NCBI RefSeq assembly: GCF_964188315.1
Contig: NC_135656.1
Location: forward strand, 109,492,001-109,556,000
Origin: Podarcis muralis
Lineage: Eukaryota
Reading direction: 5' to 3'
DNA length: 64,000 bases
Shown: positions 1 to 64,000 of the stretch, one piece after another
How positions within the stretch are numbered: the stretch's first letter is position 1
How the letters are laid out: each line of letters starts with the position of its first letter
Notes under the pieces: model-generated
Database searches by the model: none
Told to the model about the DNA's origin: nothing
Seen by the model: the letters and a program-made list of their open reading frames with translations, nothing else
Made by a program: the position numbers and the translations under genes

Positions 1-318
1 AAAAGATCAAACGTATCCATTCTGAAGGAAATCAGCCCTGAGTGCTCACTGGAAGGACAGATCCTGAAGCTGAGGCTCCAATACTTTGGCCACCTCATGA
101 GAAGAGAAGACTCCCTGGAGAAGACCCTGATGTTGGAAAAGATGGAGGGCACAAGGAGAAGGGGATGACAGAGGACGAGATGGTTGGACAGTGTTCTCGA
201 AGCTACCAACATGAGTTTGACCAAACTGCGGGAGGCAGTGAAAGACAGGAGTGCCTGGCGTGCTCTGGTCCGTGGGGCCACGAAGAGTTGGACATGACTA
301 AACGACTAAACAGCAACA
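1..318 (+). mobile_element. BovB/RTE LINE 3' fragment (also 38341-38640 on + and 52848-53197 on -)
   Basis: [30 protein letters not shown] motif; (CAA)n tail. Confidence 0.9.
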
Positions 319-894
319 GAGTGAGGCCCCAAAAGACGGGTGCTATGTGAGTCAGCTGCTAGTGCGAGAGGCAGAGGTGCCAACTTGAATAGAATATCGG
401 GGGGGGGGGCAGGTAAACCACGTCCCACATAATCAATGACACGGCACACACAGACCATTTGAATGCCAATGCCCTTCAACATTGGGAGGCCCCAGCCCCC
501 TCAAATATTTGATTGGGGGGCCAGAGACCCCCTTGGCCCCTAGGAGTTGGCTCCTGTCAGGGACCATGCTGAGGAGTATTGTACCAGGTAGGGCCTGGGT
601 GGTGGCAGCGAGAAATAAAATGGTGGCACAGGGATCAATAGATGGTGAAGTGTCCGTGGACCCTGTGTGATCGCCACAACCGTCTCCCCAGCCTGACCCT
701 TCCAGAGAAGAAGAAGACATTTCAGAATTACAACAGGTTGCCAGGAACGGATAAGACAAGGAAAGTTCTTACCAATGCTATTTATTCAATATTCACTCAG
801 AGACGCAAGCATGTGCTTCACTACTGAGCTAGAATCCTTCCCCAAGCAAGGATATTCTTGGGTACAAATAGGGCCGTGTATCTCTAATACACCC

Positions 895-1204
895 GGGACG
901 CGGGTGGCACTGTGGGTTAAACTACAGAGCCTAGGGCTTGCCAATCAGAAGGCCGGCGGTTCAAATCCCTGTGACGGGGTGAGCTCCCAGTGCAAGTCAA
1001 TAAATAGGTACCGCTCTGGCGGGAAGGTAAATGGCGTTTCCGTGTACTGCTCTGGTTCGCCAGAAGCAGCTTAGTCATGCTGGCCACATGATCCAGAAAA
1101 ACTGTCTGTGAACAAACGGCGGCTCCCTCGGCCAATAAAGCGAGCTGAGCGCCGCAACCCCAGAGTCGGTCACGACTGGACCTAATGGTCAGGGGTCCTT
1201 TACT
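895..1204 (+). mobile_element. Sauria SINE
   Basis: gggacgcgggtggc head, CCTTTA tail, 13-bp TSD TATCTCTAATACA. Confidence 0.9.
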
Positions 1205-1391
1205 TATCTCTAATACAAGGGATGGGGAACCTCTATCTGGATCTTCAAAGGGCTTAGCTCATGCACCTTTCCTGGGGCACAACCCTCAAGGGTCCTGATC
1301 TGCTCTCTCTTCTGGTGGTTTTACCTTGATGGGATGTGTCCTTGAACTATCAGAGTACTTCTTGCTTGCCTGGACAGAGGATGGGTTATGG

Positions 1392-1527
1392 CAGGCATGG
1401 GCAAACTCGGCCCTCCAGATGTTTTGGGACTACAACTCCCATCATCCCTAGCTAACAGGACCAGTGGTCAGGGATGATGGGAATTGTAGTCCCAAAACAT
1501 CTGGGGGGCCAAATTTGCCTATGCCTG
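1392..1527. mobile_element. Palindromic hAT MITE (second copy 21043-21177)
   Basis: TIR CAGGCATGG; 8-bp TSD GGTTATGG. The second copy has a 7/8 TSD match. Confidence 0.85.
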
Positions 1528-2938
1528 GGTTATGGTGTGGGATGGGTGGCCACAACCACCTTTACCAGACCCACCACTGGAATGTGGTCCTCAAAACTTG
1601 CCCATGAGCAAATGTGGTCCTAGGGCTGGAAAATGTCCCCTACATCTGCTCTTATGCTACCAAAGAGTGAAAGCCAAGTCTTTCTTGCCTTTCTCTTGGT
1701 TCCTCTCTGGGCATGACAAAGAAACAGGATGTTGGTATGTGGCTATTAATAAACTTTGTGTGTCTGCAGAAGAAAACATTCAGTGCAAGTTGTGCTTATG
1801 CCCGTAAGAATTTAGGTGTCTTTGCTGGTGCAGAAAAGCCTGTGAATAATTGTGCCTCTCAGCAGACAACCTATGCGATTTCCTCCATTTTTATTGTGGC
1901 TTGAACATTTGTGATATTTTGTTGATTGCACAGGAGATACAATGCTGTCATGGCAGGATATTGTCTAGGTGACGTTTTTGTGTGTGTTAATAATAAAAAC
2001 AAGTTTCCATTTCAATAAGTGGGCTCAAGGGCTAATAATCACCAAGGTTTCTTAAAATAGCCTCCCAAAAGTGGGTCATTTTTATAGTCTTCTTACTGCT
2101 TATTGAGACCCAGAGGGATGAGCTGGTAGCCCTGTGTTAACCCAACTGTGGCTGCCAAGGTACTGACTGCAGCACCAGATACAGACAATGGCTGAGATGC
2201 ATGTTATTCAGATAAATGGAAACAGTACATGGTTTCACAGGTCAAAGGTAAGAAGTAAATGTGGTATCCGTCAGATGTTGCTGGGCTCTAACTCCCATTA
2301 GACGCCTCCAGCGTAGCCAGTGTTTTGATATTTTTGTTGTCTTGCTCAATTCAGCAAATGACAGTAATCATTTCATCAATACATCCAGTAATCAATACAT
2401 CCAGAAACTTGCACTTTGCAACTCTTGTTTTCTAAAACAGCAACAGCAATGCATGCAGAAAGTATACCAGGGAAAGAAGCATGGAGAAAATGCATTCTGT
2501 TAGGGAAAGTGGCAAAACTATATATGAACATGCATATGTTAGTGAAAATGTGCAGACACGTGTATGACTTCCTCGTGTAGATTTATATATACATATACAC
2601 AAAATTGCAAACTGATGAAGAAATGGTGAAAACTAAATTTAAGACCAGAAACAAATTGAGGAACTGGGGGAAACAAAACTAAAAGCTTCTTCTGTTTCAA
2701 GTAATAACAAAAGGCTTACTTCTGTTGCAAAAAGAAACAAACTTGTGATTAGTTGTGACCTCAAGATACCATGGTCACTCATGAATAAAATCTCATATGT
2801 CTCCACAAAATGAGCTGAGAGCACGTCCAGCCCAAGACATTTTGACACCTGAGCTGAACCACAAAATGGTGCCCTTCCTGCTAGGGGAAAAAGGGTGAGC
2901 GAAGATCTACATTAGGAATGGAGTAGCATGATATCACA

Positions 2939-3277
2939 GGGACGTAGGTGGCGCTGTGGGTTAAAGCCTCAGCACCTAGGACTTGCCGATCGAAAGGTCG
3001 GCAGTTCGAATCCCTGCGGCGGGGTGCGCTCCTGTTGTTCGGTCCCAGCGCCTGCCAACCTAGCAGTTCGAAAGCACCTTCGGGTGCAAGTAGGTAAATA
3101 GGGACCGCTTACTAGCGGGAAGGTAAACAGTGTTCCGTGTGCTGCCCTGGCTTGCCACGTGACCCGGAAGTGTCTGCGGACAGCACTGGCTCCCGGCCTA
3201 TAGAGTGAGATGAGCGCACAACCCTAGAGTCTGGCAAGACTGGCCCGTACGGGCAGGGGTACCTTTACCTTTACCTT
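2939..3277 (+). mobile_element. Sauria SINE (second subfamily)
   Basis: 15-bp TSD TAGCATGATATCACA; (ACCTTT)n tail. Confidence 0.9.
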
Positions 3278-4274
3278 TAGCATGATATCACAAACCTGAA
3301 GTCCAGCAGCAGCCAGGACTGCTGCAGTCAGAGGCTACAGCTGGGGAGACAGATTAGATTCTTGATCCTGAATCTGATGCTGGTAATAAAGGGATCCCTG
3401 AACCTCAGCCTGGTAGGCAAGAATCCACTGAACCAGTTCCCAGAGTACCAGGGCCTATAGAACCAGACCCAGATCCATCACAGGGAAACCAAAGGCTTTC
3501 CACACTAGCTCACCAGCCCAATGGTGCAGGGAACACACCAGATAGGAGACGAGATGTATCTGTCTTCAGCCTTTAAGAGGCTAGTTCACCCAGGGGCCAG
3601 TTGGAGCCTCAGAGAGGCAGAGGCTGGAAAGCCATCATTGAATTCCTAGCTTGTTGGAGCAATGTACTTGTCCAGAGCTATCCTGCCACCCTAGTGTTGT
3701 GACAACTGTGCTACCCTACCCTGCCACCTTGTCTTGCAGGCTGTGAGATACACGATCACTATACATGATCATGTATAGATAAACAGTTAGAAATAAGCTC
3801 AGGCCTCCAAGGTGCCTTGTGGAAGACTGGGGTTAAAACTGGGTGTCTATATATTAGAAAGTCCTGCCACTCAACACCTGGCCCAGGGCGGGGCCTGTTG
3901 GGCTCTATAAAGGACTGCTGCTGCTGCTGCTGGGCAGAGAGGGCTTCATTTTGTTTTGTTTTTGTTTGTTTAAATTGCTGTTATTTTTTACCTATGTCAT
4001 TTTAAACTGTGACATTAATGCTGTATTCTTAGTTTTAGGTTTTGATTTATGTGGAAATTGTTTCTCATTTGGTTGTGTATTTTTCTGACGTGGTTTATTT
4101 ATTGTTTATGACTTTTGTAATTATGTAAATCATGTTAAGCTGTAAGCCGCCTTGAGCATTGTTTTTTAACTGTGGAAAGGCAGCATACAAATAAAAAATG
4201 ATGATGATGATGATGAAGGAACATTTCCCCACTGGCTGTCTATCAACCCCAAACATACCTGACTAATTGCTATA

Positions 4275-4519
4275 CAGTGGACGCTCGGGTTGCGAACGTG
4301 ATCCGTGCAGGAGGCACATTCGCAACCTGCAGCGCCGCACCTGCGCACGTGTGGGTCGTGGCTCTGCGCTTCTGCGCATGCGCAAAGCACGATTTAATGC
4401 TTCTGCACATGTGTGAGCGCTGAAACCCGGAAGTAACCTGTTCTAGTACTTCTGGGTTTCAGTGCATCCATAACCCAAAAATGCGCAACTTGAAGTGTCT
4501 GTAACCCGAGGTAAGACTG
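4275..4519. mobile_element. Tigger-like MITE
   Basis: TA|CAGTGGACGCTCGGGTT ... AACCCGAGGTAAGACTG|TA. Confidence 0.75.
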
Positions 4520-5448
4520 TATAGCTAGGACGGGCAGCTTTCTGGAAAGCAGGGAAGACAAAATGTATAATTCCCTCTCACTGCCCTCCCTCCTGAAACC
4601 TTCCCATATAGTGCAGCGAGGCTAGGGATGGTTTTTATTTTGTTTTTGTTTTAAAGTCATGGTGTGCATCTCCCAGCCTTAACCCCCATTCCCTCAGGGA
4701 TGCTGTGAATGATTGTGGACTCAAACTGCTAAATCTCCTGTCCCCATGTGATTTCCCATCCCTATCCATCCTCCACCTGCAATATTCCTCAGGACCTGGA
4801 AGCCAGTAGTCAAAGGTCCTTGTCCAGTATCAAAGGGAGTCTTGTCACAATCCTCCGGTGACCTTTTTGGAGAGGAAAACAACCCTGGTTAAAGGCTGCA
4901 CCTCTAGAACATCTTGCCATTTGAAGAAGCAGGCAAGTAGAATGCTGAGTGTCCTCTGGGCAGTCCCCTTTTTGCACACACACAGCTGTATACGTCCCAT
5001 TCACCAAGCAACCAACCCTAATTTAATACACTATAAAGACTGCGGTTTCTGTGTGACGTTTCTATTCCTCATCTGCCTTCTGCTTACCACTTTTCCGAGC
5101 TGTCGCCCTCCCCCTCGGTTTATGCTTCAAGGCCATAATTCTCTGAAATGGTGCAAGTTAAGTTTCTATTCTCTTCCTAGCTGCCCAGCCTAAATGTATT
5201 GTGCAGCAGGTACCTGACCCTGCTAGACCACATCCTTTGCTGATCGTGTTATCTCAAGTGGTCTCATCACACCAGAGCTGCTTGCTTCTCTCATTTTCCA
5301 GAGACCAGATCTTTCACTTACCACGTAGAAGAAAAAATGAGAGACACAATTTTGAAACATTCAATTAAGGAACCAGTTCAGTTGCTGGAGGTTTGAGACG
5401 GGTATGATTTCAGAATTGGTGCGGTATCTAATTGTACGACCCTCCAGG

Positions 5449-8400
5449 ATGTTGATCAGTGTGGCATTCTTCTGGGCATTCTCAGGTGAGTAAAAGCAAA
5501 AGCAGATTGTGCTTTGGAAGTCGGTTCTTTGGGGACAACGCTGGGCAGAAGAGCCGGCAAGATGGGCGGTTATTGCTATAAGCGTTCTACAAATGGGATA
5601 GTGAGGCTGCTGGGGTGAGCTTCTGAAGGGCAGGAGAACCAAACGAATGGCAGTGAGTTTAGACACTTTGTTCTCCTTTAGAAAACCCAAAGCAGATCAC
5701 CCCACACCCTGGGTGGAATTCAACATCGCGAATTATATCAAATCTTCCATCTGCACAAGCAATTCAGCTTGCCAAACAGAATGATCCCTTCCCCCCTGTG
5801 TGCTGTTCTGAGCAGGGGCGTCCCTAGGAGTTAGATAGGTTGGTGGCTGCCAAGGGCGCAGGCCCAGGAAGGGCGCAAAAATAGCCCTCAGTTTAGAAAG
5901 TCATTGGCGGAGCACGAAAGGCAACAAAAAGGAAACTCTTTGAGTTTCTGGTCCATGGTCTCTCTCAGCTTTGGAGGCACCTATATATCTCCATGCCAAA
6001 TAAGCAAGGGGGCCCAGTTATGTCTCTGGTTCTGGGAGTTCTCTTGACCCATCCTAGGCCAAATTTGTGGGATGGACGAGGGGAGGAAGGGAGAAATCTC
6101 TCTTGCATGGGTTGAAGACCTTTCGCAGGGCTTCTGATGACAAGTTTCATTAGATGAATCCTCCCCGCGGAATCAACACATGGACCAAAATACACCTACT
6201 CTTGAAGTTTTATACTTTTCTGAATTTTGAGTTGGCGTGCCACATAAAAAGACTGCAAAATGCATATATTAGTGTGCAAAAATGTTTATAATGGGCAGCC
6301 ATGCATAAAGACATGTATATAGGCTCTGACAGTGTGGTGTAGTGGTTAAGAGCGGTAGTCTCGTAATCTGGGGAACCGGGTTCGCGTCTCCGCTCCTCCA
6401 CATGCAGCTGCTGGGTGACCTTGGGCCAGTCACACTTCTCTGAAGTCTCTCAGCCCCACTCACCTCACAGAGTGTTTGTTGTGGGGGAGGAAGGGAAAGG
6501 AGAATGTTAGCTGCTTTGAGACTCCTGAAGGGGATAGATAAAGTGGGANNNNNNNNNNNNNNNNNNNNNNNNNNNNNNNNNNNNNNNNNNNNNNNNNNNN
6601 NNNNNNNNNNNNNNNNNNNNNNNNNNNNNNNNNNNNNNNNNNNNNNNNNNNNNNNNNNNNNNNNNNNNNNNNNNNNNNNNNNNNNNNNNNNNNNNNNNNT
6701 TAATGCCCCTCACATGGTGAGAAATGTCAGGGATGAACACTTTCCCTGTGGGTGGCTTTCTATGCGATTACATAGGGCCTTCTGGGTAGTGGCGCCCTCA
6801 CTGTGGAGCACCTTCCCATCAAATGTCAAGGAAATAAACAACTATCTGACTTCTAGAAGACATCTGAAGGCAGCCCTGTTTAGGGACGTTTTTTAATGTT
6901 GGATGTTTCAGCGTGTTTTTAATACTCTGTTGGGAGCCGTCCAGAGTGGATGGGGAAACCCAGCCAGATGGGCAGGGTATAAATAAGACATTATTTAGCA
7001 CTGATGTGGATGCTGTCTCAGTGGCACAGCCAGTGTCATAGGATTTTTTGCATACCCTCCCATACATCTTCCTCTCTTTCTCAGTCTCAGACTCTCTGCC
7101 TTTCTCCAAAATGCTGTTTCTTCACAAAAGCACTAGATTATCTTATCAGCTACTGGGCAGGGCCCCCTTCTCTGACAGGCTTTTTCTGTACAGATGTTCC
7201 AAGAAAAACATGATGATGGCCACCAACAGGGGTGACTTTTGAAAGGGATTAGATAAATACGTCGAGGATAAGGCTTTCAATGGGTATTAGCCACAAATAC
7301 CATTTATGTATGGGACGCAGGTGGCGCTGTGGGTTAAACCACAGAGCCTAGGGGTTGCGGATCAGAAGGTCAGTGGTTCGAATCCCTGCGATGGGGTGAG
7401 CTCCCATTGCTCGGTCCCAGCTCCTGCCAACCTAGCAGTTCGAAAGCATTTCAAAGTGGAAGTAGATAAATAGGTACCACTCCGGCGGGAAGGTAAATGG
7501 CATTTCTGTGCGCTGCTCTGGTTCGACAGAAGTGGCTTAGTCATGCTGGCCACATGACCCAGAAGCTGTACGCTGGCTCCCTCAGCCAGTAAAGTGAGAT
7601 GAGCACCGCAACCCCAGAGTCGGCCACAACTGGACCTAATGGTCAGGGGTCCCTTTACCTTTACCTTACCATTTATGTATAGCAGACAACACATGCATTT
7701 TCCTTCTCTGTTTCTTCCAGGCATGGCATCAGCAGTGCCCATCTCCTCAGCTCACAGTTGGGTCAACGCTACCATCAACCAGACTGTTCAGTTACCCTTC
7801 TCCCTTCAGCCCCCCAGTCCTTCCTGGGAATTCCTCCACATCACATGGACTTTTATTGCCGGCAACAGAAATGTCCTTATCCTTGCATACATTGTAGACA
7901 ATTGCAGTGGAACAGCCCTCAAATGGTGGGGGAAAGAATGTAATACTAACAAACTGGTGGATGAGATGTATCAGCAGCGGGCAGACGTTCTCAAGAATGG
8001 CACGCTAGTGCTTCATCGCGTGGGGCTTCACGATGCGGGAATGTACCGCGCGACAATTAAATCCTTGGATTTAAGACTGCATGCGACAGTGAATCTCACC
8101 GTGACTGAAGGTAATGGACAGCAATGAGCATAAATAAATATTTAGGGTGCTTCATGCTTGGAATGATTGCCTGCTGTCCTGATGTGATCTCCAGGGCTTC
8201 AATCCTATGCATTTTTAACTCCACTAAATTCAGTGAGGCATAAGGTATGACTGAGAATGCCACTGTTTCAGTTCTATTCGCATAGAACTGAAACAAGTCT
8301 CCCTTCACAAAATCTATTTTGGTGGTTGTCCAACAATTATAACCTGAGGTCCAGCATCTGGTACAGCCAGTTCCTAGATGCTGAGACGCCCTGATCTAGG

Positions 8401-11400
8401 GGGTGGGGGAGCAATCTAGCAGCTTTATTCTTCTTCCTCTTCCTCTTCCTCTTCTTCTTCCTCTTCTTCCTCCTCCTCCTCCTCCTCCTCCTCCTCCTCC
8501 TCCTCCTCCTTTATTGAATTTATATACTGCCCTATACCCAGGGGGTCTAAGGGCCGTTCACAGAATAAAATCAGGATAGAAAACCACAAAATACCTAATA
8601 GAAATAAAAACAACAACCCAACAGCCCCCACTTATTGTTCTTATGTCATTCTCTTTGCAAGAAAGCTACAAACCCCACAACATCCTCGCCACACATTTTC
8701 TTTTCCTTTCTGCTTTTTATTTAGTTTTTCAGATTTTAAAAATTTACAAACAATTATCAAACAATCAGCACAGAAAGATAATTCCGAAGAATCTCCTGAA
8801 CTTTCCTCCTCCCCTTTGTGGGTCCTTATATTAACTTTTTCCTCCTGCATCTTATGTATTAATCCAAATCTTTTAAATCTCCATTATACCCCAAATTCAA
8901 CATTAAACTACAGTTGTTATTCCAATCCTACTAATAATTTTTATTGTTTACAATGGTTCTAAGGCAGATTATATATTTCCCCCATTCTTTGTTAAAAATT
9001 TCATCTTCCTGATTTCTTATTCTTCTGGTCACTTTTGCCAATTCGGCATGGTCCATCAACCTAACCTGCCATTCTTCTCTGGTAGGGACTCTGTCTTCTT
9101 TTCATCTCTGAGCCCCAGTTTGTTTGTACTGGTCACCATATCACTTTCTCCTTAAAAACAAAACGTAGGGCAGCTGGCTGCACTGTACAACACAGCTGGC
9201 AAGACCCCATTCAACCATCTTAATTTCCCAGAAGCTTATATTTATATGAAACTTAACATATAGGAAATGTTATTCATCAAGTTGTAGAAGTGTAGAGTTA
9301 CAAGGGACCCCAAGGGGGATGTCATCACAGGCCATCAGGCAGGAGAGGAACCAACCCCCATGGCAGGTTGCCAGTAATGGATAAGATAAGATAAGGAAAA
9401 GTCCTAACCACCTGCTATTTATTCAATATTTACAGAGAGAGGGTTGGGAACACAGCCTCTTGGAATAATGGTGTTGCCCCCAAGTAAATCTCTCCTCCCC
9501 CTTTTCATTCGTCATCTCTTCTATGGGTAGTGCTGAGCACCCTTTGCTTCTGAGCCCTTTGCTCTCCCACTTTTAAGGCCCACTGGGTTCTGGGAGATGG
9601 TGGGTCTGGAATGCTTTCTAGTGATAACGTGTCAGCCAGTTGTTCCGGCTCTGCCTCTTCCTCCTCTCCCATTATTTCTCAGCTTTCCCCCTCATCTACC
9701 TCTGAGCTGTGACCTCCCTCAAACCCCTGTGTAATTCTGAACTGTCTTCTTCTTCTCTGGAAGGGTCAGGATGGGGAGGTGGTCTCCACCATTCCTCCTC
9801 TGCCCAGTCCCTGACATGGGCTTCTGCCATGAACCCTGTAAATATTTAGCAATACCTCTGGTCCGAAGCCAGAAAAATGGCAGATCATCCCAACTACAGA
9901 TGAGTAAAACAAGTCAGCTTCACACACCATGTCTTGATGTTGGCTTGTTTTTAAGGAAGACGTGATATGTTTCTTGTTTTTCACCTTTTCTGATTCAATA
10001 TCCCTTTTCTTTCACCTCCACATCTGCCGTAGGAGCAGAGTCATTAACCCAGGAAAAACTCTGATGCAAACGTAAAGGTATACTTGTGAACCCTCATTGA
10101 TATCCTGACACTGTACAGCGGAACCTTAGTTCTCGATTGTCTCCATTGATGAACAATTTGGAACCTGAACGCCGAAAACCCCAAAGTAATTGCTTCCATT
10201 TTTTAACTCACCTCAGAAGTCAAATGGCTTCCAAGGCGTGTTTCTCCATTTTTTTCAATGGATTTTGCTGACCGCCCATTGATCCTCAGTCTCTGAACGT
10301 TTCGGAAATTGAATGGTCTTCCGGTACGGAATATGTTCGAAAACCGAGGTTCCACTGTATAATCCTTCTGACTCACCTATAATGATACGATAATCTTTAT
10401 TGTCATTGGCCCATACAGAACAACGAAATTGAAAAAATCTACACCAGACATTCAAAAACCAACAAGCCTGCTACCCCAGCTACCCTGCCTGCTCTAACTT
10501 ATGGATAAATCTCCTCTGTTGAATGGCACACTGCGAAGTTCCCTTGTGTAATCCTTTTTTTTTCTTTTTTCTGATGTTGTTGATTTCTTTTTGTTTGACC
10601 TTGTGGTGTTTAGTGTCACTGGCTTTTGCCGCAATAAAACTTGAACTTGAACTTGATATTTGTTTTAAACCAATCACATTAACAGTATTTTTCTTTCTTT
10701 TATTCTGCTTTATCTTCTTTATGTAATTAAATAAAAATTACTGGATGGCTTTCGGCTCAGTCTTACTCAGAACAGACCCCCCTGAAGAAGGCTTAACTGA
10801 ATAACACCCATATTTTTTTTTTTAAAAAAACAAAAACTAGAGCTGGTTGGAGTCACATTCCAGCCAAGCTAAAGCACCCAAGGTATTTTAAGGAAGACGT
10901 GATATGTTTCTTGTTTTTCACCTTTTCTGATTCAATATCCCTTTCCCCCCCACCACATTTACTGCAGGAGCAAGATCATTAACCCAGGAAAAACTCAGCA
11001 CTGAGAATATGGTTCGGATGATTTGGGGTGGCCTCCTCCTCTGCTTCCTTGGGCTCTTGGTGGTAGATGTAAGTGCTGCATTTCTTTTAAAAAAAAATTG
11101 CTTGGAAAAAGAGCAAAGGGAAATGTTAAGTGTCTTCCTCAGAATAGACCCCCTGAAGAAGGCTTAAATGAATAACACCCATTTATTAATTTTTTTAAAA
11201 AACCCAAATACAGAAGTTGGTTGGAGTCACATTCCAACCAAGCTAAAGCCCCCAAGGAGGGAACAGGGCAAGAGCCAGAGAGAGGCGTGGCCTGTGGAAG
11301 TTCTAGGAAAGGTCAAGGGACCCCTGACCATTAGGTCCAGTCGTGGCCGACTCTGGGGTTGCGGCGTCATCTCGCTTTATTGGCCGAGGGAGCCGGCGTA

Positions 11401-12194
11401 CAGCTTCCGGGACATGTGTCCAGCATGACCAAGCTGCTTGTGGCGAACCAGAGCAGCGCACGGAAACGCCGTTTACCTTCCCGCTGGAGCGGTACCTATT
11501 TATCTACTTGCACTTTGACGTGCTTTCGAACTGCTAGGTTGGCAGGAGCAGGGACCGAGCAACGAGAACTCCACCCGTTACAGGGATTTGAACCGCCGAC
11601 CTTCTGATCAGCAAGTCCTAGGCTCTATGGCTCAACCCACAGCACCACCCACATCCCTAGTGTAAGTTCTAGAGGTCAAGAAAGAGAATTCTGGACTGCC
11701 ACGTTCTGCCCATATGTCAGAGGTTCCTCAAATGTTCCAAGCCAAGTGGCAAGGGGGAACCTGATTTCTATGTTGTCCTAGCAAACCGTTGCTGCAAAAT
11801 AATCATTATGGGAACAGGGATCTTTACTGAAGCCTCCACAGCTTGAGGGCCAAACTCCACTCTTTTTCTCCTAGCATTTTTGCACAGTGGATGGAAGCAT
11901 CACTCAGGGAAGGAAGACTGTGGGCCATCCTGGGAAATCCACTATTGACTGGAGCTGATATGTCATGAATGAGCCATCTGCTCATTTCATGAATCAAGGA
12001 GAGCAACAGGACACCTATCAAAAATTGGGAACTGTTGTCTACCCCATCTACCCCCATTGCAGGGCTGCAATTTTCAGCCACTCAAGTATCATGATCTGGA
12101 AGTAACCGAATATCTTGAATTGCAACAGGCATACAAATATGACTTCAACCAGCACCGTGAAGCCCTTAAGTTCAGGCAGCAGAAAGAGAACTAG
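5449..12194 (+). CDS. Putative single-IgV type I membrane receptor (CEACAM/CD2-SLAM-like V domain, LRC-type TM); model join(5449..5485,7721..8110,10968..11068,12063..12194), 219 aa
   Basis: Leader MLISVAFFWAFS-G ends at CAG|GTGAGT (phase 1). The 390-nt phase 1-1 exon encodes an IgV (TVQLPF, HITWTF, YQQRADVLKNGTLVLHRVGLHDAGMYRATI). TM exon (G)ARSLTQEKLSTENMVRMIWGGLLLCFLGLLVVD is phase 1-0 and ends GAT|GTAAGT. Tail exon GCNFQPLKYHDLEVTEYLELQQAY...KEN* follows a pyrimidine-rich CAG (phase 0). Lengths sum to 660 nt with no internal stop. The tail exon is the least certain part. Confidence 0.6.
6549..6699. other. Assembly gap (151 N)
   Basis: Run of N. Confidence 1.
7312..7666 (+). mobile_element. 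Sauria SINE about 55 bp upstream of the IgV exon
   Basis: 14-bp TSD TACCATTTATGTAT. Confidence 0.9.
7721..8110 (+). CDS. IgV-like domain exon lacking the canonical B-F disulfide
   Basis: Acceptor tttcttccag| and donor GAAG|gtaatg, symmetric phase 1. W in the C strand; DxGxYxA replaces DxGxYxC; two Cys lie in the C'-C'' region. Five N-X-S/T sequons. Lies inside ORF 7639..8127. Confidence 0.85.
8426..8510. repeat. (CTT/CTC)n microsatellite; other microsatellites at about 30836 (TG), 32123, 38905, 51092, 56185 (ATT), 56353 and 58013 (TA)
   Basis: Direct inspection. Confidence 0.95.
11309..11657 (-). mobile_element. Sauria SINE
   Basis: Reverse complement of the same consensus. Confidence 0.88.
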
Positions 12195-25062: not shown

Positions 25063-26438
25063 TGTGCATACAGCTCCATTGGATGTGTGTCGCAGATGTC
25101 GTACAGGATGGCTGCTACGGGACTGTACGCAAATGTTCAGGAGAATTGAAACAAGAAGAGCAGAGGCAGCTTCCATGTAGGCACAACCCCTGGCCGTGTG
25201 CGTGATATTCCGTTCCACCTTAAGAATAGGCATGATTGTTTTATGTCACATGTCTGTTTACACTCCAGCACAGCTTGCTGGGAACTTCCGATTGTGTATA
25301 GCTTTTGCTTCCGGCTTGCTTTGGACAAGAAGGGGAGAAGACATGTTTTCCTTTTGTCCTGATGTATGCTGAATAAATTGCTTGTAAATATGCTCAACAC
25401 AGCCTCTCCCTGCCACTTCTGTTGCACAGTGTTATTTACTCTTCTGAGTGTGCGTGCTCAGCTTCTGAAGGCTTCTGAAGCTAGGGTCGCAGCTTATGCT
25501 CATCCAAGAACTGGAGACCGCCTGGCACAGCAGCGAGTGGGCTGGGGCCAGCTGGGGGCCTGCCAATTGCCCCCGATTCCTTTGGCTGCATCCCAACAAA
25601 TACATAGTGTATTGTCAATAATTGGTAATACTTGGTGTGGACCCCCCCCCCCAAGTTGCTGCAACCTCTGCAAAGAGGACAGACCTAAGAATGACTGCTT
25701 AGATGCAAGGCTAGTGTGCATGGGTATTCAGAGCCATGGAAACTACTGTTAAGTGTCAGCTTGGACTATAAAGGGTGAACTATCTGCACATGGCTAGGGA
25801 GTGCCCTTGACTTTAGACTACAATGCCCACCAGCCAAGACAGCCTGGCCAATAGTCAGAGATGTAGTTCAGCAAAAAAACTGGAGAATAATGAGCTGCCT
25901 GCAGCTCCACTTAACTTTAGTCCATTTTCATCATCTCTTCAATTGTCCCAAGGGAAAGCATGGCATAAAGCTGTGCAAACAGGTTTTCTCCTTCCCAGCG
26001 CCTGTGAATGTGCCGCAGAGAGTATGCAAAGAGAAGGCCATACGTCCCCTGCAATTATTGAAATCACCATCATTGATGTGTGTTCCTGTGACCAAGGTCC
26101 CATAAGTTATTTTTACCCAGATGTCACTTTGGGATGAATAATAATAATAATAACCCTGAATCATTGATCATTTATTCCCCAAATCTGGAAAGAGAGCAGC
26201 ATAAATATATAAATATACTGAAGTAATGAGGGTGAGGGCTGAGATTTAGCCTGTCGGTCTGATGTTTGTATCTTCTTTTCCACGGAAGCCAGGCTTGGGG
26301 TCTTCCTCTGAGAAGCCAGACACAGGATGAGGCTTGCAAGACTGTCGCGGTGTTTTCCTGGCAAATTTCTCTGCCAGTGCATGGACTGGGTATATTGCAG
26401 AGTTAACTGAAGGAAGGTGTCTCTTCCTCGTGTTTAAA

Positions 26439-29400
26439 ATGATCCTGCTGCTAATATTGCTCCATTTGCCCTTTGGGGTAGTGATGAATGAAGATGTAAA
26501 CCTCTCAAACCCATCGACACCTCCAAATAATTATTACAGTCCTGGAGATTACCTCATTACTGGAGTTATACCAGTGGGAACAGCTGTCTATCCATCATAT
26601 GCTTTCATGTCTGACCCCACCCACGACTTCCAACCGTAAGTATCCCTTCATGTTAGCCTTTAACTGTCCTCAGACAATTCTGTTATTCTCTGTAGCAGTT
26701 TATATGTGGGGTGAGCATCAGTTTCTTAAGCTCCTTAGTTTTGAAATACGACTTGAAAGGTGACTAGGAAAATGGAAGATTCGTCTGGCTGTATTAATGG
26801 AAGCTGCTCACCAAAGTCTCCTTTTCCCAAGGAACAAACATCTATTCTTGGTCAAACACTGTCAACAACTTAAATGACAAATTAAACTGATGGAATATGC
26901 GCAGCTTGTGGACCTAATATAGTATAAGAGAACAAGAAGAACATACGTTTAAAGAAGATTGGAAAATGTTTATTGAATATGTGGGGAGAAATTGTGTACA
27001 CTTGAAAACGTTGGCAGCATTAAGATAAATTCAACAGTGTAAATAGGTTTTGATGGAAGTAATAATGGAATACTGAATGGTTTAGTTTATGTAAAATATG
27101 CAGGGATTTATGCTATGCAAAATGAACCATGGAAAGAGAAGAAGGGAAGTCGTTGATATTTTAAGGCTGTTTAAGTGAATACTCTAAATTGTAAAACAGA
27201 AAATTTAATTAAAAAAATTATATATATAAATTAAATAACATAAACCTGACCTTTGAAGACTCTGTAAGTAAACCATTTTTAACTTACCAAACATGTGATC
27301 TTTTTCAATGCTAGGGGGAGTGGGAAACTTTGGAAGGATCTTAGAAGAGCATATATTGTAGGACTAACAAACTACAGTTCCATGTTTTACTTTCCTGCAT
27401 CTTTTGTGATTCTAAATCTCTGCTGGGATTCTCTCAAAGAGAACTTGCCTCAAACTTAGATCTTGGCATCCTGGAATTCCTCTTTGATACCTATTTTTTT
27501 CATTGCACCAATAGATATGACATTTGCTTTTCATTCCAGGATACAGGAGAGGAGCCACCAATACATTCTGACCATCTTGTTTGCCATTCATGAGATCAAT
27601 GAAAATCCCAAGCTCTTACCTAACATCACCCTTGGCTACAGCATCTATGAAAATTGTTTCAGTGCCAGGACAGCCTCTGAAGCCACCATAGACCTGTTGT
27701 CTACTAGACATTGGATGGTCCCTAATTTCAGGTGTGGGAGGCAAGGCAAGCTCCTGGCTGTTATTCAAGGAGGGGACTTTGAAACCTTTTTTCAAATGGC
27801 AGCCATGCTAAATGCTTACAAGGTCCCGCAGGTATGGAGAACAAGGGGAGGCCTGGCTGAGCAAATCTCAGATCTAACTGCTTAACTCTTGTAACTGAAA
27901 CAGAGGCGATGGGGGTAGAAGAGTATATAACCCTTTTCTTGCTTTGGGAGTTTTCCGTTGACGTCTGTCTCAAGGAAGTTGGGATAAACACGTGAACTCA
28001 CACTGTTTGCCTTTTGCAGCTCTGTAGTACACTTAGGAAGGTGACACCTATATAAAAGAAACTTTAAATTCTCAGGGAATTTAAATAAGAAGTCAGTGAT
28101 TCAGAAATTTATTAAGAAAGTTAGAAAGCAGAATGTGAGGGCAACATTGCAAGGCCTTAAACAGGAACCATGTTGCTAAAGGATTCCTTGTCATTCAGTC
28201 ACTGTTGTTAAGCTGTCAAGACAAAAAAATCCAAGTTGAGAGTTGCAAAACTGCACAAAAAGTGTTTTATTTATCGGGGTTAACACACTTTGTCGTTGTT
28301 GTTGTGATTACCAGAAGTAATAATATCAGGACTTTGGAACATTGAAGTTAAAGTGGATAGGGAGCTTTTATAGTTTTGTGCATTCTTATTTTCTTCATAA
28401 GATCTGCAAATGCTACATTCTATATTTGCATTTCGCAATGTCTGCAGATTATTTGCAACACTAAGCGTTCATTCCTTTCTTTCTAGCTCACTTATGGTTT
28501 TGCTAACCATATTCTGAATGCTAAAACTCTGTTCCCCTCTTCCTACTGGATGAGTCCGAAGGAAACTCTGCAATACGTGGGGATAGTGAAGTTGCTCCTG
28601 CATTTCAGGTGGACGTGGGTTGGACTCCTTGCTCCACAAAATAGTGATGGGGATCACTTCCTGCAAACCATGATGGCAACATTTGTTGAGAGTGATATTT
28701 GTGTTGCCTTCACTTATGGAATCCCACAATTTTCTTCCGATAAAATGCATGGTGCAGAACAACACTTGATACATTTTCAAGCTAACCTTACACAGAAGAA
28801 AGCCAATGTGATTATTTATTATGGGGACTCCAACTCAATGTTTCAGTTGGCACACACACTAAATGATATTGAAACAAAAAGCAATGCTTCTGTAGGGAAA
28901 GTTTGGATCTCCACAGCTCTGTGGGGCTTCACCTTAAGCTCATCTTCTGCATATCAGAATATCAAATTCTTCCACGGCGCACTGTCCTTCATCATCCAAG
29001 CAAATAAGAGTTCGGAATCTCAGGACCTTTTCTTGACTCACGATGAAGATTCACTGGATCAAGCTTGGTCAGAAACATTTGACTGCTCTCGTCCCAACCA
29101 CAAATGGTCGAGGAAAACTTGGGATAGATGCACGAGGAGGGGAGAACTGGAAGGTCTTCCCTCAGATTGGCATGGGAAAGGCATGTCTGCTGAGAGCTAC
29201 AATATTTACAGTGCTGTCTATGTGACAGTGCACGCCTTGCATGCTCTGATGACTTCTGCATCAAGCCACATGTTGAGTACCAAAAAAGGCAGACAGGACG
29301 TTCTGAATGTAGAGCCATGGCAGGTGAGAGAGAGACACGGGGCAGGGAGAAGGAGAAAGGGAGAGAGGAAGAGGGGGAGAGAGGGGGCTAGGGAGAGAGG

Positions 29401-30833
29401 GAGAGAGGGAGAGAGGGGTTTCTTGTTGTCTCACACTACTTTCGTTCACTTAGGGCTCATCCCCATTTACCTTTTTGCCCAGCGCTTTCTTTGCAGAGGT
29501 CAGAGTCCCTTTTTTGCCCTGAATTGGAACAAGTGGCAACTTGGGTTTTCTGCCATTTGCTCTGATTCAGTGGTAAAAGACAGGAGGTTGCAAGGAAAGC
29601 ACTGGAGGGCAAGGGGACGCTTAGACCTGTGTTTAGAAATGCAACACAAAATGAGCCTTTGGCCATCTCAAGCCGCTTGCCGCAGCAAACTGTCCCAATA
29701 AGGAGAGACTGTAGCTCAGTAACAGAGAATCCCAACATTGAAATCCTGGAATTTCCAGGTAAATATCTTCAGGCAATCAGGTGGTGCATCAGTTTCCATT
29801 AAAGGAATGGAGGTGAGGCGGGGAATTAAGATTAGGATGGAAGAAGGAAGGAATGTGATTCATTGACCCATAGTACACATGTTGACATTTTATCTCTCTC
29901 TTTCTAGCTTCACCCTTTTCTGAGAAGGCTCCACTTCAACAGTGCTACCATAGATGAGAGGTATTTTGATGAGGACAGGGAGCTGGTGGCTGACTATGAT
30001 ATTGTGAATTTGGTTGCATTTCCTAACCAATCTGCCATAAGAGTGAAAGTTGGGAAGCTGGAGAGGCAAGCGTCTTCCGGTCTAGAGCTAACTATTCACG
30101 AGGAAGTCATTGTGTGGCCCAGTTGGTTCAATCAGGTGAGGAATCTATTCATAGAATCTTAGAAACCTAGAGTTGGAAGGGACCTGCGGGTTGTCTTGTC
30201 CAACCCCCTGCAATGCAGGAATCTCAGCTAAAGCATCCATGACAGATGGCCACCCAACCTATTCATAATTTACAAGCTGGCGTAATGTAGTAGTGAGCTT
30301 TGAGCCTGGAAGTCTCCTGTTCAAATTAGCAAATTACAATATAGCTGGTCTCAGCCTCAATCTCTCCTTGGTTGTTTAGAGTCAGGTAGGTAGCCGTGTT
30401 GGTCTGACGCAGTCGATAGATATACAGTATAAAAAAGAGACCAGCTAATTTTGTTCTTGGCATGCATACAAAAGCTTATACCCAGAACAAACTTAGTTGG
30501 TCTCTAAAGTGCTACTGGACAATTTTTTTATTTATATATATATATTGGTTGTTTAGAGATCAGGGATGGGAAGATGATCCACAGTTGTTCTGCAAGGAAT
30601 GGACACATGAAAACAGAATGGTATAGTACCTACAGAAATCCCTCAGACAGGTTTTTCCTTTCTTGATTCTCTTCAGACACGGCCCCATTCTACTTGTACA
30701 GAAAGCTGCCAATCTGGATACAGCAAGATCGTGCCAGAAGGCCAACCAATTTGCTGCTATGATTGTGCCCCGTGCAGACAAGGAACCATTTCTACTCATA
30801 CTGGTAAATGGGTTTGAAGGAACAGAAGATCCG

Positions 30834-30870
<37 letters not shown>

Positions 30871-32122
30871 AAGGAGCAGGTTCAGGATGAAATGGTCATG
30901 TTTGGTCTGAACTGAAATTTTGCAAACCAAGTAAGTTCAGCTTTGTTGAATTCTGGCCCAGAATTTCAAGAGGCACATTTCAATTTAATTTGGAGTTCTG
31001 GTGAATCCATTCTAGGCAAGCAGTCTTCCTAGTGCATCGCTTAAGAGTGTTGCTCTAAGTAGGCTCAGGTTACAGCTTGTTCATCTAAAATGACTAAAAA
31101 TCCTTAGCAACAGGAACGCAGAAACAAAGAAAATCGTCAAACCATTAATTCTAGCATGCGGGGGGCTACCCAAATTGTATAATTTGGCATCTCAATGATT
31201 GGTATTATTCATTGTATTATAATTTGGCATTGTTATAATGAGGCTTTTGTTGGATTGTTGTAATTGAAAACTAATAAAAAATATTATGAAAATGAATAAA
31301 TAAAAACCCTTAGCAACAGCAGTACCTCGATATCTGCCTAATAAGCCACAAACACTGCCTCCATATTTTGCTTACTAACTTTATAGATGTACAACTTACT
31401 TTTCTAAAATTGAAAGCTAAGAATTTGAGCCCTCTGTGGCATGGGGGAGTGGACATAAGTATGAACTAAAAATCATTCAAAATTCTGCCTGAAATGTATT
31501 TAATTTACCTGTTGTTCACCAGCAATTATGGGAGCAACCTTCCACTGTTTCCTAAACATTTTTTAATTATTTCAGTCACGTTTGTTCAGCTGAACTAGGT
31601 AATTACAAGTACTAATCATGGTGCTAGACACCTCAACATTAACACCATTATCTAATGAGTAACTATTTCTCCAGGAATTTAACTATGCTAGTGATTCCCT
31701 AGATCTCAAAGATCTCAAAAGTGATAATCTAAACATACACACCTTTCTCAACCATTCCTCACAAGGCGTGGTTTCCAGACCCTGATCATATTGTGCACCC
31801 TCCTCTGCACACATTCCAGCTTCTCAATATCCTTCTTAAATTGTGATCCCAGAACTGGACACGGTATTCCAGTTTTGGGCTGACCAAAGCAGAATAGAGT
31901 AGTACTATTATTTCCCTTCATCTGGACCAGGGGTCAGCAAACTTTTTCAGCAGGGGGCCAGTCCACTGTCCCTCAGACCTTTTGGGGGGCCAGATTTTTT
32001 TGGGGGGGGGAAATGAACAAATTCTTATGCCCCACAAATAATCCAGTGATGCATTTTAAATAAAAGCACACATTCTACTCATGTAAAACACTAGGCAGGC
32101 CCCACAAATAACCCAGAGATGA

Positions 32123-32174
<52 letters not shown>

Positions 32175-33130
32175 TGAAATCATAGGGCTTATTTCTTTCA
32201 GATGCAGATCATTGCCACCAGTGCCCAGAAGATAAATACCCAAACAATGAGAGGGATCAATGTTTTCCCAAAACCATAGTCTTCCTCTCCTATGAAGAAC
32301 CTCTGGGGATTATCCTGGCTTTCTTTGCCTTGTTCTTGTGTTTCATCACAGCTTCTGTTCTCGGAATCTTTATTAAATACCAAGGCACTCCAATAGTTAA
32401 AGCAAACCATCAAAGCCTCACGTACATCCTCCTTGTTTCTCTTCTGTTTAGTTTATTATCTTCCTTTCTATTCCTTGGCCAGCCTCAAAAGCTCAACTGC
32501 ATTCTCCGTGTAATAGCTTTCAGCATAAGCATCTCAGTCACCCTCTCTTCTATTCTGGCAAAAATGACCACTGTGCTGTTGGCATTCATGGCCACAAAGC
32601 CAGGGAACAGCGTCAGCAAATGGGTGGGAAGGAGTTTGCCAAATGCCATCGTCCTTTTCTGTTCCCTCGTTCAGTTTGTAATCTGCATGGTCTTCACTGG
32701 AATATCTCCCCCCTTCCCAGAATTTGGCAAGGATTCTGCAGCTGGACAGATAGTATTGCAATGCAATGAAGGTTCTGCCACTATATTTTATTCTATCTTT
32801 CTCTACATAGCCCTTCTGGGTACTGCCTCTTTTGGTGTTGCTTTCTTAACCATGAAACTACCATGGGGTTTCCAAGAAACCAAGTATATCACTTTGATCA
32901 TGCTAATGCTTGGCTGGGTTTGGGTCTTCACTTTGCCAGTCTTTGCAGGCACCAAAGGAAAAAACATGGCAGCTTTGCAAGTCTATTCCATCTTGACTTC
33001 CAGTGGTGGGTTATTGGGTTACATCTTCCTTCCCAAATGCTACATCCTTGTAATGAGGCCTGACCTGAATACAAAGGAGCACCTAATGATGAAAAGGAAG
33101 AAAAAAAGGGGCGTTGTGTTGGATGTATAG
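26439..33130 (+). CDS. Vmn2r: Vomeronasal type-2 receptor B, intact, 869 aa with proximal terminal exon 6a; join(26439..26635,27540..27831,28487..29323,29908..30135,30677..30803,32202..33130)
   Basis: Same six-exon architecture (197/292/837/228/127/929 = 2610 nt), all GT-AG and in frame. The 7TM is atypical ([18 protein letters not shown]). Confidence 0.93.
30382..30544 (+). mobile_element. Degenerate copy of the same Penelope-like family with an inverted terminal segment; ribozyme core destroyed
   Basis: 14-bp TSD TTGGTTGTTTAGAG (30368-30381, 30545-30558). Shares ccagaacaaacttagttggtctctaaagtgctactgg with the 47744 element. Inverted repeat at 30437-30460 / 30482-30504. Confidence 0.6.
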
Positions 33131-33221
33131 TTCAGCCACATTTCAGCAGCCATTTTATATATACATATTCTTAAAAAGTATCAGAGCGGTTTACAACAGT
33201 CATATGTAAATACTTACAAGG

Positions 33222-33764
33222 CTCCTTTCTCTCCTGCTTTCCTTTTTGTCCTCCCTTCTTTCCATTGGCCAGCCTCAAAAGGTCACCTGCCTTCTCCGTC
33301 AAACCATCTTCAGCACCATCTTCTCAGTCACCGTCTCTTCTGTGCTGGCAAAAACTATAACTGTGGTTTTGGCATTCATGGCCACAAAACCAGGGAACGG
33401 CATTAGCAAGTGGGTGGGAAAGAGTCTGGCGAATGGTATTGTCCTCTTTCGTTCTGCCTTTCAGTTTGGCATCTGTATTGCCTGGATTGGAATATATCCC
33501 CCCTTCCCAGAACTGGACATGGATTCCCAAGTCACACAGACAGTTCTGCAATGCAATGAAGGGTCCACCACCATGTTTTACTCTGCCCTTGGCTACATGG
33601 GCCTTCTAGCTGCCATCTCTTTTACTGTGGCTTTCCTAGCCAGGAAACTCCCTGGCGGTTTCAACGAAGCCAAGTTTATCACCTTCAGCATGCTGGTCTT
33701 TTGCAGTGTTTGGGTCTCCTTTGTGCCTACTTACTTGAGCACCAAGGGGAAATACATGGTGGCT
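33222..33764 (+). pseudogene. Orphan fragment of a canonical V2R exon 6 (TM2 to TM6-7 loop), truncated at both ends
   Basis: ORF 33246..33944 matches V2R-A exon 6 almost residue for residue up to KGKYMVA, then runs into an L2 fragment. No acceptor and no TM1. Confidence 0.85.
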
Positions 33765-34098
33765 CCACCCCCATCGCTCATTGCAGACACTGAGGTCCAG
33801 CTCCGAGGGCCTTCTGGCAGTTCCTTCACTGTGATTAGTGAGGTTACAGGAAAGCAGGCAGAGGGCCTTCTCGGTAGTGGCGCCCGCCCTGTGGAATGCC
33901 CTCTCGTCAGATGTCAAGGAAATAGACAACTATCTGACTTTTAGAAGAAATCTGAAGGCAGCCCTGTTTAGGGAAGTTTTTAATGTTTGATGTTTTATCA
34001 TTTTTTTAATATTCTGTTGCCCAGAGTAACTGGGGAAACCCAGCCAGATGGGCGGGGTATAAATAATAAATTTGATTGATTGATTGATTGATTGATTG
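33765..34098 (+). mobile_element. L2 LINE 3' fragment (others at about 6760-6995 +, 21715-22130 -, 51185-51500 -, 58340-58720 -)
   Basis: RAF.VVAP.LW..LP..VKEI motif in related copies; AATAAA followed by a microsatellite tail. Confidence 0.8.
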
Positions 34099-34123
34099 AA
34101 ATCATTGGGTTTATTTCTTTCAG

Positions 34124-35043
34124 ATGCAGAGCATTGCCACCAGTGCCCGGAAGATAAATACCCAAACAATGAGAGGGATCAATGTTTTCCCAAGACCATA
34201 GTCTTCCTCTCCTATGAAGAACCTCTGGGGATTATCCTGGCTTTCTTTGCCCTGTTCTTGTGCTTCTCCACATGTTGTGTTTTGAAAATCTTCATTAAAT
34301 ACAGAGACACTCCATTTGTTAAAGCCAACAATCGAAACCTTACTTACATCCTCCTCGTTTCTCTCCTGCTTTCCTTTTTGTCCTCCTTTCTATTCCTTGG
34401 CCAGCCTAAAAAGCTCAACTGCATTCTCCGTCAAATAGCTTTCGGCACATGCATCTCAGTCACTCTCTCTTCTGTTCTGGCAAAAATGACCACTGTGCTG
34501 TTGGCATTCATGGCCACAAAGCCAGGGAACAGCGTCAGCAAATGGGTGGAAAAGAATTTGCCAAATGCAATCTTCCTTTTCTGTTCCGTCGTTCCGTTTG
34601 TCATCCTCCTGGTCTTCACTGTAATATCTTCCCCCTTCCCAGAATTTGGCAAGGGATCCACAGCTGGTCAGTTAGTATTGCAATGCAATGAAGGTTCTGC
34701 CCCTGTATTTCATTATACATTTACCTACGTAGGCCTTCTGGCTACTGCTTCTTTTGGTGTTGCTTTCTTAACCATGAAACTACCTTGGGGTTTCCAAGAA
34801 ACCAAGTTTATCACTTTGGGCACAGTAACATTTGGCAGCATTTGGGTCTGTACTTTTCTAGTGTTTGTAGGCAGCAAAGGAAACAACATGACATTTTTGC
34901 AGGTCCTTTCCATCTTGACTTCCTGTGGTGGGTTACTGGGTTTCATGTTCCTTCCCAAATGCTACATCATTGTACTGAGGCCTGATCTGAATACAAAGGA
35001 GCACCTAATGATGAAAAGGAAGGAAAAAAGGAGGCTTGTGTAG
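34124..35043 (+). CDS. Vmn2r: Second intact V2R terminal exon (6b): Cys-rich end plus complete 7TM, candidate alternative last exon of V2R-B
   Basis: Acceptor ttatttctttcag|ATGCAGAG has the correct phase for the exon 5 donor at 30803. Open for 920 nt to TAG. No exons 1-5 lie between 6a and 6b. Confidence 0.8.
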
Positions 35044-35086
35044 GATGTATAGTTCAGCCACATCTCATTATTTTAAATACAATTTA

Positions 35087-35312
35087 CAGTGGTACCTCGG
35101 GTTACATATGCTTCAGGTTACAGACTCTGCTAACCCAGAAATAGTGTTTCAGGTTAAGAACTTTGCTTCAGGATGAGAACAGAAGTCGTGTTCCGGTGGT
35201 GCGGCAGCAGCGGGAGGCCCCATTAGCTAAAGTGGTGCTTCAGGTTAAGAACAGTTTCAGGTTAAGAACGGACCTCCGGAACGAATTAAGTACTTAACCC
35301 GAGGTACCACTG
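35087..35312. mobile_element. Tigger-like MITE just 3' of exon 6b
   Basis: TA|CAGTGGTACCTCGGGTT ... AACCCGAGGTACCACTG|TA. Confidence 0.85.
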
Positions 35313-35832
35313 TATTAATTTTATAATAACAAGAAAAAGCAAACAAACAAAAACATCAAAAACAAAAATTCAAATCATAAATCTTAACTCAATTGACTTC
35401 CCTCCCTTTCTTGGTTCCATTGTTTTATGCTTTGAGCATGCTAATGTCCATAATAAAGTCTTATAATCTTAACAATCCAATTTTAAAACCTTATTCATCT
35501 TAATACAAGTGACTTTTAAAAGTTCTACTAATACACAGCCTATACACAACCCTCAAAAATTATGCATTATACATTTCCCTTTTTTAAGAAAAAACAACGC
35601 TGCCCTTTCTTTATTGGGTTTCAAATTATCTAATATGTTCACTAGTTTGTTTTGCCAATCTTTTTTTTTTTAAAAAAATATCAAATATTTTATTATTAAA
35701 ATAACATTAATACATACATATTACGAATATACAAACATACAAACATACATTTCATACAATCCTTTAGAAATTGCCAATCTTCTTTATCTTCTTCAGCCCA
35801 TATCAGACTGAAGCAGCTACAAATCACTACAG

Positions 35833-37183
35833 CAGTGTTTCCCAACCGGTGTTCCGCGGCACACTAGTGTGCCGTGAGACCTTGCCTGGTGTGCCGTGGG
35901 AGGGAGGCGGGAGAGGCGGGGCGGCGGCGGCATCTCCTGCTGGATGCAAATCCAAACATGGCGGGTGCCTCCCTCGCTCCTTTGTAGGCGGACCATCGAG
36001 AGAGAAAGAAAAGGAGGCGAAAGAGCGAGAGAAGGCGCCTGCGCGGAAAGAGGAGCGAGCAGTGCGCCTGTGCGCCGCGGCGCCCGAGATCGCTTCTCCC
36101 CACCGCCCCTTGCTTCAAAAGAGGTCCGGGGACAGCGGGAAGCGCTTCGCGCTGCCCCCGGACCTCTTTTGAAGCAAGGGTTTGCGGGGAGAAGCGATCT
36201 CCCCGCAGCCCCTTGCTTCAAAAGAGGTCCGGGGGCAGCGGGAAGCGCAGCGCTTCTTCCCCGCTGCCCCCGGACCTCTTTTGAAGCAAGGGGCTGCGGG
36301 GAGATCGCTTCTCCCGGTGCTCCGAAGCGGGGCGGGGGGGCGGGAACACCTGCCCCAGCCGCCCCGCTTCGGAACGCTGCTCCGAAGCGGGGCGGTGGGG
36401 CGGGAACCTCGCACCCCGCCGCCGGGCATCGGAACGATGCCCCGATGCCGGGCGGTGGGGCGGGAACCTCGCACCCCGCCGCCGGGCATCGGAACGAGGT
36501 CCTGGACCTCTTCTGAAGGCAGGCGGGGGCAAAAGTCTTTGCTCCCCCCGCCTGCCTTCCCGGGACAGCGGAGACTTCTCCGCTGCCCCGGGCGATCTTA
36601 AAATGCTGGCGGGCGGGAGCGAAGCGTTCGCTGCCGACCCCCAGCATTTTAAAATCTCCTCGGGGCAGCGGAGACTTCGCTCCCGCCCGCCAGCATTTTA
36701 AAATCGCCCCAGGACAGCAGGGGCTTTTAAAATGCTGGCGGTCGGCAGCAAAGCCCTCCTGTCCCCGGAGCTTGCGGGGCGGGAGGTGGGAAGAAGGGCT
36801 TTTCTTCCCACCGCCAGCCTTCAGAACAGCCTTCTGAAGGCTGGCAGTGGGAAGAAAAGCCCTTGTCCCCCCCCCCCCAGCCTTCAGAAGAGGTCGGGGG
36901 ACAGACTGTCCCCGGACCTGGTCTGAAGGCGGTTTCCCTAGGAACGCATTAATTGATTTTCAATGCATTCCTATGGGAAACCGTGCATCGCAAGACGAAA
37001 AACTCGCAAGACGAAGAGACTTGCGGAACGAATTAATTTCGTCTTGCGAGGTACCACTGTACTTTTTATATAGTCAATATAGGCACAGAGTTAAATTTTT
37101 TAACATTTTCTAATGGTGGTGTGCCTCGAGATTTTTTTCATGAAACAAGTGTGCCTTTGCCCAAAAAAGGTTGGGAAACACTG
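35833..37183. mobile_element. Non-autonomous hAT element with GC-rich composite interior
   Basis: TIRs CAGTGTTTCCCAACC / GGTTGGGAAACACTG; perfect 8-bp TSD CACTACAG. Contains one end of a Tigger-like element, ending at 37059. Confidence 0.9.
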
Positions 37184-37488
37184 CACTACAGGATTGATCA
37201 GGTTGTCCTGAATTGATTTGCAGGTGTTTCTGCAGATCTGTATCACAGAACAGTCCCCCAGAAAGCCAGTGTCTGTGGAATGGATTACAACACCAGGCAA
37301 GTGTTGGTTGGGGTGAGATCATTCTAACTTTCCTCCAGCTCCACTCCTCCCCTTCTCCTCTCACCATCTTGGTCTTCTCCCTGAGGAGAGCATTGCAAAA
37401 ATGGAGAGCCACCACAGAAAAGGCCCATTGTCACGTTGCCATTCTCTGCATCTCTTGTGGAGGGGGGCAGGACTTGAAGAAGGACCTC

Positions 37489-37984
37489 TGTCAGAGACTG
37501 GACAGAGGAGGAATGGTGGAGACCACCTCCCCAACCTGACCCTTCCAGAGAAGAGGAAGACAGTTCAGAATTACAACAGGGGTTTGAGGGAGGTCACAGC
37601 TCAGAGGCAGATGAGGGGAGAAGTTGGGAAATAATGGGAGAGGAGGAGGAGGGAGAACCAGGGGGGTGACAGCTGACGGATATAGTGTTTTTAGAAACTA
37701 TTCCAGATCCTCCATCTCCCAGAACCCGGAGAGCCTTGAAAGTAGGAGAGCAAAGAGCTCAGAGGCAGAGGGCGCTTGTCAGCACCCATAGGGATGACAA
37801 ATGAGGAAGTGGGAGAGATGGGGAGAGGGTGGAGATTCATTCAGGACAACGCCATTATGCAAGAGCCTGGGTTACAAAGCCTCTCTCTGTAAATACTGAA
37901 TAAAAAGCAGACGGTAAGAACATTCCTTGTCTTTGTACGTTCCTGGTCAACTGGCCGTGGGAGTTGCTGGCAGCCGCCTGACCA
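37489..37984 (+). mobile_element. Solo LTR inserted in an L2 fragment (related copies at about 9330-9816 on - and about 680-790)
   Basis: TG...CA ends, 4-bp TSD CCTC, AATAAA near the 3' end. Confidence 0.75.
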
Positions 37985-38905
37985 CCTCAGACGATGATTG
38001 CTGGGTCTGAGGTCGGTTCATATGGGGAGAGGTGGTCCTTGAGATATTGTAGACATGGGGAAATGTGTTACCTCTGGTGACCTGCAAGGGCTTCTGCACA
38101 AGCTTATTCTCAGCAGTGGGCCAAAGTGGGGGCCTAAATTGAGATTTGATCCCCTTTTGCGGCAGGGAGGTGCGGGAAGGAGAACTAGCCAAGGCAGCTT
38201 GGTGACCCCCATACACTTCCTTGGGGATGATTGGCGGCACCTGAGGCCTGCATTTAAGGGTTAAGGAGCAGACTAGGGGCTTTGTCTGTGACCAACCTGC
38301 CTCATCCACCCAGAATTGTAGGGCTCTAGGGACAGTGATTTTCTTAAGGAAATCAGCCCTGAGTGCTCACTGGAAGGACAGATCATGAAGCCGAGGCTCC
38401 AATACTTTGGCCACCACATGAGAAGAGAAGACTCCCTGGAAAAGACTCTGATGTTGGGAAAGATGGAGGGCGCAAGGAGAAGGGGACAACAGAGGACAAG
38501 ATGGTTGAACAGTGTTCTTGAAGCTACGAACGTGAGTTTGACCAAACTGCGGGAGGCAGTGGAAGACAGGAGTGCCTGGTGTGCTCTGGTCCATGGGGTC
38601 ATGAAGAGTCAGACACGACTAAACGACTAAACAACAACAAGGGACAGTGATACAGGAAAGTCTCCCTATTTACCTTGCTTCTGACCCAACAGGGGGTCTG
38701 ATCACCCTTATATCTTCAGGATTCCCATGAATATAAGCCATTCCTCTACAACCAGGCCTTTGGCTGATTAATATTCTACAGCCTTTTAAATGTATCTGTG
38801 GGAAGGTGGGGTATTGTTTTGTTGTTTTGGTTTAATTATTTACTTGTGTTTTATCTTGTGTTTTATTCTATGAACTGCCCTGGGATCTCTTGATGAAGGG
38901 TAGTA

Positions 38906-38963
<58 letters not shown>

Positions 38964-39489
38964 TCCCACACCTATAAATTGGGGTTTACATTAATAGAAG
39001 TGACCCTGATTCAACACAGAGATATGCTCCGTGTGTTTATTTCAGCCCTCTGCTGCAAACATGTTTTCTCCATCTGTGCATGTGCTGCAAAGAGAATGAA
39101 CGAAGAGATGGTTTCATGTCCCCTGCAATTATCAAAATCAATGTGATTGATAAGTGTTCCTGTGGCCAAAGTCCCATAAGACTCCCGCCACCCCCAGGTG
39201 TCACTTTTGAGACCAGTAATAAAAATAGTAATAATCAGAACCCAGCAATTTCTTGCACCAAATTTGAAGAGAGCTAATGAGAACGAGAGCTGAGAGTTAG
39301 ACAATCAGAGCTGGTCTGTCAGTTAAATGCTTGAATGTGTCTCCATTAGCACTGAAGCCAAACTCTTAATCTGTGAACTCAGTCAAGGTGGTTGCATTTC
39401 TTTCCTGCCACATATCTCTGTCCGTCCACTGACTGGGTATATTCTAAAGCCAATTGAATAAAGGCGCCACTTGCTTCATTGTGCCTAAA

Positions 39490-42400
39490 ATGACCCTACT
39501 GCTCATATTGCTTCATTTGCTCTTTGGGGTAGTGATGAATATAGAGATAGATCTCTCAGACCTACAGACACCTCCAAATAATTATTACAGTCCAGGAGAT
39601 TACCTCATCGCCGGAGTTATACCCGTGAGAACGGCAGTGTATCCAACACACACTTTCAAGTCTGACCCTGCTCATGACTTCCAACCGTAAGTGCTATTTG
39701 CTATCAAGTATTGGTTGTCCTCAGACGCGGGTGGCACTGTGGGTTAAACCACAGAGCCTAGGACTTGCCGATCAGAAGGTCGGCAGTTCGAATCCCTGTG
39801 ACAGGGTGAGCTCCCAATGCTCGGTCCCAGCTCCTGTCAACCTAGCAGTTTGAAAGCACATCAAAGTGCAAGTAGATAAACAGGTACCACTCCGGCGGGA
39901 AGGTAAACAGCATTTCCGTGCGCTGCTCTGGTTCGCCAGAAGCGGCTTAGTCATGCTGGCCACATGACCCGGAAGCTGTACGCCGGCTCCCTCGGCCAAT
40001 AAAGCGAGATGAGCATTGCAACCCCAGAGTCGGTCACGACTGGACTTAATGGTCAGGGGTCCCTTTACCTTTACCTTATCGGTTGTCCTCAGACAATTCT
40101 GATCTTCCCTGCTGCAGCCTATGCTCTGAATGAGCGGCAGAATCTTTAGCTCCCTATTTGATTCCAGTAAGGCTTTGGACAAAGTCCCTCAAGTCATGAT
40201 ACTCTTGCAAGGAAGCTGGTAAAATGTGGGTTGAACAAGGTAACTGTTAGGTGGATTTGAAGCTGGTTGACTGAGCGAAACTGAAAGAGTACTCCTTAAT
40301 GGTTCCTCGTCATCCCTGGAAAAAAGTGAGAAGTGGGACTACCCATTAAATTATAGAAAAAGATTACTCCTTATCCTCCAGGATCATTTTACATGGTGTT
40401 ATAAAAGGTAGCAGGATCCAATTCCTAGAATTTCATGTGAAAAGTTTTAATAATAGCAACCTGAATCACCAGGAAAAAAAATCAAATGCACTTTGACTAC
40501 CATAATATTCATTAACTTCTTGGCTTTTGCTTGGGAAAGAAAAGGATCTTTGGTCTGCTTCAGCAGAGCAATCCTTTCGCTCTTCAAAGAGAGGAATGTG
40601 AATGTCTGTAGGTCTCTTCTGTCTCCCCAAAAGCAGCAAATCCGCTGACATTTTAAATATTTGAAACCTGAAAAAGTTTAGATAAATTAAAATGAACATT
40701 GACTCCTAGAATATATATTTTTTAAACTTCTTACAACTTTTGTTGTAGTACCATCAGGGGAAGGGAGAAGAAATATGCAAAGCTCTGAAATATTTAAGTT
40801 AAATGTATACGACTTGTTGCCGGTCTATTAACTGAATTGATACTGTAAGTGAACTACTGAAACAAGCCATTGATATGTAAGTAAACTGTTGTGTTGTTTT
40901 GAATGCAATATGAGTAGATTTCACAGCAATCTTGCTGAAAATGCAAATTCATTATCTATAGTATATAATTCCTTTTTTGATTGCTACCGTTACAGGCTGC
41001 TTTTCTTCCCAACACATCCAAGGTTGTTTACAGTTACTGTATTTAAAATAACACATTGTCAAAGGAAAAGGGGGACAGGGTGGGAAAGGCGAAAATAAGT
41101 AAATTATGGTTCTGTGGCCACTGAAAGTGACTGTTCTGTGCTGGGATGAGCCAAAGGGCATTGAGTCCTAGCCAAGCCAGGGCTTTTATGCCTTCTTCCT
41201 ATTAGACATCTACATGATGGACCTTTGCTCTTATTCAGCATGACCCTTCTTATGTTCTTAAAAGACAGGCACCACAACTGAGAAGGCCCTGGTTCCCTGT
41301 AACCTCACTTCTCACAGTGAAGAAACTGCCAGAAGGCCCTCGGAGCTGGACCTCAGTGTTCCGGCAGAATCATGGAGGTGGAGATCTCTCCCCCCTCCCC
41401 CAGGAGACAAACCACTCAGATCTAAATGTCACTGACACCTTGAGTGGAAAAAGCAGGATTTGAACATAGTATTTCAGGTGGTGGATCATAGAATCACAGA
41501 ATCATAGAATCATAGAGTTGGAATAGACTACAAGGGCCATCGAGTCCAACCCCCTGCCAAGCAGGAAACACCATCAGAGCACTCCTGACATATGGTTGTC
41601 AAACCTCTGCTTAAAGACCTCCAAAGAAGGAGACTCCACCACACTCCTTGGCAGCAAATTCCACTGTCGAACAGCTCTTACTGTCAGGAAGTTCTTCCTA
41701 ATGTTTAGGTGGAATTTTCTTTCTTGTATTTGAACATAGTATTTCAGGTGGTAGATCATTTGAACATAGTATTTCAGGTGGTAGATCATAGAATCATAGA
41801 ATCATAGAGTTGGAAGAGACCACAAGGGCCATCGAGTCCAACCCCCTGCCAAGCAGGAAACACCATCAGAGCACTCCTGACATATGGTTGTCAAGCCTCT
41901 GCTTAAAGACCTCCAAAGAAGGAGACTCCACCACACTCCTTGGCAGCAAATTCCACTGTCGAACAGCTCTTACTGTCAGGAAGTTCTTCCTAATGTTTAG
42001 GTGGAATTTTCTTTCTTGTAGTTTGGATCCATTGCTCCGTGTCCGATGTTCAATTTGCTTTCCATTCCAGGATGCTGGGAAGGAATTATCAACACATCCT
42101 GGCCATCTTGTTTGCCATTAATGAGATTAATGAGAATCCCAAGCTCTTACCTAACATCACACTTGGCTACAGGATCTATGAAAATTGTTTCAGTGCCAGG
42201 ACAGCCTCTGAAGCCACCATAGAACTGTTGTCGACTAGACATTGGATGGTCCCTAATTTCAGGTGCGGAAGGCAAGGGAAGCTCCTGGCTGTTATTCAAG
42301 GAGGGGACTTTGAAACCTTTTTTCAAATGGCAACCATGCTAAATGTTTACGAGGTCCCTCAGGTAGGGAGAACAACATGGGCTGGGCAGAACAAATCCCA

Positions 42401-45400
42401 GACCAAACTCCTAAACTCTTGTGATTGAAAGTGGGGTAATGGGGATTGAAGAATGTGGAACCCTTTCCTCAGCTCAGGAGTTTGGGGCTGATGTCTGCCT
42501 CAGGAAAGTTGGGATAAACTTGTGACCTCACACTGCTTGCCTTCTGCAACTTTGCACCACAAGCAGGAAGATGACACCTGTATAGAAGAAATTTTTAAAA
42601 TTCCATCATAAAAAGCTTCTCATTATTGTTGTCGTTTTCTGAGGCCCAATAAGGTTTGGAGGAGAAGGGTAGGGAACAGGGATGTACTGGAAGGTGAACC
42701 TTCCAAAAGCAGTGCTGTCTTTTTCAGAGCAGGAGTTGTGGGACTCAGCTAGATTCATAGCTGTCAATTGTCCCTTATGTGGTGGGAAACTCCCTTATGC
42801 CAGCGCCGTGTCCTGCTGCTGTCCCTTATTGATGATGTCCCTTAAATTTCCCGGGTTTCATGCTCGCCCGGCTCGGGAGGGAAGCAGTGGCTCGGGGTCC
42901 TCCGTCACGAGAGAGCGCGCACGCACGAGCTGCCGCGTCTCCGTCTCTCCCTTTTCCCCCTCAGGGGTGCAGCGTGAGGAGACGGGTGGCGGCGGGTGGG
43001 CAGGCAGCCCCTCTCTTGCGAGACTTCCGCTGCGCTGCCAGGGGAAGCTGGAGGCGGCAGCAGCAGCAGCGGCAGCAGCTGAGGAGGCAGCCTGAGGGAG
43101 GAGGAAGAGGAGGGGATGGGGAGGGACGCAGAAGGGAGGCGCTTCAGCGGCCCCCGCAACAACCACATGCCAGGCTTGCGGGTGGCGTGGGCAAGAGTCT
43201 CTCTCCCTCCCTCACTCTCTCTCAGGCGGGGAAGGGCTGATGGAACTCCTCGCACCAGGATGACGGAAGCCCCGACGTGCTGCTTAGCATACCCTCCAAC
43301 TAGTGCAGCATCTTAATGTAGTGATTTCCCCCGCTGCATCCCTTTCATAACTCTATTTTTATAAATCATTTTTCCATCCATTGTTCAAATTTTTACTACA
43401 AGTTTTCTGTCAATCCTACCAATGTATGTAACTCTTTACAATAGCTTTTCAACTAAATTATAAACTTTCCCCATTCTTTATTAAAGAGGTCCTCTTCCTG
43501 GTTTCTAATTCTACCTGTAAGCTTTGCCATCTCAATGTCGTTCATCAGTTTTGTCTGCCACTCTTCTTTGGTGGGAGTTGAAGACCCTTAGGATCATCTA
43601 GTCCAACCCCCTGCAAAACCCAATCAGTCGCAGCAAAAGTAACATGGCTCCATCAGTGCCAGATTTCTGTATAAGCCAAGCAAAATCCCTTATTTTGGCT
43701 GCTGATCCCTTATTTTCGAGGCTGCTGGTCCCTTATTTTCAAATCTGTAAGTTGACAGCTATGGCTAGATTGGGGAAGAAAAAGTATTTCGTATGCGTTG
43801 TATATGCATTATAACACCGTGACACCAGATGGCGCTGTGGAGTTCCGTTTTCCCCAGTGTGATTTCTTACAACAAAGTTTGCAACGCATTTAACTGAAAC
43901 GCTTCTTTGATGTGTCTAGATCCAACCATGCTATCTCTTGTTCACCTTTTCTCTAAAGCGAAAAGTCCCAAATTCTGCAACCTTTCCCAATAGGGAGTTT
44001 CTCCATCCTCCTGTCAACCGATCTATAGCCTGGGTATAATTCCAATCTAACTCAGTGGGACTTGCCTCTGAATAGACATGTGTGAGACTGCTCTGTTAAG
44101 TGGAAAACATTTCAGACAAGCAACGCCTGAGCATTATTTCCAAACTAAGCATTGATTCCTTTCCTCCATACCAGCTCACATACGGCTTTGTAATCCATAC
44201 TATGAGTGATAAAACTCAGTTCCCCTCTTCCTACTGGATGAGTCCCAAGGCAGCTCCACAGTATATGGGCATCCTTCAGTTGCTGCTGCATTTCAGGTGG
44301 ACATGGGTCGGTCTCATTGCTCCAGACAATGATGGTGGAGATCTTTTCATGAGAACCATGAAGGCGATGGTCTTTGGGAGTGGCATTTGTTTAGCCTTCA
44401 CATATGCAATCCCACAATTTTCTATTGACCTCTTTGTTTCCAAACAAATACTTTTAAGGTTTTTAGGACATCTTATTCAGAGGAGAGCCAACGTGATCCT
44501 TTATTATGGGGATCCTGATTCAATGCTTCTGTTGCCACATGCGCTGTACAGAATTGAACTAAAAACCAATGCCCCGGTAGGGAAAGTTTGGATCGCTACA
44601 GCTCTGTGGGGCTTCACCTTAAGCGCATCTTTTGAGTACTGGGACATCGTATTCTTCCATGGGGCATTGTTCTTCAGCACCCAAACAAACAGAAGGTCAA
44701 AATCACAGGGCCTTTTTTTGACTCAAGATGAAGATTCCTTCAATCAGATTTGGTCAAAACCCTTTGATTGCTCTCATCCCAACCACAGATGGTCAAGGAA
44801 AACCTGGAGAAGATGCATGGGGAGGGAGAAATTGGAAGGTCTCCCTGTAGATTGGCTTGGGAAAGACATGTCTGCAGAGAGTTGCAATGTTTATAGTGCT
44901 GTCTATGTTGTAGCACATGCCTTCCATGCTCTGATCACATCTGTGTCCAGCCGCATGAGAACTACAGAAAAAGGCAGGCTGGATTTTCTGAACATAGAAG
45001 CATGGCAGGTGAGGGAGAGTGAAATCCGTTTACTACAGTTGCAATGGATGGACATTCTGCCCGTCTTCCCACACTCCTGCAGTCTTTTGGCCAGAAATCC
45101 TGCTTATGCACATATATTATCTCAGTTTAATCTATATCATGGGGTTGCTGAAAAGATTTAAAGGGGGGGGGGGATAGGGGAATGTACACAGCTCTGGGCT
45201 CCTGGGTAGAAAAGCAAAATAAAAGTATAGAATGTCTTCTTCTTTCTTCTTTGGTGATCACTCGTAGCTGAGTTATGTCTTCCATAAACACAGTTTTAAC
45301 AGTGAGTCTGTAAGTGACTGTGGAGGCCAATTCTGGATCCACCCGTCCTTCCACAGTGGGGACATAGGTTTCCAGGTGGGAGTTGATCACAGTGAGGGTT

Positions 45401-48400
45401 TGCCAAGCGTGCCTTCCTCTTAGCACATTTCTCCCTTGCCTCCTGAGTTTGAGTGTCTTCAAAGCCCATGACACCTTTGGTAAAGGCTGTTCTCCAATTG
45501 GAGCGCTCGCAGGCCATTGTTTCCCAGTTGTCGGTGTTTATACTACATTTTAAAAAGATTTTCCTTGAGAGAGTCTTTAAACCTCTTTTGTTGACCACCA
45601 GCTTTAAGCTTTCCATTTTTAGGTTCAGAATAGAGTAGCTGCTTTGGAAGACGATAATAATGCACAGATCATGTAGTGAAAATAAGCATATAAATAAAGG
45701 CCTATTTTTTTCTACTTGGAGCTTACATCCTTTTCTTTTGGGTTTCTGGGAGAGATACCTCCAATCTAGGAACCCACTTTTAAATTTATCCAACACTACA
45801 TCAGTTTCCGCCAAAGAAAAGAGGGTTGGGGGATGAAGACTCAGATGGAAGAAAGGATGAATCTAATTGGCCCATCTTGCAAATGTTGACATTCTCTTTT
45901 TATTTATTTTATTTTTTTATAAGATATTTATTGGTTTTTCCAGAAATTAATATAACATCAAAGTCACCCAATTACAAAAAATCACCAACATGAGGGAAAA
46001 AATACAAAAAGAAAAAATAGACAAACATACATACAAAAAGAAAAAAAAGACACAAAAACACATGTATAATTTCCTTCCCTTTTGTTCATACAACTTACTT
46101 TCCCGACTTCCTCATACCTCCCCTAACTGCATTCTATTCTCTAATTCATCCTCTTCAACAAATCCTTCCCCCAATTCCTGTTTAAGTCTTTGTTTTTTCT
46201 TTTCATTTTTACATAATCATTACAGCAATCAACCACTTAGTTTCCGAATCAAAATTGTCCTAACATTCCATAATTTTACAGTACTTCTTAAGATAGTCTT
46301 TAAATTTCTTCCAATCTTCTCCTGCTGTCTCTTTTCCCTGGTCTCGGATTCTGCCGGTCATTTCTGCCAATCAAATGTTGACATTCTCTCTCTCCCACAT
46401 CTAGCTCCACCCTTTTCTGAGAAGTCTCCACTTCAACAGTACTACCATGGATGAGGTGCATTTCGATGAGGACGGGGAATTAGTGGCCGACTATGATGTT
46501 GTGAATTTGGTCACATTTCCTAACGAATCAGCTGCAAGAGTGAAAGTTGGTAAACTGGAAACCCAAGCATCGTTTGGTCTAAAACTTACCATTCATGAGG
46601 AATCCACCGTGTGGCCCAGTTGGTTTAATCAGGTGGAGGATGTATTCATATTAATTCAGCAGTAGCTAGGAATGTGAACTGTGAGTCTGGAGGTCTCCAG
46701 TTCAAATACATTCAAAATAGCCAATATTTACCTCAAACTCAAGATTATAATGCTGGATCCCTGCAAGATCCTACTTAGATAGTGTATAAATGATGAATAA
46801 AAAGTTGGCCTTAGCCTGAACCTCTCATTTGAAGATAACAAGGCTGAAATACTTAGTATAGCCATATATACCATTCTGCAAAGCATGGACACATCACCAT
46901 AGAATGGTTTGGTACCTATAGACAAAACAGAAACTCACCAAACACTGTTTGTTTCCTTGATGCCTTTTTAGACAAGACCTCACTCTACCTGTACAGAAAG
47001 TTGCCAACCTGGATACAGCAAGGTGGTGCCAGAAGGACAGCCAATTTGCTGCTATAGTTGTGAACCTTGCGTAGACGGAACCATTTCCACTAACACAGGT
47101 AAATGGTATTGAAGAAACAAGAGGCCCTAGGAAACTGAGAAAGAGGGTCAGGATGAAAGTAGGCATGCTAGGTTTGAAATGAAATTTTGCAAAGGAAGTG
47201 TGTGGTGCTTTCCAAAATTAAGATGCAGATTCTTCACAACATTTCAAAATTATTATTATTTGGTTCTTGTGAATCTATTTCAGTGAAACAATTAGGCCAA
47301 CACACTGTTTGAGTGCACAGCTCCAAGCAGGCTCAAACTATAACCTCTTCCACTGCAGTGATTAAATGACTAATACTGTAAGCAGCACACCTCCTTATCT
47401 GCCTAATAAGCCATAGAACATTGACTCCAATTTTTGCTTTCCAACTTTTTTTTACATGACCAATTGACTTATTTTTTAAAAACAACAACAACAAAGGCTT
47501 GATACTTTGAGGCTTTTGGTGGGATGGAGGGATGAATCAGAGTATGAGCCAGAAAGCATTCAAAGTTTTATCTTCAAATGGACTTTATTCACCTTTGTCC
47601 ATGGCAATTATGGGAACTACTTTCAGGTGTCATTCAGAGATTTCTGATCTTTGTTCAACTGAACTAGTTAATTCCAAGCACTAATAATGGCCTATGAAGC
47701 TCAAAATCAACCCATTATCTGATGAATAACTATTTCTCCAGGAACAGATGTGGACTTCCATTTCATGCGGCTCAATGTGGTGCCTTCCATAGTTCCAGTT
47801 ACAGATGTGGACTTCCATTTCATGCGGCTCAATGTGGTATTTCAGTGTATCTGAAGAAGTGTGCATGCACACGAAAGCTCATACCAAGAACTGTGTATCT
47901 GAAGAAGTGTGCATGCACACGAAAGCTCATACCAAGAACTAACTTAGTTGGTCTTTAAGGTGCTACTGCAAGGAATTTTTTTATTTCTCCAGGACTTCAG
48001 CTTTGCATCTGATTCACAAGATTTGGCAGACTCCCACAGGCTTATTGCATGCTTGTTTGAGATGTTGCCTAAGAACTGCATTAAAAGGGAGAATGCTGAG
48101 TAAAAATATAATATAGGGGGGGGGGGGAAGAGAAAATCACATTGTGGTATGAAATTTCTGGAACACCTTGGAATATGATGTACTGAAATCATTTTTTCTA
48201 TCAGATGCAGATCATTGTCATCAGTGTCCAGAAGATCAATACTCAAACAACGAGAGGCATCGTTGTATCCCCAAGACCATAGTCTTCCTCTCCTATGAAG
48301 AACCCCTGGGGGTCACCTTGGCTTTCTTTGCCCTATTTTTGTGCCTAACCACAAGTACTATTTTGGGAATCTTCATTAAGTACCAGAGCACTCCACTTGT

Positions 48401-49109
48401 TAAAGCCAACAATCGAAACCTGACTTACATCCTCCTCGTTTCTCTCCTGCTTTCCTTTTTGTCCTCCTTTCTATTCATCGGCCAGCCTCAAAAGGTCACC
48501 TGCCTTCTCCGTCAAACTGCCTTCAGCATCATCTTCTCAATTGGCGTCTCTTCTGTGCTAGCAAAAACAACTACTGTGGTGCTTGCATTCTTGGCCACAA
48601 AACCAGGGAACAGCATCAGGAAATGGGTGGGGAAAAGTTTGGCAAACTCCATTGTCCTCTTCTGTTGCAGCATTCAGTTTGGCATCTGCATTACCTGGAT
48701 CGGAATGTATCCCCCCTTCCCAGAACTGGACATGGATTCCCAGGTCACACAGACAATTCTGCAGTGCAATGAAGGGTCCATCACTATGTTTTACTCTGCC
48801 CTTGGCTACATGGGCCTTCTGGCTGCCATCTCTTTTACTGTGGCTTTCCTAGCCAGGAAGCTCCCTGGCGGTTTCAACGAAGCCAAGTTTATCACCTTCA
48901 GCATGCTGGTGTTTTGCAGTGTTTGGGTCTCCTTTGTGCCAACTTACTTGAGCACCAAGGGGAAATACATGGTGGCTGTGCAGATCTTCTCCATCTTGGC
49001 TTCCAGTGGTGGGTTACTGGGCTGTATTTTCTTTCCCAAATGCTACATCATTGTCCTCAGGCCTGATTTGAATACAAAAGAGCACCTGATGTTGAAAAGA
49101 AAAGATTAG
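39490..49109 (+). CDS. Vmn2r: Vomeronasal type-2 receptor C, intact, 860 aa; join(39490..39686,42071..42362,44175..45008,46405..46632,46972..47098,48205..49109)
   Basis: Exons of 197/292/834/228/127/905 nt sum to 2583 nt, GT-AG, in frame, canonical 7TM. Confidence 0.95.
39724..40077 (+). mobile_element. Sauria SINE just after V2R-C exon 1
   Basis: 14-bp TSD GGTTGTCCTCAGAC. Confidence 0.9.
41457..42045 (-). mobile_element. Tandemly duplicated CR1 3' fragment
   Basis: Two copies of (CATAGAAT)n plus CR1 3' end, separated by duplicated 30-bp flank sequence. Confidence 0.85.
42756..43763. mobile_element. Non-autonomous hAT-type element with CpG-rich cargo and an L1 3' fragment
   Basis: TIRs CATAGCTGTCAA / TTGACAGCTATG; perfect 8-bp TSD GCTAGATT; subterminal TCCCTTAT repeats at both ends. 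Confidence 0.88.
45234..45620 (-). mobile_element. RTE-clade LINE 3' fragment
   Basis: [13 protein letters not shown] ... [22 protein letters not shown]-terminal zinc-finger-like end. Confidence 0.8.
47744..47981 (+). mobile_element. Short Penelope-like 3' fragment carrying the hammerhead pair
   Basis: 13-bp TSD TATTTCTCCAGGA (47731-47743, 47982-47994). The homologous site is empty in V2R-B (about 31665) and V2R-D (about 62710). A second internal duplication lies at about 47744-47838. Confidence 0.65.
47847..47932 (+). ncRNA. Two tandem minimal type I hammerhead ribozymes (47847-47884 and 47895-47932)
   Basis: Each copy reads GUAU-CUGAAGA-A-GUGUG(CAUG)CACAC-GAAAG-CUC/AUAC: full core, 5-bp stem II, 4-bp stem I (GUAU/AUAC), loopless palindromic stem III (AGCU). 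Exact 48-nt tandem unit at 47845-47892 and 47893-47940. Confidence 0.8.
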
Positions 49110-49329
49110 AGTTTGGTCAAATGTATAGCTCAGCCAAATTTCAGAAATGAATTCAAATTTTACTCAACATGTTACCATGGGATGACCATCTTTCCCTCCC
49201 TGGAGTGCCCTTTCAATATATACCATCATTCCCAGGAGAATTCTGGTTATATTTTCAAAGTGGACAGCAACCAGGCTTTTGATCTCTGCACACCTATTTT
49301 GTTTTATAAGTGTAAGGGGAGGGAACCAT

Positions 49330-50970
49330 CATCATTTTGATGGTTAAGTCCAGTCTAAGGTGACTATGGGGTGTGATACTTATCTCGCTTTCAGGCTGAG
49401 GGAGCCAGTGTTAGTCCATAGACAGCTTTCCAGGTCATGTGGCCAGCATGACTAAACTGCTTCTGGTGCAACAGGACACTGTGATGTAAACCGGAGCACA
49501 TGGAAACACTGTTTACCTTCTGGCTAAAGCAGTACTGTGGTGTTTGCCTCCTAGGTGGGTCATAAGGAAAGGGTTAAATGAGTGAGAAGTGATTGGCCAG
49601 TGGGAACCCAAGGGGAGGAGTTAGAGTTCGAGTTCGAGTTGTTGGGAAGTCAGTTGGGAGTTGGAGAAGGAAGAGAGAGGATAAGTTTGTGGGTTGGTCG
49701 AGTTGTGTTATGAGGGAGTGAGAGAAACTGATAGGAGGAGTCAGATAGACAGTTGGGATAATTAGTTAGCAGTTATTAGGAAAGGTATAAGCTGGTATAG
49801 AAACTAAGATTAAGAAACTGACAAGAAAAATTATCTGAAACCATAAACTTGTTAAGGCTTATAAAATAAACTTGCTTATTTGATTTAATGTTAACAACTA
49901 TCTTGACTCTATGTGTACCCAAGAGAAACGGGTTGGTGGCAGCAGGAAAGCAATCACAGTGGTGGCACAGGGATCAATAGACCTTCAAACGTCTGGGGAC
50001 CCTGTGTGATCACCACAGCTACCTATTTATCTACTTGCAGTGACGTGCTTTAGAACTGCTATGTTGGCAGGAGCTGGGATAGAGCAACGGGAGCTCACCC
50101 CGTTGTGGGGATTCGAACCGCCGACCTTCCAATCAGCAAGCCCAAGAGGCTCCGTGGGTTAGACCACAGCACCATCCGCTCCTTGGTGAAGCGGTGTTGG
50201 TGAGTATGATTGAGAATGTGTGTGTGTGTTAAGGACTGCCATTTTAATGTATACAATAAAAATGTTTTGCTGAGTTGCAACTCTCTGGGTCTATTTGTGT
50301 TCCTTTCTCCTAAAGAACCAGCTACAAACATATCAAAAGAACCTCTGATTTGTAACACTTCAAGGTGTTACATTTAGCCAGAAAGTACAGACTTTTCCAG
50401 TTACCAACCTCAAAGAAGGTAAAGGACCCCTGACAGTTAAGTCCAGTCACAAACGACTCTGGGGTTGCGGCGCTCATCTCGCTTTACTGCCCGAGGGAGC
50501 CGACATTTGTCCGCAGACAGTTTTTCCTGGTCATGTGGCCAGCATGACTAAGCCGCTTCTGATGAAACCAGAGCAGCACACAGAAATGCCGTTTAACTTC
50601 CCGCTGGAGCGGTACCTAAGATTCGAACTGCTGACACACCATGCAAACTGTGATTAATATTAGTACTTGTGAGCGGATTGAATAGGCAACCTTACCTTGG
50701 CCTGATGGGGCTAACCTGCTTGTAAGAGCTTAAATGTAAAGGGACCCCTGACCATTAGGTCCAGTCGTGACCGGCTCTGGGGTTGAGGCGCTCATCTCGC
50801 TTTATTCGCCCAGGGAGGCGGCATACAGCTTCCGGGTCATGTGGCCAGCATGACTAAGCCGCTTCTGGCGAACCAGAGCAGAGCACGGAAATGCCGTTTA
50901 CCTTCCCGCCAGAACGGTACCTATTTATCTACTTGCACTTTGACGTGCTTTCGAACTGCTAGGTTGGCAG
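49330..50970 (-). mobile_element. Cluster of Sauria SINE pieces (49330-49535 with 50018-50180; 50415-50617; 50735-50970); another at 53964-54080
   Basis: Reverse-complement matches to the SINE consensus; boundaries approximate. Confidence 0.75.
49536..50017 (+). mobile_element. Solo LTR splitting a Sauria SINE (related 3' end at about 595-678)
   Basis: TGTGGTG ... CACCACA inverted termini, AATAAA, degenerate 4-5-bp TSD. Confidence 0.75.
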
Positions 50971-51090
50971 GGATACAAGAGCTTAGGGCAGACATATTAA
51001 CATTAGTGGGGCTGCAAATGAGGCTTACAGTTATGGTCAGATTAGGTTTTACACAGAAGGTTCTAGTGTGAGCCCTGGACACGGTGGAGC

Positions 51091-51137
<47 letters not shown>

Positions 51138-52463
51138 CAACATCATCATCATCATCATCATCATCATCATATTATTATTATTATTTATACCCCACCCATC
51201 TGGCTGGGTTTCCCCTGCCACTCTAGGCGGCTCCCAAAAGAATATTAGAAACACGATAAAAGATCAAACATTAAAAACTTCCCTAAACAGGGCTGTTTTC
51301 AGATGTCTTCTAAACATCAGATAGTTGTTTATTTCCTTGACATCTGATGGGAGGGTGTTCCACAAGGTGGGTGCGACTACCAAAAAGGCCCTCTGCCTGG
51401 TTCCCTGTAACCTCACTTCCCACAGTGAGGGAATCTCCAGACGTCCCTCGGAGCTGGACCTCTGTGTCTGGTCTGAATGATGGGGGTGGAGATGCTCCTT
51501 CAGTTTGGTAGCCAAGATGACAGGAGCAAGTTGCTCACATTTTCTTCCAATCCCTCTCCCTTGGAAACATCTTGAGGACAATTAAGCATTGCTTTACAGT
51601 CACAACCAAATGCAGGGCAAACAGCAACAGTTGTATTAAGTGCTGGAGAAGGGTGTAGAAGAGAGGGGATCACCCAGTTGGCAGGAGCAGAAGAGTAGAT
51701 GAGCTAACTCTCCAGCCAAGTTCCTTTTGGTCTCTCCAGGCAATGGAGAAACATACAGAAAAACCATGTTCCCAACTCTCTGGGGGAGTCTCCCCCACTA
51801 AGCTAGTGGTGGTGAAACTGGCCTTCCATATATTGTTATACTCCCAATGGCCATCAGCCCCCAACTGTCAAGGATGATGGGAGTTGCAGGCCAGCAACAT
51901 CTGTAGGGTCACAAATTTCCTACACTTTCGCTAAACTTTAATCCAAGTTCACTGTCCTTTCAGTTGTCCCAGGGGTAAGTGTGGCATAAACATTTGCAAA
52001 CATGTATTCTCCTGTGCATATGCAACAAAGAGGTGTTCTTATGTCCCCTGCAATTATTAATATCATGGTGATCGATTTGTGTTCCTGGGACCAATGTCCC
52101 ATAGGGTTTTATTTTTTAGAGGTCCCTTTTGAAATCAGTAATAATAGTAATAATAATATTGGAACTCAAAATCACTGATCATTTTTTGCACCAAACGTGG
52201 AAAGAGAGGAACATCAATACAAATATACTGAGCTAATAAGCATGAGGGTTGGGGTTCTGACCATTGGAGCTGGTCTGCCAGCTGGATGTTTGATTGCCTC
52301 TTCTTTAGCACTGAGGCCAAGCTCCTCCTCTATGAAGTCAGACGCAGAATGGGGCTTGCAAGGCTGTTGTATTTCCCCCCAGCAGATCTCTCTGCCAGTG
52401 CACTTTCTGGATATACAATAAAACCAAGTGAAGGAAGGCGCCCCTTGCTTGTTTGTGCCTAAA

Positions 52464-55400
52464 ATGATCCTGCTGCTAATATCGCTTCACTGGTTTTTTG
52501 GGGTAGTAAAGTCTGAATATGTAGACCTCTCATCCCTACGAACACCTCCAAATAATTATCACAGTCCAGGAGATTACTTCATTGCTGGAGTTATACCTGT
52601 GAGGACAGCTCTGTATCCAACCCATGACTTCAAGTCTGACCCTGTCCATGACTTCATCCCGTAAGTGTTACTTGCTGTTAGCTTTAAATTGTTTCCAGTC
52701 AATTCCAATCTCCCCTGCTACAGTTTGTATTCAGAATCAGCAGCAGATTCTTAAGCAAATTGGTTTTGAAAAGTGATGTGAAAGGTGAATGGAGAAGTGG
52801 AGGATTCATATGGAGAGATGAAGGAAATACGCTCCAGTGCTCACAATGTTGTTGTTGTTTAGTCATTTAGTCACGTCTGACTTTTCATGACCCCATGGAC
52901 CAGAGCACGCCAGGCACTCCTGTCTTCCACTGCCTTCCGCAGTTGGGTCAAACTCACTTTAGTAGCTTCGAGAACACTGTCCAACCATCTCGTCCTCTGT
53001 TGTCCCCTTCTCCTTGTGCCCTCCATCTTTCCCAACATCATGGTCTTTTCCAGGGAGTCTTCTCTTCTCATGCGGTGGCCAAAGTACTGGAGCCTCAGCT
53101 TCAGGATCTGTCTTTCTAGTGAGCACTCAGGGCTGATTTCCTTAAGAATGGATCGTTTAGATCTTCTTGCAGTCCATGGGACTCTCAAGAGTCTCCTCAC
53201 AATATCCGGACACAAACCTGGGTTTTCCAAACTTATTCTTGGCAAAATACTGTCCCCGCTTTGGTGAGATATGAGAGATGCTGTTTCACACAATTGTTGG
53301 TGTGAGTAACTCAATATGTTCTTTTCCATAAGTTATATAAAAGTTCCAATTCTGAGTTGGGAGCAGATCCACCTTATTTGTACTGTAATATGCAATTTTA
53401 CATCATAAGAAACTCATTCTCTGAGTGTTAATTCTTCTGTAGTTGAAATGTCACCATTTCCACAAAAAGCGAGGTAGCATCAGACTTGGGGGAACTCCAA
53501 AGTTTGCAAAAAATAAAATTTAGGAAACAAAACGTCAGCCAGATGCAACAGGTAGATGGTAGATGCTCGATGCTCAATTTCCTTTTCATTCCAGGATACT
53601 GGAAAGGAATTATGAACACATCCTGGCCATCTTGTTTGCCATTAATGAGATTAATGAGAATCCCAAGCTCTTACCTAACATCACCCTTGGCTACAGGATC
53701 TATGAAAATTGTTTCAGTGCCAGGACAGCCTCTGAAGCCACCATAGACCTGTTGTCTACTAGACATTGGATGGTCCCTAATTTCAGGTGCGGAAGGCAAG
53801 GGAAGCTCCTGGCTGTTATTCAAGGAGGGGACTTTGAAACCTTTTTCCAGATGGCAACCATGCTAAACATTTACGAGGTCCCTCAGGTAGGGAGAACAAT
53901 GTAGGCTGGGCAGAAGAAATCCCAGACCAAATGCCTTAACTCTTGTGATTGAAAGTGGGGTTTATTTATCTACTTGCACTGTGTACTTTCGAACTGCTAG
54001 GTTGGCAGGAGCAGGGACCGAGCAACGGGAGCTCACCCGAACCGCCGACCTTCTGATCGGCAAACCCAAGGCTCTGTGGTTTATTTCTTTGCAAAATGGG
54101 TTGCATTTCTAACTAATATCTGAAGCTTGTATTTCAGATGGCTGCAAAGATATTGTGTTAACCTACAATGTTTTGGACTTGTTTTGAACCGTTTTTAATC
54201 TTGAATTTTAAATCATTTAAACATTCCCTGGAATATTATCTTGAAGAACAAGAAATAAATAAAATAAGAACATCAATATAGCCAGTCAGAAGTAAGCAAG
54301 CACCATTGAGTTCTTGGTTTGGGACATATGTGCAGAAAAATTGTGTAGGGATGATAAAATGTCCAAATCCGATAAACGTTTAGAAAATTGGTGATTTCTA
54401 TCACCATTGTAAAATGAAGGCCAATTGTGGAAAATGAAAACAATATTCAAGTGGAAAATGCAGCAAACCTTGGTTGGTTTGGAAAAGTTAATACAGTTGT
54501 ACTCTAAACTGTCTCTAGAGGCAGTTCTGTAAGGGAACCAAATGTATATTGATGGGAAAGAAATATCAACAATCCTATACCCACTTTCCTGGGAATCAGT
54601 CCGATTGAACTCAGTGGGACTTTACATCTGAGTAGACAGACATATGTGAGGTTGTGCTGTTAAGTAGAAGGCATTGTTGACTAGCAATGTTATTTCCAAC
54701 ACTAAACATTCTTTCCTTTCCTTACTAGCTGATTTACGGTTTTGTCAATAATATTCTGAGTGATGAAATTCATTTCCCCTCTTCCTTCTGGATGAACCCC
54801 AAGGAAGCTCCACAGTTCAAGGGGATAGTGAAATTGCTGCTGCATTTCAGGTGGACGTGGATCGGTCTCATTGCTCCAGACAATGATGGCGGAGATCAGT
54901 TTGTGAAAACCATGAAGGCTGAGGTTTCTGGGAGTGCTATTTGTGTAGCCTTCACATATGCAATCCCACGGATATTTTCTGTTGAAATGAATGTTCCAAA
55001 AGACATGCTTTTAAGTTGCGTAGCACATCTGACTCAGAGGAAAGCCAACGTGATCATTTATTACGGCGATTCTGAATCAATGTTTCTGATGCCACACGGA
55101 CTGAAGGAAGTTGAAAGACAAAGCAATGCCACTGTAGGGAAAGTCTGGATTTCCACAGCACTGTGGGGCTTCACCTTAACCACATCTTTCTCATACTGGG
55201 ACATGACTTTCTTCCATGCCGCTTTGTCATTTGTCTTTCAAACGGACAAGAGGATAAAATCCCAGAAACTTTTCTTGACTGAAGATTGGGTTTTCCTCGA
55301 TAGTGTTTGGCCAGGCATATTTGAGTGCTCTCATACCCACCACAGATGGTCAAGGAAAACTTGGGAAAGGTGCATGCAGAGGGGAAACCTCCCCAAGGAT

Positions 55401-56182
55401 GTGATGGTGATGTCTGCTGAAAGCTACAATATTTATAATGCTGTCTATGTCGTGGCACATGCCTTACATGCTCTGATCACACCTGTATCTCACCACATGA
55501 TGACTGCAAAAGAAGGTATACCGGGCCTTCTGAGTGTAGAGCCATGGCAGGTAAGAGTGGAAGAGATTCATTGAAATCACAACTGAAATAGGAATAACAT
55601 GTCTGTTGTTGTCACACACCATTTTCTTTCACTTGGGCCATTTGTGTGTGTGGTACACACTCCTGTACCACTTTAACAGTCATGGCTTCCCTCAATGAAT
55701 CATGGAAACTGTAGGTTTTTTTGGGGGTGCTGAGGTTTGTTAGAAGACCCCTATTCGCCTCACAAGGCTACAATTTGCAGAATTCCCTTGGCAGAGGGAT
55801 AGATTGTTAAAACAGTCTGGGAATTGTAGCTCTGTGAGAGGAATAGAGGTCTCCTAACAACTCTCCTTCACAAACCACAGTTCATGGGATTCTTTGGGAG
55901 AAGACACGGCTGTTTAAAGTGTTTGAAAGGCAGGCAAAAACTCCTGCTTATGTACATATAATAACTTAGTTCCATCTACCTCACAAGGTTGTTGTGGAGA
56001 AAGAAAGAAAAAGCAGGGAAGGCAATGGGCACATCCCTGAGCTCCTGGACAGAAAAGCAATATACATCTCTAGAATGTAGTATTCACAGGTTGTGTAGAG
56101 AAAAATAAACATGAGTGTTTTTTTTGGGGGGGGGGAGGCTAGTTTAATTTCATTGTACATAGGTTGTACAATGACAATAAAG

Positions 56183-56229
<47 letters not shown>

Positions 56230-56350
56230 GTGTAGAGATAAATAAACATGTACAAACACATGAAAGCAGCTTTCCCCTTGCTTTAAGCATCCCAGCCCAT
56301 CGTCTCCTCATATTTTACAGTAAAATAACAAAAAAAACAAACATTTTCTA

Positions 56351-56395
<45 letters not shown>

Positions 56396-59300
56396 CTTTC
56401 GTAGATTTTCACGGGTACAGGAATGCAGGTTTTGGTGTCCTCGGGTGTCTTCCCGTGTAAAAGTTGGGGTGTCTAGGCGACGTTTCGACGAGGTCTCACT
56501 CGTCATCTTCAGGCTGGTGCTTTCGGCTTCTTGTTACTGGAACAGAGCAGGATCTCAGTGTTTGAGTTCCTATAAATACTGTTGAGGAGGTGTGTTGTAT
56601 AGCCTCCAATGTTCTGGGCAGAGAGGAAGTTCCCAGGCTAGTGTGCCTTTTCTTCTTTTGTTCCTTAATTGCTTGAGGGATATCTTGAGTGATTTCTTGA
56701 GTGATATCCTGAGTACCACTTAGGTGGGTCATTAGGTGTGGATTAGTTGCTAAAGCCTTTGTGTCTTGACCTCTTGAACTTTGTGAAGAGTTTTTCTGAG
56801 AAGATGGCTGTACTGCATTTAGTTGTGCTCTGGCTTGGCTTCGTGTATAGGGGCGAGCTGTGGTTTTGTGGCCTGTGCCAGCCAGATCTGTGTAGGGATT
56901 GCAGGGGGGTGCAGCATCCGGAGGTGCCACCATGGTTTGGCTACTGGATGGTGTCTGTAATTTATCTGTGGAGAGGGTCTGGGTTTGGGTCTGGTGTGGT
57001 TGATTGGTGATGGCGTTCTGTGTGCCTCTGGATCTGGTGTCAGTTTTTGTGGGGAGGGCTAATTTCCAGATGTCTGGCAAGCGGGATGTGTCGTCACGTT
57101 TGTTCATGTTGTGAGGGTGTTTCTCTATCTCGATGGCTTCCATGATTATTCTCTTGTGGTGATGTTCCATGTTAGAGAGCAATTTGGAATCTGCAAAATT
57201 AATTTCGTGTCCTGTTTCTTTCATGTGTTGGAAAAGAGAGGAAGTTTTTTCTTCTTTTTTGACGGCATTCTTGTGTTCTGCGATACGTGCATTTATTCGT
57301 CTGTTTGTTTGTCCAATGTACGTGGCTGGGCAGACTTTGCAGGGTATTTCATAGACCCCTTGGTTTTCCAACTGGATTTTATCCTTGGGGTTTCTGAGGA
57401 TATTGGCTATTTTTTGGTTGGCGCAAAAGGCTGTTTTGATATTGTGTTTATGGAGGATTTTGCTAATTTTATCTGTAGTGCCCTTGATATAAGGAAGGAG
57501 GGCCATGCCATTGTTTTCTTCTGTGTCTTGGTTTTTGGGGGGTGTTTCTTTTTGGATTAGCTTCGTAACCCTGTTTTGCTGGTATCCATTGGCAATTAAC
57601 ACATTTGAGAGATTCTGTAACTCAGTTGTCAAGTGGTCTTTGTCAGCCAGGCGTTTGGTTCTGGAGATGAGAGTCTTGGCTACGGAGTTTATTTGTGCAG
57701 GGTGGTGGTGTGATTGTGCATGTAAGTAGCGGTTGGTGTGTGTTTTTTTCCGGTAGATAGTGTGTCCTAGGGAGCCATCAGGTTTTTTGTAGATTAGGAC
57801 GTCAAGGAAGGGAAGTTGGTTGTTGGCTTCTATTTCCATAGTGAATTGTATTTTGGGGTGTAGGCTGTTGAGATGTGTGAGGAAGCTGTCCAGTTTTTCC
57901 TTCCCGTGTGGCCAAATTACAAAGCTGAAGATGACGAGTGAGACCTCGTCGAAACGTCGCCTAGACACCCCAACTTTTACACGGGAAGACACCCGAGGAC
58001 ACCAAAACCTGCATATATATATATATATATATACAAGCTGAAAATACCCTAATTCAGTGCTTTTTTCCTTGGGGGTACTCAAGGGTATGCAGTACCGGCA
58101 CCTTTTTGGCTAGAAGAAAAGCACTGCCCTAACTGCGTGCAGTTAACTGCAGTTAGTCGCTGAGCCACCAATGCTCAGCCTAACCTACTCCATAGGGCTG
58201 CTGTGAAGGTAAAAGCAGGAAGGGGAAAACAGTGTGCCAAATCTGACTCCCTGCGACCCCATGGTGCTGTTGTGCGCTCATCACCTGTGTCCAACAGCAT
58301 GGTGTTGTTGTTGCTGAATGCCAAGTTGCTCATAATAATAATAATAATTTATTTATACCCCCACCCATCTGGCTGGGTTTCCCCAGCCACTCTGGGCAGC
58401 TTCCAACAAAATATTAAAATACAATAGTCTGTTAAACATTAAAAGCTTCCCTAAACAGGGCTGCCTTCAGATGTCTTCTAAAAGTCTGGTAGTTGTTTAT
58501 CTCTTTGACATCTGATGGGTGGGCGTTCCACAGGGCAGGCGCCACTACTGAGAAGGTCCTCTGTCTGGTTCCCTGTAATCTTGCTTCTCGCCAGAAGGCC
58601 CTCGGCACTGGACATCAGTGTCCGGGCTGAACGATGAGGGTGGAGACACTCCTTCAGGTATACTGGGCCGAGGCCGTTTAGGTCTTTAAAGGTCAGCACT
58701 TTGAATTGTGCTCAGAAACGTACTCATTTGTGCTCATTCATTATTCAATTATGGGTGAGGGCACCAAGCTGGGGTGCATTACTGAGACTTGGGTTGGTGC
58801 AACTACATGACTACCTGGGTGGAGAAGAAAGCTTGCCATGGTTCACAGGAGTTTGTTCTCCCTCACCAGGAAACCTCTCTTTACCTTGGAGCAGAAGTAG
58901 AGGGCCTGCATCTACTGCTGGGTCTGAGAGACAGGTCAGGGCCGCTGTTGGTGTACCACCCACTCATCTGCCCAAAAGCTTCTCTGACATGGTTTCCTTT
59001 TTCTTTGCTTTTCCTTTTTCCTCCATGTTTTTATTTATACTCTTCAAGTTTATGCATTTCATTAGTTTTACAATCACTTTAACATTTCAAAGTTTGACTT
59101 CCTTCGCCCTCTTCCTGTAGTTCCTTAAATTTATTTTTTAACAACTTCTGCATATTCAAATTCATTTAATTTGCTCATTTAATTATCTACTTCAAATATA
59201 TACTCTTAAGAAACTGCAGGTTATTATAATAATCCTGCTAATGTTTTTATCTGTTTGCAATTTATCTGTAAATATTCAATAAACCATTTCCATTCTTTTA

Positions 59301-61348
59301 TAAAAAGTTATCTTTATTTCTTATTCTTCCAGTAAGTTTCACTATTTCTGCATATTCCATAAGTTTTTGTATCCATTCTTCCTTTGCTGGGACTTCTGCT
59401 TCTTTCCAGCCTGGGGCAAGTAACATTCTTGCTGCTGTAGTAGCATACATAAATAAATTTCTATACAATTTAGGTAGCACTGTCCCTATAATTCCCAAAA
59501 GAAAAGCTTCTGGGTTGTTGTTTTTTACCAAAGTTATTTTGAATATCCTTTTCAATTCACTGTATATCATTTCCCAGTAAGCTTTAACCTTACTACAAGA
59601 CCACCACATATGATAAAAAGAACCTTCTTTCTCTCTACATTTCCAACACTTGTTTGATTTAGATTTATACATTTTTACCAGTTTACTCGGTGTTAGATAC
59701 CAATGACATATCATTTTCATATAATTTTCTCTTCAACCATAACATGCTGTAAATTTTATATCCATATTCCACAATCATTCCCATGCTTCCATATCTATAT
59801 TATGACCGATATCTATTGCCCAGTGCATCATTGAGGATTTTGCGTGCTCATCCTTTGTCTCCCATTCCAATAATATTTTATACATTTTAGACAGCACTTT
59901 TACATTACATTCCAACAGGTCTCTCTCCACTTGTGATATTTGATCTCTGACACAGTTTTCAGCATGGTTCTGGCTGATAATTCTGGGTGACTTCAACATT
60001 CAAGTGGAGGCTACAGCCATATAACATCAATTCTAGGGCAGGGGATGGGGGAATAGAACAGTTGGAGATTGGAAATGAAAAGAGGAATGGGATCTTGATT
60101 GTTTTATCCATTTCACAAATGTTGGCCTTCTCTCCCTTCCTCTCATTTCAGCTTCACCATTTCCTGAGAACTGTCCGCTTTAACAGCACTACCATGGATG
60201 AAATATATTTTGATGAAGATGAGCTGGTGGCCAGCTATGATATTGTGAATGTGGTTGTGTTTCCTAACAATACTGTTTCACGGGTGAAAGTTGGCAAGCT
60301 GGAGACCCAAGCTTCCTCAGGTGTACAGTTGATTATTCACGAGGAGGCAATAGTGTGGCCCAACTGGTTTAATCAGGTGGGGAATATATCCTTTGTAAAC
60401 CAAAACAAAACAAAAAACACCCCCAAGCTAATATAATTGCAGTTAAGAAAGTGAGCAGTGATCCTGGAGATCTCCAGTTCAAATGAACAAGGGACAAATT
60501 AGCTCATCTCAGCTGTCAGGAATGAGCCAGTTCCTAGTGGAACTTTACAGCCGGCTGCAGAACAGAGAGGTTTAGATTTGACCCAGGAGGAACAGTGGCC
60601 TGTGCCGAATCCCCTGGACATTGGAATGCCGGTTGCCAAGGGAACAACTGAGAGTGGGCTGGAACACAGCCAAGGCTCTCAGGAAACTCAAACAGGCGTG
60701 AACAGACACAGAGACAGTATTGCGGAACCGGAAGCAGTTGGAGGTGATCCAATGTCTGAAGAGTCGGTGAATGGGAGGGCTGCTAGACAGGAAGCAAAAC
60801 AAGTAAGGTGCAAAAGTTCAATATCTTCTGTAGGAACTGGAAGGAGTCTTCAGAAGGGTCATCTTGAGTGATAATGTTGGCAGCTTTGTTAGAACCATCT
60901 GGAGCTATCTGTTTGCTTTTGCAATAAATCCTCCTTTTTAATTACCTACGCTTACTGTGTTATCAAGCCCGGAACCTGGACTCCTGACATCAGCCTTAAC
61001 CTCTCATTTGTTATTTGGACATGATAGTCTTGGAATAAGATGCTATGCTGATCATTTTTAACAAGTACTTTGCAGCACCTTAAAAACTCAGAATGAATTG
61101 TGTCACATGCTCTTATGTTATAATATATTTTGTTTGGGTTTCCATCACGATAGAAGGGTTTAGTAGCCACAGATAAAGCAGAAACTCCTCAAACCTTATT
61201 TGTTTTCTTGGTGCCCTTCAGACAAGGCCTCATTCTGCCTGTACAGAAAGCTGCCAACCCGGATCCAGCAAGGTGGTGCCCGAAGGACAACGAATTTGCT
61301 GCTATAATTGTGACCCTTGCGTGGAAGGAACCATTTCTACCAAGGCAG
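52464..61348 (+). CDS. Vmn2r: Vomeronasal type-2 receptor D, exons 1-5 only; join(52464..52660,53595..53886,54729..55550,60152..60376,61222..61348); exon 6 beyond window
   Basis: Exons of 197/292/822/225/127 nt, all open and in phase. The intron 5 sequence homologous to B and C continues to 62916. Confidence 0.92.
56393..58014 (-). mobile_element. 5'-truncated Penelope-like retroelement (RT thumb plus GIY-YIG endonuclease, Poseidon-like) with inverted 5' pLTR
   Basis: ORF 56496..58082 contains [18 protein letters not shown] and GVYEIPC..C...YIGQT...RIAEH. A 90-bp inverted repeat lies at 56423-56512 / 57925-58014. (TA)n tracts on both flanks. Confidence 0.93.
56470..56520 (-). ncRNA. Minimal hammerhead motif in the Penelope 3' pLTR (inverted copy at 57925-57960 on +)
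   Basis: CUGAAGA-U-GACGAG(UGAGAC)CUCGUC-GAAAC-GUC with palindromic ACGU stem III. Stem I is weak (2 clear pairs). Confidence 0.6.
58055..58126. mobile_element. 72-bp hAT-type micro-MITE
   Basis: CAGTGCTTTT ... AAAAGCACTG; TSD CCCTAATT / CCCTAACT. Confidence 0.65.
58990..59990 (-). mobile_element. L1 ORF2 3' fragment (other L1 3' remnants at about 8880-9230, 26870-27210, 46060-46370)
   Basis: KCWKC...[10 protein letters not shown] zinc knuckle. Confidence 0.85.
60514..60989 (+). mobile_element. Solo LTR in V2R-D intron 4
   Basis: TGTCAGGA ... TCCTGACA, 5-bp TSD TCAGC, AATAAA at about 60922. Confidence 0.85.
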
Positions 61349-62916
61349 GTAAATGATTTTGTAGGAACAGCAGACCCTGGGAGACTGAGGAGGAGGTTCA
61401 AAATGACTGTAGTCAAGCTAGGCCAGAAAATAATTCTGGCACAATCGGGACGATTTGCAAAACGGAGATCCAGAACACCAAGGTGCTGATTTTTCACAAC
61501 ACCTTTACATTTTTAATCTTCAGTTCTTGAGAATCAGTTTCAGGGCAATAATTTACCTAATGCAATGTAGCCCCAAAGAGACTGAAGTTATAGCTTGTTC
61601 CCCTGCTAGGTACTCTCAGAAAGCCTCTGCTGCACCACATTCACCCATTCAAGCCACTAAACAGCATGTGGTCTGTGAAGGCTATTGACCATAATAGGGT
61701 TGTACATCCCTACTCACCCACCCACTCAGGCCCTGGGTTGCTCTGGATGGGCCATATCAGTGGCTGTCTCAACCCAATTTATCTCAAGCCCCCCATTGCC
61801 ATGTCTTCAGGACTTCAGTTGAATCCAGCACATAGTTTTAGAACAGTTTTCAGATTTTATGGCTGCAGTCTTTCAATAGCACAAAAATACATCTCGGCCA
61901 TTTTGCCACAGCCACAGTTCTTTTTCTGTCCAATCATGCTTCGTTCCAAGTTGTTACAATGGTATTAAAATGCTGACTTCTAGTACTATTCCATTTTTCA
62001 TTATTTCAGTAAAACACATCAGTGTGCTGGACGTTCCAGACCATTGTCTGAAGAATTCTTTTTAGTCCCCCCCAGTTGTTCCTGCTCCGATTTAGACATC
62101 GCTGCACCACATTTCTTGACCAGTGCTTTGGAAGTTCATTTTAAAAAGGAACTGGTTTCAGTTCAAGTTAATCCCCCCCCCAAAAAAAACCGAGCTGGTT
62201 CACTTCACGTTCAGTCAAGAGAACTTGTTTAGCTCACAAAAAGCAGGTCTTCCATGACACACAGCCAAGATTGCCTCTGGCCTCTTCAGCAGCCTCAACT
62301 TTTGTAGCTGGAGTCAGTTAGGGCCCTATCCTCTCAGACCTCTCAGGGAAAAGGTCTGCAAGGTGGGGAGCAGGTCCTCCAGGACTTACAACCAAGATGG
62401 CTTACCCTGTTTAATTTGTACCAGCCAGGAAACTGTTAAAGGGATTTCCAATTCACTTCTTTCTTTTAATGAAAGCTAAGTGTAATGAAAGCTAAGAGTA
62501 TGAAGGCATTGGGGGTTGGACATGAAGATGAACTATAAATTGTTCAAAGTTCTAGCCTGGAATGAATTTAATGTGTCATTAATTCACCCACAACTATGGC
62601 AACTGTATTATTCAGATATTTTTGAACTAGTTCAGCTGAACCAATTCATTCAAAGCACTAATTGTGGCCTTATGCAGCTCAACATCAACTCATTACCTGA
62701 TGAGTAACTATTTCTCCTGGTGTTCAGCTATGCTCCTCATTCTATAGATCTGACAGGTTCTGGTAGCCTACCACCATTCTAGATTTGTTTGAGATGTTGC
62801 GCAGGATGTGAAGTAAAAGGCAGAATGTTGAGTAAAACTACACAAAAGCAAATCAAGCTGCCTCATTTATGTAGGGAGATTCTTGATAATAAGGAAAATT
62901 ATTGACATTTGATGTA

Positions 62917-64000
62917 CAGTGGTGCCTCGCAAGACGAAATTAATTCGTTCCGCAAGTCTCTTCGTCTTGCGGTTTTTTCGTCTTGCGATGCACGGTTTCC
63001 CATAGGAATGCATTGAAAATCAATTAATGCGTTCCTAGGGAAACCGCCTTCAGACCAGGTCCGGGGACAGACTGTCCCCGGACCTCTTCTGAAGGCTGGG
63101 GGGGGGGGACAAGGGCTTTTCTTCCCACCCCCAGCATTTTAAAAAACCCTGGGACAGCGGAGGACTTCTCCGCTGTCCGGGCGATCTTAAAATGCTGGCG
63201 GGCGGCATTTTAAAATCGCCCCGGGACAGCGGAGGACTTCTCCGCTGTCCGGGGCGATTTAAAAGCCCCTGGGAAGGCAGGCAGGGGGGGCAAAGACTTT
63301 CGCCCCCTGCCCGCCTTCAGAAGGTGTTCCCGCCCCCCGCCCCGCTTCGGAACAGCGTTCCGAAGTGGGGCGGCTGGGGCAGGTCTTCCCGCCCCCCCCT
63401 CCCCGCTGCGGAACAGCGTTCCGAAGTGGGGCGGCTGGGGCAGGTGTCCCCGCCCCCCCTCCCCGCTTCGGAACAGCGTTCCGAAGTGGGGCGGCTGGGG
63501 CAGGTGATCCCGCCCCCCCTCCCCGCTTCGGAACAGCGTTCCGAAGTGGGGCGGCTGGGGCAGGTCTTCCCGCCCCCCCTCCCCGCTTCGGAACAGCGTT
63601 CCGAAGTGGGGCGGCTGGGGCAGGTGTCCCCGCCCCCCCTCCCCGCTTCGGAACAGCGTTCCGAAGTGGGGCGGCTGGGGCAGGTGATCCCGCCCCCCCT
63701 CCCCGCTTCGGAACAGCGTTCCGAAGTGGGACGGCTGGGGCAGGTCTTCCCGCCCCCCCTCCCCGCTGCGGAACAGCGTTCCGAAGTGGGGCGGCTGGGG
63801 CAGGTGATCCCGCCCCCCCTCCCCGCTTCGGAACAGCGTTCCGAAGTGGGGAGGCTGGGGCAGGTCTTCCCGCCCCCCCTCCCCGCTTCGGAACAGCGTT
63901 CCGAAGTGGGGCGGCTGGGGCAGGTCTTCCCGCCCCCCCTCCCCGCTTCGGAACAGCGTTCCGAAGTGGGGCGGCTGGGGCAGGTGTCCCCGCCCCCCCT
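62917..64000. mobile_element. Tc1/mariner (Tigger-like) non-autonomous element with internal minisatellite, runs off the window
   Basis: TA|CAGTGGTGCCTCGCAAGACG terminus. The first about 200 bp are the reverse complement of about 36850-37059. Confidence 0.85.
63330..64000. repeat. 60-bp GC-rich minisatellite, at least 11 units, each with a 14-bp hairpin
   Basis: Successive 60-nt lines align exactly. ccccgcttcggaac-agc-gttccgaagtgggg in each unit. Confidence 0.95.

Follow-up and report, generated by a model that had tools for sequence, protein, structure and literature searches.

LOC114590948 of Podarcis muralis, a spliced gene for a single-V-domain membrane protein and candidate adaptor-coupled immunoreceptor

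We characterized LOC114590948, a four-exon gene on the forward strand of a 64,000-nucleotide stretch of the Podarcis muralis genome (contig NC_135656.1, positions 109,492,001–109,556,000; hereafter the window), in which it occupies positions 5449–11958. LOC114590948 is a real spliced gene, and its product is a type I membrane protein whose only V domain is disulfide-less—the protein reads, in order, as signal peptide, single V-like domain, stalk, membrane span and 27-aa tail (Table 1). A preliminary description of the locus had presented the gene as hidden, but RefSeq already carries it; the word uncharacterised was apt, as RefSeq annotates it in that way. Exons 1–3 of that description (5449–5485, 7721–8110 and 10968–11068) are the same as those of RefSeq, and the joined exons match the protein in RefSeq at 100% identity. 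The four intervals first proposed do join in frame through GT/AG sites into a 219-aa product, although the fourth is unsupported. As described, a V2R cluster adjoins the gene, with V2R genes downstream in the window from about 18.5 kb. A search within the window for paralogues of the V exon found none.

Table 1 Features of the LOC114590948 locus, in window coordinates.
Feature	Position	Strand	Content and support
Exon 1	5449..5485	+	ATG and first 12 signal-peptide codons; phase 1 donor
Intron 1	5486..7720	+	Holds assembly gap 6549–6699 and SINE insertions
Exon 2	7721..8110	+	Rest of signal peptide and V-like domain; RNA contigs in runs X1, X4 and X5
Duplicated 5' stretch of exon 3 (stalk)	10033..10077	+	In-frame TGA at 10061–10063
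Exon 3	10968..11068	+	Stalk and membrane span; junction 8110/10968 in runs X5 and X25
Last exon, coding part	11875..11958	+	27-aa tail (HFCTVDGS...DWS) and TGA, then 3' UTR
Exon 4 of the preliminary description	12063..12194	+	44-codon open frame within the 3' UTR; coding unsupported

LOC114590948 is expressed, at low depth, as seen in a handful of RNA contigs (depth 2–15) from four contig runs. Splicing of exon 1 to exon 2 is indicated indirectly by a contig (run X1) whose match ends at 7718, as expected of that splice, and the proposed junction 8110/10968 was found in contigs of two runs. The proposed junction 11068/12063 was not seen among the contigs: the sole junction from 11068 goes to 11875 (GT..AG), and the contig that carries it (run X25) then continues unspliced to 12075, past the 12063 acceptor. 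The supported last exon encodes 27 amino acids without tyrosine, in place of the Tyr-rich tail described earlier; 25 of the 27 residues are identical in Lacerta agilis, and the start of this tail aligns with that of Pogona. At the other end of the gene, RefSeq places the start at an in-frame ATG at 5404, 45 nt upstream of 5449. The conserved start is the ATG at 5449, orthologues opening with MIGV or MMIGV, and in Zootoca copy A the position equivalent to 5404 lacks an ATG. For annotation, the lesson is that RefSeq has the correct last exon and that the start it places upstream probably differs from the conserved ATG. The assembly gap leaves all reading frames intact, because it lies in intron 1 and its flanks (window 6331 and 6700) are colinear with adjacent positions in Zootoca intron 1 (L001 10880 and 10893).

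The preliminary description of the V domain was accurate. Phe and Ala occupy the B and F positions in place of the usual cysteines, a Cys pair (residues 74 and 86 of the model protein) sits in the AF2 model where C' ends and C'' begins, and five N-x-S/T sequons were counted. Alignment of the family extends this picture: B and F cysteines, and with them the canonical B–F disulfide, are absent from every member, no variation occurs at W55, D117, G119 and Y121, and almost none at C74 and C86. The match of the Podarcis protein to the Pfam V-set profile fell short of the cutoff (E 0.004), and 25 of 28 family members matched that profile, the best at 2.7e-09; the V exon alone, compared with Pfam and with PDB sequences, produced no more than a V-set match short of the threshold and generic matches to the E–F strands. 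The dN/dS of the V exon against Zootoca was 0.63.

Structure prediction yielded a V domain and a membrane helix (AF2; pLDDT 83, >90 across the domain), the domain being modelled as a V-type beta sandwich of nine strands that include C' and C''. Fold searches with Foldseek PDB, AFDB Swiss-Prot, the ESM Atlas and VIA-align bore out the V domain. Structural comparison placed the model at Z 14–15.7 and rmsd 1.5–2.2 Å from solved V domains (nectin-1 D1, 2B4, CD48, SCN4B and NTB-A). Across the searches, nectin, CD2/SLAM, SCN-beta, VSTM5, JAML, TIGIT and CEACAM ranked almost equally, and fold searches therefore cannot assign the family.

The gene was at first thought to be lineage-specific; sauropsids at large in fact have relatives, and amphibians have more distant ones. 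A word-indexed protein search returned three lacertid orthologues and a few other proteins, and the family became visible only through an exhaustive HMMER search, which gave 37 representatives at E<=1e-10, all named "uncharacterized" and hosted by lizards, geckos, turtles, an alligator and birds. Amphibian relatives are weaker and auto-named "CEACAM3-like", and duck relatives are likewise auto-named CEACAM-like. Judged by sequence comparison, LOC114590948 belongs to a family that has no name, extends throughout sauropsids and has a V-domain signature and a span motif in common. Relatives with several domains carry repeats of the V domain and no C2, and one distant bird relative combines an uncharged span with ITSM/ITIM-like tail motifs. 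The relatives in Zootoca and Calonectris are flanked by genes for C-type lectin receptors, and the one in Pogona has a butyrophilin-like gene beside it. A V2R-specific role was considered and rejected, as the bird orthologue sits among lectin genes without a V2R neighbourhood; birds are not known to have V2Rs. LOC114590948 carries no special message about vomeronasal receptors.

The span motif lies in exon 3. In Podarcis the span begins N-M-V-R, continues with 16 hydrophobic residues and closes with an Asp at the exon end. All 16 family members with an arginine-type span have the same arrangement, [N/S/T/G/A]xxR followed by exactly 16 hydrophobic residues and E/D; Asn stands at −3 to the Arg in 10 of these 16, and their cytoplasmic tails measure 4–59 aa. 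One subgroup of the family has a DYT motif upstream of the span, and in a few members Q or W replaces the Arg. Among lacertids, Gly replaces the acidic residue at the span end in Lacerta, and exon 3 of Zootoca is 4 nt shorter, which shifts the frame of the tail; this frame shift means that the span end and tail are loosely constrained in lacertids. The stalk duplicate upstream of exon 3 has zero RNA depth in Podarcis and is bypassed by the 8110/10968 junction, and in the Lacerta gene model the equivalent exon is read as coding. Against the PDB, the span region gave only chance matches, and a turtle stalk/TM/tail query aimed at LRC receptors returned only close turtle relatives.

Taking gene model and function together, LOC114590948 probably encodes an adaptor-coupled activating immunoreceptor, a type I membrane glycoprotein of roughly 200 aa; this is the explanation we favour. 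It draws on the spliced and conserved gene model, the signature common to the family, the NxxR-type span, the V fold, the lectin and butyrophilin-like neighbours of the relatives, the V-exon dN/dS and the ITSM/ITIM-like motifs of the distant bird relative; the members with Q or W in place of Arg, the Gly of Lacerta, the shifted tail frame of Zootoca and the low RNA depth speak against it. The product would have no signalling tail of its own (27 aa, no tyrosine motif) and would therefore most likely be a ligand-binding subunit paired with an ITAM adaptor. Its membrane Arg may pair with FcRgamma in the first place, or with CD3zeta or DAP12 as alternatives, and the outcome would be an activating leukocyte receptor belonging to a fast-evolving family of the paired-receptor kind.

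An adhesion molecule or co-receptor resembling CEACAM, CD2/SLAM or nectin proteins, making homophilic or heterophilic V contacts and using no ITAM adaptor, is an unlikely alternative. The disulfide-less V domain with its NG(T/S)L..V...D.G.Y signature suits such a protein, as do the automatic naming of the amphibian relatives, partial profile matches to CEACAM1, JAML and CAR, and the fact that the best structural neighbours (nectin-1, CD48, 2B4, NTB-A and SCN4B) are adhesion V domains. Those neighbours, however, score almost alike and none stands out. A conserved span Arg and acidic residue combined with a short, non-conserved tail is no trait of these families, the C2 domain is absent, and the gene does not lie at the wall-lizard CEACAM locus (PMC13278318).

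It seems quite improbable that LOC114590948 is instead decaying within a labile gene family and does little or nothing in lacertids. In favour of decay are the Zootoca copy, with the 4-nt change that shifts the frame where exon 3 ends and with a partial duplication inside it, the dead stalk duplicate of Podarcis, the dN/dS of 0.63 and the low RNA depth; against this, the Podarcis frame is intact and its mRNA correctly spliced, the Lacerta orthologue is intact and shares the tail, and the V-domain and span signatures are retained across sauropsids. Very improbable is a genuine alternative isoform spliced from 11068 to 12063, with a 43-aa tail whose YHDL and TEYLEL motifs (ITAM- or ITSM-like) would let it signal by itself: its acceptor has a good polypyrimidine tract and AG and joins in frame, Podarcis and Zootoca both have an open frame of 42 codons with the other two frames closed, and contig data cannot show absence, but the junction is unseen and the spliced contig reads straight across 12063, the acceptor and its tract are lost in Zootoca through a 33-bp deletion, a search among relatives for a tail resembling this exon found none in any family member, and the family-wide Glu/Asp-then-His exon junction fits the 11875 exon. 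The open frame itself is no special signal, because the whole of 11875–12260 is uniformly about 94–95% conserved, and its dN/dS of 0.63 comes from only 8 substitutions and is uninformative.

A wider reading of the family can be put forward tentatively and as a whole. The family would be an undescribed, V-only family of tetrapods that sauropsids retain and that is not seen in mammals, whose members carry one to several copies of a disulfide-less V domain with the C'/C'' Cys pair. Activating forms would have an NxxR span and couple to FcRgamma, and inhibitory forms an uncharged span with ITIM/ITSM motifs; both would be located in an MHC/NKC-like neighbourhood, with genes for C-type lectin receptors, butyrophilins and TRIM proteins around them. 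In amniotes, the family may be a remnant of the Xenopus expansion of NxxR-bearing CD2/SLAM-like genes. Innate immune receptors of reptiles and birds are poorly catalogued, and a V-domain family with FcRgamma-type activating and inhibitory forms, common to lizards, turtles, crocodilians and birds, would, if true, add a paired-receptor system to sauropsid immunology and provide another case in which unrelated ectodomains reuse the NxxR membrane module.

Among known systems, VSTM5 and the sodium-channel beta-2 and beta-4 subunits share the architecture of a single V domain, a TM and a short tail, and they were the top whole-chain fold matches, at 16–18% identity (AFDB). They retain the canonical B–F disulfide. 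Orthology with VSTM5 was rejected, given that none of 28 family members matched VSTM5_C (PF28389) at E<=0.1. The resemblance to CEACAM and CD2/SLAM noted in the preliminary description holds for the type of V domain and falls short of showing membership: there is no C2, the flanks of the CEACAM locus differ and the folds single out neither family. CEACAM N domains are, like that of LOC114590948, disulfide-less V domains with the signature Y..R...N(G/A)(S/T)L.(I/L)..V...D.G.Y. Profile matches to CEACAM1, 5, 6, 7 and 8 are partial and cover the E–F strands only; taken over the whole chain, those to CEACAM1, 5 and 6 reach significance but cover profile positions of about 91–153 only, and the matches to JAML and CAR are likewise partial. 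The frog "CEACAM3-like" relative (P0040), compared with solved structures, gave no match and no bridge to CEACAM. Wall-lizard CEACAM1, which has TOMM40 and LIPE on either side, consists of an N domain and as many as 16 IgC domains (PMC13278318), whereas LOC114590948 has V2R genes downstream and its orthologues have C-type lectin or butyrophilin-like neighbours.

CD2/SLAM proteins (CD2, CD48, 2B4, NTB-A and CD84) have an N-terminal V domain without the B–F disulfide, as LOC114590948 does, and CD48, 2B4 and NTB-A match its modelled structure at Z 14.5–15 and up to 28% identity. They differ in having a membrane-proximal C2 domain with two disulfides, whereas the V exon of LOC114590948 joins the stalk/TM exon directly. 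The conserved extra Cys pair is a feature of the LOC114590948 family and not of CD2/SLAM; LOC114590948 in turn has neither an ITSM tail (TxYxxV/I) nor a GPI anchor, TEYLEL occurring only in the unsupported exon. Xenopus members of CD2/SLAM likewise carry NxxR spans. Features of such NxxR-TM receptors have been tied to FcRgamma coupling in LRC receptors, Xenopus FCRL and Xenopus CD2/SLAM (PMC6557307, PMC2413239, PMC4536121), and association with FcRgamma has been shown experimentally (PMC2413239). With these receptors (LILRA, NCR1/NKp46, GPVI, FCAR and OSCAR, and the Xenopus XFL and CD2/SLAM-like proteins) LOC114590948 shares the outer Asn-x-x-Arg, the inner acidic residue and a short, motif-free tail, and some members of its family also share the upstream DYT; the likeness is one of motif to the descriptions in the literature (PMC6557307, PMC2413239, PMC4536121) and not of alignment to LRC sequences. 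The ectodomains set them apart—C2/I-type in LRC and FCRL receptors, and a single disulfide-less V domain in LOC114590948.

A protein search with the V exon (window 7723-8109) recovered, at 100% identity, the Podarcis muralis 'uncharacterized protein LOC114590948' (P0001, 218 aa), so the gene, which the preliminary description had taken to be hidden, already exists as a RefSeq model without name or function. The orthologues Zootoca vivipara LOC118076168 (P0002; 78% identity to the Podarcis V exon) and, in a later search, Lacerta agilis LOC117042379 (P0139; 74% identity) were also found. The four exons proposed from the sequence join in frame into a 219-aa protein, every site being GT/AG, and when the RefSeq protein was placed on the window by tblastn, the two models agreed in exons 1–3 but differed in the start codon and the last exon (Table). 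The RefSeq start is an ATG at 5404, where copy A of the Zootoca gene has CCG, and the Zootoca, Lacerta, Pogona and Anolis orthologues begin at the position of the ATG at 5449; judged from these alignments, the conserved start codon is the 5449 one first proposed and not that of RefSeq.

Table: Window coordinates of the exon models of LOC114590948 and of neighbouring features
Feature	Position	Remark
Exon 1, RefSeq by tblastn	5404-5487	
Exon 1, first proposed	5449-5485	
Intron 1	5486-7720	
Assembly gap	6549-6699	
SINE copy, intron 1	7300-7650	tRNA-derived; one of two inverted copies
Exon 2, RefSeq by tblastn	7720-8112	
Exon 2, first proposed	7721-8110	
Duplicate of exon 3 start (stalk)	10033-10077	tandem; own AG acceptor and GT donor; in-frame TGA 10061-10063
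Exon 3, RefSeq by tblastn	10955-11068	
Exon 3, first proposed	10968-11068	
SINE copy, intron 3	11290-11650	tRNA-derived
Last exon, RefSeq by tblastn	11875-11955	
Last exon, first proposed	12063-12194	Tyr-rich frame
ORF, 528 aa	56496-58082 (-)	weak GIY-YIG match (E 5e-4); inside V2R cluster

Four Podarcis RNA contig runs (X1, X4, X5 and X25) were mapped to window 7660-12400. Exon 2 was covered in X1, X4 and X5 at a depth of 2–15, and the predicted junction 8110/10968 (GT..AG) was found in X25 and in X5, there with a shorter side of 77 letters. Indirect evidence for the first junction came from an X1 contig over exon 2, the genome match of which ends at 7718, as expected if exon 1, whose last letters are likewise CAG, is joined there. 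At the 3′ end, X25 contains the junction 11068/11875 (GT..AG), and one of its contigs (231 nt) runs unbroken from 11875 to 12075, across the acceptor proposed at 12063; a junction 11068/12063 was not seen in the four contig runs, although at such depth contigs can demonstrate that a junction exists but not that it is lacking. The 12063 acceptor has lost its AG and polypyrimidine tract in Zootoca through a 33-bp deletion. The Lacerta tail matches that of the RefSeq Podarcis model in 25 of 27 residues, its first residues (H..T....ITQ..K) can be aligned with Pogona too, and none of the relatives examined has a tail like that of the 12063 exon. Across the family, a His usually opens the exon after the membrane span, directly behind the terminal Glu/Asp of the span, a pattern that the 11875 exon follows and the 12063 exon does not. 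Zootoca is an outlier, as its exon 3 is shorter by 4 nt and its model thus takes the 11875-type exon in another frame. The 12063 frame is open in both lacertids (Podarcis and Zootoca). Given that the whole 11875-12260 stretch is uniformly ~94–95% identical between them and that this frame differs by only 8 substitutions (6 non-synonymous), we read 12063-12194 as 3′ UTR. Exons 1–3 and the domain description therefore stand, and the proposed last exon and its Tyr-rich tail are not supported. An X4 contig (depth ~21) matches window 12124-12270 from 12124 on; its 255 preceding letters are absent from the whole mapped stretch, and the boundary has no canonical plus-strand splice site.

The assembly gap falls inside intron 1. 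In alignment with the Zootoca intron 1, the sequence on either side of it (window up to 6331 and from 6700) falls at neighbouring positions (10880 and 10893 of locus L001), which places the gap within a Podarcis-specific repeat insertion, with no reading frame affected. RNA contig depth over the intron 3 SINE copy reaches 1e5, reflecting the repeat family rather than LOC114590948. Partial internal duplications are present in the lacertid genes. The duplicate stalk exon has zero RNA depth in Podarcis, where the 8110/10968 junction passes over it; in the Lacerta agilis model its equivalent is treated as coding (…EKLRCKHK…). Inside the Zootoca gene (L001 14201-16053), the exon 1 region and the initial ~100 nt of exon 2 occur a second time, and Podarcis lacks such a copy within the window; a mini-exon derived from this type of copy (GMTS…VNQTE) is included in both the Zootoca and Lacerta models. 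Such duplications, together with a V-exon dN/dS of 0.63 (Podarcis versus Zootoca), are typical of fast-evolving receptor genes.

Pfam returned a V-set match only, below threshold. An AlphaFold2 model built from a 28-sequence family alignment (mean pLDDT 83, >90 over the domain) showed a V-type sandwich and, behind it, a long helix. VIA-align gave Z scores of 14–15.7 at 1.5–2.2 Å to nectin-1 D1, 2B4, CD48, SCN4B, CD166, BARF1 and NTB-A, and Foldseek, AFDB and ESM Atlas added VSTM5, JAML, CD226 and TIGIT; with scores this flat across neighbours, the V fold of the model is certain and the predicted subfamily placement is not. The five sequons and two ectodomain cysteines are as described earlier. 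The B and F positions are Phe and Ala, and in the model the conserved C74/C86 pair lies where C′ ends and C″ begins, so that alignment and model both bear out a domain with a C′–C″ pair and no B–F cysteines.

An exhaustive HMMER search yielded 106 representatives with E<=1e-3, of which 37 reached E<=1e-10 and 14 reached E<=1e-30. The representatives include lizards and geckos (Pogona, Lerista, Anolis, Paroedura, Sphaerodactylus, Eublepharis, Hemicordylus and Varanus), several turtles, Alligator and birds (Calonectris, Ciconia, Aquila and Phalacrocorax), and almost all of them are annotated 'uncharacterized'; remoter newt, frog and duck proteins carry the automatic names CEACAM3-like or CEACAM5-like. 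The number of V-like domains per member ranges from one to several; W55, D117, G119 and Y121 do not vary among members, and C74 and C86 are almost invariant. This spread across sauropsids contradicts the suggested lineage specificity; the gene remains an uncharacterised IgV receptor. The novelty is modest: the gene is annotated but unnamed, and its family is of a known kind and looks undescribed. Four relatives from turtles and Varanus (P0024, P0027, P0033 and P0126) are modelled as type II proteins, with an N-terminal cytoplasmic part containing an ITIM-like VxYADL, a signal-anchor span resembling those of C-type lectin NK receptors and a C-terminal V domain; one is a single 1180-nt Logan contig. 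They could reflect exon shuffling with neighbouring lectin genes or read-through models.

V2R genes (ANF_receptor and 7tm_3 exons) do lie downstream in the window, between about 18.5 and 55 kb, but this adjacency is not conserved in relatives. The 528-aa ORF among them is probably a Penelope-like retroelement. The neighbourhood of family members is of immune-receptor type: the Zootoca orthologue has a C-type lectin gene upstream, the Calonectris member (L002) has four C-type lectin genes around it within 10 kb, and the Pogona member (L004) lies directly downstream of a butyrophilin-like gene (V-set, C2-set_3, PRY/SPRY), an older Pogona model being fused to a TRIM10-like gene.

The likeness to CEACAM and CD2/SLAM proteins is one of V-domain type. 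In the wall lizard, the bona fide CEACAM locus has been described between TOMM40 and LIPE, with a CEACAM1 of up to 16 IgC domains (PMC13278318), a description that does not fit LOC114590948. A pattern scan detects an arginine-type span in 16 members; all 16 spans read [N/S/T/G/A]-x-x-R, exactly 16 hydrophobic residues and Glu/Asp, with Asn at −3 in 10; the Podarcis span is N-M-V-R ... Asp. The tails of these members (4–59 aa) are non-conserved, and D-Y-T directly precedes the span in one subgroup. Exceptions are Q or W for R in a few members and Gly for the acidic residue in Lacerta. The span, used by itself as a query, gave no informative matches. In a distant relative from a cormorant, the span is uncharged and the tail contains the motifs TxYxxI and VxYxxI, which suggests that the wider family may include both activating and inhibitory forms. 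The features of the members with an arginine-type span are those that Guselnikov, Taranin and co-workers list for the 'NxxR-TM' (TM1), found also in Xenopus FCRL-like and CD2/SLAM-like receptors and shown experimentally to mediate FcRγ association (PMC6557307, PMC2413239, PMC4536121). From motif and architecture, LOC114590948 would most likely be an activating receptor coupled to an adaptor through its NxxR span, the likeness to NxxR-TM receptors being a motif-level match to the published description rather than demonstrated homology.

What the first reader, a model, noticed from the sequence alone, without database searches (positions are those of the whole stretch)
9951..11068. Duplicated post-Ig exon with a stop codon: candidate secreted-versus-membrane switch
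Seen: 9951-10046 and 10887-10996 are paralogous (same intron end, then GAGCA.A.TCATTAACCCAGGAAAAACTC). The upstream copy (acceptor at 10032) reads (G)AESLTQEKL then TGA at 10062-10064; the downstream copy continues into the TM. AATAAA hexamers at 10633 and about 10730 lie between them. A second block is also duplicated (about 10770-10880 and 11138-11256). Inferred: use of the first exon with proximal polyadenylation gives a soluble IgV decoy and skipping it gives the membrane receptor, reminiscent of secreted/membrane Ig.
Basis: partly seen in the sequence, partly recalled or inferred. Interest (0 to 1): 0.7.

Follow-up and report, generated by a model that had tools for sequence, protein, structure and literature searches.

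The report
Disabled duplicate mini-exon in lizard receptor
A wall-lizard immune-type receptor gene carries an old partial copy of its membrane-anchor exon that became a 45-base mini-exon; it is open in the sand lizard, closed by one recent stop codon here, and nothing shows it works as a secreted-versus-membrane switch.

Summary
Blocks 9949-10061 and 10886-10996 are paralogous (88%), as are 10760-10883 and 11132-11257 (87%).

The reading needs changing. The gene is Podarcis muralis LOC114590948, an uncharacterised single-IgV receptor from a reptile-wide family. The repeat is an old tandem duplication of the TM exon and its flanks. Lacerta agilis and Zootoca vivipara share the same junction.

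The upstream copy lost its TM-coding part at a CTCAG microhomology. Intron sequence fused to it supplies a GT donor. The result is a 45-nt, frame-preserving cassette exon (10033-10077), not a terminal exon.

In L. agilis the stop position reads AGA (Arg), and the RefSeq model includes the exon as a stalk insert. The P. muralis TGA is a derived A-to-T change. Zootoca has lost the exon. AATAAA 10633 lies in a Podarcis-only insert.

Three raw RNA runs show no reads on any exon of the gene. One contig set covers the IgV and TM exons but not this one.

Most likely this is a disabled stalk exon that is skipped, or gives an NMD-prone transcript when included. A working soluble isoform is not excluded. 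Interest is low to moderate.

The parts
5404..5485 (+). Exon 1 (signal peptide; RefSeq model starts at ATG 5404, second ATG at 5449), donor CAG|GTGAGT
   Evidence: tblastn of P0001 on the window; sequence read
7721..8110 (+). IgV exon (130 aa, ends in phase 1); lacks the canonical B/F-strand Cys pair
   Evidence: 100% identical to P. muralis LOC114590948
9949..10032 (+). Block A, intron part: copy of the last 82-84 nt of the intron before the TM exon (branch-point region, pyrimidine tract, AG)
10033..10077 (+). 45-nt phase 1-1 cassette (pseudo)exon. The first ~29-31 nt come from the TM exon 5' end and the rest from intron block X. TGA at 10062-10064 (derived A->T; AGA in L. agilis). Donor AAAG|GTATAC
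10078..10382 (+). Block X, intron sequence whose second copy X' lies downstream of the TM exon in L. agilis and Zootoca. It contains a TA-flanked 242-nt MITE (10116-10357) that predates the duplication
10383..10654 (+). Two P. muralis-specific insertions (~10383-10489 and ~10504-10654) around a short shared stretch. The first belongs to a repeat expressed elsewhere. The second holds AATAAA 10633-10638
   Evidence: three-species alignment; reads here all carry fixed differences
10655..10885 (+). It ends at the duplication junction CCCAAGG-TA-TTTTAAGG, which Zootoca shares and L. agilis nearly so (CCCAAGC)
10886..10967 (+). Block A', the true intron end before the TM exon
10968..11068 (+). TM exon (101 nt, phase 1 to 0): GARSLTQEKLSTENMVRMIWGGLLLCFLGLLVVD, with the family's conserved Arg. 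Donor GAT|GTAAGT
   Evidence: X1 contig lies on 10994-11069
11132..11257 (+). Block B' (the Y' remnant). In P. muralis X' has been deleted between 11127 and 11132
11875..11958 (+). Next exon in the RefSeq model (HFCTVDGS...DWS, stop at 11956-58). An alternative in-frame ORF lies at 12063-12194

Best explanation
The upstream copy is the relic of an old tandem duplication. The duplicated unit was: intron end A, TM exon, intron start, X (with a MITE), Y. The duplication arose before Podarcis, Lacerta and Zootoca diverged. In copy 1 a deletion or template switch at a CTCAG microhomology removed the TM-coding ~72 nt and the 5' splice site. This joined the first ~30 nt of the exon to intron block X, which happens to carry a GT 16 nt further on. 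The product is a 45-nt frame-preserving mini-exon between the IgV and TM exons. In L. agilis it is open and is annotated as a 15-residue stalk insert. In the P. muralis lineage one A->T change turned its Arg codon AGA into TGA. In P. muralis the membrane receptor therefore requires skipping this exon. If the exon is still spliced in, the mRNA carries a premature stop 114 nt or more before the last exon junction. By the 50-55-nt rule such an mRNA should be degraded by NMD. It is a disabled or leaky cassette exon, not a conserved secreted/membrane switch driven by proximal polyadenylation. Shown: the duplication, its age, the junctions, the derived state of the TGA and the splice-site sequences. 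Inferred: skipping or NMD, and the absence of a function.
For: Paralogy and unit structure. The junction Y|A' is shared, and X' copies (with the same MITE) lie downstream of the TM exon in Zootoca and L. agilis. The A|X junction and the 45-nt exon are shared with L. agilis. There the codon is AGA and the RefSeq protein P0003 reads ...GAESLTQEKLRCKHK|GAGSLTQKKLSIENMVRM.... Both X' copies have A at the position of window 10062. The P. muralis RefSeq protein P0001 skips the exon. No truncated isoform turned up among proteins of 72-381 aa. Identity of the exon between P. muralis and L. agilis is 42/45 (93.3%), no better than the intron background of 91.6%. AATAAA 10633 lies in a P. muralis-only insert. 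In X1 the contigs cover the IgV exon, the TM exon and 11934-12327 but give zero depth in 9964-10160. No junction, 3' end or pile-up appears at 10033-10760 in any of the four runs.
Against: The exon's splice signals look usable. The acceptor has 15/20 pyrimidines, like the TM exon's, and no upstream AG within 40 nt. The donor's U1 pairing energy is -5.7 kcal/mol, against -6.6 and -6.5 for the gene's real donors. Inclusion could therefore be substantial. The RNA evidence is weak. The gene has zero reads in the three raw RNA runs. X1 is only guessed to be RNA, its depth is 1-13, and it shows neither the 8110^10968 nor the 8110^10033 junction. The L. agilis model is a computational prediction with an odd non-AG acceptor 24 nt upstream. 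The 59-nt identical tract over the branch-point region of both copies could reflect constraint rather than gene conversion. TM-less isoforms are predicted for relatives such as alligator P0111 versus P0022.
Confidence: 0.6

Rival explanations
1. The 10033 exon is used as an alternative terminal exon: the donor is ignored and cleavage occurs at AATAAA 10633 or 10730. This gives a soluble IgV decoy, skipping gives the membrane receptor, and the choice is regulated like secreted/membrane immunoglobulin.
For: An intact acceptor, an in-frame stop and two AATAAA hexamers 570-670 nt downstream. TM-less predicted isoforms occur in relatives. One X1 contig of depth 8.5 lies over 10617-10624 with the window's own letters.
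Against: The exon has a competent donor 13 nt after the stop, and the orthologous donor is used in the L. agilis model. The TGA is a lineage-specific change. AATAAA 10633 lies in a P. muralis-only insert, and 10730 lies in AT-rich intron that is also present where no stop exists. X1 has zero depth over 9964-10160, so there is no continuous 600-nt terminal exon, and no molecule ends pile up there. No such isoform is annotated.
Confidence: 0.08
2. The exon is a working PTC cassette. It is spliced in between the IgV and TM exons in a regulated fraction of transcripts. It then either lowers receptor output through NMD (a poison exon) or yields a truncated secreted IgV protein from transcripts that escape NMD.
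For: Splice sites are comparable to the gene's constitutive ones. The orthologous exon is included in the L. agilis model. The branch-point region is kept identical in both copies. The stop lies more than 55 nt upstream of the last junction (read from the sequence).
Against: The exon is no more conserved than intron background. The stop is young and absent in relatives, and Zootoca deleted the exon with no loss of the gene. No RNA support was found. RefSeq annotates only the skipped form.
Confidence: 0.2
3. The TGA is a polymorphism, or a private or erroneous base of this assembly. In most P. muralis alleles the exon would then still be an open stalk-coding cassette, as in L. agilis.
For: It is a single-base difference from the ancestral AGA. 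X1 contigs of the IgV exon differ from the window at about 2.6% of sites and show two haplotypes, so the locus is highly polymorphic.
Against: The RefSeq P. muralis model avoids the exon. No data in hand cover position 10062 in another individual (one search has no depth there).
Confidence: 0.1

Closest known systems
Orthologous cassette exon of Lacerta agilis LOC117042379 (protein P0003; L002:17498-17542)
   Same: Same A|X junction, same TGTAG-type acceptor, same AAAG|GTATAC donor, same 45-nt phase 1-1 length and 42/45 identical bases. It lies between the IgV-derived exons and the TM exon.
   Different: It is open (AGA Arg where P. muralis has TGA) and is included in the annotated mRNA as a stalk insert. 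The model begins it 24 nt further upstream at a non-AG site.
Tandem exon duplication giving alternative exons (reviews PMC9013439, PMC9741552)
   Same: An exon and its flanks were duplicated in tandem inside a gene. Both copies keep an acceptor and branch-point region. Patches of the copies have been homogenised.
   Different: Classical cases keep two full-length homologous exons that are used in a mutually exclusive way and are ancient and conserved. Here the copy is a 5' stump fused to intron sequence. It is additive rather than substitutive, restricted to one lineage, and now carries a stop.
Secreted versus membrane immunoglobulin heavy chain (mu-s/mu-m): competition between a proximal poly(A) site and splicing to the membrane exons (textbook knowledge)
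   Same: An Ig-domain protein whose TM segment is encoded by a separate downstream exon. A stop upstream of that exon would give a soluble form.
   Different: There is no evidence here of a used proximal poly(A) site. The stop lies in a separate mini-exon with its own donor. The arrangement is not conserved even among lacertid genera.
Poison (PTC-containing) cassette exons coupled to NMD, as in SR-protein genes (textbook knowledge)
   Same: A short cassette exon with an in-frame stop more than 55 nt upstream of the last exon junction. Its inclusion would be unproductive.
   Different: Known regulatory poison exons are highly conserved and demonstrably included. This one evolves at the intron rate, its stop is recent, and inclusion has not been seen.
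Soluble splice isoforms of IgSF immune receptors (for example CTLA-4 and PD-1 forms lacking the TM exon, and CEACAM1 soluble forms; from general knowledge, not tested here)
   Same: A single-IgV receptor that could lose its TM anchor through alternative exon use.
   Different: Those isoforms arise by skipping the TM exon and are documented at the RNA and protein level. Here the route would be inclusion of a stop-bearing exon and is undocumented.

Membership tests
Tandem (partial) exon duplication | Adjacent paralogous copies of an exon together with its flanking intron | tested here: met
   A/A' 88.5% and B/B' 86.6%, each with E 5e-36; the unit is 372 nt in copy 2
Tandem (partial) exon duplication | A real genomic feature, inherited rather than an assembly artefact | tested here: met
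   The Y|A' junction and the X/X' copies are present in the independent assemblies of L. agilis and Zootoca
Mutually exclusive duplicated exons | Two full-length homologous exons of equal phase that substitute for each other | tested here: not met
   Copy 1 keeps only ~30 nt of the 101-nt exon and lacks the TM-coding part. In the L. agilis model both are included together
Secreted/membrane switch by alternative polyadenylation (Ig mu type) | A used poly(A) site between the stop-bearing exon and the TM exon | tested here: inconclusive
   The hexamers exist, but no read ends or coverage were found. The gene is silent in the three raw RNA runs. AATAAA 10633 is in a species-specific insert
Secreted/membrane switch by alternative polyadenylation (Ig mu type) | The arrangement (stop plus signal) is conserved in relatives | tested here: not met
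   AGA instead of TGA in L. agilis; the exon is deleted in Zootoca
Poison cassette exon (AS-NMD) | Cassette exon with splice sites and an in-frame stop more than 50-55 nt upstream of the last exon junction | tested here: met
   Acceptor and donor are present and of ordinary crude strength. The TGA lies 13 + 101 nt upstream of the TM-exon junction
Poison cassette exon (AS-NMD) | Observed inclusion in RNA | tested here: inconclusive
   No coverage of 9964-10160 in X1 and no junctions in any run, but depth is very low or zero
Poison cassette exon (AS-NMD) | Elevated sequence conservation of the exon and its flanks | tested here: not met
   93.3% for the exon against 91.6% for the intron background between P. 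muralis and L. agilis
Immunoglobulin V-set domain receptor | Match to the V-set/Ig profile | tested here: inconclusive
   Pfam V-set scores 17.8 bits, below the 26-bit cut-off. A family profile hits the E-F strand region of many Ig domains in the PDB, down to E 3e-13, and the CEACAM1 N domain at E 5e-10. The canonical Cys pair is absent; C89 and C101 are invariant instead
Adaptor-paired activating receptors (basic residue in the TM, short tail) | Conserved Arg or Lys in the TM segment | tested here: met
   Arg is present in all 11 aligned family members that have a TM exon, from squamates, turtles and alligator
Adaptor-paired activating receptors (basic residue in the TM, short tail) | Physical association with an acidic-TM adaptor (DAP12 or FcR-gamma type) | not testable with these tools
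   Requires co-immunoprecipitation or a signalling assay

The most novel reading that the evidence does not exclude
In the Podarcis lineage a single A->T change in a stalk mini-exon, itself born from a partial duplicate of the TM exon, has converted one splice form of a membrane IgV receptor into a secreted decoy. This would be the birth of a soluble receptor isoform caught at an early, still lineage-specific stage. L. agilis would show the pre-mutation state and Zootoca the loss state.
Probability: 0.12. Interest if true: 0.5.

Novelty: new member of a known kind. Interest (0 to 1): 0.25.

Why it matters
If the ordinary reading holds, this is a clear small example of how partial exon duplication plus a deletion can turn intron sequence into a new frame-preserving mini-exon. 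It also shows how quickly such an exon can be kept, disabled or deleted in sister genera. That is useful for annotation, since the 10033 exon should not be taken as coding in P. muralis, and as a teaching case. It is not surprising. If the exon is included and the truncated product is secreted, it would show a soluble decoy arising from a membrane receptor by one point mutation. The receptor belongs to an uncharacterised reptile-wide IgV family with a conserved TM arginine. That family, more than the duplicate, may deserve study.

Tried and rejected
1. RNA test of the 8110^10033 junction. The first read laying try failed on the server side. The second showed zero depth on every exon of the gene in the two bulk runs and the one single-cell raw RNA run. 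Only short low-depth contigs appeared in X1, so no junction of either kind could be counted.

2. Search for an annotated soluble isoform. Two word-index protein searches were run with the IgV exon and with P0001, covering 72-381 aa. They found only the three lacertid models and no truncated form.

3. P0001 and Anolis P0015 are not on record in the contig collection. I therefore could not get another P. muralis copy, nor test whether the Anolis stalk repeats (TQEK...K.K|G) are homologous to the cassette.

4. Rfam gave no match in 7000-13500. No paper mentions the three LOC identifiers.

5. Rejected ideas. Assembly artefact: the arrangement is shared by three assemblies. The 698-nt middle of copy 1 as a simple new TE insertion: most of it (X, Y) is old intron sequence with a second copy downstream of the TM exon in relatives, and only ~260 nt are Podarcis-specific. 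The TGA as a product of the deletion junction: the junction codon is AGA in L. agilis.

6. I did not search or fold a joined spliced model. The N run at 6549-6699 was left alone, and the stretch laid with reads was chosen to avoid it.

Full report
WHAT IS THERE. The window region holds a + strand gene that matches Podarcis muralis LOC114590948 (protein P0001, 218 aa) at 100% identity.
- Exon 1, the signal peptide, lies at 5404/5449-5485.
- The IgV exon lies at 7721-8110 and ends in phase 1.
- The TM exon lies at 10968-11068 (101 nt).
- The RefSeq model continues with an exon at 11875-11958.

Pfam sees only a sub-threshold V-set match. The domain lacks the canonical Cys pair.

THE OBSERVATION.
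- 9949-10061 and 10886-10996 are 88.5% identical.
- 10760-10883 and 11132-11257 are 86.6% identical.
- Each match has E 5e-36, and there is no further copy in the window.
- The acceptor at 10032|10033, the reading (G)AESLTQEKL, the TGA at 10062-64, and AATAAA at 10633 and 10730 are all as described.

The upstream copy can therefore be a 45-nt exon (10033-10077). It enters and leaves in phase 1, so it preserves the reading frame.

ORIGIN, FROM TWO RELATIVES. I fetched the orthologous loci of Zootoca vivipara (L001) and Lacerta agilis (L002) and compared them with the window.

Call the pieces as follows:
- A: the intron end before the TM exon.
- E5 and E3: the first ~30 nt and the remainder of the TM exon.
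- i: the start of the next intron.
- X: an intron block holding a TA-flanked 242-nt MITE (window 10116-10357).

The arrangements in the three species are:
- P. muralis: A-E5-X-Y | A'-E5'-E3'-i'-Y'.
- L. agilis: A-E5-X-Y | A'-E5'-E3'-i'-(1 kb)-X'.
- Zootoca: (part of X)-Y | A'-E5'-E3'-i'-(1.4 kb)-X'-Y'.

The junction Y|A' (CCCAAGG-TA-TTTTAAGG) is shared across the three species. X and X' both contain the MITE. One tandem duplication of A-E5-E3-i-X-Y therefore predates the three genera.

Several later losses followed.
- E3 and i were lost from copy 1. Podarcis and Lacerta share this loss.
- Most of copy 1's 5' part was lost in Zootoca.
- X' was lost in Podarcis, and Y' in Lacerta.

The E5|X junction lies at a CTCAG shared by the exon (…AAACTCAG|CACTG) and by X' (…CTCAG|ATGCAAA). 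This indicates a microhomology-mediated deletion or template switch.

The copies differ by 12-13%. P. muralis and L. agilis introns differ by 8.4%. This fits a duplication older than that species split.

Two patches point to gene conversion between the copies rather than clean divergence.
- A 59-nt tract is identical in both P. muralis copies.
- About 30 nt up to and including the acceptor AG are identical in both L. agilis copies.

THE STOP CODON IS YOUNG. In L. agilis copy 1 the codon at window 10062-64 is AGA (Arg), and the 45-nt exon is open. Both X' copies also have A at that position. The T in P. muralis is therefore a derived A->T change.

The L. agilis RefSeq protein P0003 contains the exon. 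It reads ...GAESLTQEKLRCKHK, followed by the TM exon GAGSLTQKKLSIENMVRM.... The exon thus acts there, at least in the annotation, as a 15-residue stalk insert spliced through the AAAG|GTATAC donor. One caveat applies: that model starts the exon 24 nt upstream at a non-AG site, so it may rest on protein alignment rather than RNA.

Zootoca has no such exon. The P. muralis model P0001 skips it. Two protein searches covering 72-381 aa found no truncated isoform.

THE POLY(A) SIGNALS. In both relatives, window ~10383-10489 and ~10504-10654 are absent. AATAAA 10633 lies in the second of these Podarcis-only inserts. The first insert collects RNA reads that all differ from the window at the same three sites, so it belongs to a repeat expressed elsewhere. 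AATAAA 10730 lies in AT-rich block Y. It is also present in the relatives, where no stop precedes it.

RNA.
- One run search gave no indexed RNA holder.
- I laid X1 (contigs, kind guessed), one single-cell run and two bulk RNA runs on 7600-13500 (one search had failed).
- The three raw RNA runs have zero depth on all exons of the gene. Their reads lie only on SINEs and other repeats.
- X1 shows an RNA-like pattern. Short contigs lie on the IgV exon (7828-8095), the TM exon (10994-11069) and 11934-12327, with none on unique intron sequence.
- X1 has zero depth in 9964-10160, which contains the 45-nt exon.
- Depth is only 1-13, and neither the skipping junction nor the inclusion junction was assembled. 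This excludes only a dominant, continuous terminal exon.

SPLICE COMPETENCE (crude measures).
- The acceptor has 15/20 pyrimidines and no AG within 40 nt, the same as the TM exon's acceptor.
- Donor pairing to the U1 5' end is -5.7 kcal/mol, against -6.6 for the IgV exon and -6.5 for the TM exon.

Nothing in the sequence forbids use. This is the main reason my confidence is not higher.

CONSTRAINT. The exon is 42/45 identical between P. muralis and L. agilis (93.3%). The intron background is 91.6% and the TM exon 89.1%. There is no sign of selection on the mini-exon.

MECHANISM I COMMIT TO (0.6). In P. muralis the exon is a disabled stalk cassette, and the membrane receptor is made by skipping it. 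If it is included, the stop lies 13 nt before its own 3' junction and 114 nt before the TM-exon junction. By the established 50-55-nt rule such an mRNA is an NMD substrate rather than a good template for a soluble protein.

Rivals:
- A functional PTC cassette, acting as a poison exon or soluble form: 0.2.
- The stop is polymorphic or private to this assembly: 0.1.

COMPARISON WITH KNOWN THINGS. This is a case of tandem exon duplication (background: PMC9013439, PMC9741552, found). It does not belong to the mutually exclusive class, because the copy is a stump and is additive. It resembles the immunoglobulin mu-s/mu-m switch only in outcome. The defining features of that switch, a used proximal poly(A) site and conservation, were not met or could not be shown. 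It meets the formal layout of a poison exon but not its conservation. Inclusion remains unobserved.

THE GENE FAMILY.
- A full HMMER scan with the IgV exon found 102 representative proteins at E 0.001 or better and 29 at E 1e-10 or better.
- The ten looked up by name come from squamates, turtles and alligator. All are uncharacterised.
- The 11 aligned members that have a TM exon all share an Arg in the TM segment.
- Tails are very short.
- Residues C89 and C101 are invariant.
- The family profile hits the E-F strand region of many Ig domains in the PDB. Among V-type N-terminal domains it matches CEACAM1 (E 5e-10).

This looks like an adaptor-paired activating receptor. That is an inference from the TM arginine alone.

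VERDICT. A polyadenylation-driven secreted/membrane switch is not supported. Novelty: a new member of a known kind. Interest: 0.25.

Noticed in passing
window 7312-7662 and 11308-11657: Two SINE copies in opposite orientation (86-96% complementary) bracket the IgV exon, the mini-exon and the TM exon. Both have target-site duplications and are absent at the orthologous sites of L. agilis and Zootoca. An inverted pair like this could pair in the pre-mRNA and affect splicing or back-splicing.
   Followed up: partly
L002:14200-15237 and L001:14424-16053: L. agilis and Zootoca carry an extra degenerate copy of exon 1 plus an IgV exon with its middle deleted. Both RefSeq models use it as a mini-exon (GMTS...NQTE). 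P. muralis lacks it. The stalk region of this gene is being rebuilt by small duplications and deletions in each genus.
   Followed up: partly
window 11875-12194; L001:19218-19552; L002:19791-20157: The whole tail region is 92-95% conserved among the three lacertids. The RefSeq tail (HFCTV...) resembles the Anolis EHVCNL tail. An ORF at 12063-12194 (GCNFQPLKYHDLEVTEYLEL...) is in frame with the P. muralis TM exon, carries ITIM/ITSM-like tyrosines, and is where X1 depth lies. The Zootoca TM exon is 5 nt shorter, so its model reads the next exon in another frame. Which tail is real remains open.
   Followed up: partly
proteins P0001-P0033: This is an uncharacterised reptile-wide family: signal peptide, disulfide-less IgV with invariant C89/C101, short stalk, TM with a nearly invariant Arg, and a very short tail. 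Alligator LOC112548437 has a predicted TM-less isoform (P0111) beside a TM isoform (P0022).
   Followed up: partly
L002:17472-17498: The L. agilis RefSeq model begins the cassette exon 24 nt upstream of the TGTAG|GA acceptor, at a TT dinucleotide. It translates the pyrimidine tract as VSTSTSTV. Anolis P0015 has two ~24-residue stalk repeats ending TQEKDSIKGK|G that resemble this exon. The model may have been shaped by protein alignment.
   Followed up: no
window 9570-9830 and 10383-10489: RNA reads pile up here in all runs, but every read carries the same differences from the window. At 9727-9790 there is also a 30-letter replacement. These are copies of repeats transcribed elsewhere, not transcription of this intron.
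   Followed up: partly
window 10617-10624: One X1 contig of depth 8.5 matches the window's own letters inside the Podarcis-specific insert that holds AATAAA 10633. The single-cell reads there carry two differences. Its origin is unknown.
   Followed up: no
window 15130 onward: A V2R-type vomeronasal receptor gene starts about 3 kb downstream of the IgV receptor gene. In Zootoca a C-type lectin gene lies upstream on the opposite strand.
   Followed up: no

What the first reader, a model, noticed from the sequence alone, without database searches (positions are those of the whole stretch)
47845..47940. Tandem pair of intact minimal hammerhead ribozymes, sense strand, in the last intron of an intact V2R gene
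Seen: an exact 48-nt duplication in which each unit has the complete hammerhead core (CUGAAGA ... GAAA), a 5-bp stem II, a 4-bp stem I and a loopless AG/CU stem III before the CUC site. The insert has a 13-bp TSD and is absent at the homologous site of V2R-B and V2R-D. Known: minimal type I hammerheads of Penelope-like elements and non-LTR retrozymes have a palindromic stem III, fold poorly as monomers and cleave as double hammerheads from tandem copies. Inferred: AGCU(1) can pair with AGCU(2), and AUAC 47881-84 with GUAU 47895-98 around a 10-nt loop, giving a compact cis double hammerhead. Cleavage after C47880 and C47928 would cut V2R-C pre-mRNA between exon 5 and the 7TM exon and could release a 48-nt RNA, a possible ribozyme-based damper on one receptor of the cluster. 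The 48-nt spacing is far shorter than typical retrozyme monomers.
Basis: partly seen in the sequence, partly recalled or inferred. Interest (0 to 1): 0.9.

Follow-up and report, generated by a model that had tools for sequence, protein, structure and literature searches.

The report
Young Penelope-derived insert with duplicated hammerhead
The two hammerhead ribozyme motifs are really there, but they belong to a recent, not yet fixed insertion of a very abundant lizard Penelope-like retroelement fragment, and nothing indicates that they cut or regulate the V2R gene they landed in.

Summary
There is an exact 48-nt x2 tandem at 47845-47940, and each unit carries a complete minimal type-I hammerhead. 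The 238-bp insert has a 13-bp TSD. It lies in sense in intron 5, the last intron, of a V2R gene with six open exons, and it is absent from two paralogous sites.

The motif matches the published minimal hammerhead of Penelope-like elements (PLEs) nearly feature for feature. The hammerhead-plus-tail module is a massively repeated family, with thousands of contigs per DNA run. The scan's unchecked notes list many other intronic sense copies in this genome.

One individual carries the empty site with the 13 shared letters, so the insertion is young and polymorphic. The tandem junction words occur in only two runs, so the duplication is real but private to this insertion.

Folding argues against the proposed cis double hammerhead. 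It scores -10.3 kcal/mol, against an MFE of -33.5 for a fold dominated by a 14-bp duplex between the two palindromic stem II segments (probability 0.996).

The four RNA runs contained no V2R-C reads and showed no read ends at the cut sites in family transcripts. Published work shows that PLE hammerheads are slow or protein-assisted and that slow intronic ribozymes do not disturb splicing.

Verdict: an ordinary new member of a known kind, of low interest.

The parts
47731..47743 (.). Left copy of the 13-bp target site duplication TATTTCTCCAGGA
   Evidence: the repeat finder family D4. The paralogous empty sites carry it once. The empty-allele contig joins 47730 to 47982 with 13 shared letters.
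47744..47981 (+). 238-bp retroelement insert: two copies of an upstream segment, two hammerhead units and a tail ending in a T run
   Evidence: It is bounded by the TSD. It is skipped (251 = 238+13) in a contig of run X2. It is absent at the paralogous sites.
47745..47782 (+). Upstream segment A, copy 1. The exact second copy is at 47803-47840. Its first part resembles the family's sequence just upstream of the hammerhead.
   Evidence: blastn self-hit with 100% identity over 37-38 nt. Family D2. Local alignment to the family upstream consensus taken from the loose ends. Depth is 14,000-34,000 against about 20 in the flanks.
47845..47892 (+). Hammerhead unit 1 (hammerhead proper 47847-47884; predicted cut after C47880)
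   Evidence: TRF, sequence and motif search.
47893..47940 (+). Hammerhead unit 2 (hammerhead proper 47895-47932; predicted cut after C47928). Its start coincides with a recurrent 5' end of other genomic copies.
   Evidence: TRF. Loose ends with unrelated flanks at 47892/47894/47895.
47859..47920 (+). The two 14-nt palindromes GUGUGCAUGCACAC (stem II plus loop of each unit, at 47859-47872 and 47907-47920). They pair with each other as a 14-bp duplex in the predicted MFE fold.
   Evidence: Inverted repeat I1, 100% complementary. MFE -33.5 kcal/mol and pair probability 0.996.
47941..47981 (+). Family tail ending in a run of T. This is the 3' end of the insert.
   Evidence: It is shared with the degenerate copy at 30460-30517 and with thousands of contigs. 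Loose ends lie behind 47982 and 47986.
47982..47994 (.). Right copy of the TSD. Together with the T run it reads as a pyrimidine tract plus AG.
   Evidence: and sequence.
46972..47098 (+). V2R-C exon 5 (cysteine-rich linker), flanked by AG and GT
   Evidence: Translation with the CC..C..C motif and sequence.
47099..48204 (+). V2R-C intron 5 (1106 nt). The insert begins 645 nt after the donor and ends 223 nt before the acceptor.
   Evidence: The phase fits: G from exon 5 plus AT from exon 6 gives Asp.
48205..49109 (+). V2R-C exon 6, the 7TM exon, up to the stop codon
   Evidence: ORF 48168-49109. Pfam 7tm_3 E=1.6e-81.

Best explanation
This is a recent, still polymorphic 238-bp retro-insertion derived from the hammerhead-bearing terminal module of a Penelope-like element family that is extremely abundant in this lizard genome. 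It entered intron 5 of V2R-C in sense orientation by target-primed reverse transcription and left a 13-bp duplication of an AT-rich target. The exact 48-nt tandem is a private rearrangement of this one insertion. Unit 2 plus the tail equals the usual short family copy. Unit 1 and the two copies of the upstream segment were most likely added by template switching or slippage of the reverse transcriptase at the usual 5' end (inferred). Both hammerhead motifs are intact in sequence because the copy is young, not because the host selected them. In the V2R-C pre-mRNA the pair is predicted to fold mainly into a 14-bp hairpin between the two palindromic stem II segments rather than into a double hammerhead. 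Any cleavage is expected to be slow and without effect on splicing (inferred from folding and from published work).
For: The motif matches the published PLE minimal hammerhead descriptor: an unpaired base between A9 and G10.1, a G10.1-C11.1 pair, palindromic 15.2-16.2, no loop III and a helix I of 4-5 bp (against PMC4209133). The hammerhead-plus-tail part attracts 4,100-6,050 contigs per DNA run, with summed depth around 10^6 against about 20 for the flanks. It also attracts 470-890 RNA reads per run, all from other copies. A degenerate palindromic copy lies at 30.4 kb, and a PLE ORF with its own hammerheads lies at 56.5-58 kb. Run X2 holds the empty allele: it joins 47730 to 47982, skips 251 and shares 13 letters. 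Apart from 47632 (a difference also seen in X1) and 48016, its listed differences lie at 48114-48144, in and just after the poly-G tract, whereas the paralogs are only 83-85% alike. All repeats are perfect: TSD 13/13, units 48/48, segment A 38/38. Junction-spanning words occur only in X25 and X3, and not in the other DNA runs that hold the flanks. Loose ends at 47892-47895 with unrelated flanks show that other copies begin where unit 2 begins. On folding, the double hammerhead scores -10.3, two hairpins -11.0 and the monomer folds -13.6, while the MFE is -33.5. The stem III pair probability is about 3e-12. In the four RNA runs, no place shows many reads beginning or ending. This matches the same negative result for the Anolis PAc element, whose hammerhead is protein-assisted and not needed for insertion (PMC11167929). 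PLE hammerheads cleave very slowly even as dimers (PMC4209133; PMC6765202). Slow ribozymes in introns leave splicing intact (PMC2995048; PMC10919898). Here the acceptor lies only 276 nt past the second cut site.
Against: No cleavage assay exists for this family or for this tandem. Nearest-neighbour folding ignores hammerhead tertiary contacts and co-transcriptional kinetics, so local hairpins could form first and permit a transient double hammerhead. The RNA runs contained no V2R-C transcripts, so nothing was learned about this locus in vivo. Logan contigs and a two-word index are weak evidence that the tandem is absent elsewhere. The scan's unchecked notes mention other multi-hammerhead insertions in this genome. 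No autonomous PLE with exactly this hammerhead was seen in the window, so the link to PLEs rests on motif type, family behaviour and the literature.
Confidence: 0.78

Rival explanations
1. The tandem does fold, at least transiently during transcription, into a cis double hammerhead and cleaves a measurable fraction of V2R-C pre-mRNA. This releases a 48-nt RNA but has no consequence for mRNA output, because the exons stay tethered and the intron is discarded anyway.
For: All core positions are intact and the nested double-hammerhead pairing can be drawn. Tandem copies raise cleavage of short-stem-III hammerheads in amphibian retrozymes (PMC7229834). Stem II hairpins form locally before the second unit is made (inference).
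Against: The active fold gains nothing over bare hairpins and loses 23 kcal/mol to the MFE fold with the inter-unit duplex. The palindromic CAUG loops offer a kissing route into that duplex (inference). PLE minimal hammerheads are slow even as dimers (PMC4209133; PMC6765202). Family transcripts show no read ends at the cut sites.
Confidence: 0.12
2. One reading: the pair is a ribozyme-based damper that cuts V2R-C pre-mRNA between exon 5 and the 7TM exon and lowers expression of this one receptor.
For: The pair lies in sense in the last intron of an apparently intact gene. There is a precedent for an intronic ribozyme tuning its host mRNA, the CPEB3 HDV-like ribozyme (PMC10919898).
Against: The insertion is polymorphic and is absent from the paralogs, so it is not a conserved regulatory device. 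The acceptor is 276 nt beyond the second cut site, which Pol II covers in seconds, so only a very fast ribozyme could interfere. Fast ribozymes block splicing but slow hammerheads do not (PMC2995048; PMC10919898). Folding disfavours the active form. The scan's unchecked notes list many such sense intronic copies in this genome.
Confidence: 0.04
3. If the insert affects V2R-C at all, it does so through splicing signals and not catalysis. The T run of the tail now precedes the right TSD copy, giving a long pyrimidine tract plus AG at 47975-47991. This could act as a cryptic 3' splice site 213 nt upstream of the true one, and it would read into a stop after six codons.
For: The sequence reads TTTTTTTATTTCTCCAG|GA. 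In the empty sites the same AG is preceded by purine-rich sequence. Reading on from exon 5 phase 1 gives GGA CTT CAG CTT TGC ATC TGA.
Against: No splice-site scoring and no RNA data were available. Branch point and exon definition are unknown. Most intronic pyrimidine-AG strings are never used.
Confidence: 0.05
4. The 48-nt duplication is an assembly artefact, and the real locus has a single unit.
For: Perfect short tandems inside high-copy repeats are a typical place for assembly errors. No listed Logan contig spans both units.
Against: The 31-letter words that span the unit 1/unit 2 junction are held by two runs from different studies, one of them not the presumed source sample.
Confidence: 0.01

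Closest known systems
Minimal hammerhead ribozymes of Penelope-like elements (min-HHR; Cervera and de la Pena 2014, PMC4209133; Lunse, Weinberg and Breaker 2017, not readable here)
   Same: Both are type I. Both have the CUGANGA and GAAA cores, an unpaired base between A9 and G10.1, a G10.1-C11.1 pair, a helix I of 4-5 bp, no loop III and a palindromic 15.x-16.x, so that only a dimer can build helix III. Both occur in huge copy numbers, mostly as dispersed single motifs.
   Different: Helix II here is 5 bp with a palindromic CAUG loop, which makes a 14-nt perfect palindrome. The described families have 7-8 bp. Here two copies lie 48 nt apart in one transcript, whereas the published cases are about 3 kb apart, or 100-700 bp apart on opposite strands.
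PAc, the Poseidon-type PLE of Anolis carolinensis (PMC11167929)
   Same: Both are lizard PLEs with a hammerhead at the pLTR-ORF junction. Copies end at internal reverse-transcription start sites with an optional short extension, and here other copies end at two nearby sites (47982 and 47986). The target is AT-rich. RNA-seq shows no ends at the cut site.
   Different: The PAc-type hammerhead, with its ATG at the start of stem II, is the other motif in this window (56479-56512 and 57925-57958). The family studied here has a different stem II and stem III, and its ATG runs into a stop after nine codons.
Metazoan non-LTR retrozymes (PMC7229834; bioRxiv 10.64898/2026.07.22.740005)
   Same: Both have head-to-tail repeats that each carry a type I hammerhead acting as a dimer, and both have a PLE origin.
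   Different: The unit here is 48 nt, against 170-400 nt (or 51-972 bp for consensus lengths). There are only two units. They are embedded in a single TSD-flanked insert. The junction is not found in other individuals, and there is no evidence of circular or monomeric RNA.
Intronic self-cleaving ribozymes with host function (CPEB3 HDV-like ribozyme, PMC10919898; from my own knowledge also the amniote HH9/HH10 intronic hammerheads)
   Same: Both are sense-strand ribozyme motifs inside an intron of a protein-coding gene.
   Different: Those ribozymes are conserved across species, fold as monomers and cleave at measured rates matched to transcription. This one is a polymorphic repeat copy that has no monomeric helix III.

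Membership tests
PLE minimal hammerhead (min-HHR) | Conserved core C3-A9 (CUGANGA), G12A13A14, A15.1/U16.1 and H17 | tested here: met
   CUGAAGA, GAA, A..U of AGCU and C17 are present in both units.
PLE minimal hammerhead (min-HHR) | Unpaired nucleotide between A9 and G10.1, and a G10.1-C11.1 pair | tested here: met
   An extra A lies at 47858/47906. G47859 pairs with C47872. The feature is listed in PMC4209133.
PLE minimal hammerhead (min-HHR) | No loop III and a palindromic 15.2-16.2, so that helix III forms only between two copies | tested here: met
   AGCU is followed directly by C17. A 4-bp AGCU/AGCU helix can be drawn in a nested structure.
PLE minimal hammerhead (min-HHR) | Short helix I (4-5 bp) and long helix II (7-8 bp) | tested here: inconclusive
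   Helix I is 4 bp, which meets the feature. Helix II is only 5 bp plus a 4-nt loop.
PLE minimal hammerhead (min-HHR) | Located in the terminal repeat of a Penelope-like element or its non-autonomous derivatives | tested here: inconclusive
   The family behaves as a retroposon: it has a TSD, very many copies, 5' truncations and two nearby 3' ends. No RT/GIY-YIG ORF joined to this exact hammerhead was seen. The PLE ORF in the window carries another hammerhead type.
PLE minimal hammerhead (min-HHR) | Self-cleavage as a dimer | not testable with these tools
   Only folding energies were available. The double hammerhead scores -10.3 against an MFE of -33.5 kcal/mol. No read ends lie at the cut sites in four RNA runs.
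Non-LTR retrozyme | A family of head-to-tail repeats whose unit carries one hammerhead, recurring at many loci | tested here: not met
   There are two units only. The junction words are held by just two runs, while the other DNA runs that hold the flanks lack them. This is weak evidence, from 2 sampled words.
Non-LTR retrozyme | Unit length within the described range | tested here: not met
   The unit is 48 nt. The described range is 170-400 nt (PMC7229834) or 51-972 bp (bioRxiv 10.64898/2026.07.22.740005), so this unit falls just below the minimum.
Non-LTR retrozyme | Expressed as linear and circular monomer RNAs | tested here: inconclusive
   Raw RNA reads show no joints or ends that define a 48-nt monomer. 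Standard libraries would hardly capture a 48-nt RNA.
Rfam hammerhead families (Hammerhead_1, _3, _II, HH9, HH10) | Score at or above the family's gathering threshold | tested here: not met
   No hammerhead match was found, even at E up to 10 on 47600-48200.
Host-recruited intronic regulatory ribozyme | Fixed and conserved at the orthologous site | tested here: not met
   Run X2 of the same species label holds the empty allele. The insert is absent at the paralogous sites.

The most novel reading that the evidence does not exclude
The 48-nt spacing could make the smallest natural self-contained double hammerhead. On this reading it folds co-transcriptionally before the stem II palindromes can pair with each other, cuts twice and frees a 48-nt RNA shorter than any described retrozyme unit. 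In carriers of the insertion allele it would measurably lower V2R-C mRNA, which would make it a segregating ribozyme-caused expression polymorphism of a chemoreceptor.
Probability: 0.04. Interest if true: 0.6.

Novelty: new member of a known kind. Interest (0 to 1): 0.2.

Why it matters
As it stands, the finding matters little. It is one more copy of a known ribozyme-bearing retroelement family in a genome that holds very many copies, and the scan's notes already flag many of them, some in introns and in sense. Two points have modest value. First, the insertion is polymorphic, so carriers and non-carriers offer a natural test of whether a tandem minimal hammerhead in an intron affects its host gene. 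Second, because stem II plus its loop is a perfect palindrome in this family, placing two copies close together favours an inactive inter-copy duplex. That is a caution against reading every tandem pair of minimal hammerheads as an active dimer.

Tried and rejected
Rfam, at gathering threshold on the whole window and at E up to 10 on 47600-48200, gave no hammerhead family. It gave only chance-level hits: TB10Cs5H3 at 27 bits against a gathering score of 45, and mir-3149 caused by the two palindromes.

A full-text search for the family's sequence strings found no paper. The paper of Lunse et al. (PMC5785218) is not held, so its kinetic data could not be used.

The four raw-read runs have no reads on V2R-C exons 4-6, so exon 5-6 junction use and cleavage ends at this locus remain unknown.

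I considered a domain-swapped dimer in which the 14-bp inter-unit duplex serves as a shared stem II while AGCU/AGCU serves as stem III. I rejected it because it is pseudoknotted. It would also need two helices that leave the hammerhead junction roughly coaxially in opposite directions to end at the same second junction (reasoning from the known hammerhead fold, not computed).

I considered that the empty-site contig of X2 might come from a paralog. I rejected this because, apart from 47632 and 48016, its listed differences lie at 48114-48144, in and just after the poly-G tract. The in-window paralogs are only 83-85% identical in this intron. The 95%-alike empty contigs of X5 and X8 were not used as evidence of polymorphism, since they may be another species or a paralog.

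Copy number was not estimated, because the tool states that summed contig depth is not a copy number.
Full report
**1. What is in the sequence**

The stretch 47845-47940 is an exact two-fold repeat of a 48-nt unit (TRF: period 48, 2.0 copies, 100% matches; the repeat finder D1). Each unit, read, is a complete minimal type I hammerhead:
- The 5' strand of stem I is GUAU.
- The core is CUGAAGA, followed by one unpaired A.
- Stem II is GUGUG/CACAC around the loop CAUG.
- GAA follows, then the palindrome AGCU (positions 15.1-16.1 with no loop), then C17.
- The 3' strand of stem I is AUAC.

The predicted scissile bonds follow C47880 and C47928. A loose hammerhead pattern ending in GAAAGCTC occurs only at these two places in 64 kb, against 0.03 expected by chance. 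Rfam's hammerhead models do not score it, even at E up to 10. That is expected for a motif that lacks loop III.

**2. The insert and its host gene**

The repeat is part of a 238-bp insert (47744-47981) flanked by a perfect 13-bp duplication, TATTTCTCCAGGA. Two paralogous V2R introns in the window, near 31.6 kb and 62.7 kb, align on both sides, have the target once and lack the insert.

The insert is built as follows:
- a 38-nt segment (47745-47782);
- a 20-nt spacer;
- the same segment again (47803-47840);
- TTTCA;
- two hammerhead units;
- a 41-nt tail ending in a run of T.

The host gene has these features:
- Exon 5 is 46972-47098, between AG and GT, and encodes the cysteine-rich linker.
- Exon 6 begins at 48205 after a pyrimidine tract and AG. 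The phase fits: G plus AT gives Asp.
- Exon 6 encodes a 7tm_3 domain with E=1.6e-81.
- Open pieces for exons 1-4 lie at 39454-39690, 42039-42428, 44100-45161 and 46447-46665.

The insert therefore lies in sense in the 1106-nt last intron of an apparently intact V2R gene, 223 nt upstream of the acceptor.

**3. What kind of element it is**

The motif agrees nearly point by point with the minimal hammerhead that Cervera and de la Pena defined for Penelope-like elements (PMC4209133). The shared features are:
- the extra base between A9 and G10.1;
- the G10.1-C11.1 pair;
- the 4-5 bp helix I;
- the absent loop III;
- the palindromic 15.2-16.2.

Only helix II, at 5 bp, is shorter than their 7-8 bp.

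Laying Logan contigs of four DNA runs on 47600-48200 shows that the hammerhead-plus-tail part is an enormous repeat family. Between 4,100 and 6,050 contigs were laid per run. Summed depth is around 10^6, against about 20 in the single-copy flanks. The upstream segment is also repeated, but about a hundred times less.

Raw RNA reads from four runs carry the family as well. Their common upstream sequence ends in CTTCTGTTTCA directly before a single hammerhead unit. In some transcripts the sequence continues past the T run. That continuation matches, in reverse complement, part of a degenerate palindromic copy of the same family at 30385-30530.

The window also holds a Penelope-type ORF at 56496-58082 on the minus strand, with a weak GIY-YIG match. 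It carries a second hammerhead type, whose ATG sits at the start of stem II as described for the Anolis element PAc (PMC11167929).

The scan's notes for this genome hold 214 entries with the word hammerhead. They include other sense intronic copies, one of them in another V2R intron 5, and multi-hammerhead inserts. These notes are unchecked leads, but they agree with the copy-number picture.

**4. Age, polymorphism and origin of the tandem**

In run X2, from another sample under the same species label, one contig joins 47730 directly to 47982. It skips 251 letters, with 13 letters fitting either side, which is exactly the empty site.

That contig's listed differences are 47632 (a difference also seen in X1), 48016, and a cluster at 48114-48144, in and just after the poly-G tract. 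The paralogs in the window are only 83-85% identical here. The contig is therefore an allele and not a paralog. In run X1 the filled form is covered without any difference on both junctions.

The insertion is thus not fixed. This fits its perfect TSD, units and segment copies.

All 31-letter words of 47863-47922 span the unit 1/unit 2 junction. The two sampled words are held by only two runs: the presumed source sample, and a run of another study. The many other DNA runs that carry the flanks and the family do not hold them.

The duplication is therefore real, but appears private to this insertion. This is weak evidence, because only two words were sampled.

Other genomic copies begin, next to unrelated flanks, at 47892-47895, which is exactly where unit 2 begins. 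Unit 2 plus the tail thus equals a usual short copy. I infer that the reverse transcriptase reached that usual 5' end and then switched template, or slipped, adding unit 1 and the upstream segments. This step is inference.

Other copies end at two nearby sites (loose ends behind 47982 and 47986). This recalls the two adjacent internal start sites of PAc, and the AT-rich target fits its endonuclease preference (PMC11167929).

**5. Would the pair act as a double hammerhead?**

The following pairings give a nested structure with two proper three-way junctions:
- outer GUAU 47847-50 with AUAC 47929-32;
- AGCU 47876-79 with AGCU 47924-27;
- inner AUAC 47881-84 with GUAU 47895-98 around a 10-nt loop;
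- the two stem II hairpins.

Energetically the structure is poor. The predicted free energies compare as follows:

| Structure | Free energy (kcal/mol) |
|---|---|
| Double hammerhead | -10.3 |
| The two stem II hairpins alone | -11.0 |
| Two monomer-type folds | -13.6 |
| 14-bp inter-unit duplex alone | -25.2 |
| Minimum free energy fold | -33.5 |

The MFE fold arises because stem II plus its loop is a perfect 14-nt palindrome, so the two copies pair with each other over 14 bp. In the ensemble that duplex has probability 0.996, and the stem III pairs have a probability of about 3e-12. The same duplex appears when 350 nt of context are folded.

The model ignores tertiary contacts and folding order, so a transient active form cannot be excluded. 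However, the self-complementary CAUG loops offer an easy route from two hairpins to the long duplex (inference).

**6. Would cleavage matter?**

Published work argues that it would not:
- PLE minimal hammerheads show no cleavage as single motifs. As dimers or trimers their activity is low, and appears mostly at non-physiological Mg2+ (PMC4209133; review PMC6765202).
- The Anolis PAc hammerhead behaves as a protein-assisted ribozyme. It is dispensable for insertion, and leaves no read ends at its cut site in RNA-seq (PMC11167929).
- Introns cut by a slow hammerhead are spliced normally, and only fast ribozymes abort splicing (Dye et al. 2006 and Fong et al. 2009, as reported in PMC2995048, and PMC10919898).
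- The CPEB3 ribozyme, with a half-life of 2-3 min, matters because about 10 kb of intron follow it. Here only 276 nt separate the second cut site from the acceptor, so a ribozyme would need to act within seconds (inference from those papers).

My own RNA test was uninformative for the locus, since there were no reads on V2R-C exons 4-6 in the four runs. For the family it was negative: about 500-900 reads per run cross the motif, and no place shows many reads beginning or ending.

**7. Comparison with known systems, and verdict**

The element works like, and by sequence features belongs to, the PLE minimal hammerheads. Its tandem form resembles a two-unit non-LTR retrozyme. However, it fails that family's tests of recurrence and unit length: 48 nt against 51-972 bp in the widest survey (bioRxiv 10.64898/2026.07.22.740005) and 170-400 nt in PMC7229834. 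It is not a conserved host ribozyme of the CPEB3 or HH9/HH10 type, because it is polymorphic.

The most likely account is a neutral, young retro-insertion whose intact ribozyme motifs reflect its youth (confidence 0.78). The rivals are:
- low-level cleavage without consequence (0.12);
- an effect through the new pyrimidine-AG string at 47975-47991 (0.05);
- an assembly artefact (0.01).

Novelty: a new member of a known kind, with an unusually short private duplication. Interest: 0.2. The scan's notes had already flagged this kind of element many times on other DNA of the same genome.

Noticed in passing
window 56479-58082: A Penelope-type ORF (56496-58082, minus strand, 528 aa, weak GIY-YIG match E=5e-4, below the Pfam cut-off) has two identical 34-nt hammerheads of a second type (CTGAAGATGACGAG...GAAACGTC, stem III ACGU). 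One lies on the minus strand at 56512-56479 and overlaps the end of the ORF. The other lies inverted on the plus strand at 57925-57958. The ATG sits at the start of stem II, as described for Anolis PAc.
   Followed up: partly
window 30385-30530: A degenerate copy of the same family lies in the V2R-B region. The tail and T run are 88% alike, the hammerhead core is decayed, and it is preceded by an inverted copy of the tail and of the family's downstream sequence. This gives a palindromic, hairpin-like insert.
   Followed up: partly
window 47975-47994: The T run of the insert followed by the right TSD copy reads TTTTTTTATTTCTCCAG|GA, a strong-looking 3' splice site string 213 nt upstream of the true acceptor. 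Spliced to exon 5, it would meet a stop after six codons.
   Followed up: no
window 48114-48144: The poly-G tract and its surroundings differ between individuals (G to T changes, deletions of 1, 6 and 10 letters), so this is a variable low-complexity spot in intron 5.
   Followed up: no
window 47969: This copy has C where about 97-99% of family RNA reads have G. Other common family variants lie at 47936, 47940 and 47955. Variants at 47872/47873 and 47920/47921 look like CpG decay that hits C11.1 and G12 of the hammerhead.
   Followed up: no
window 47737-47838: The duplication of the upstream segment extends 5-7 nt into the left TSD (TCCAGGA... against TCCAGTT...). This may be chance, or it may mean that target sequence took part in the rearrangement during integration.
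   Followed up: no
window 47733-47801 minus strand: A below-threshold Rfam hit to a trypanosomatid H/ACA snoRNA model (27 bits against a gathering score of 45) lies on the repeated upstream segment. I judge it to be chance.
   Followed up: no
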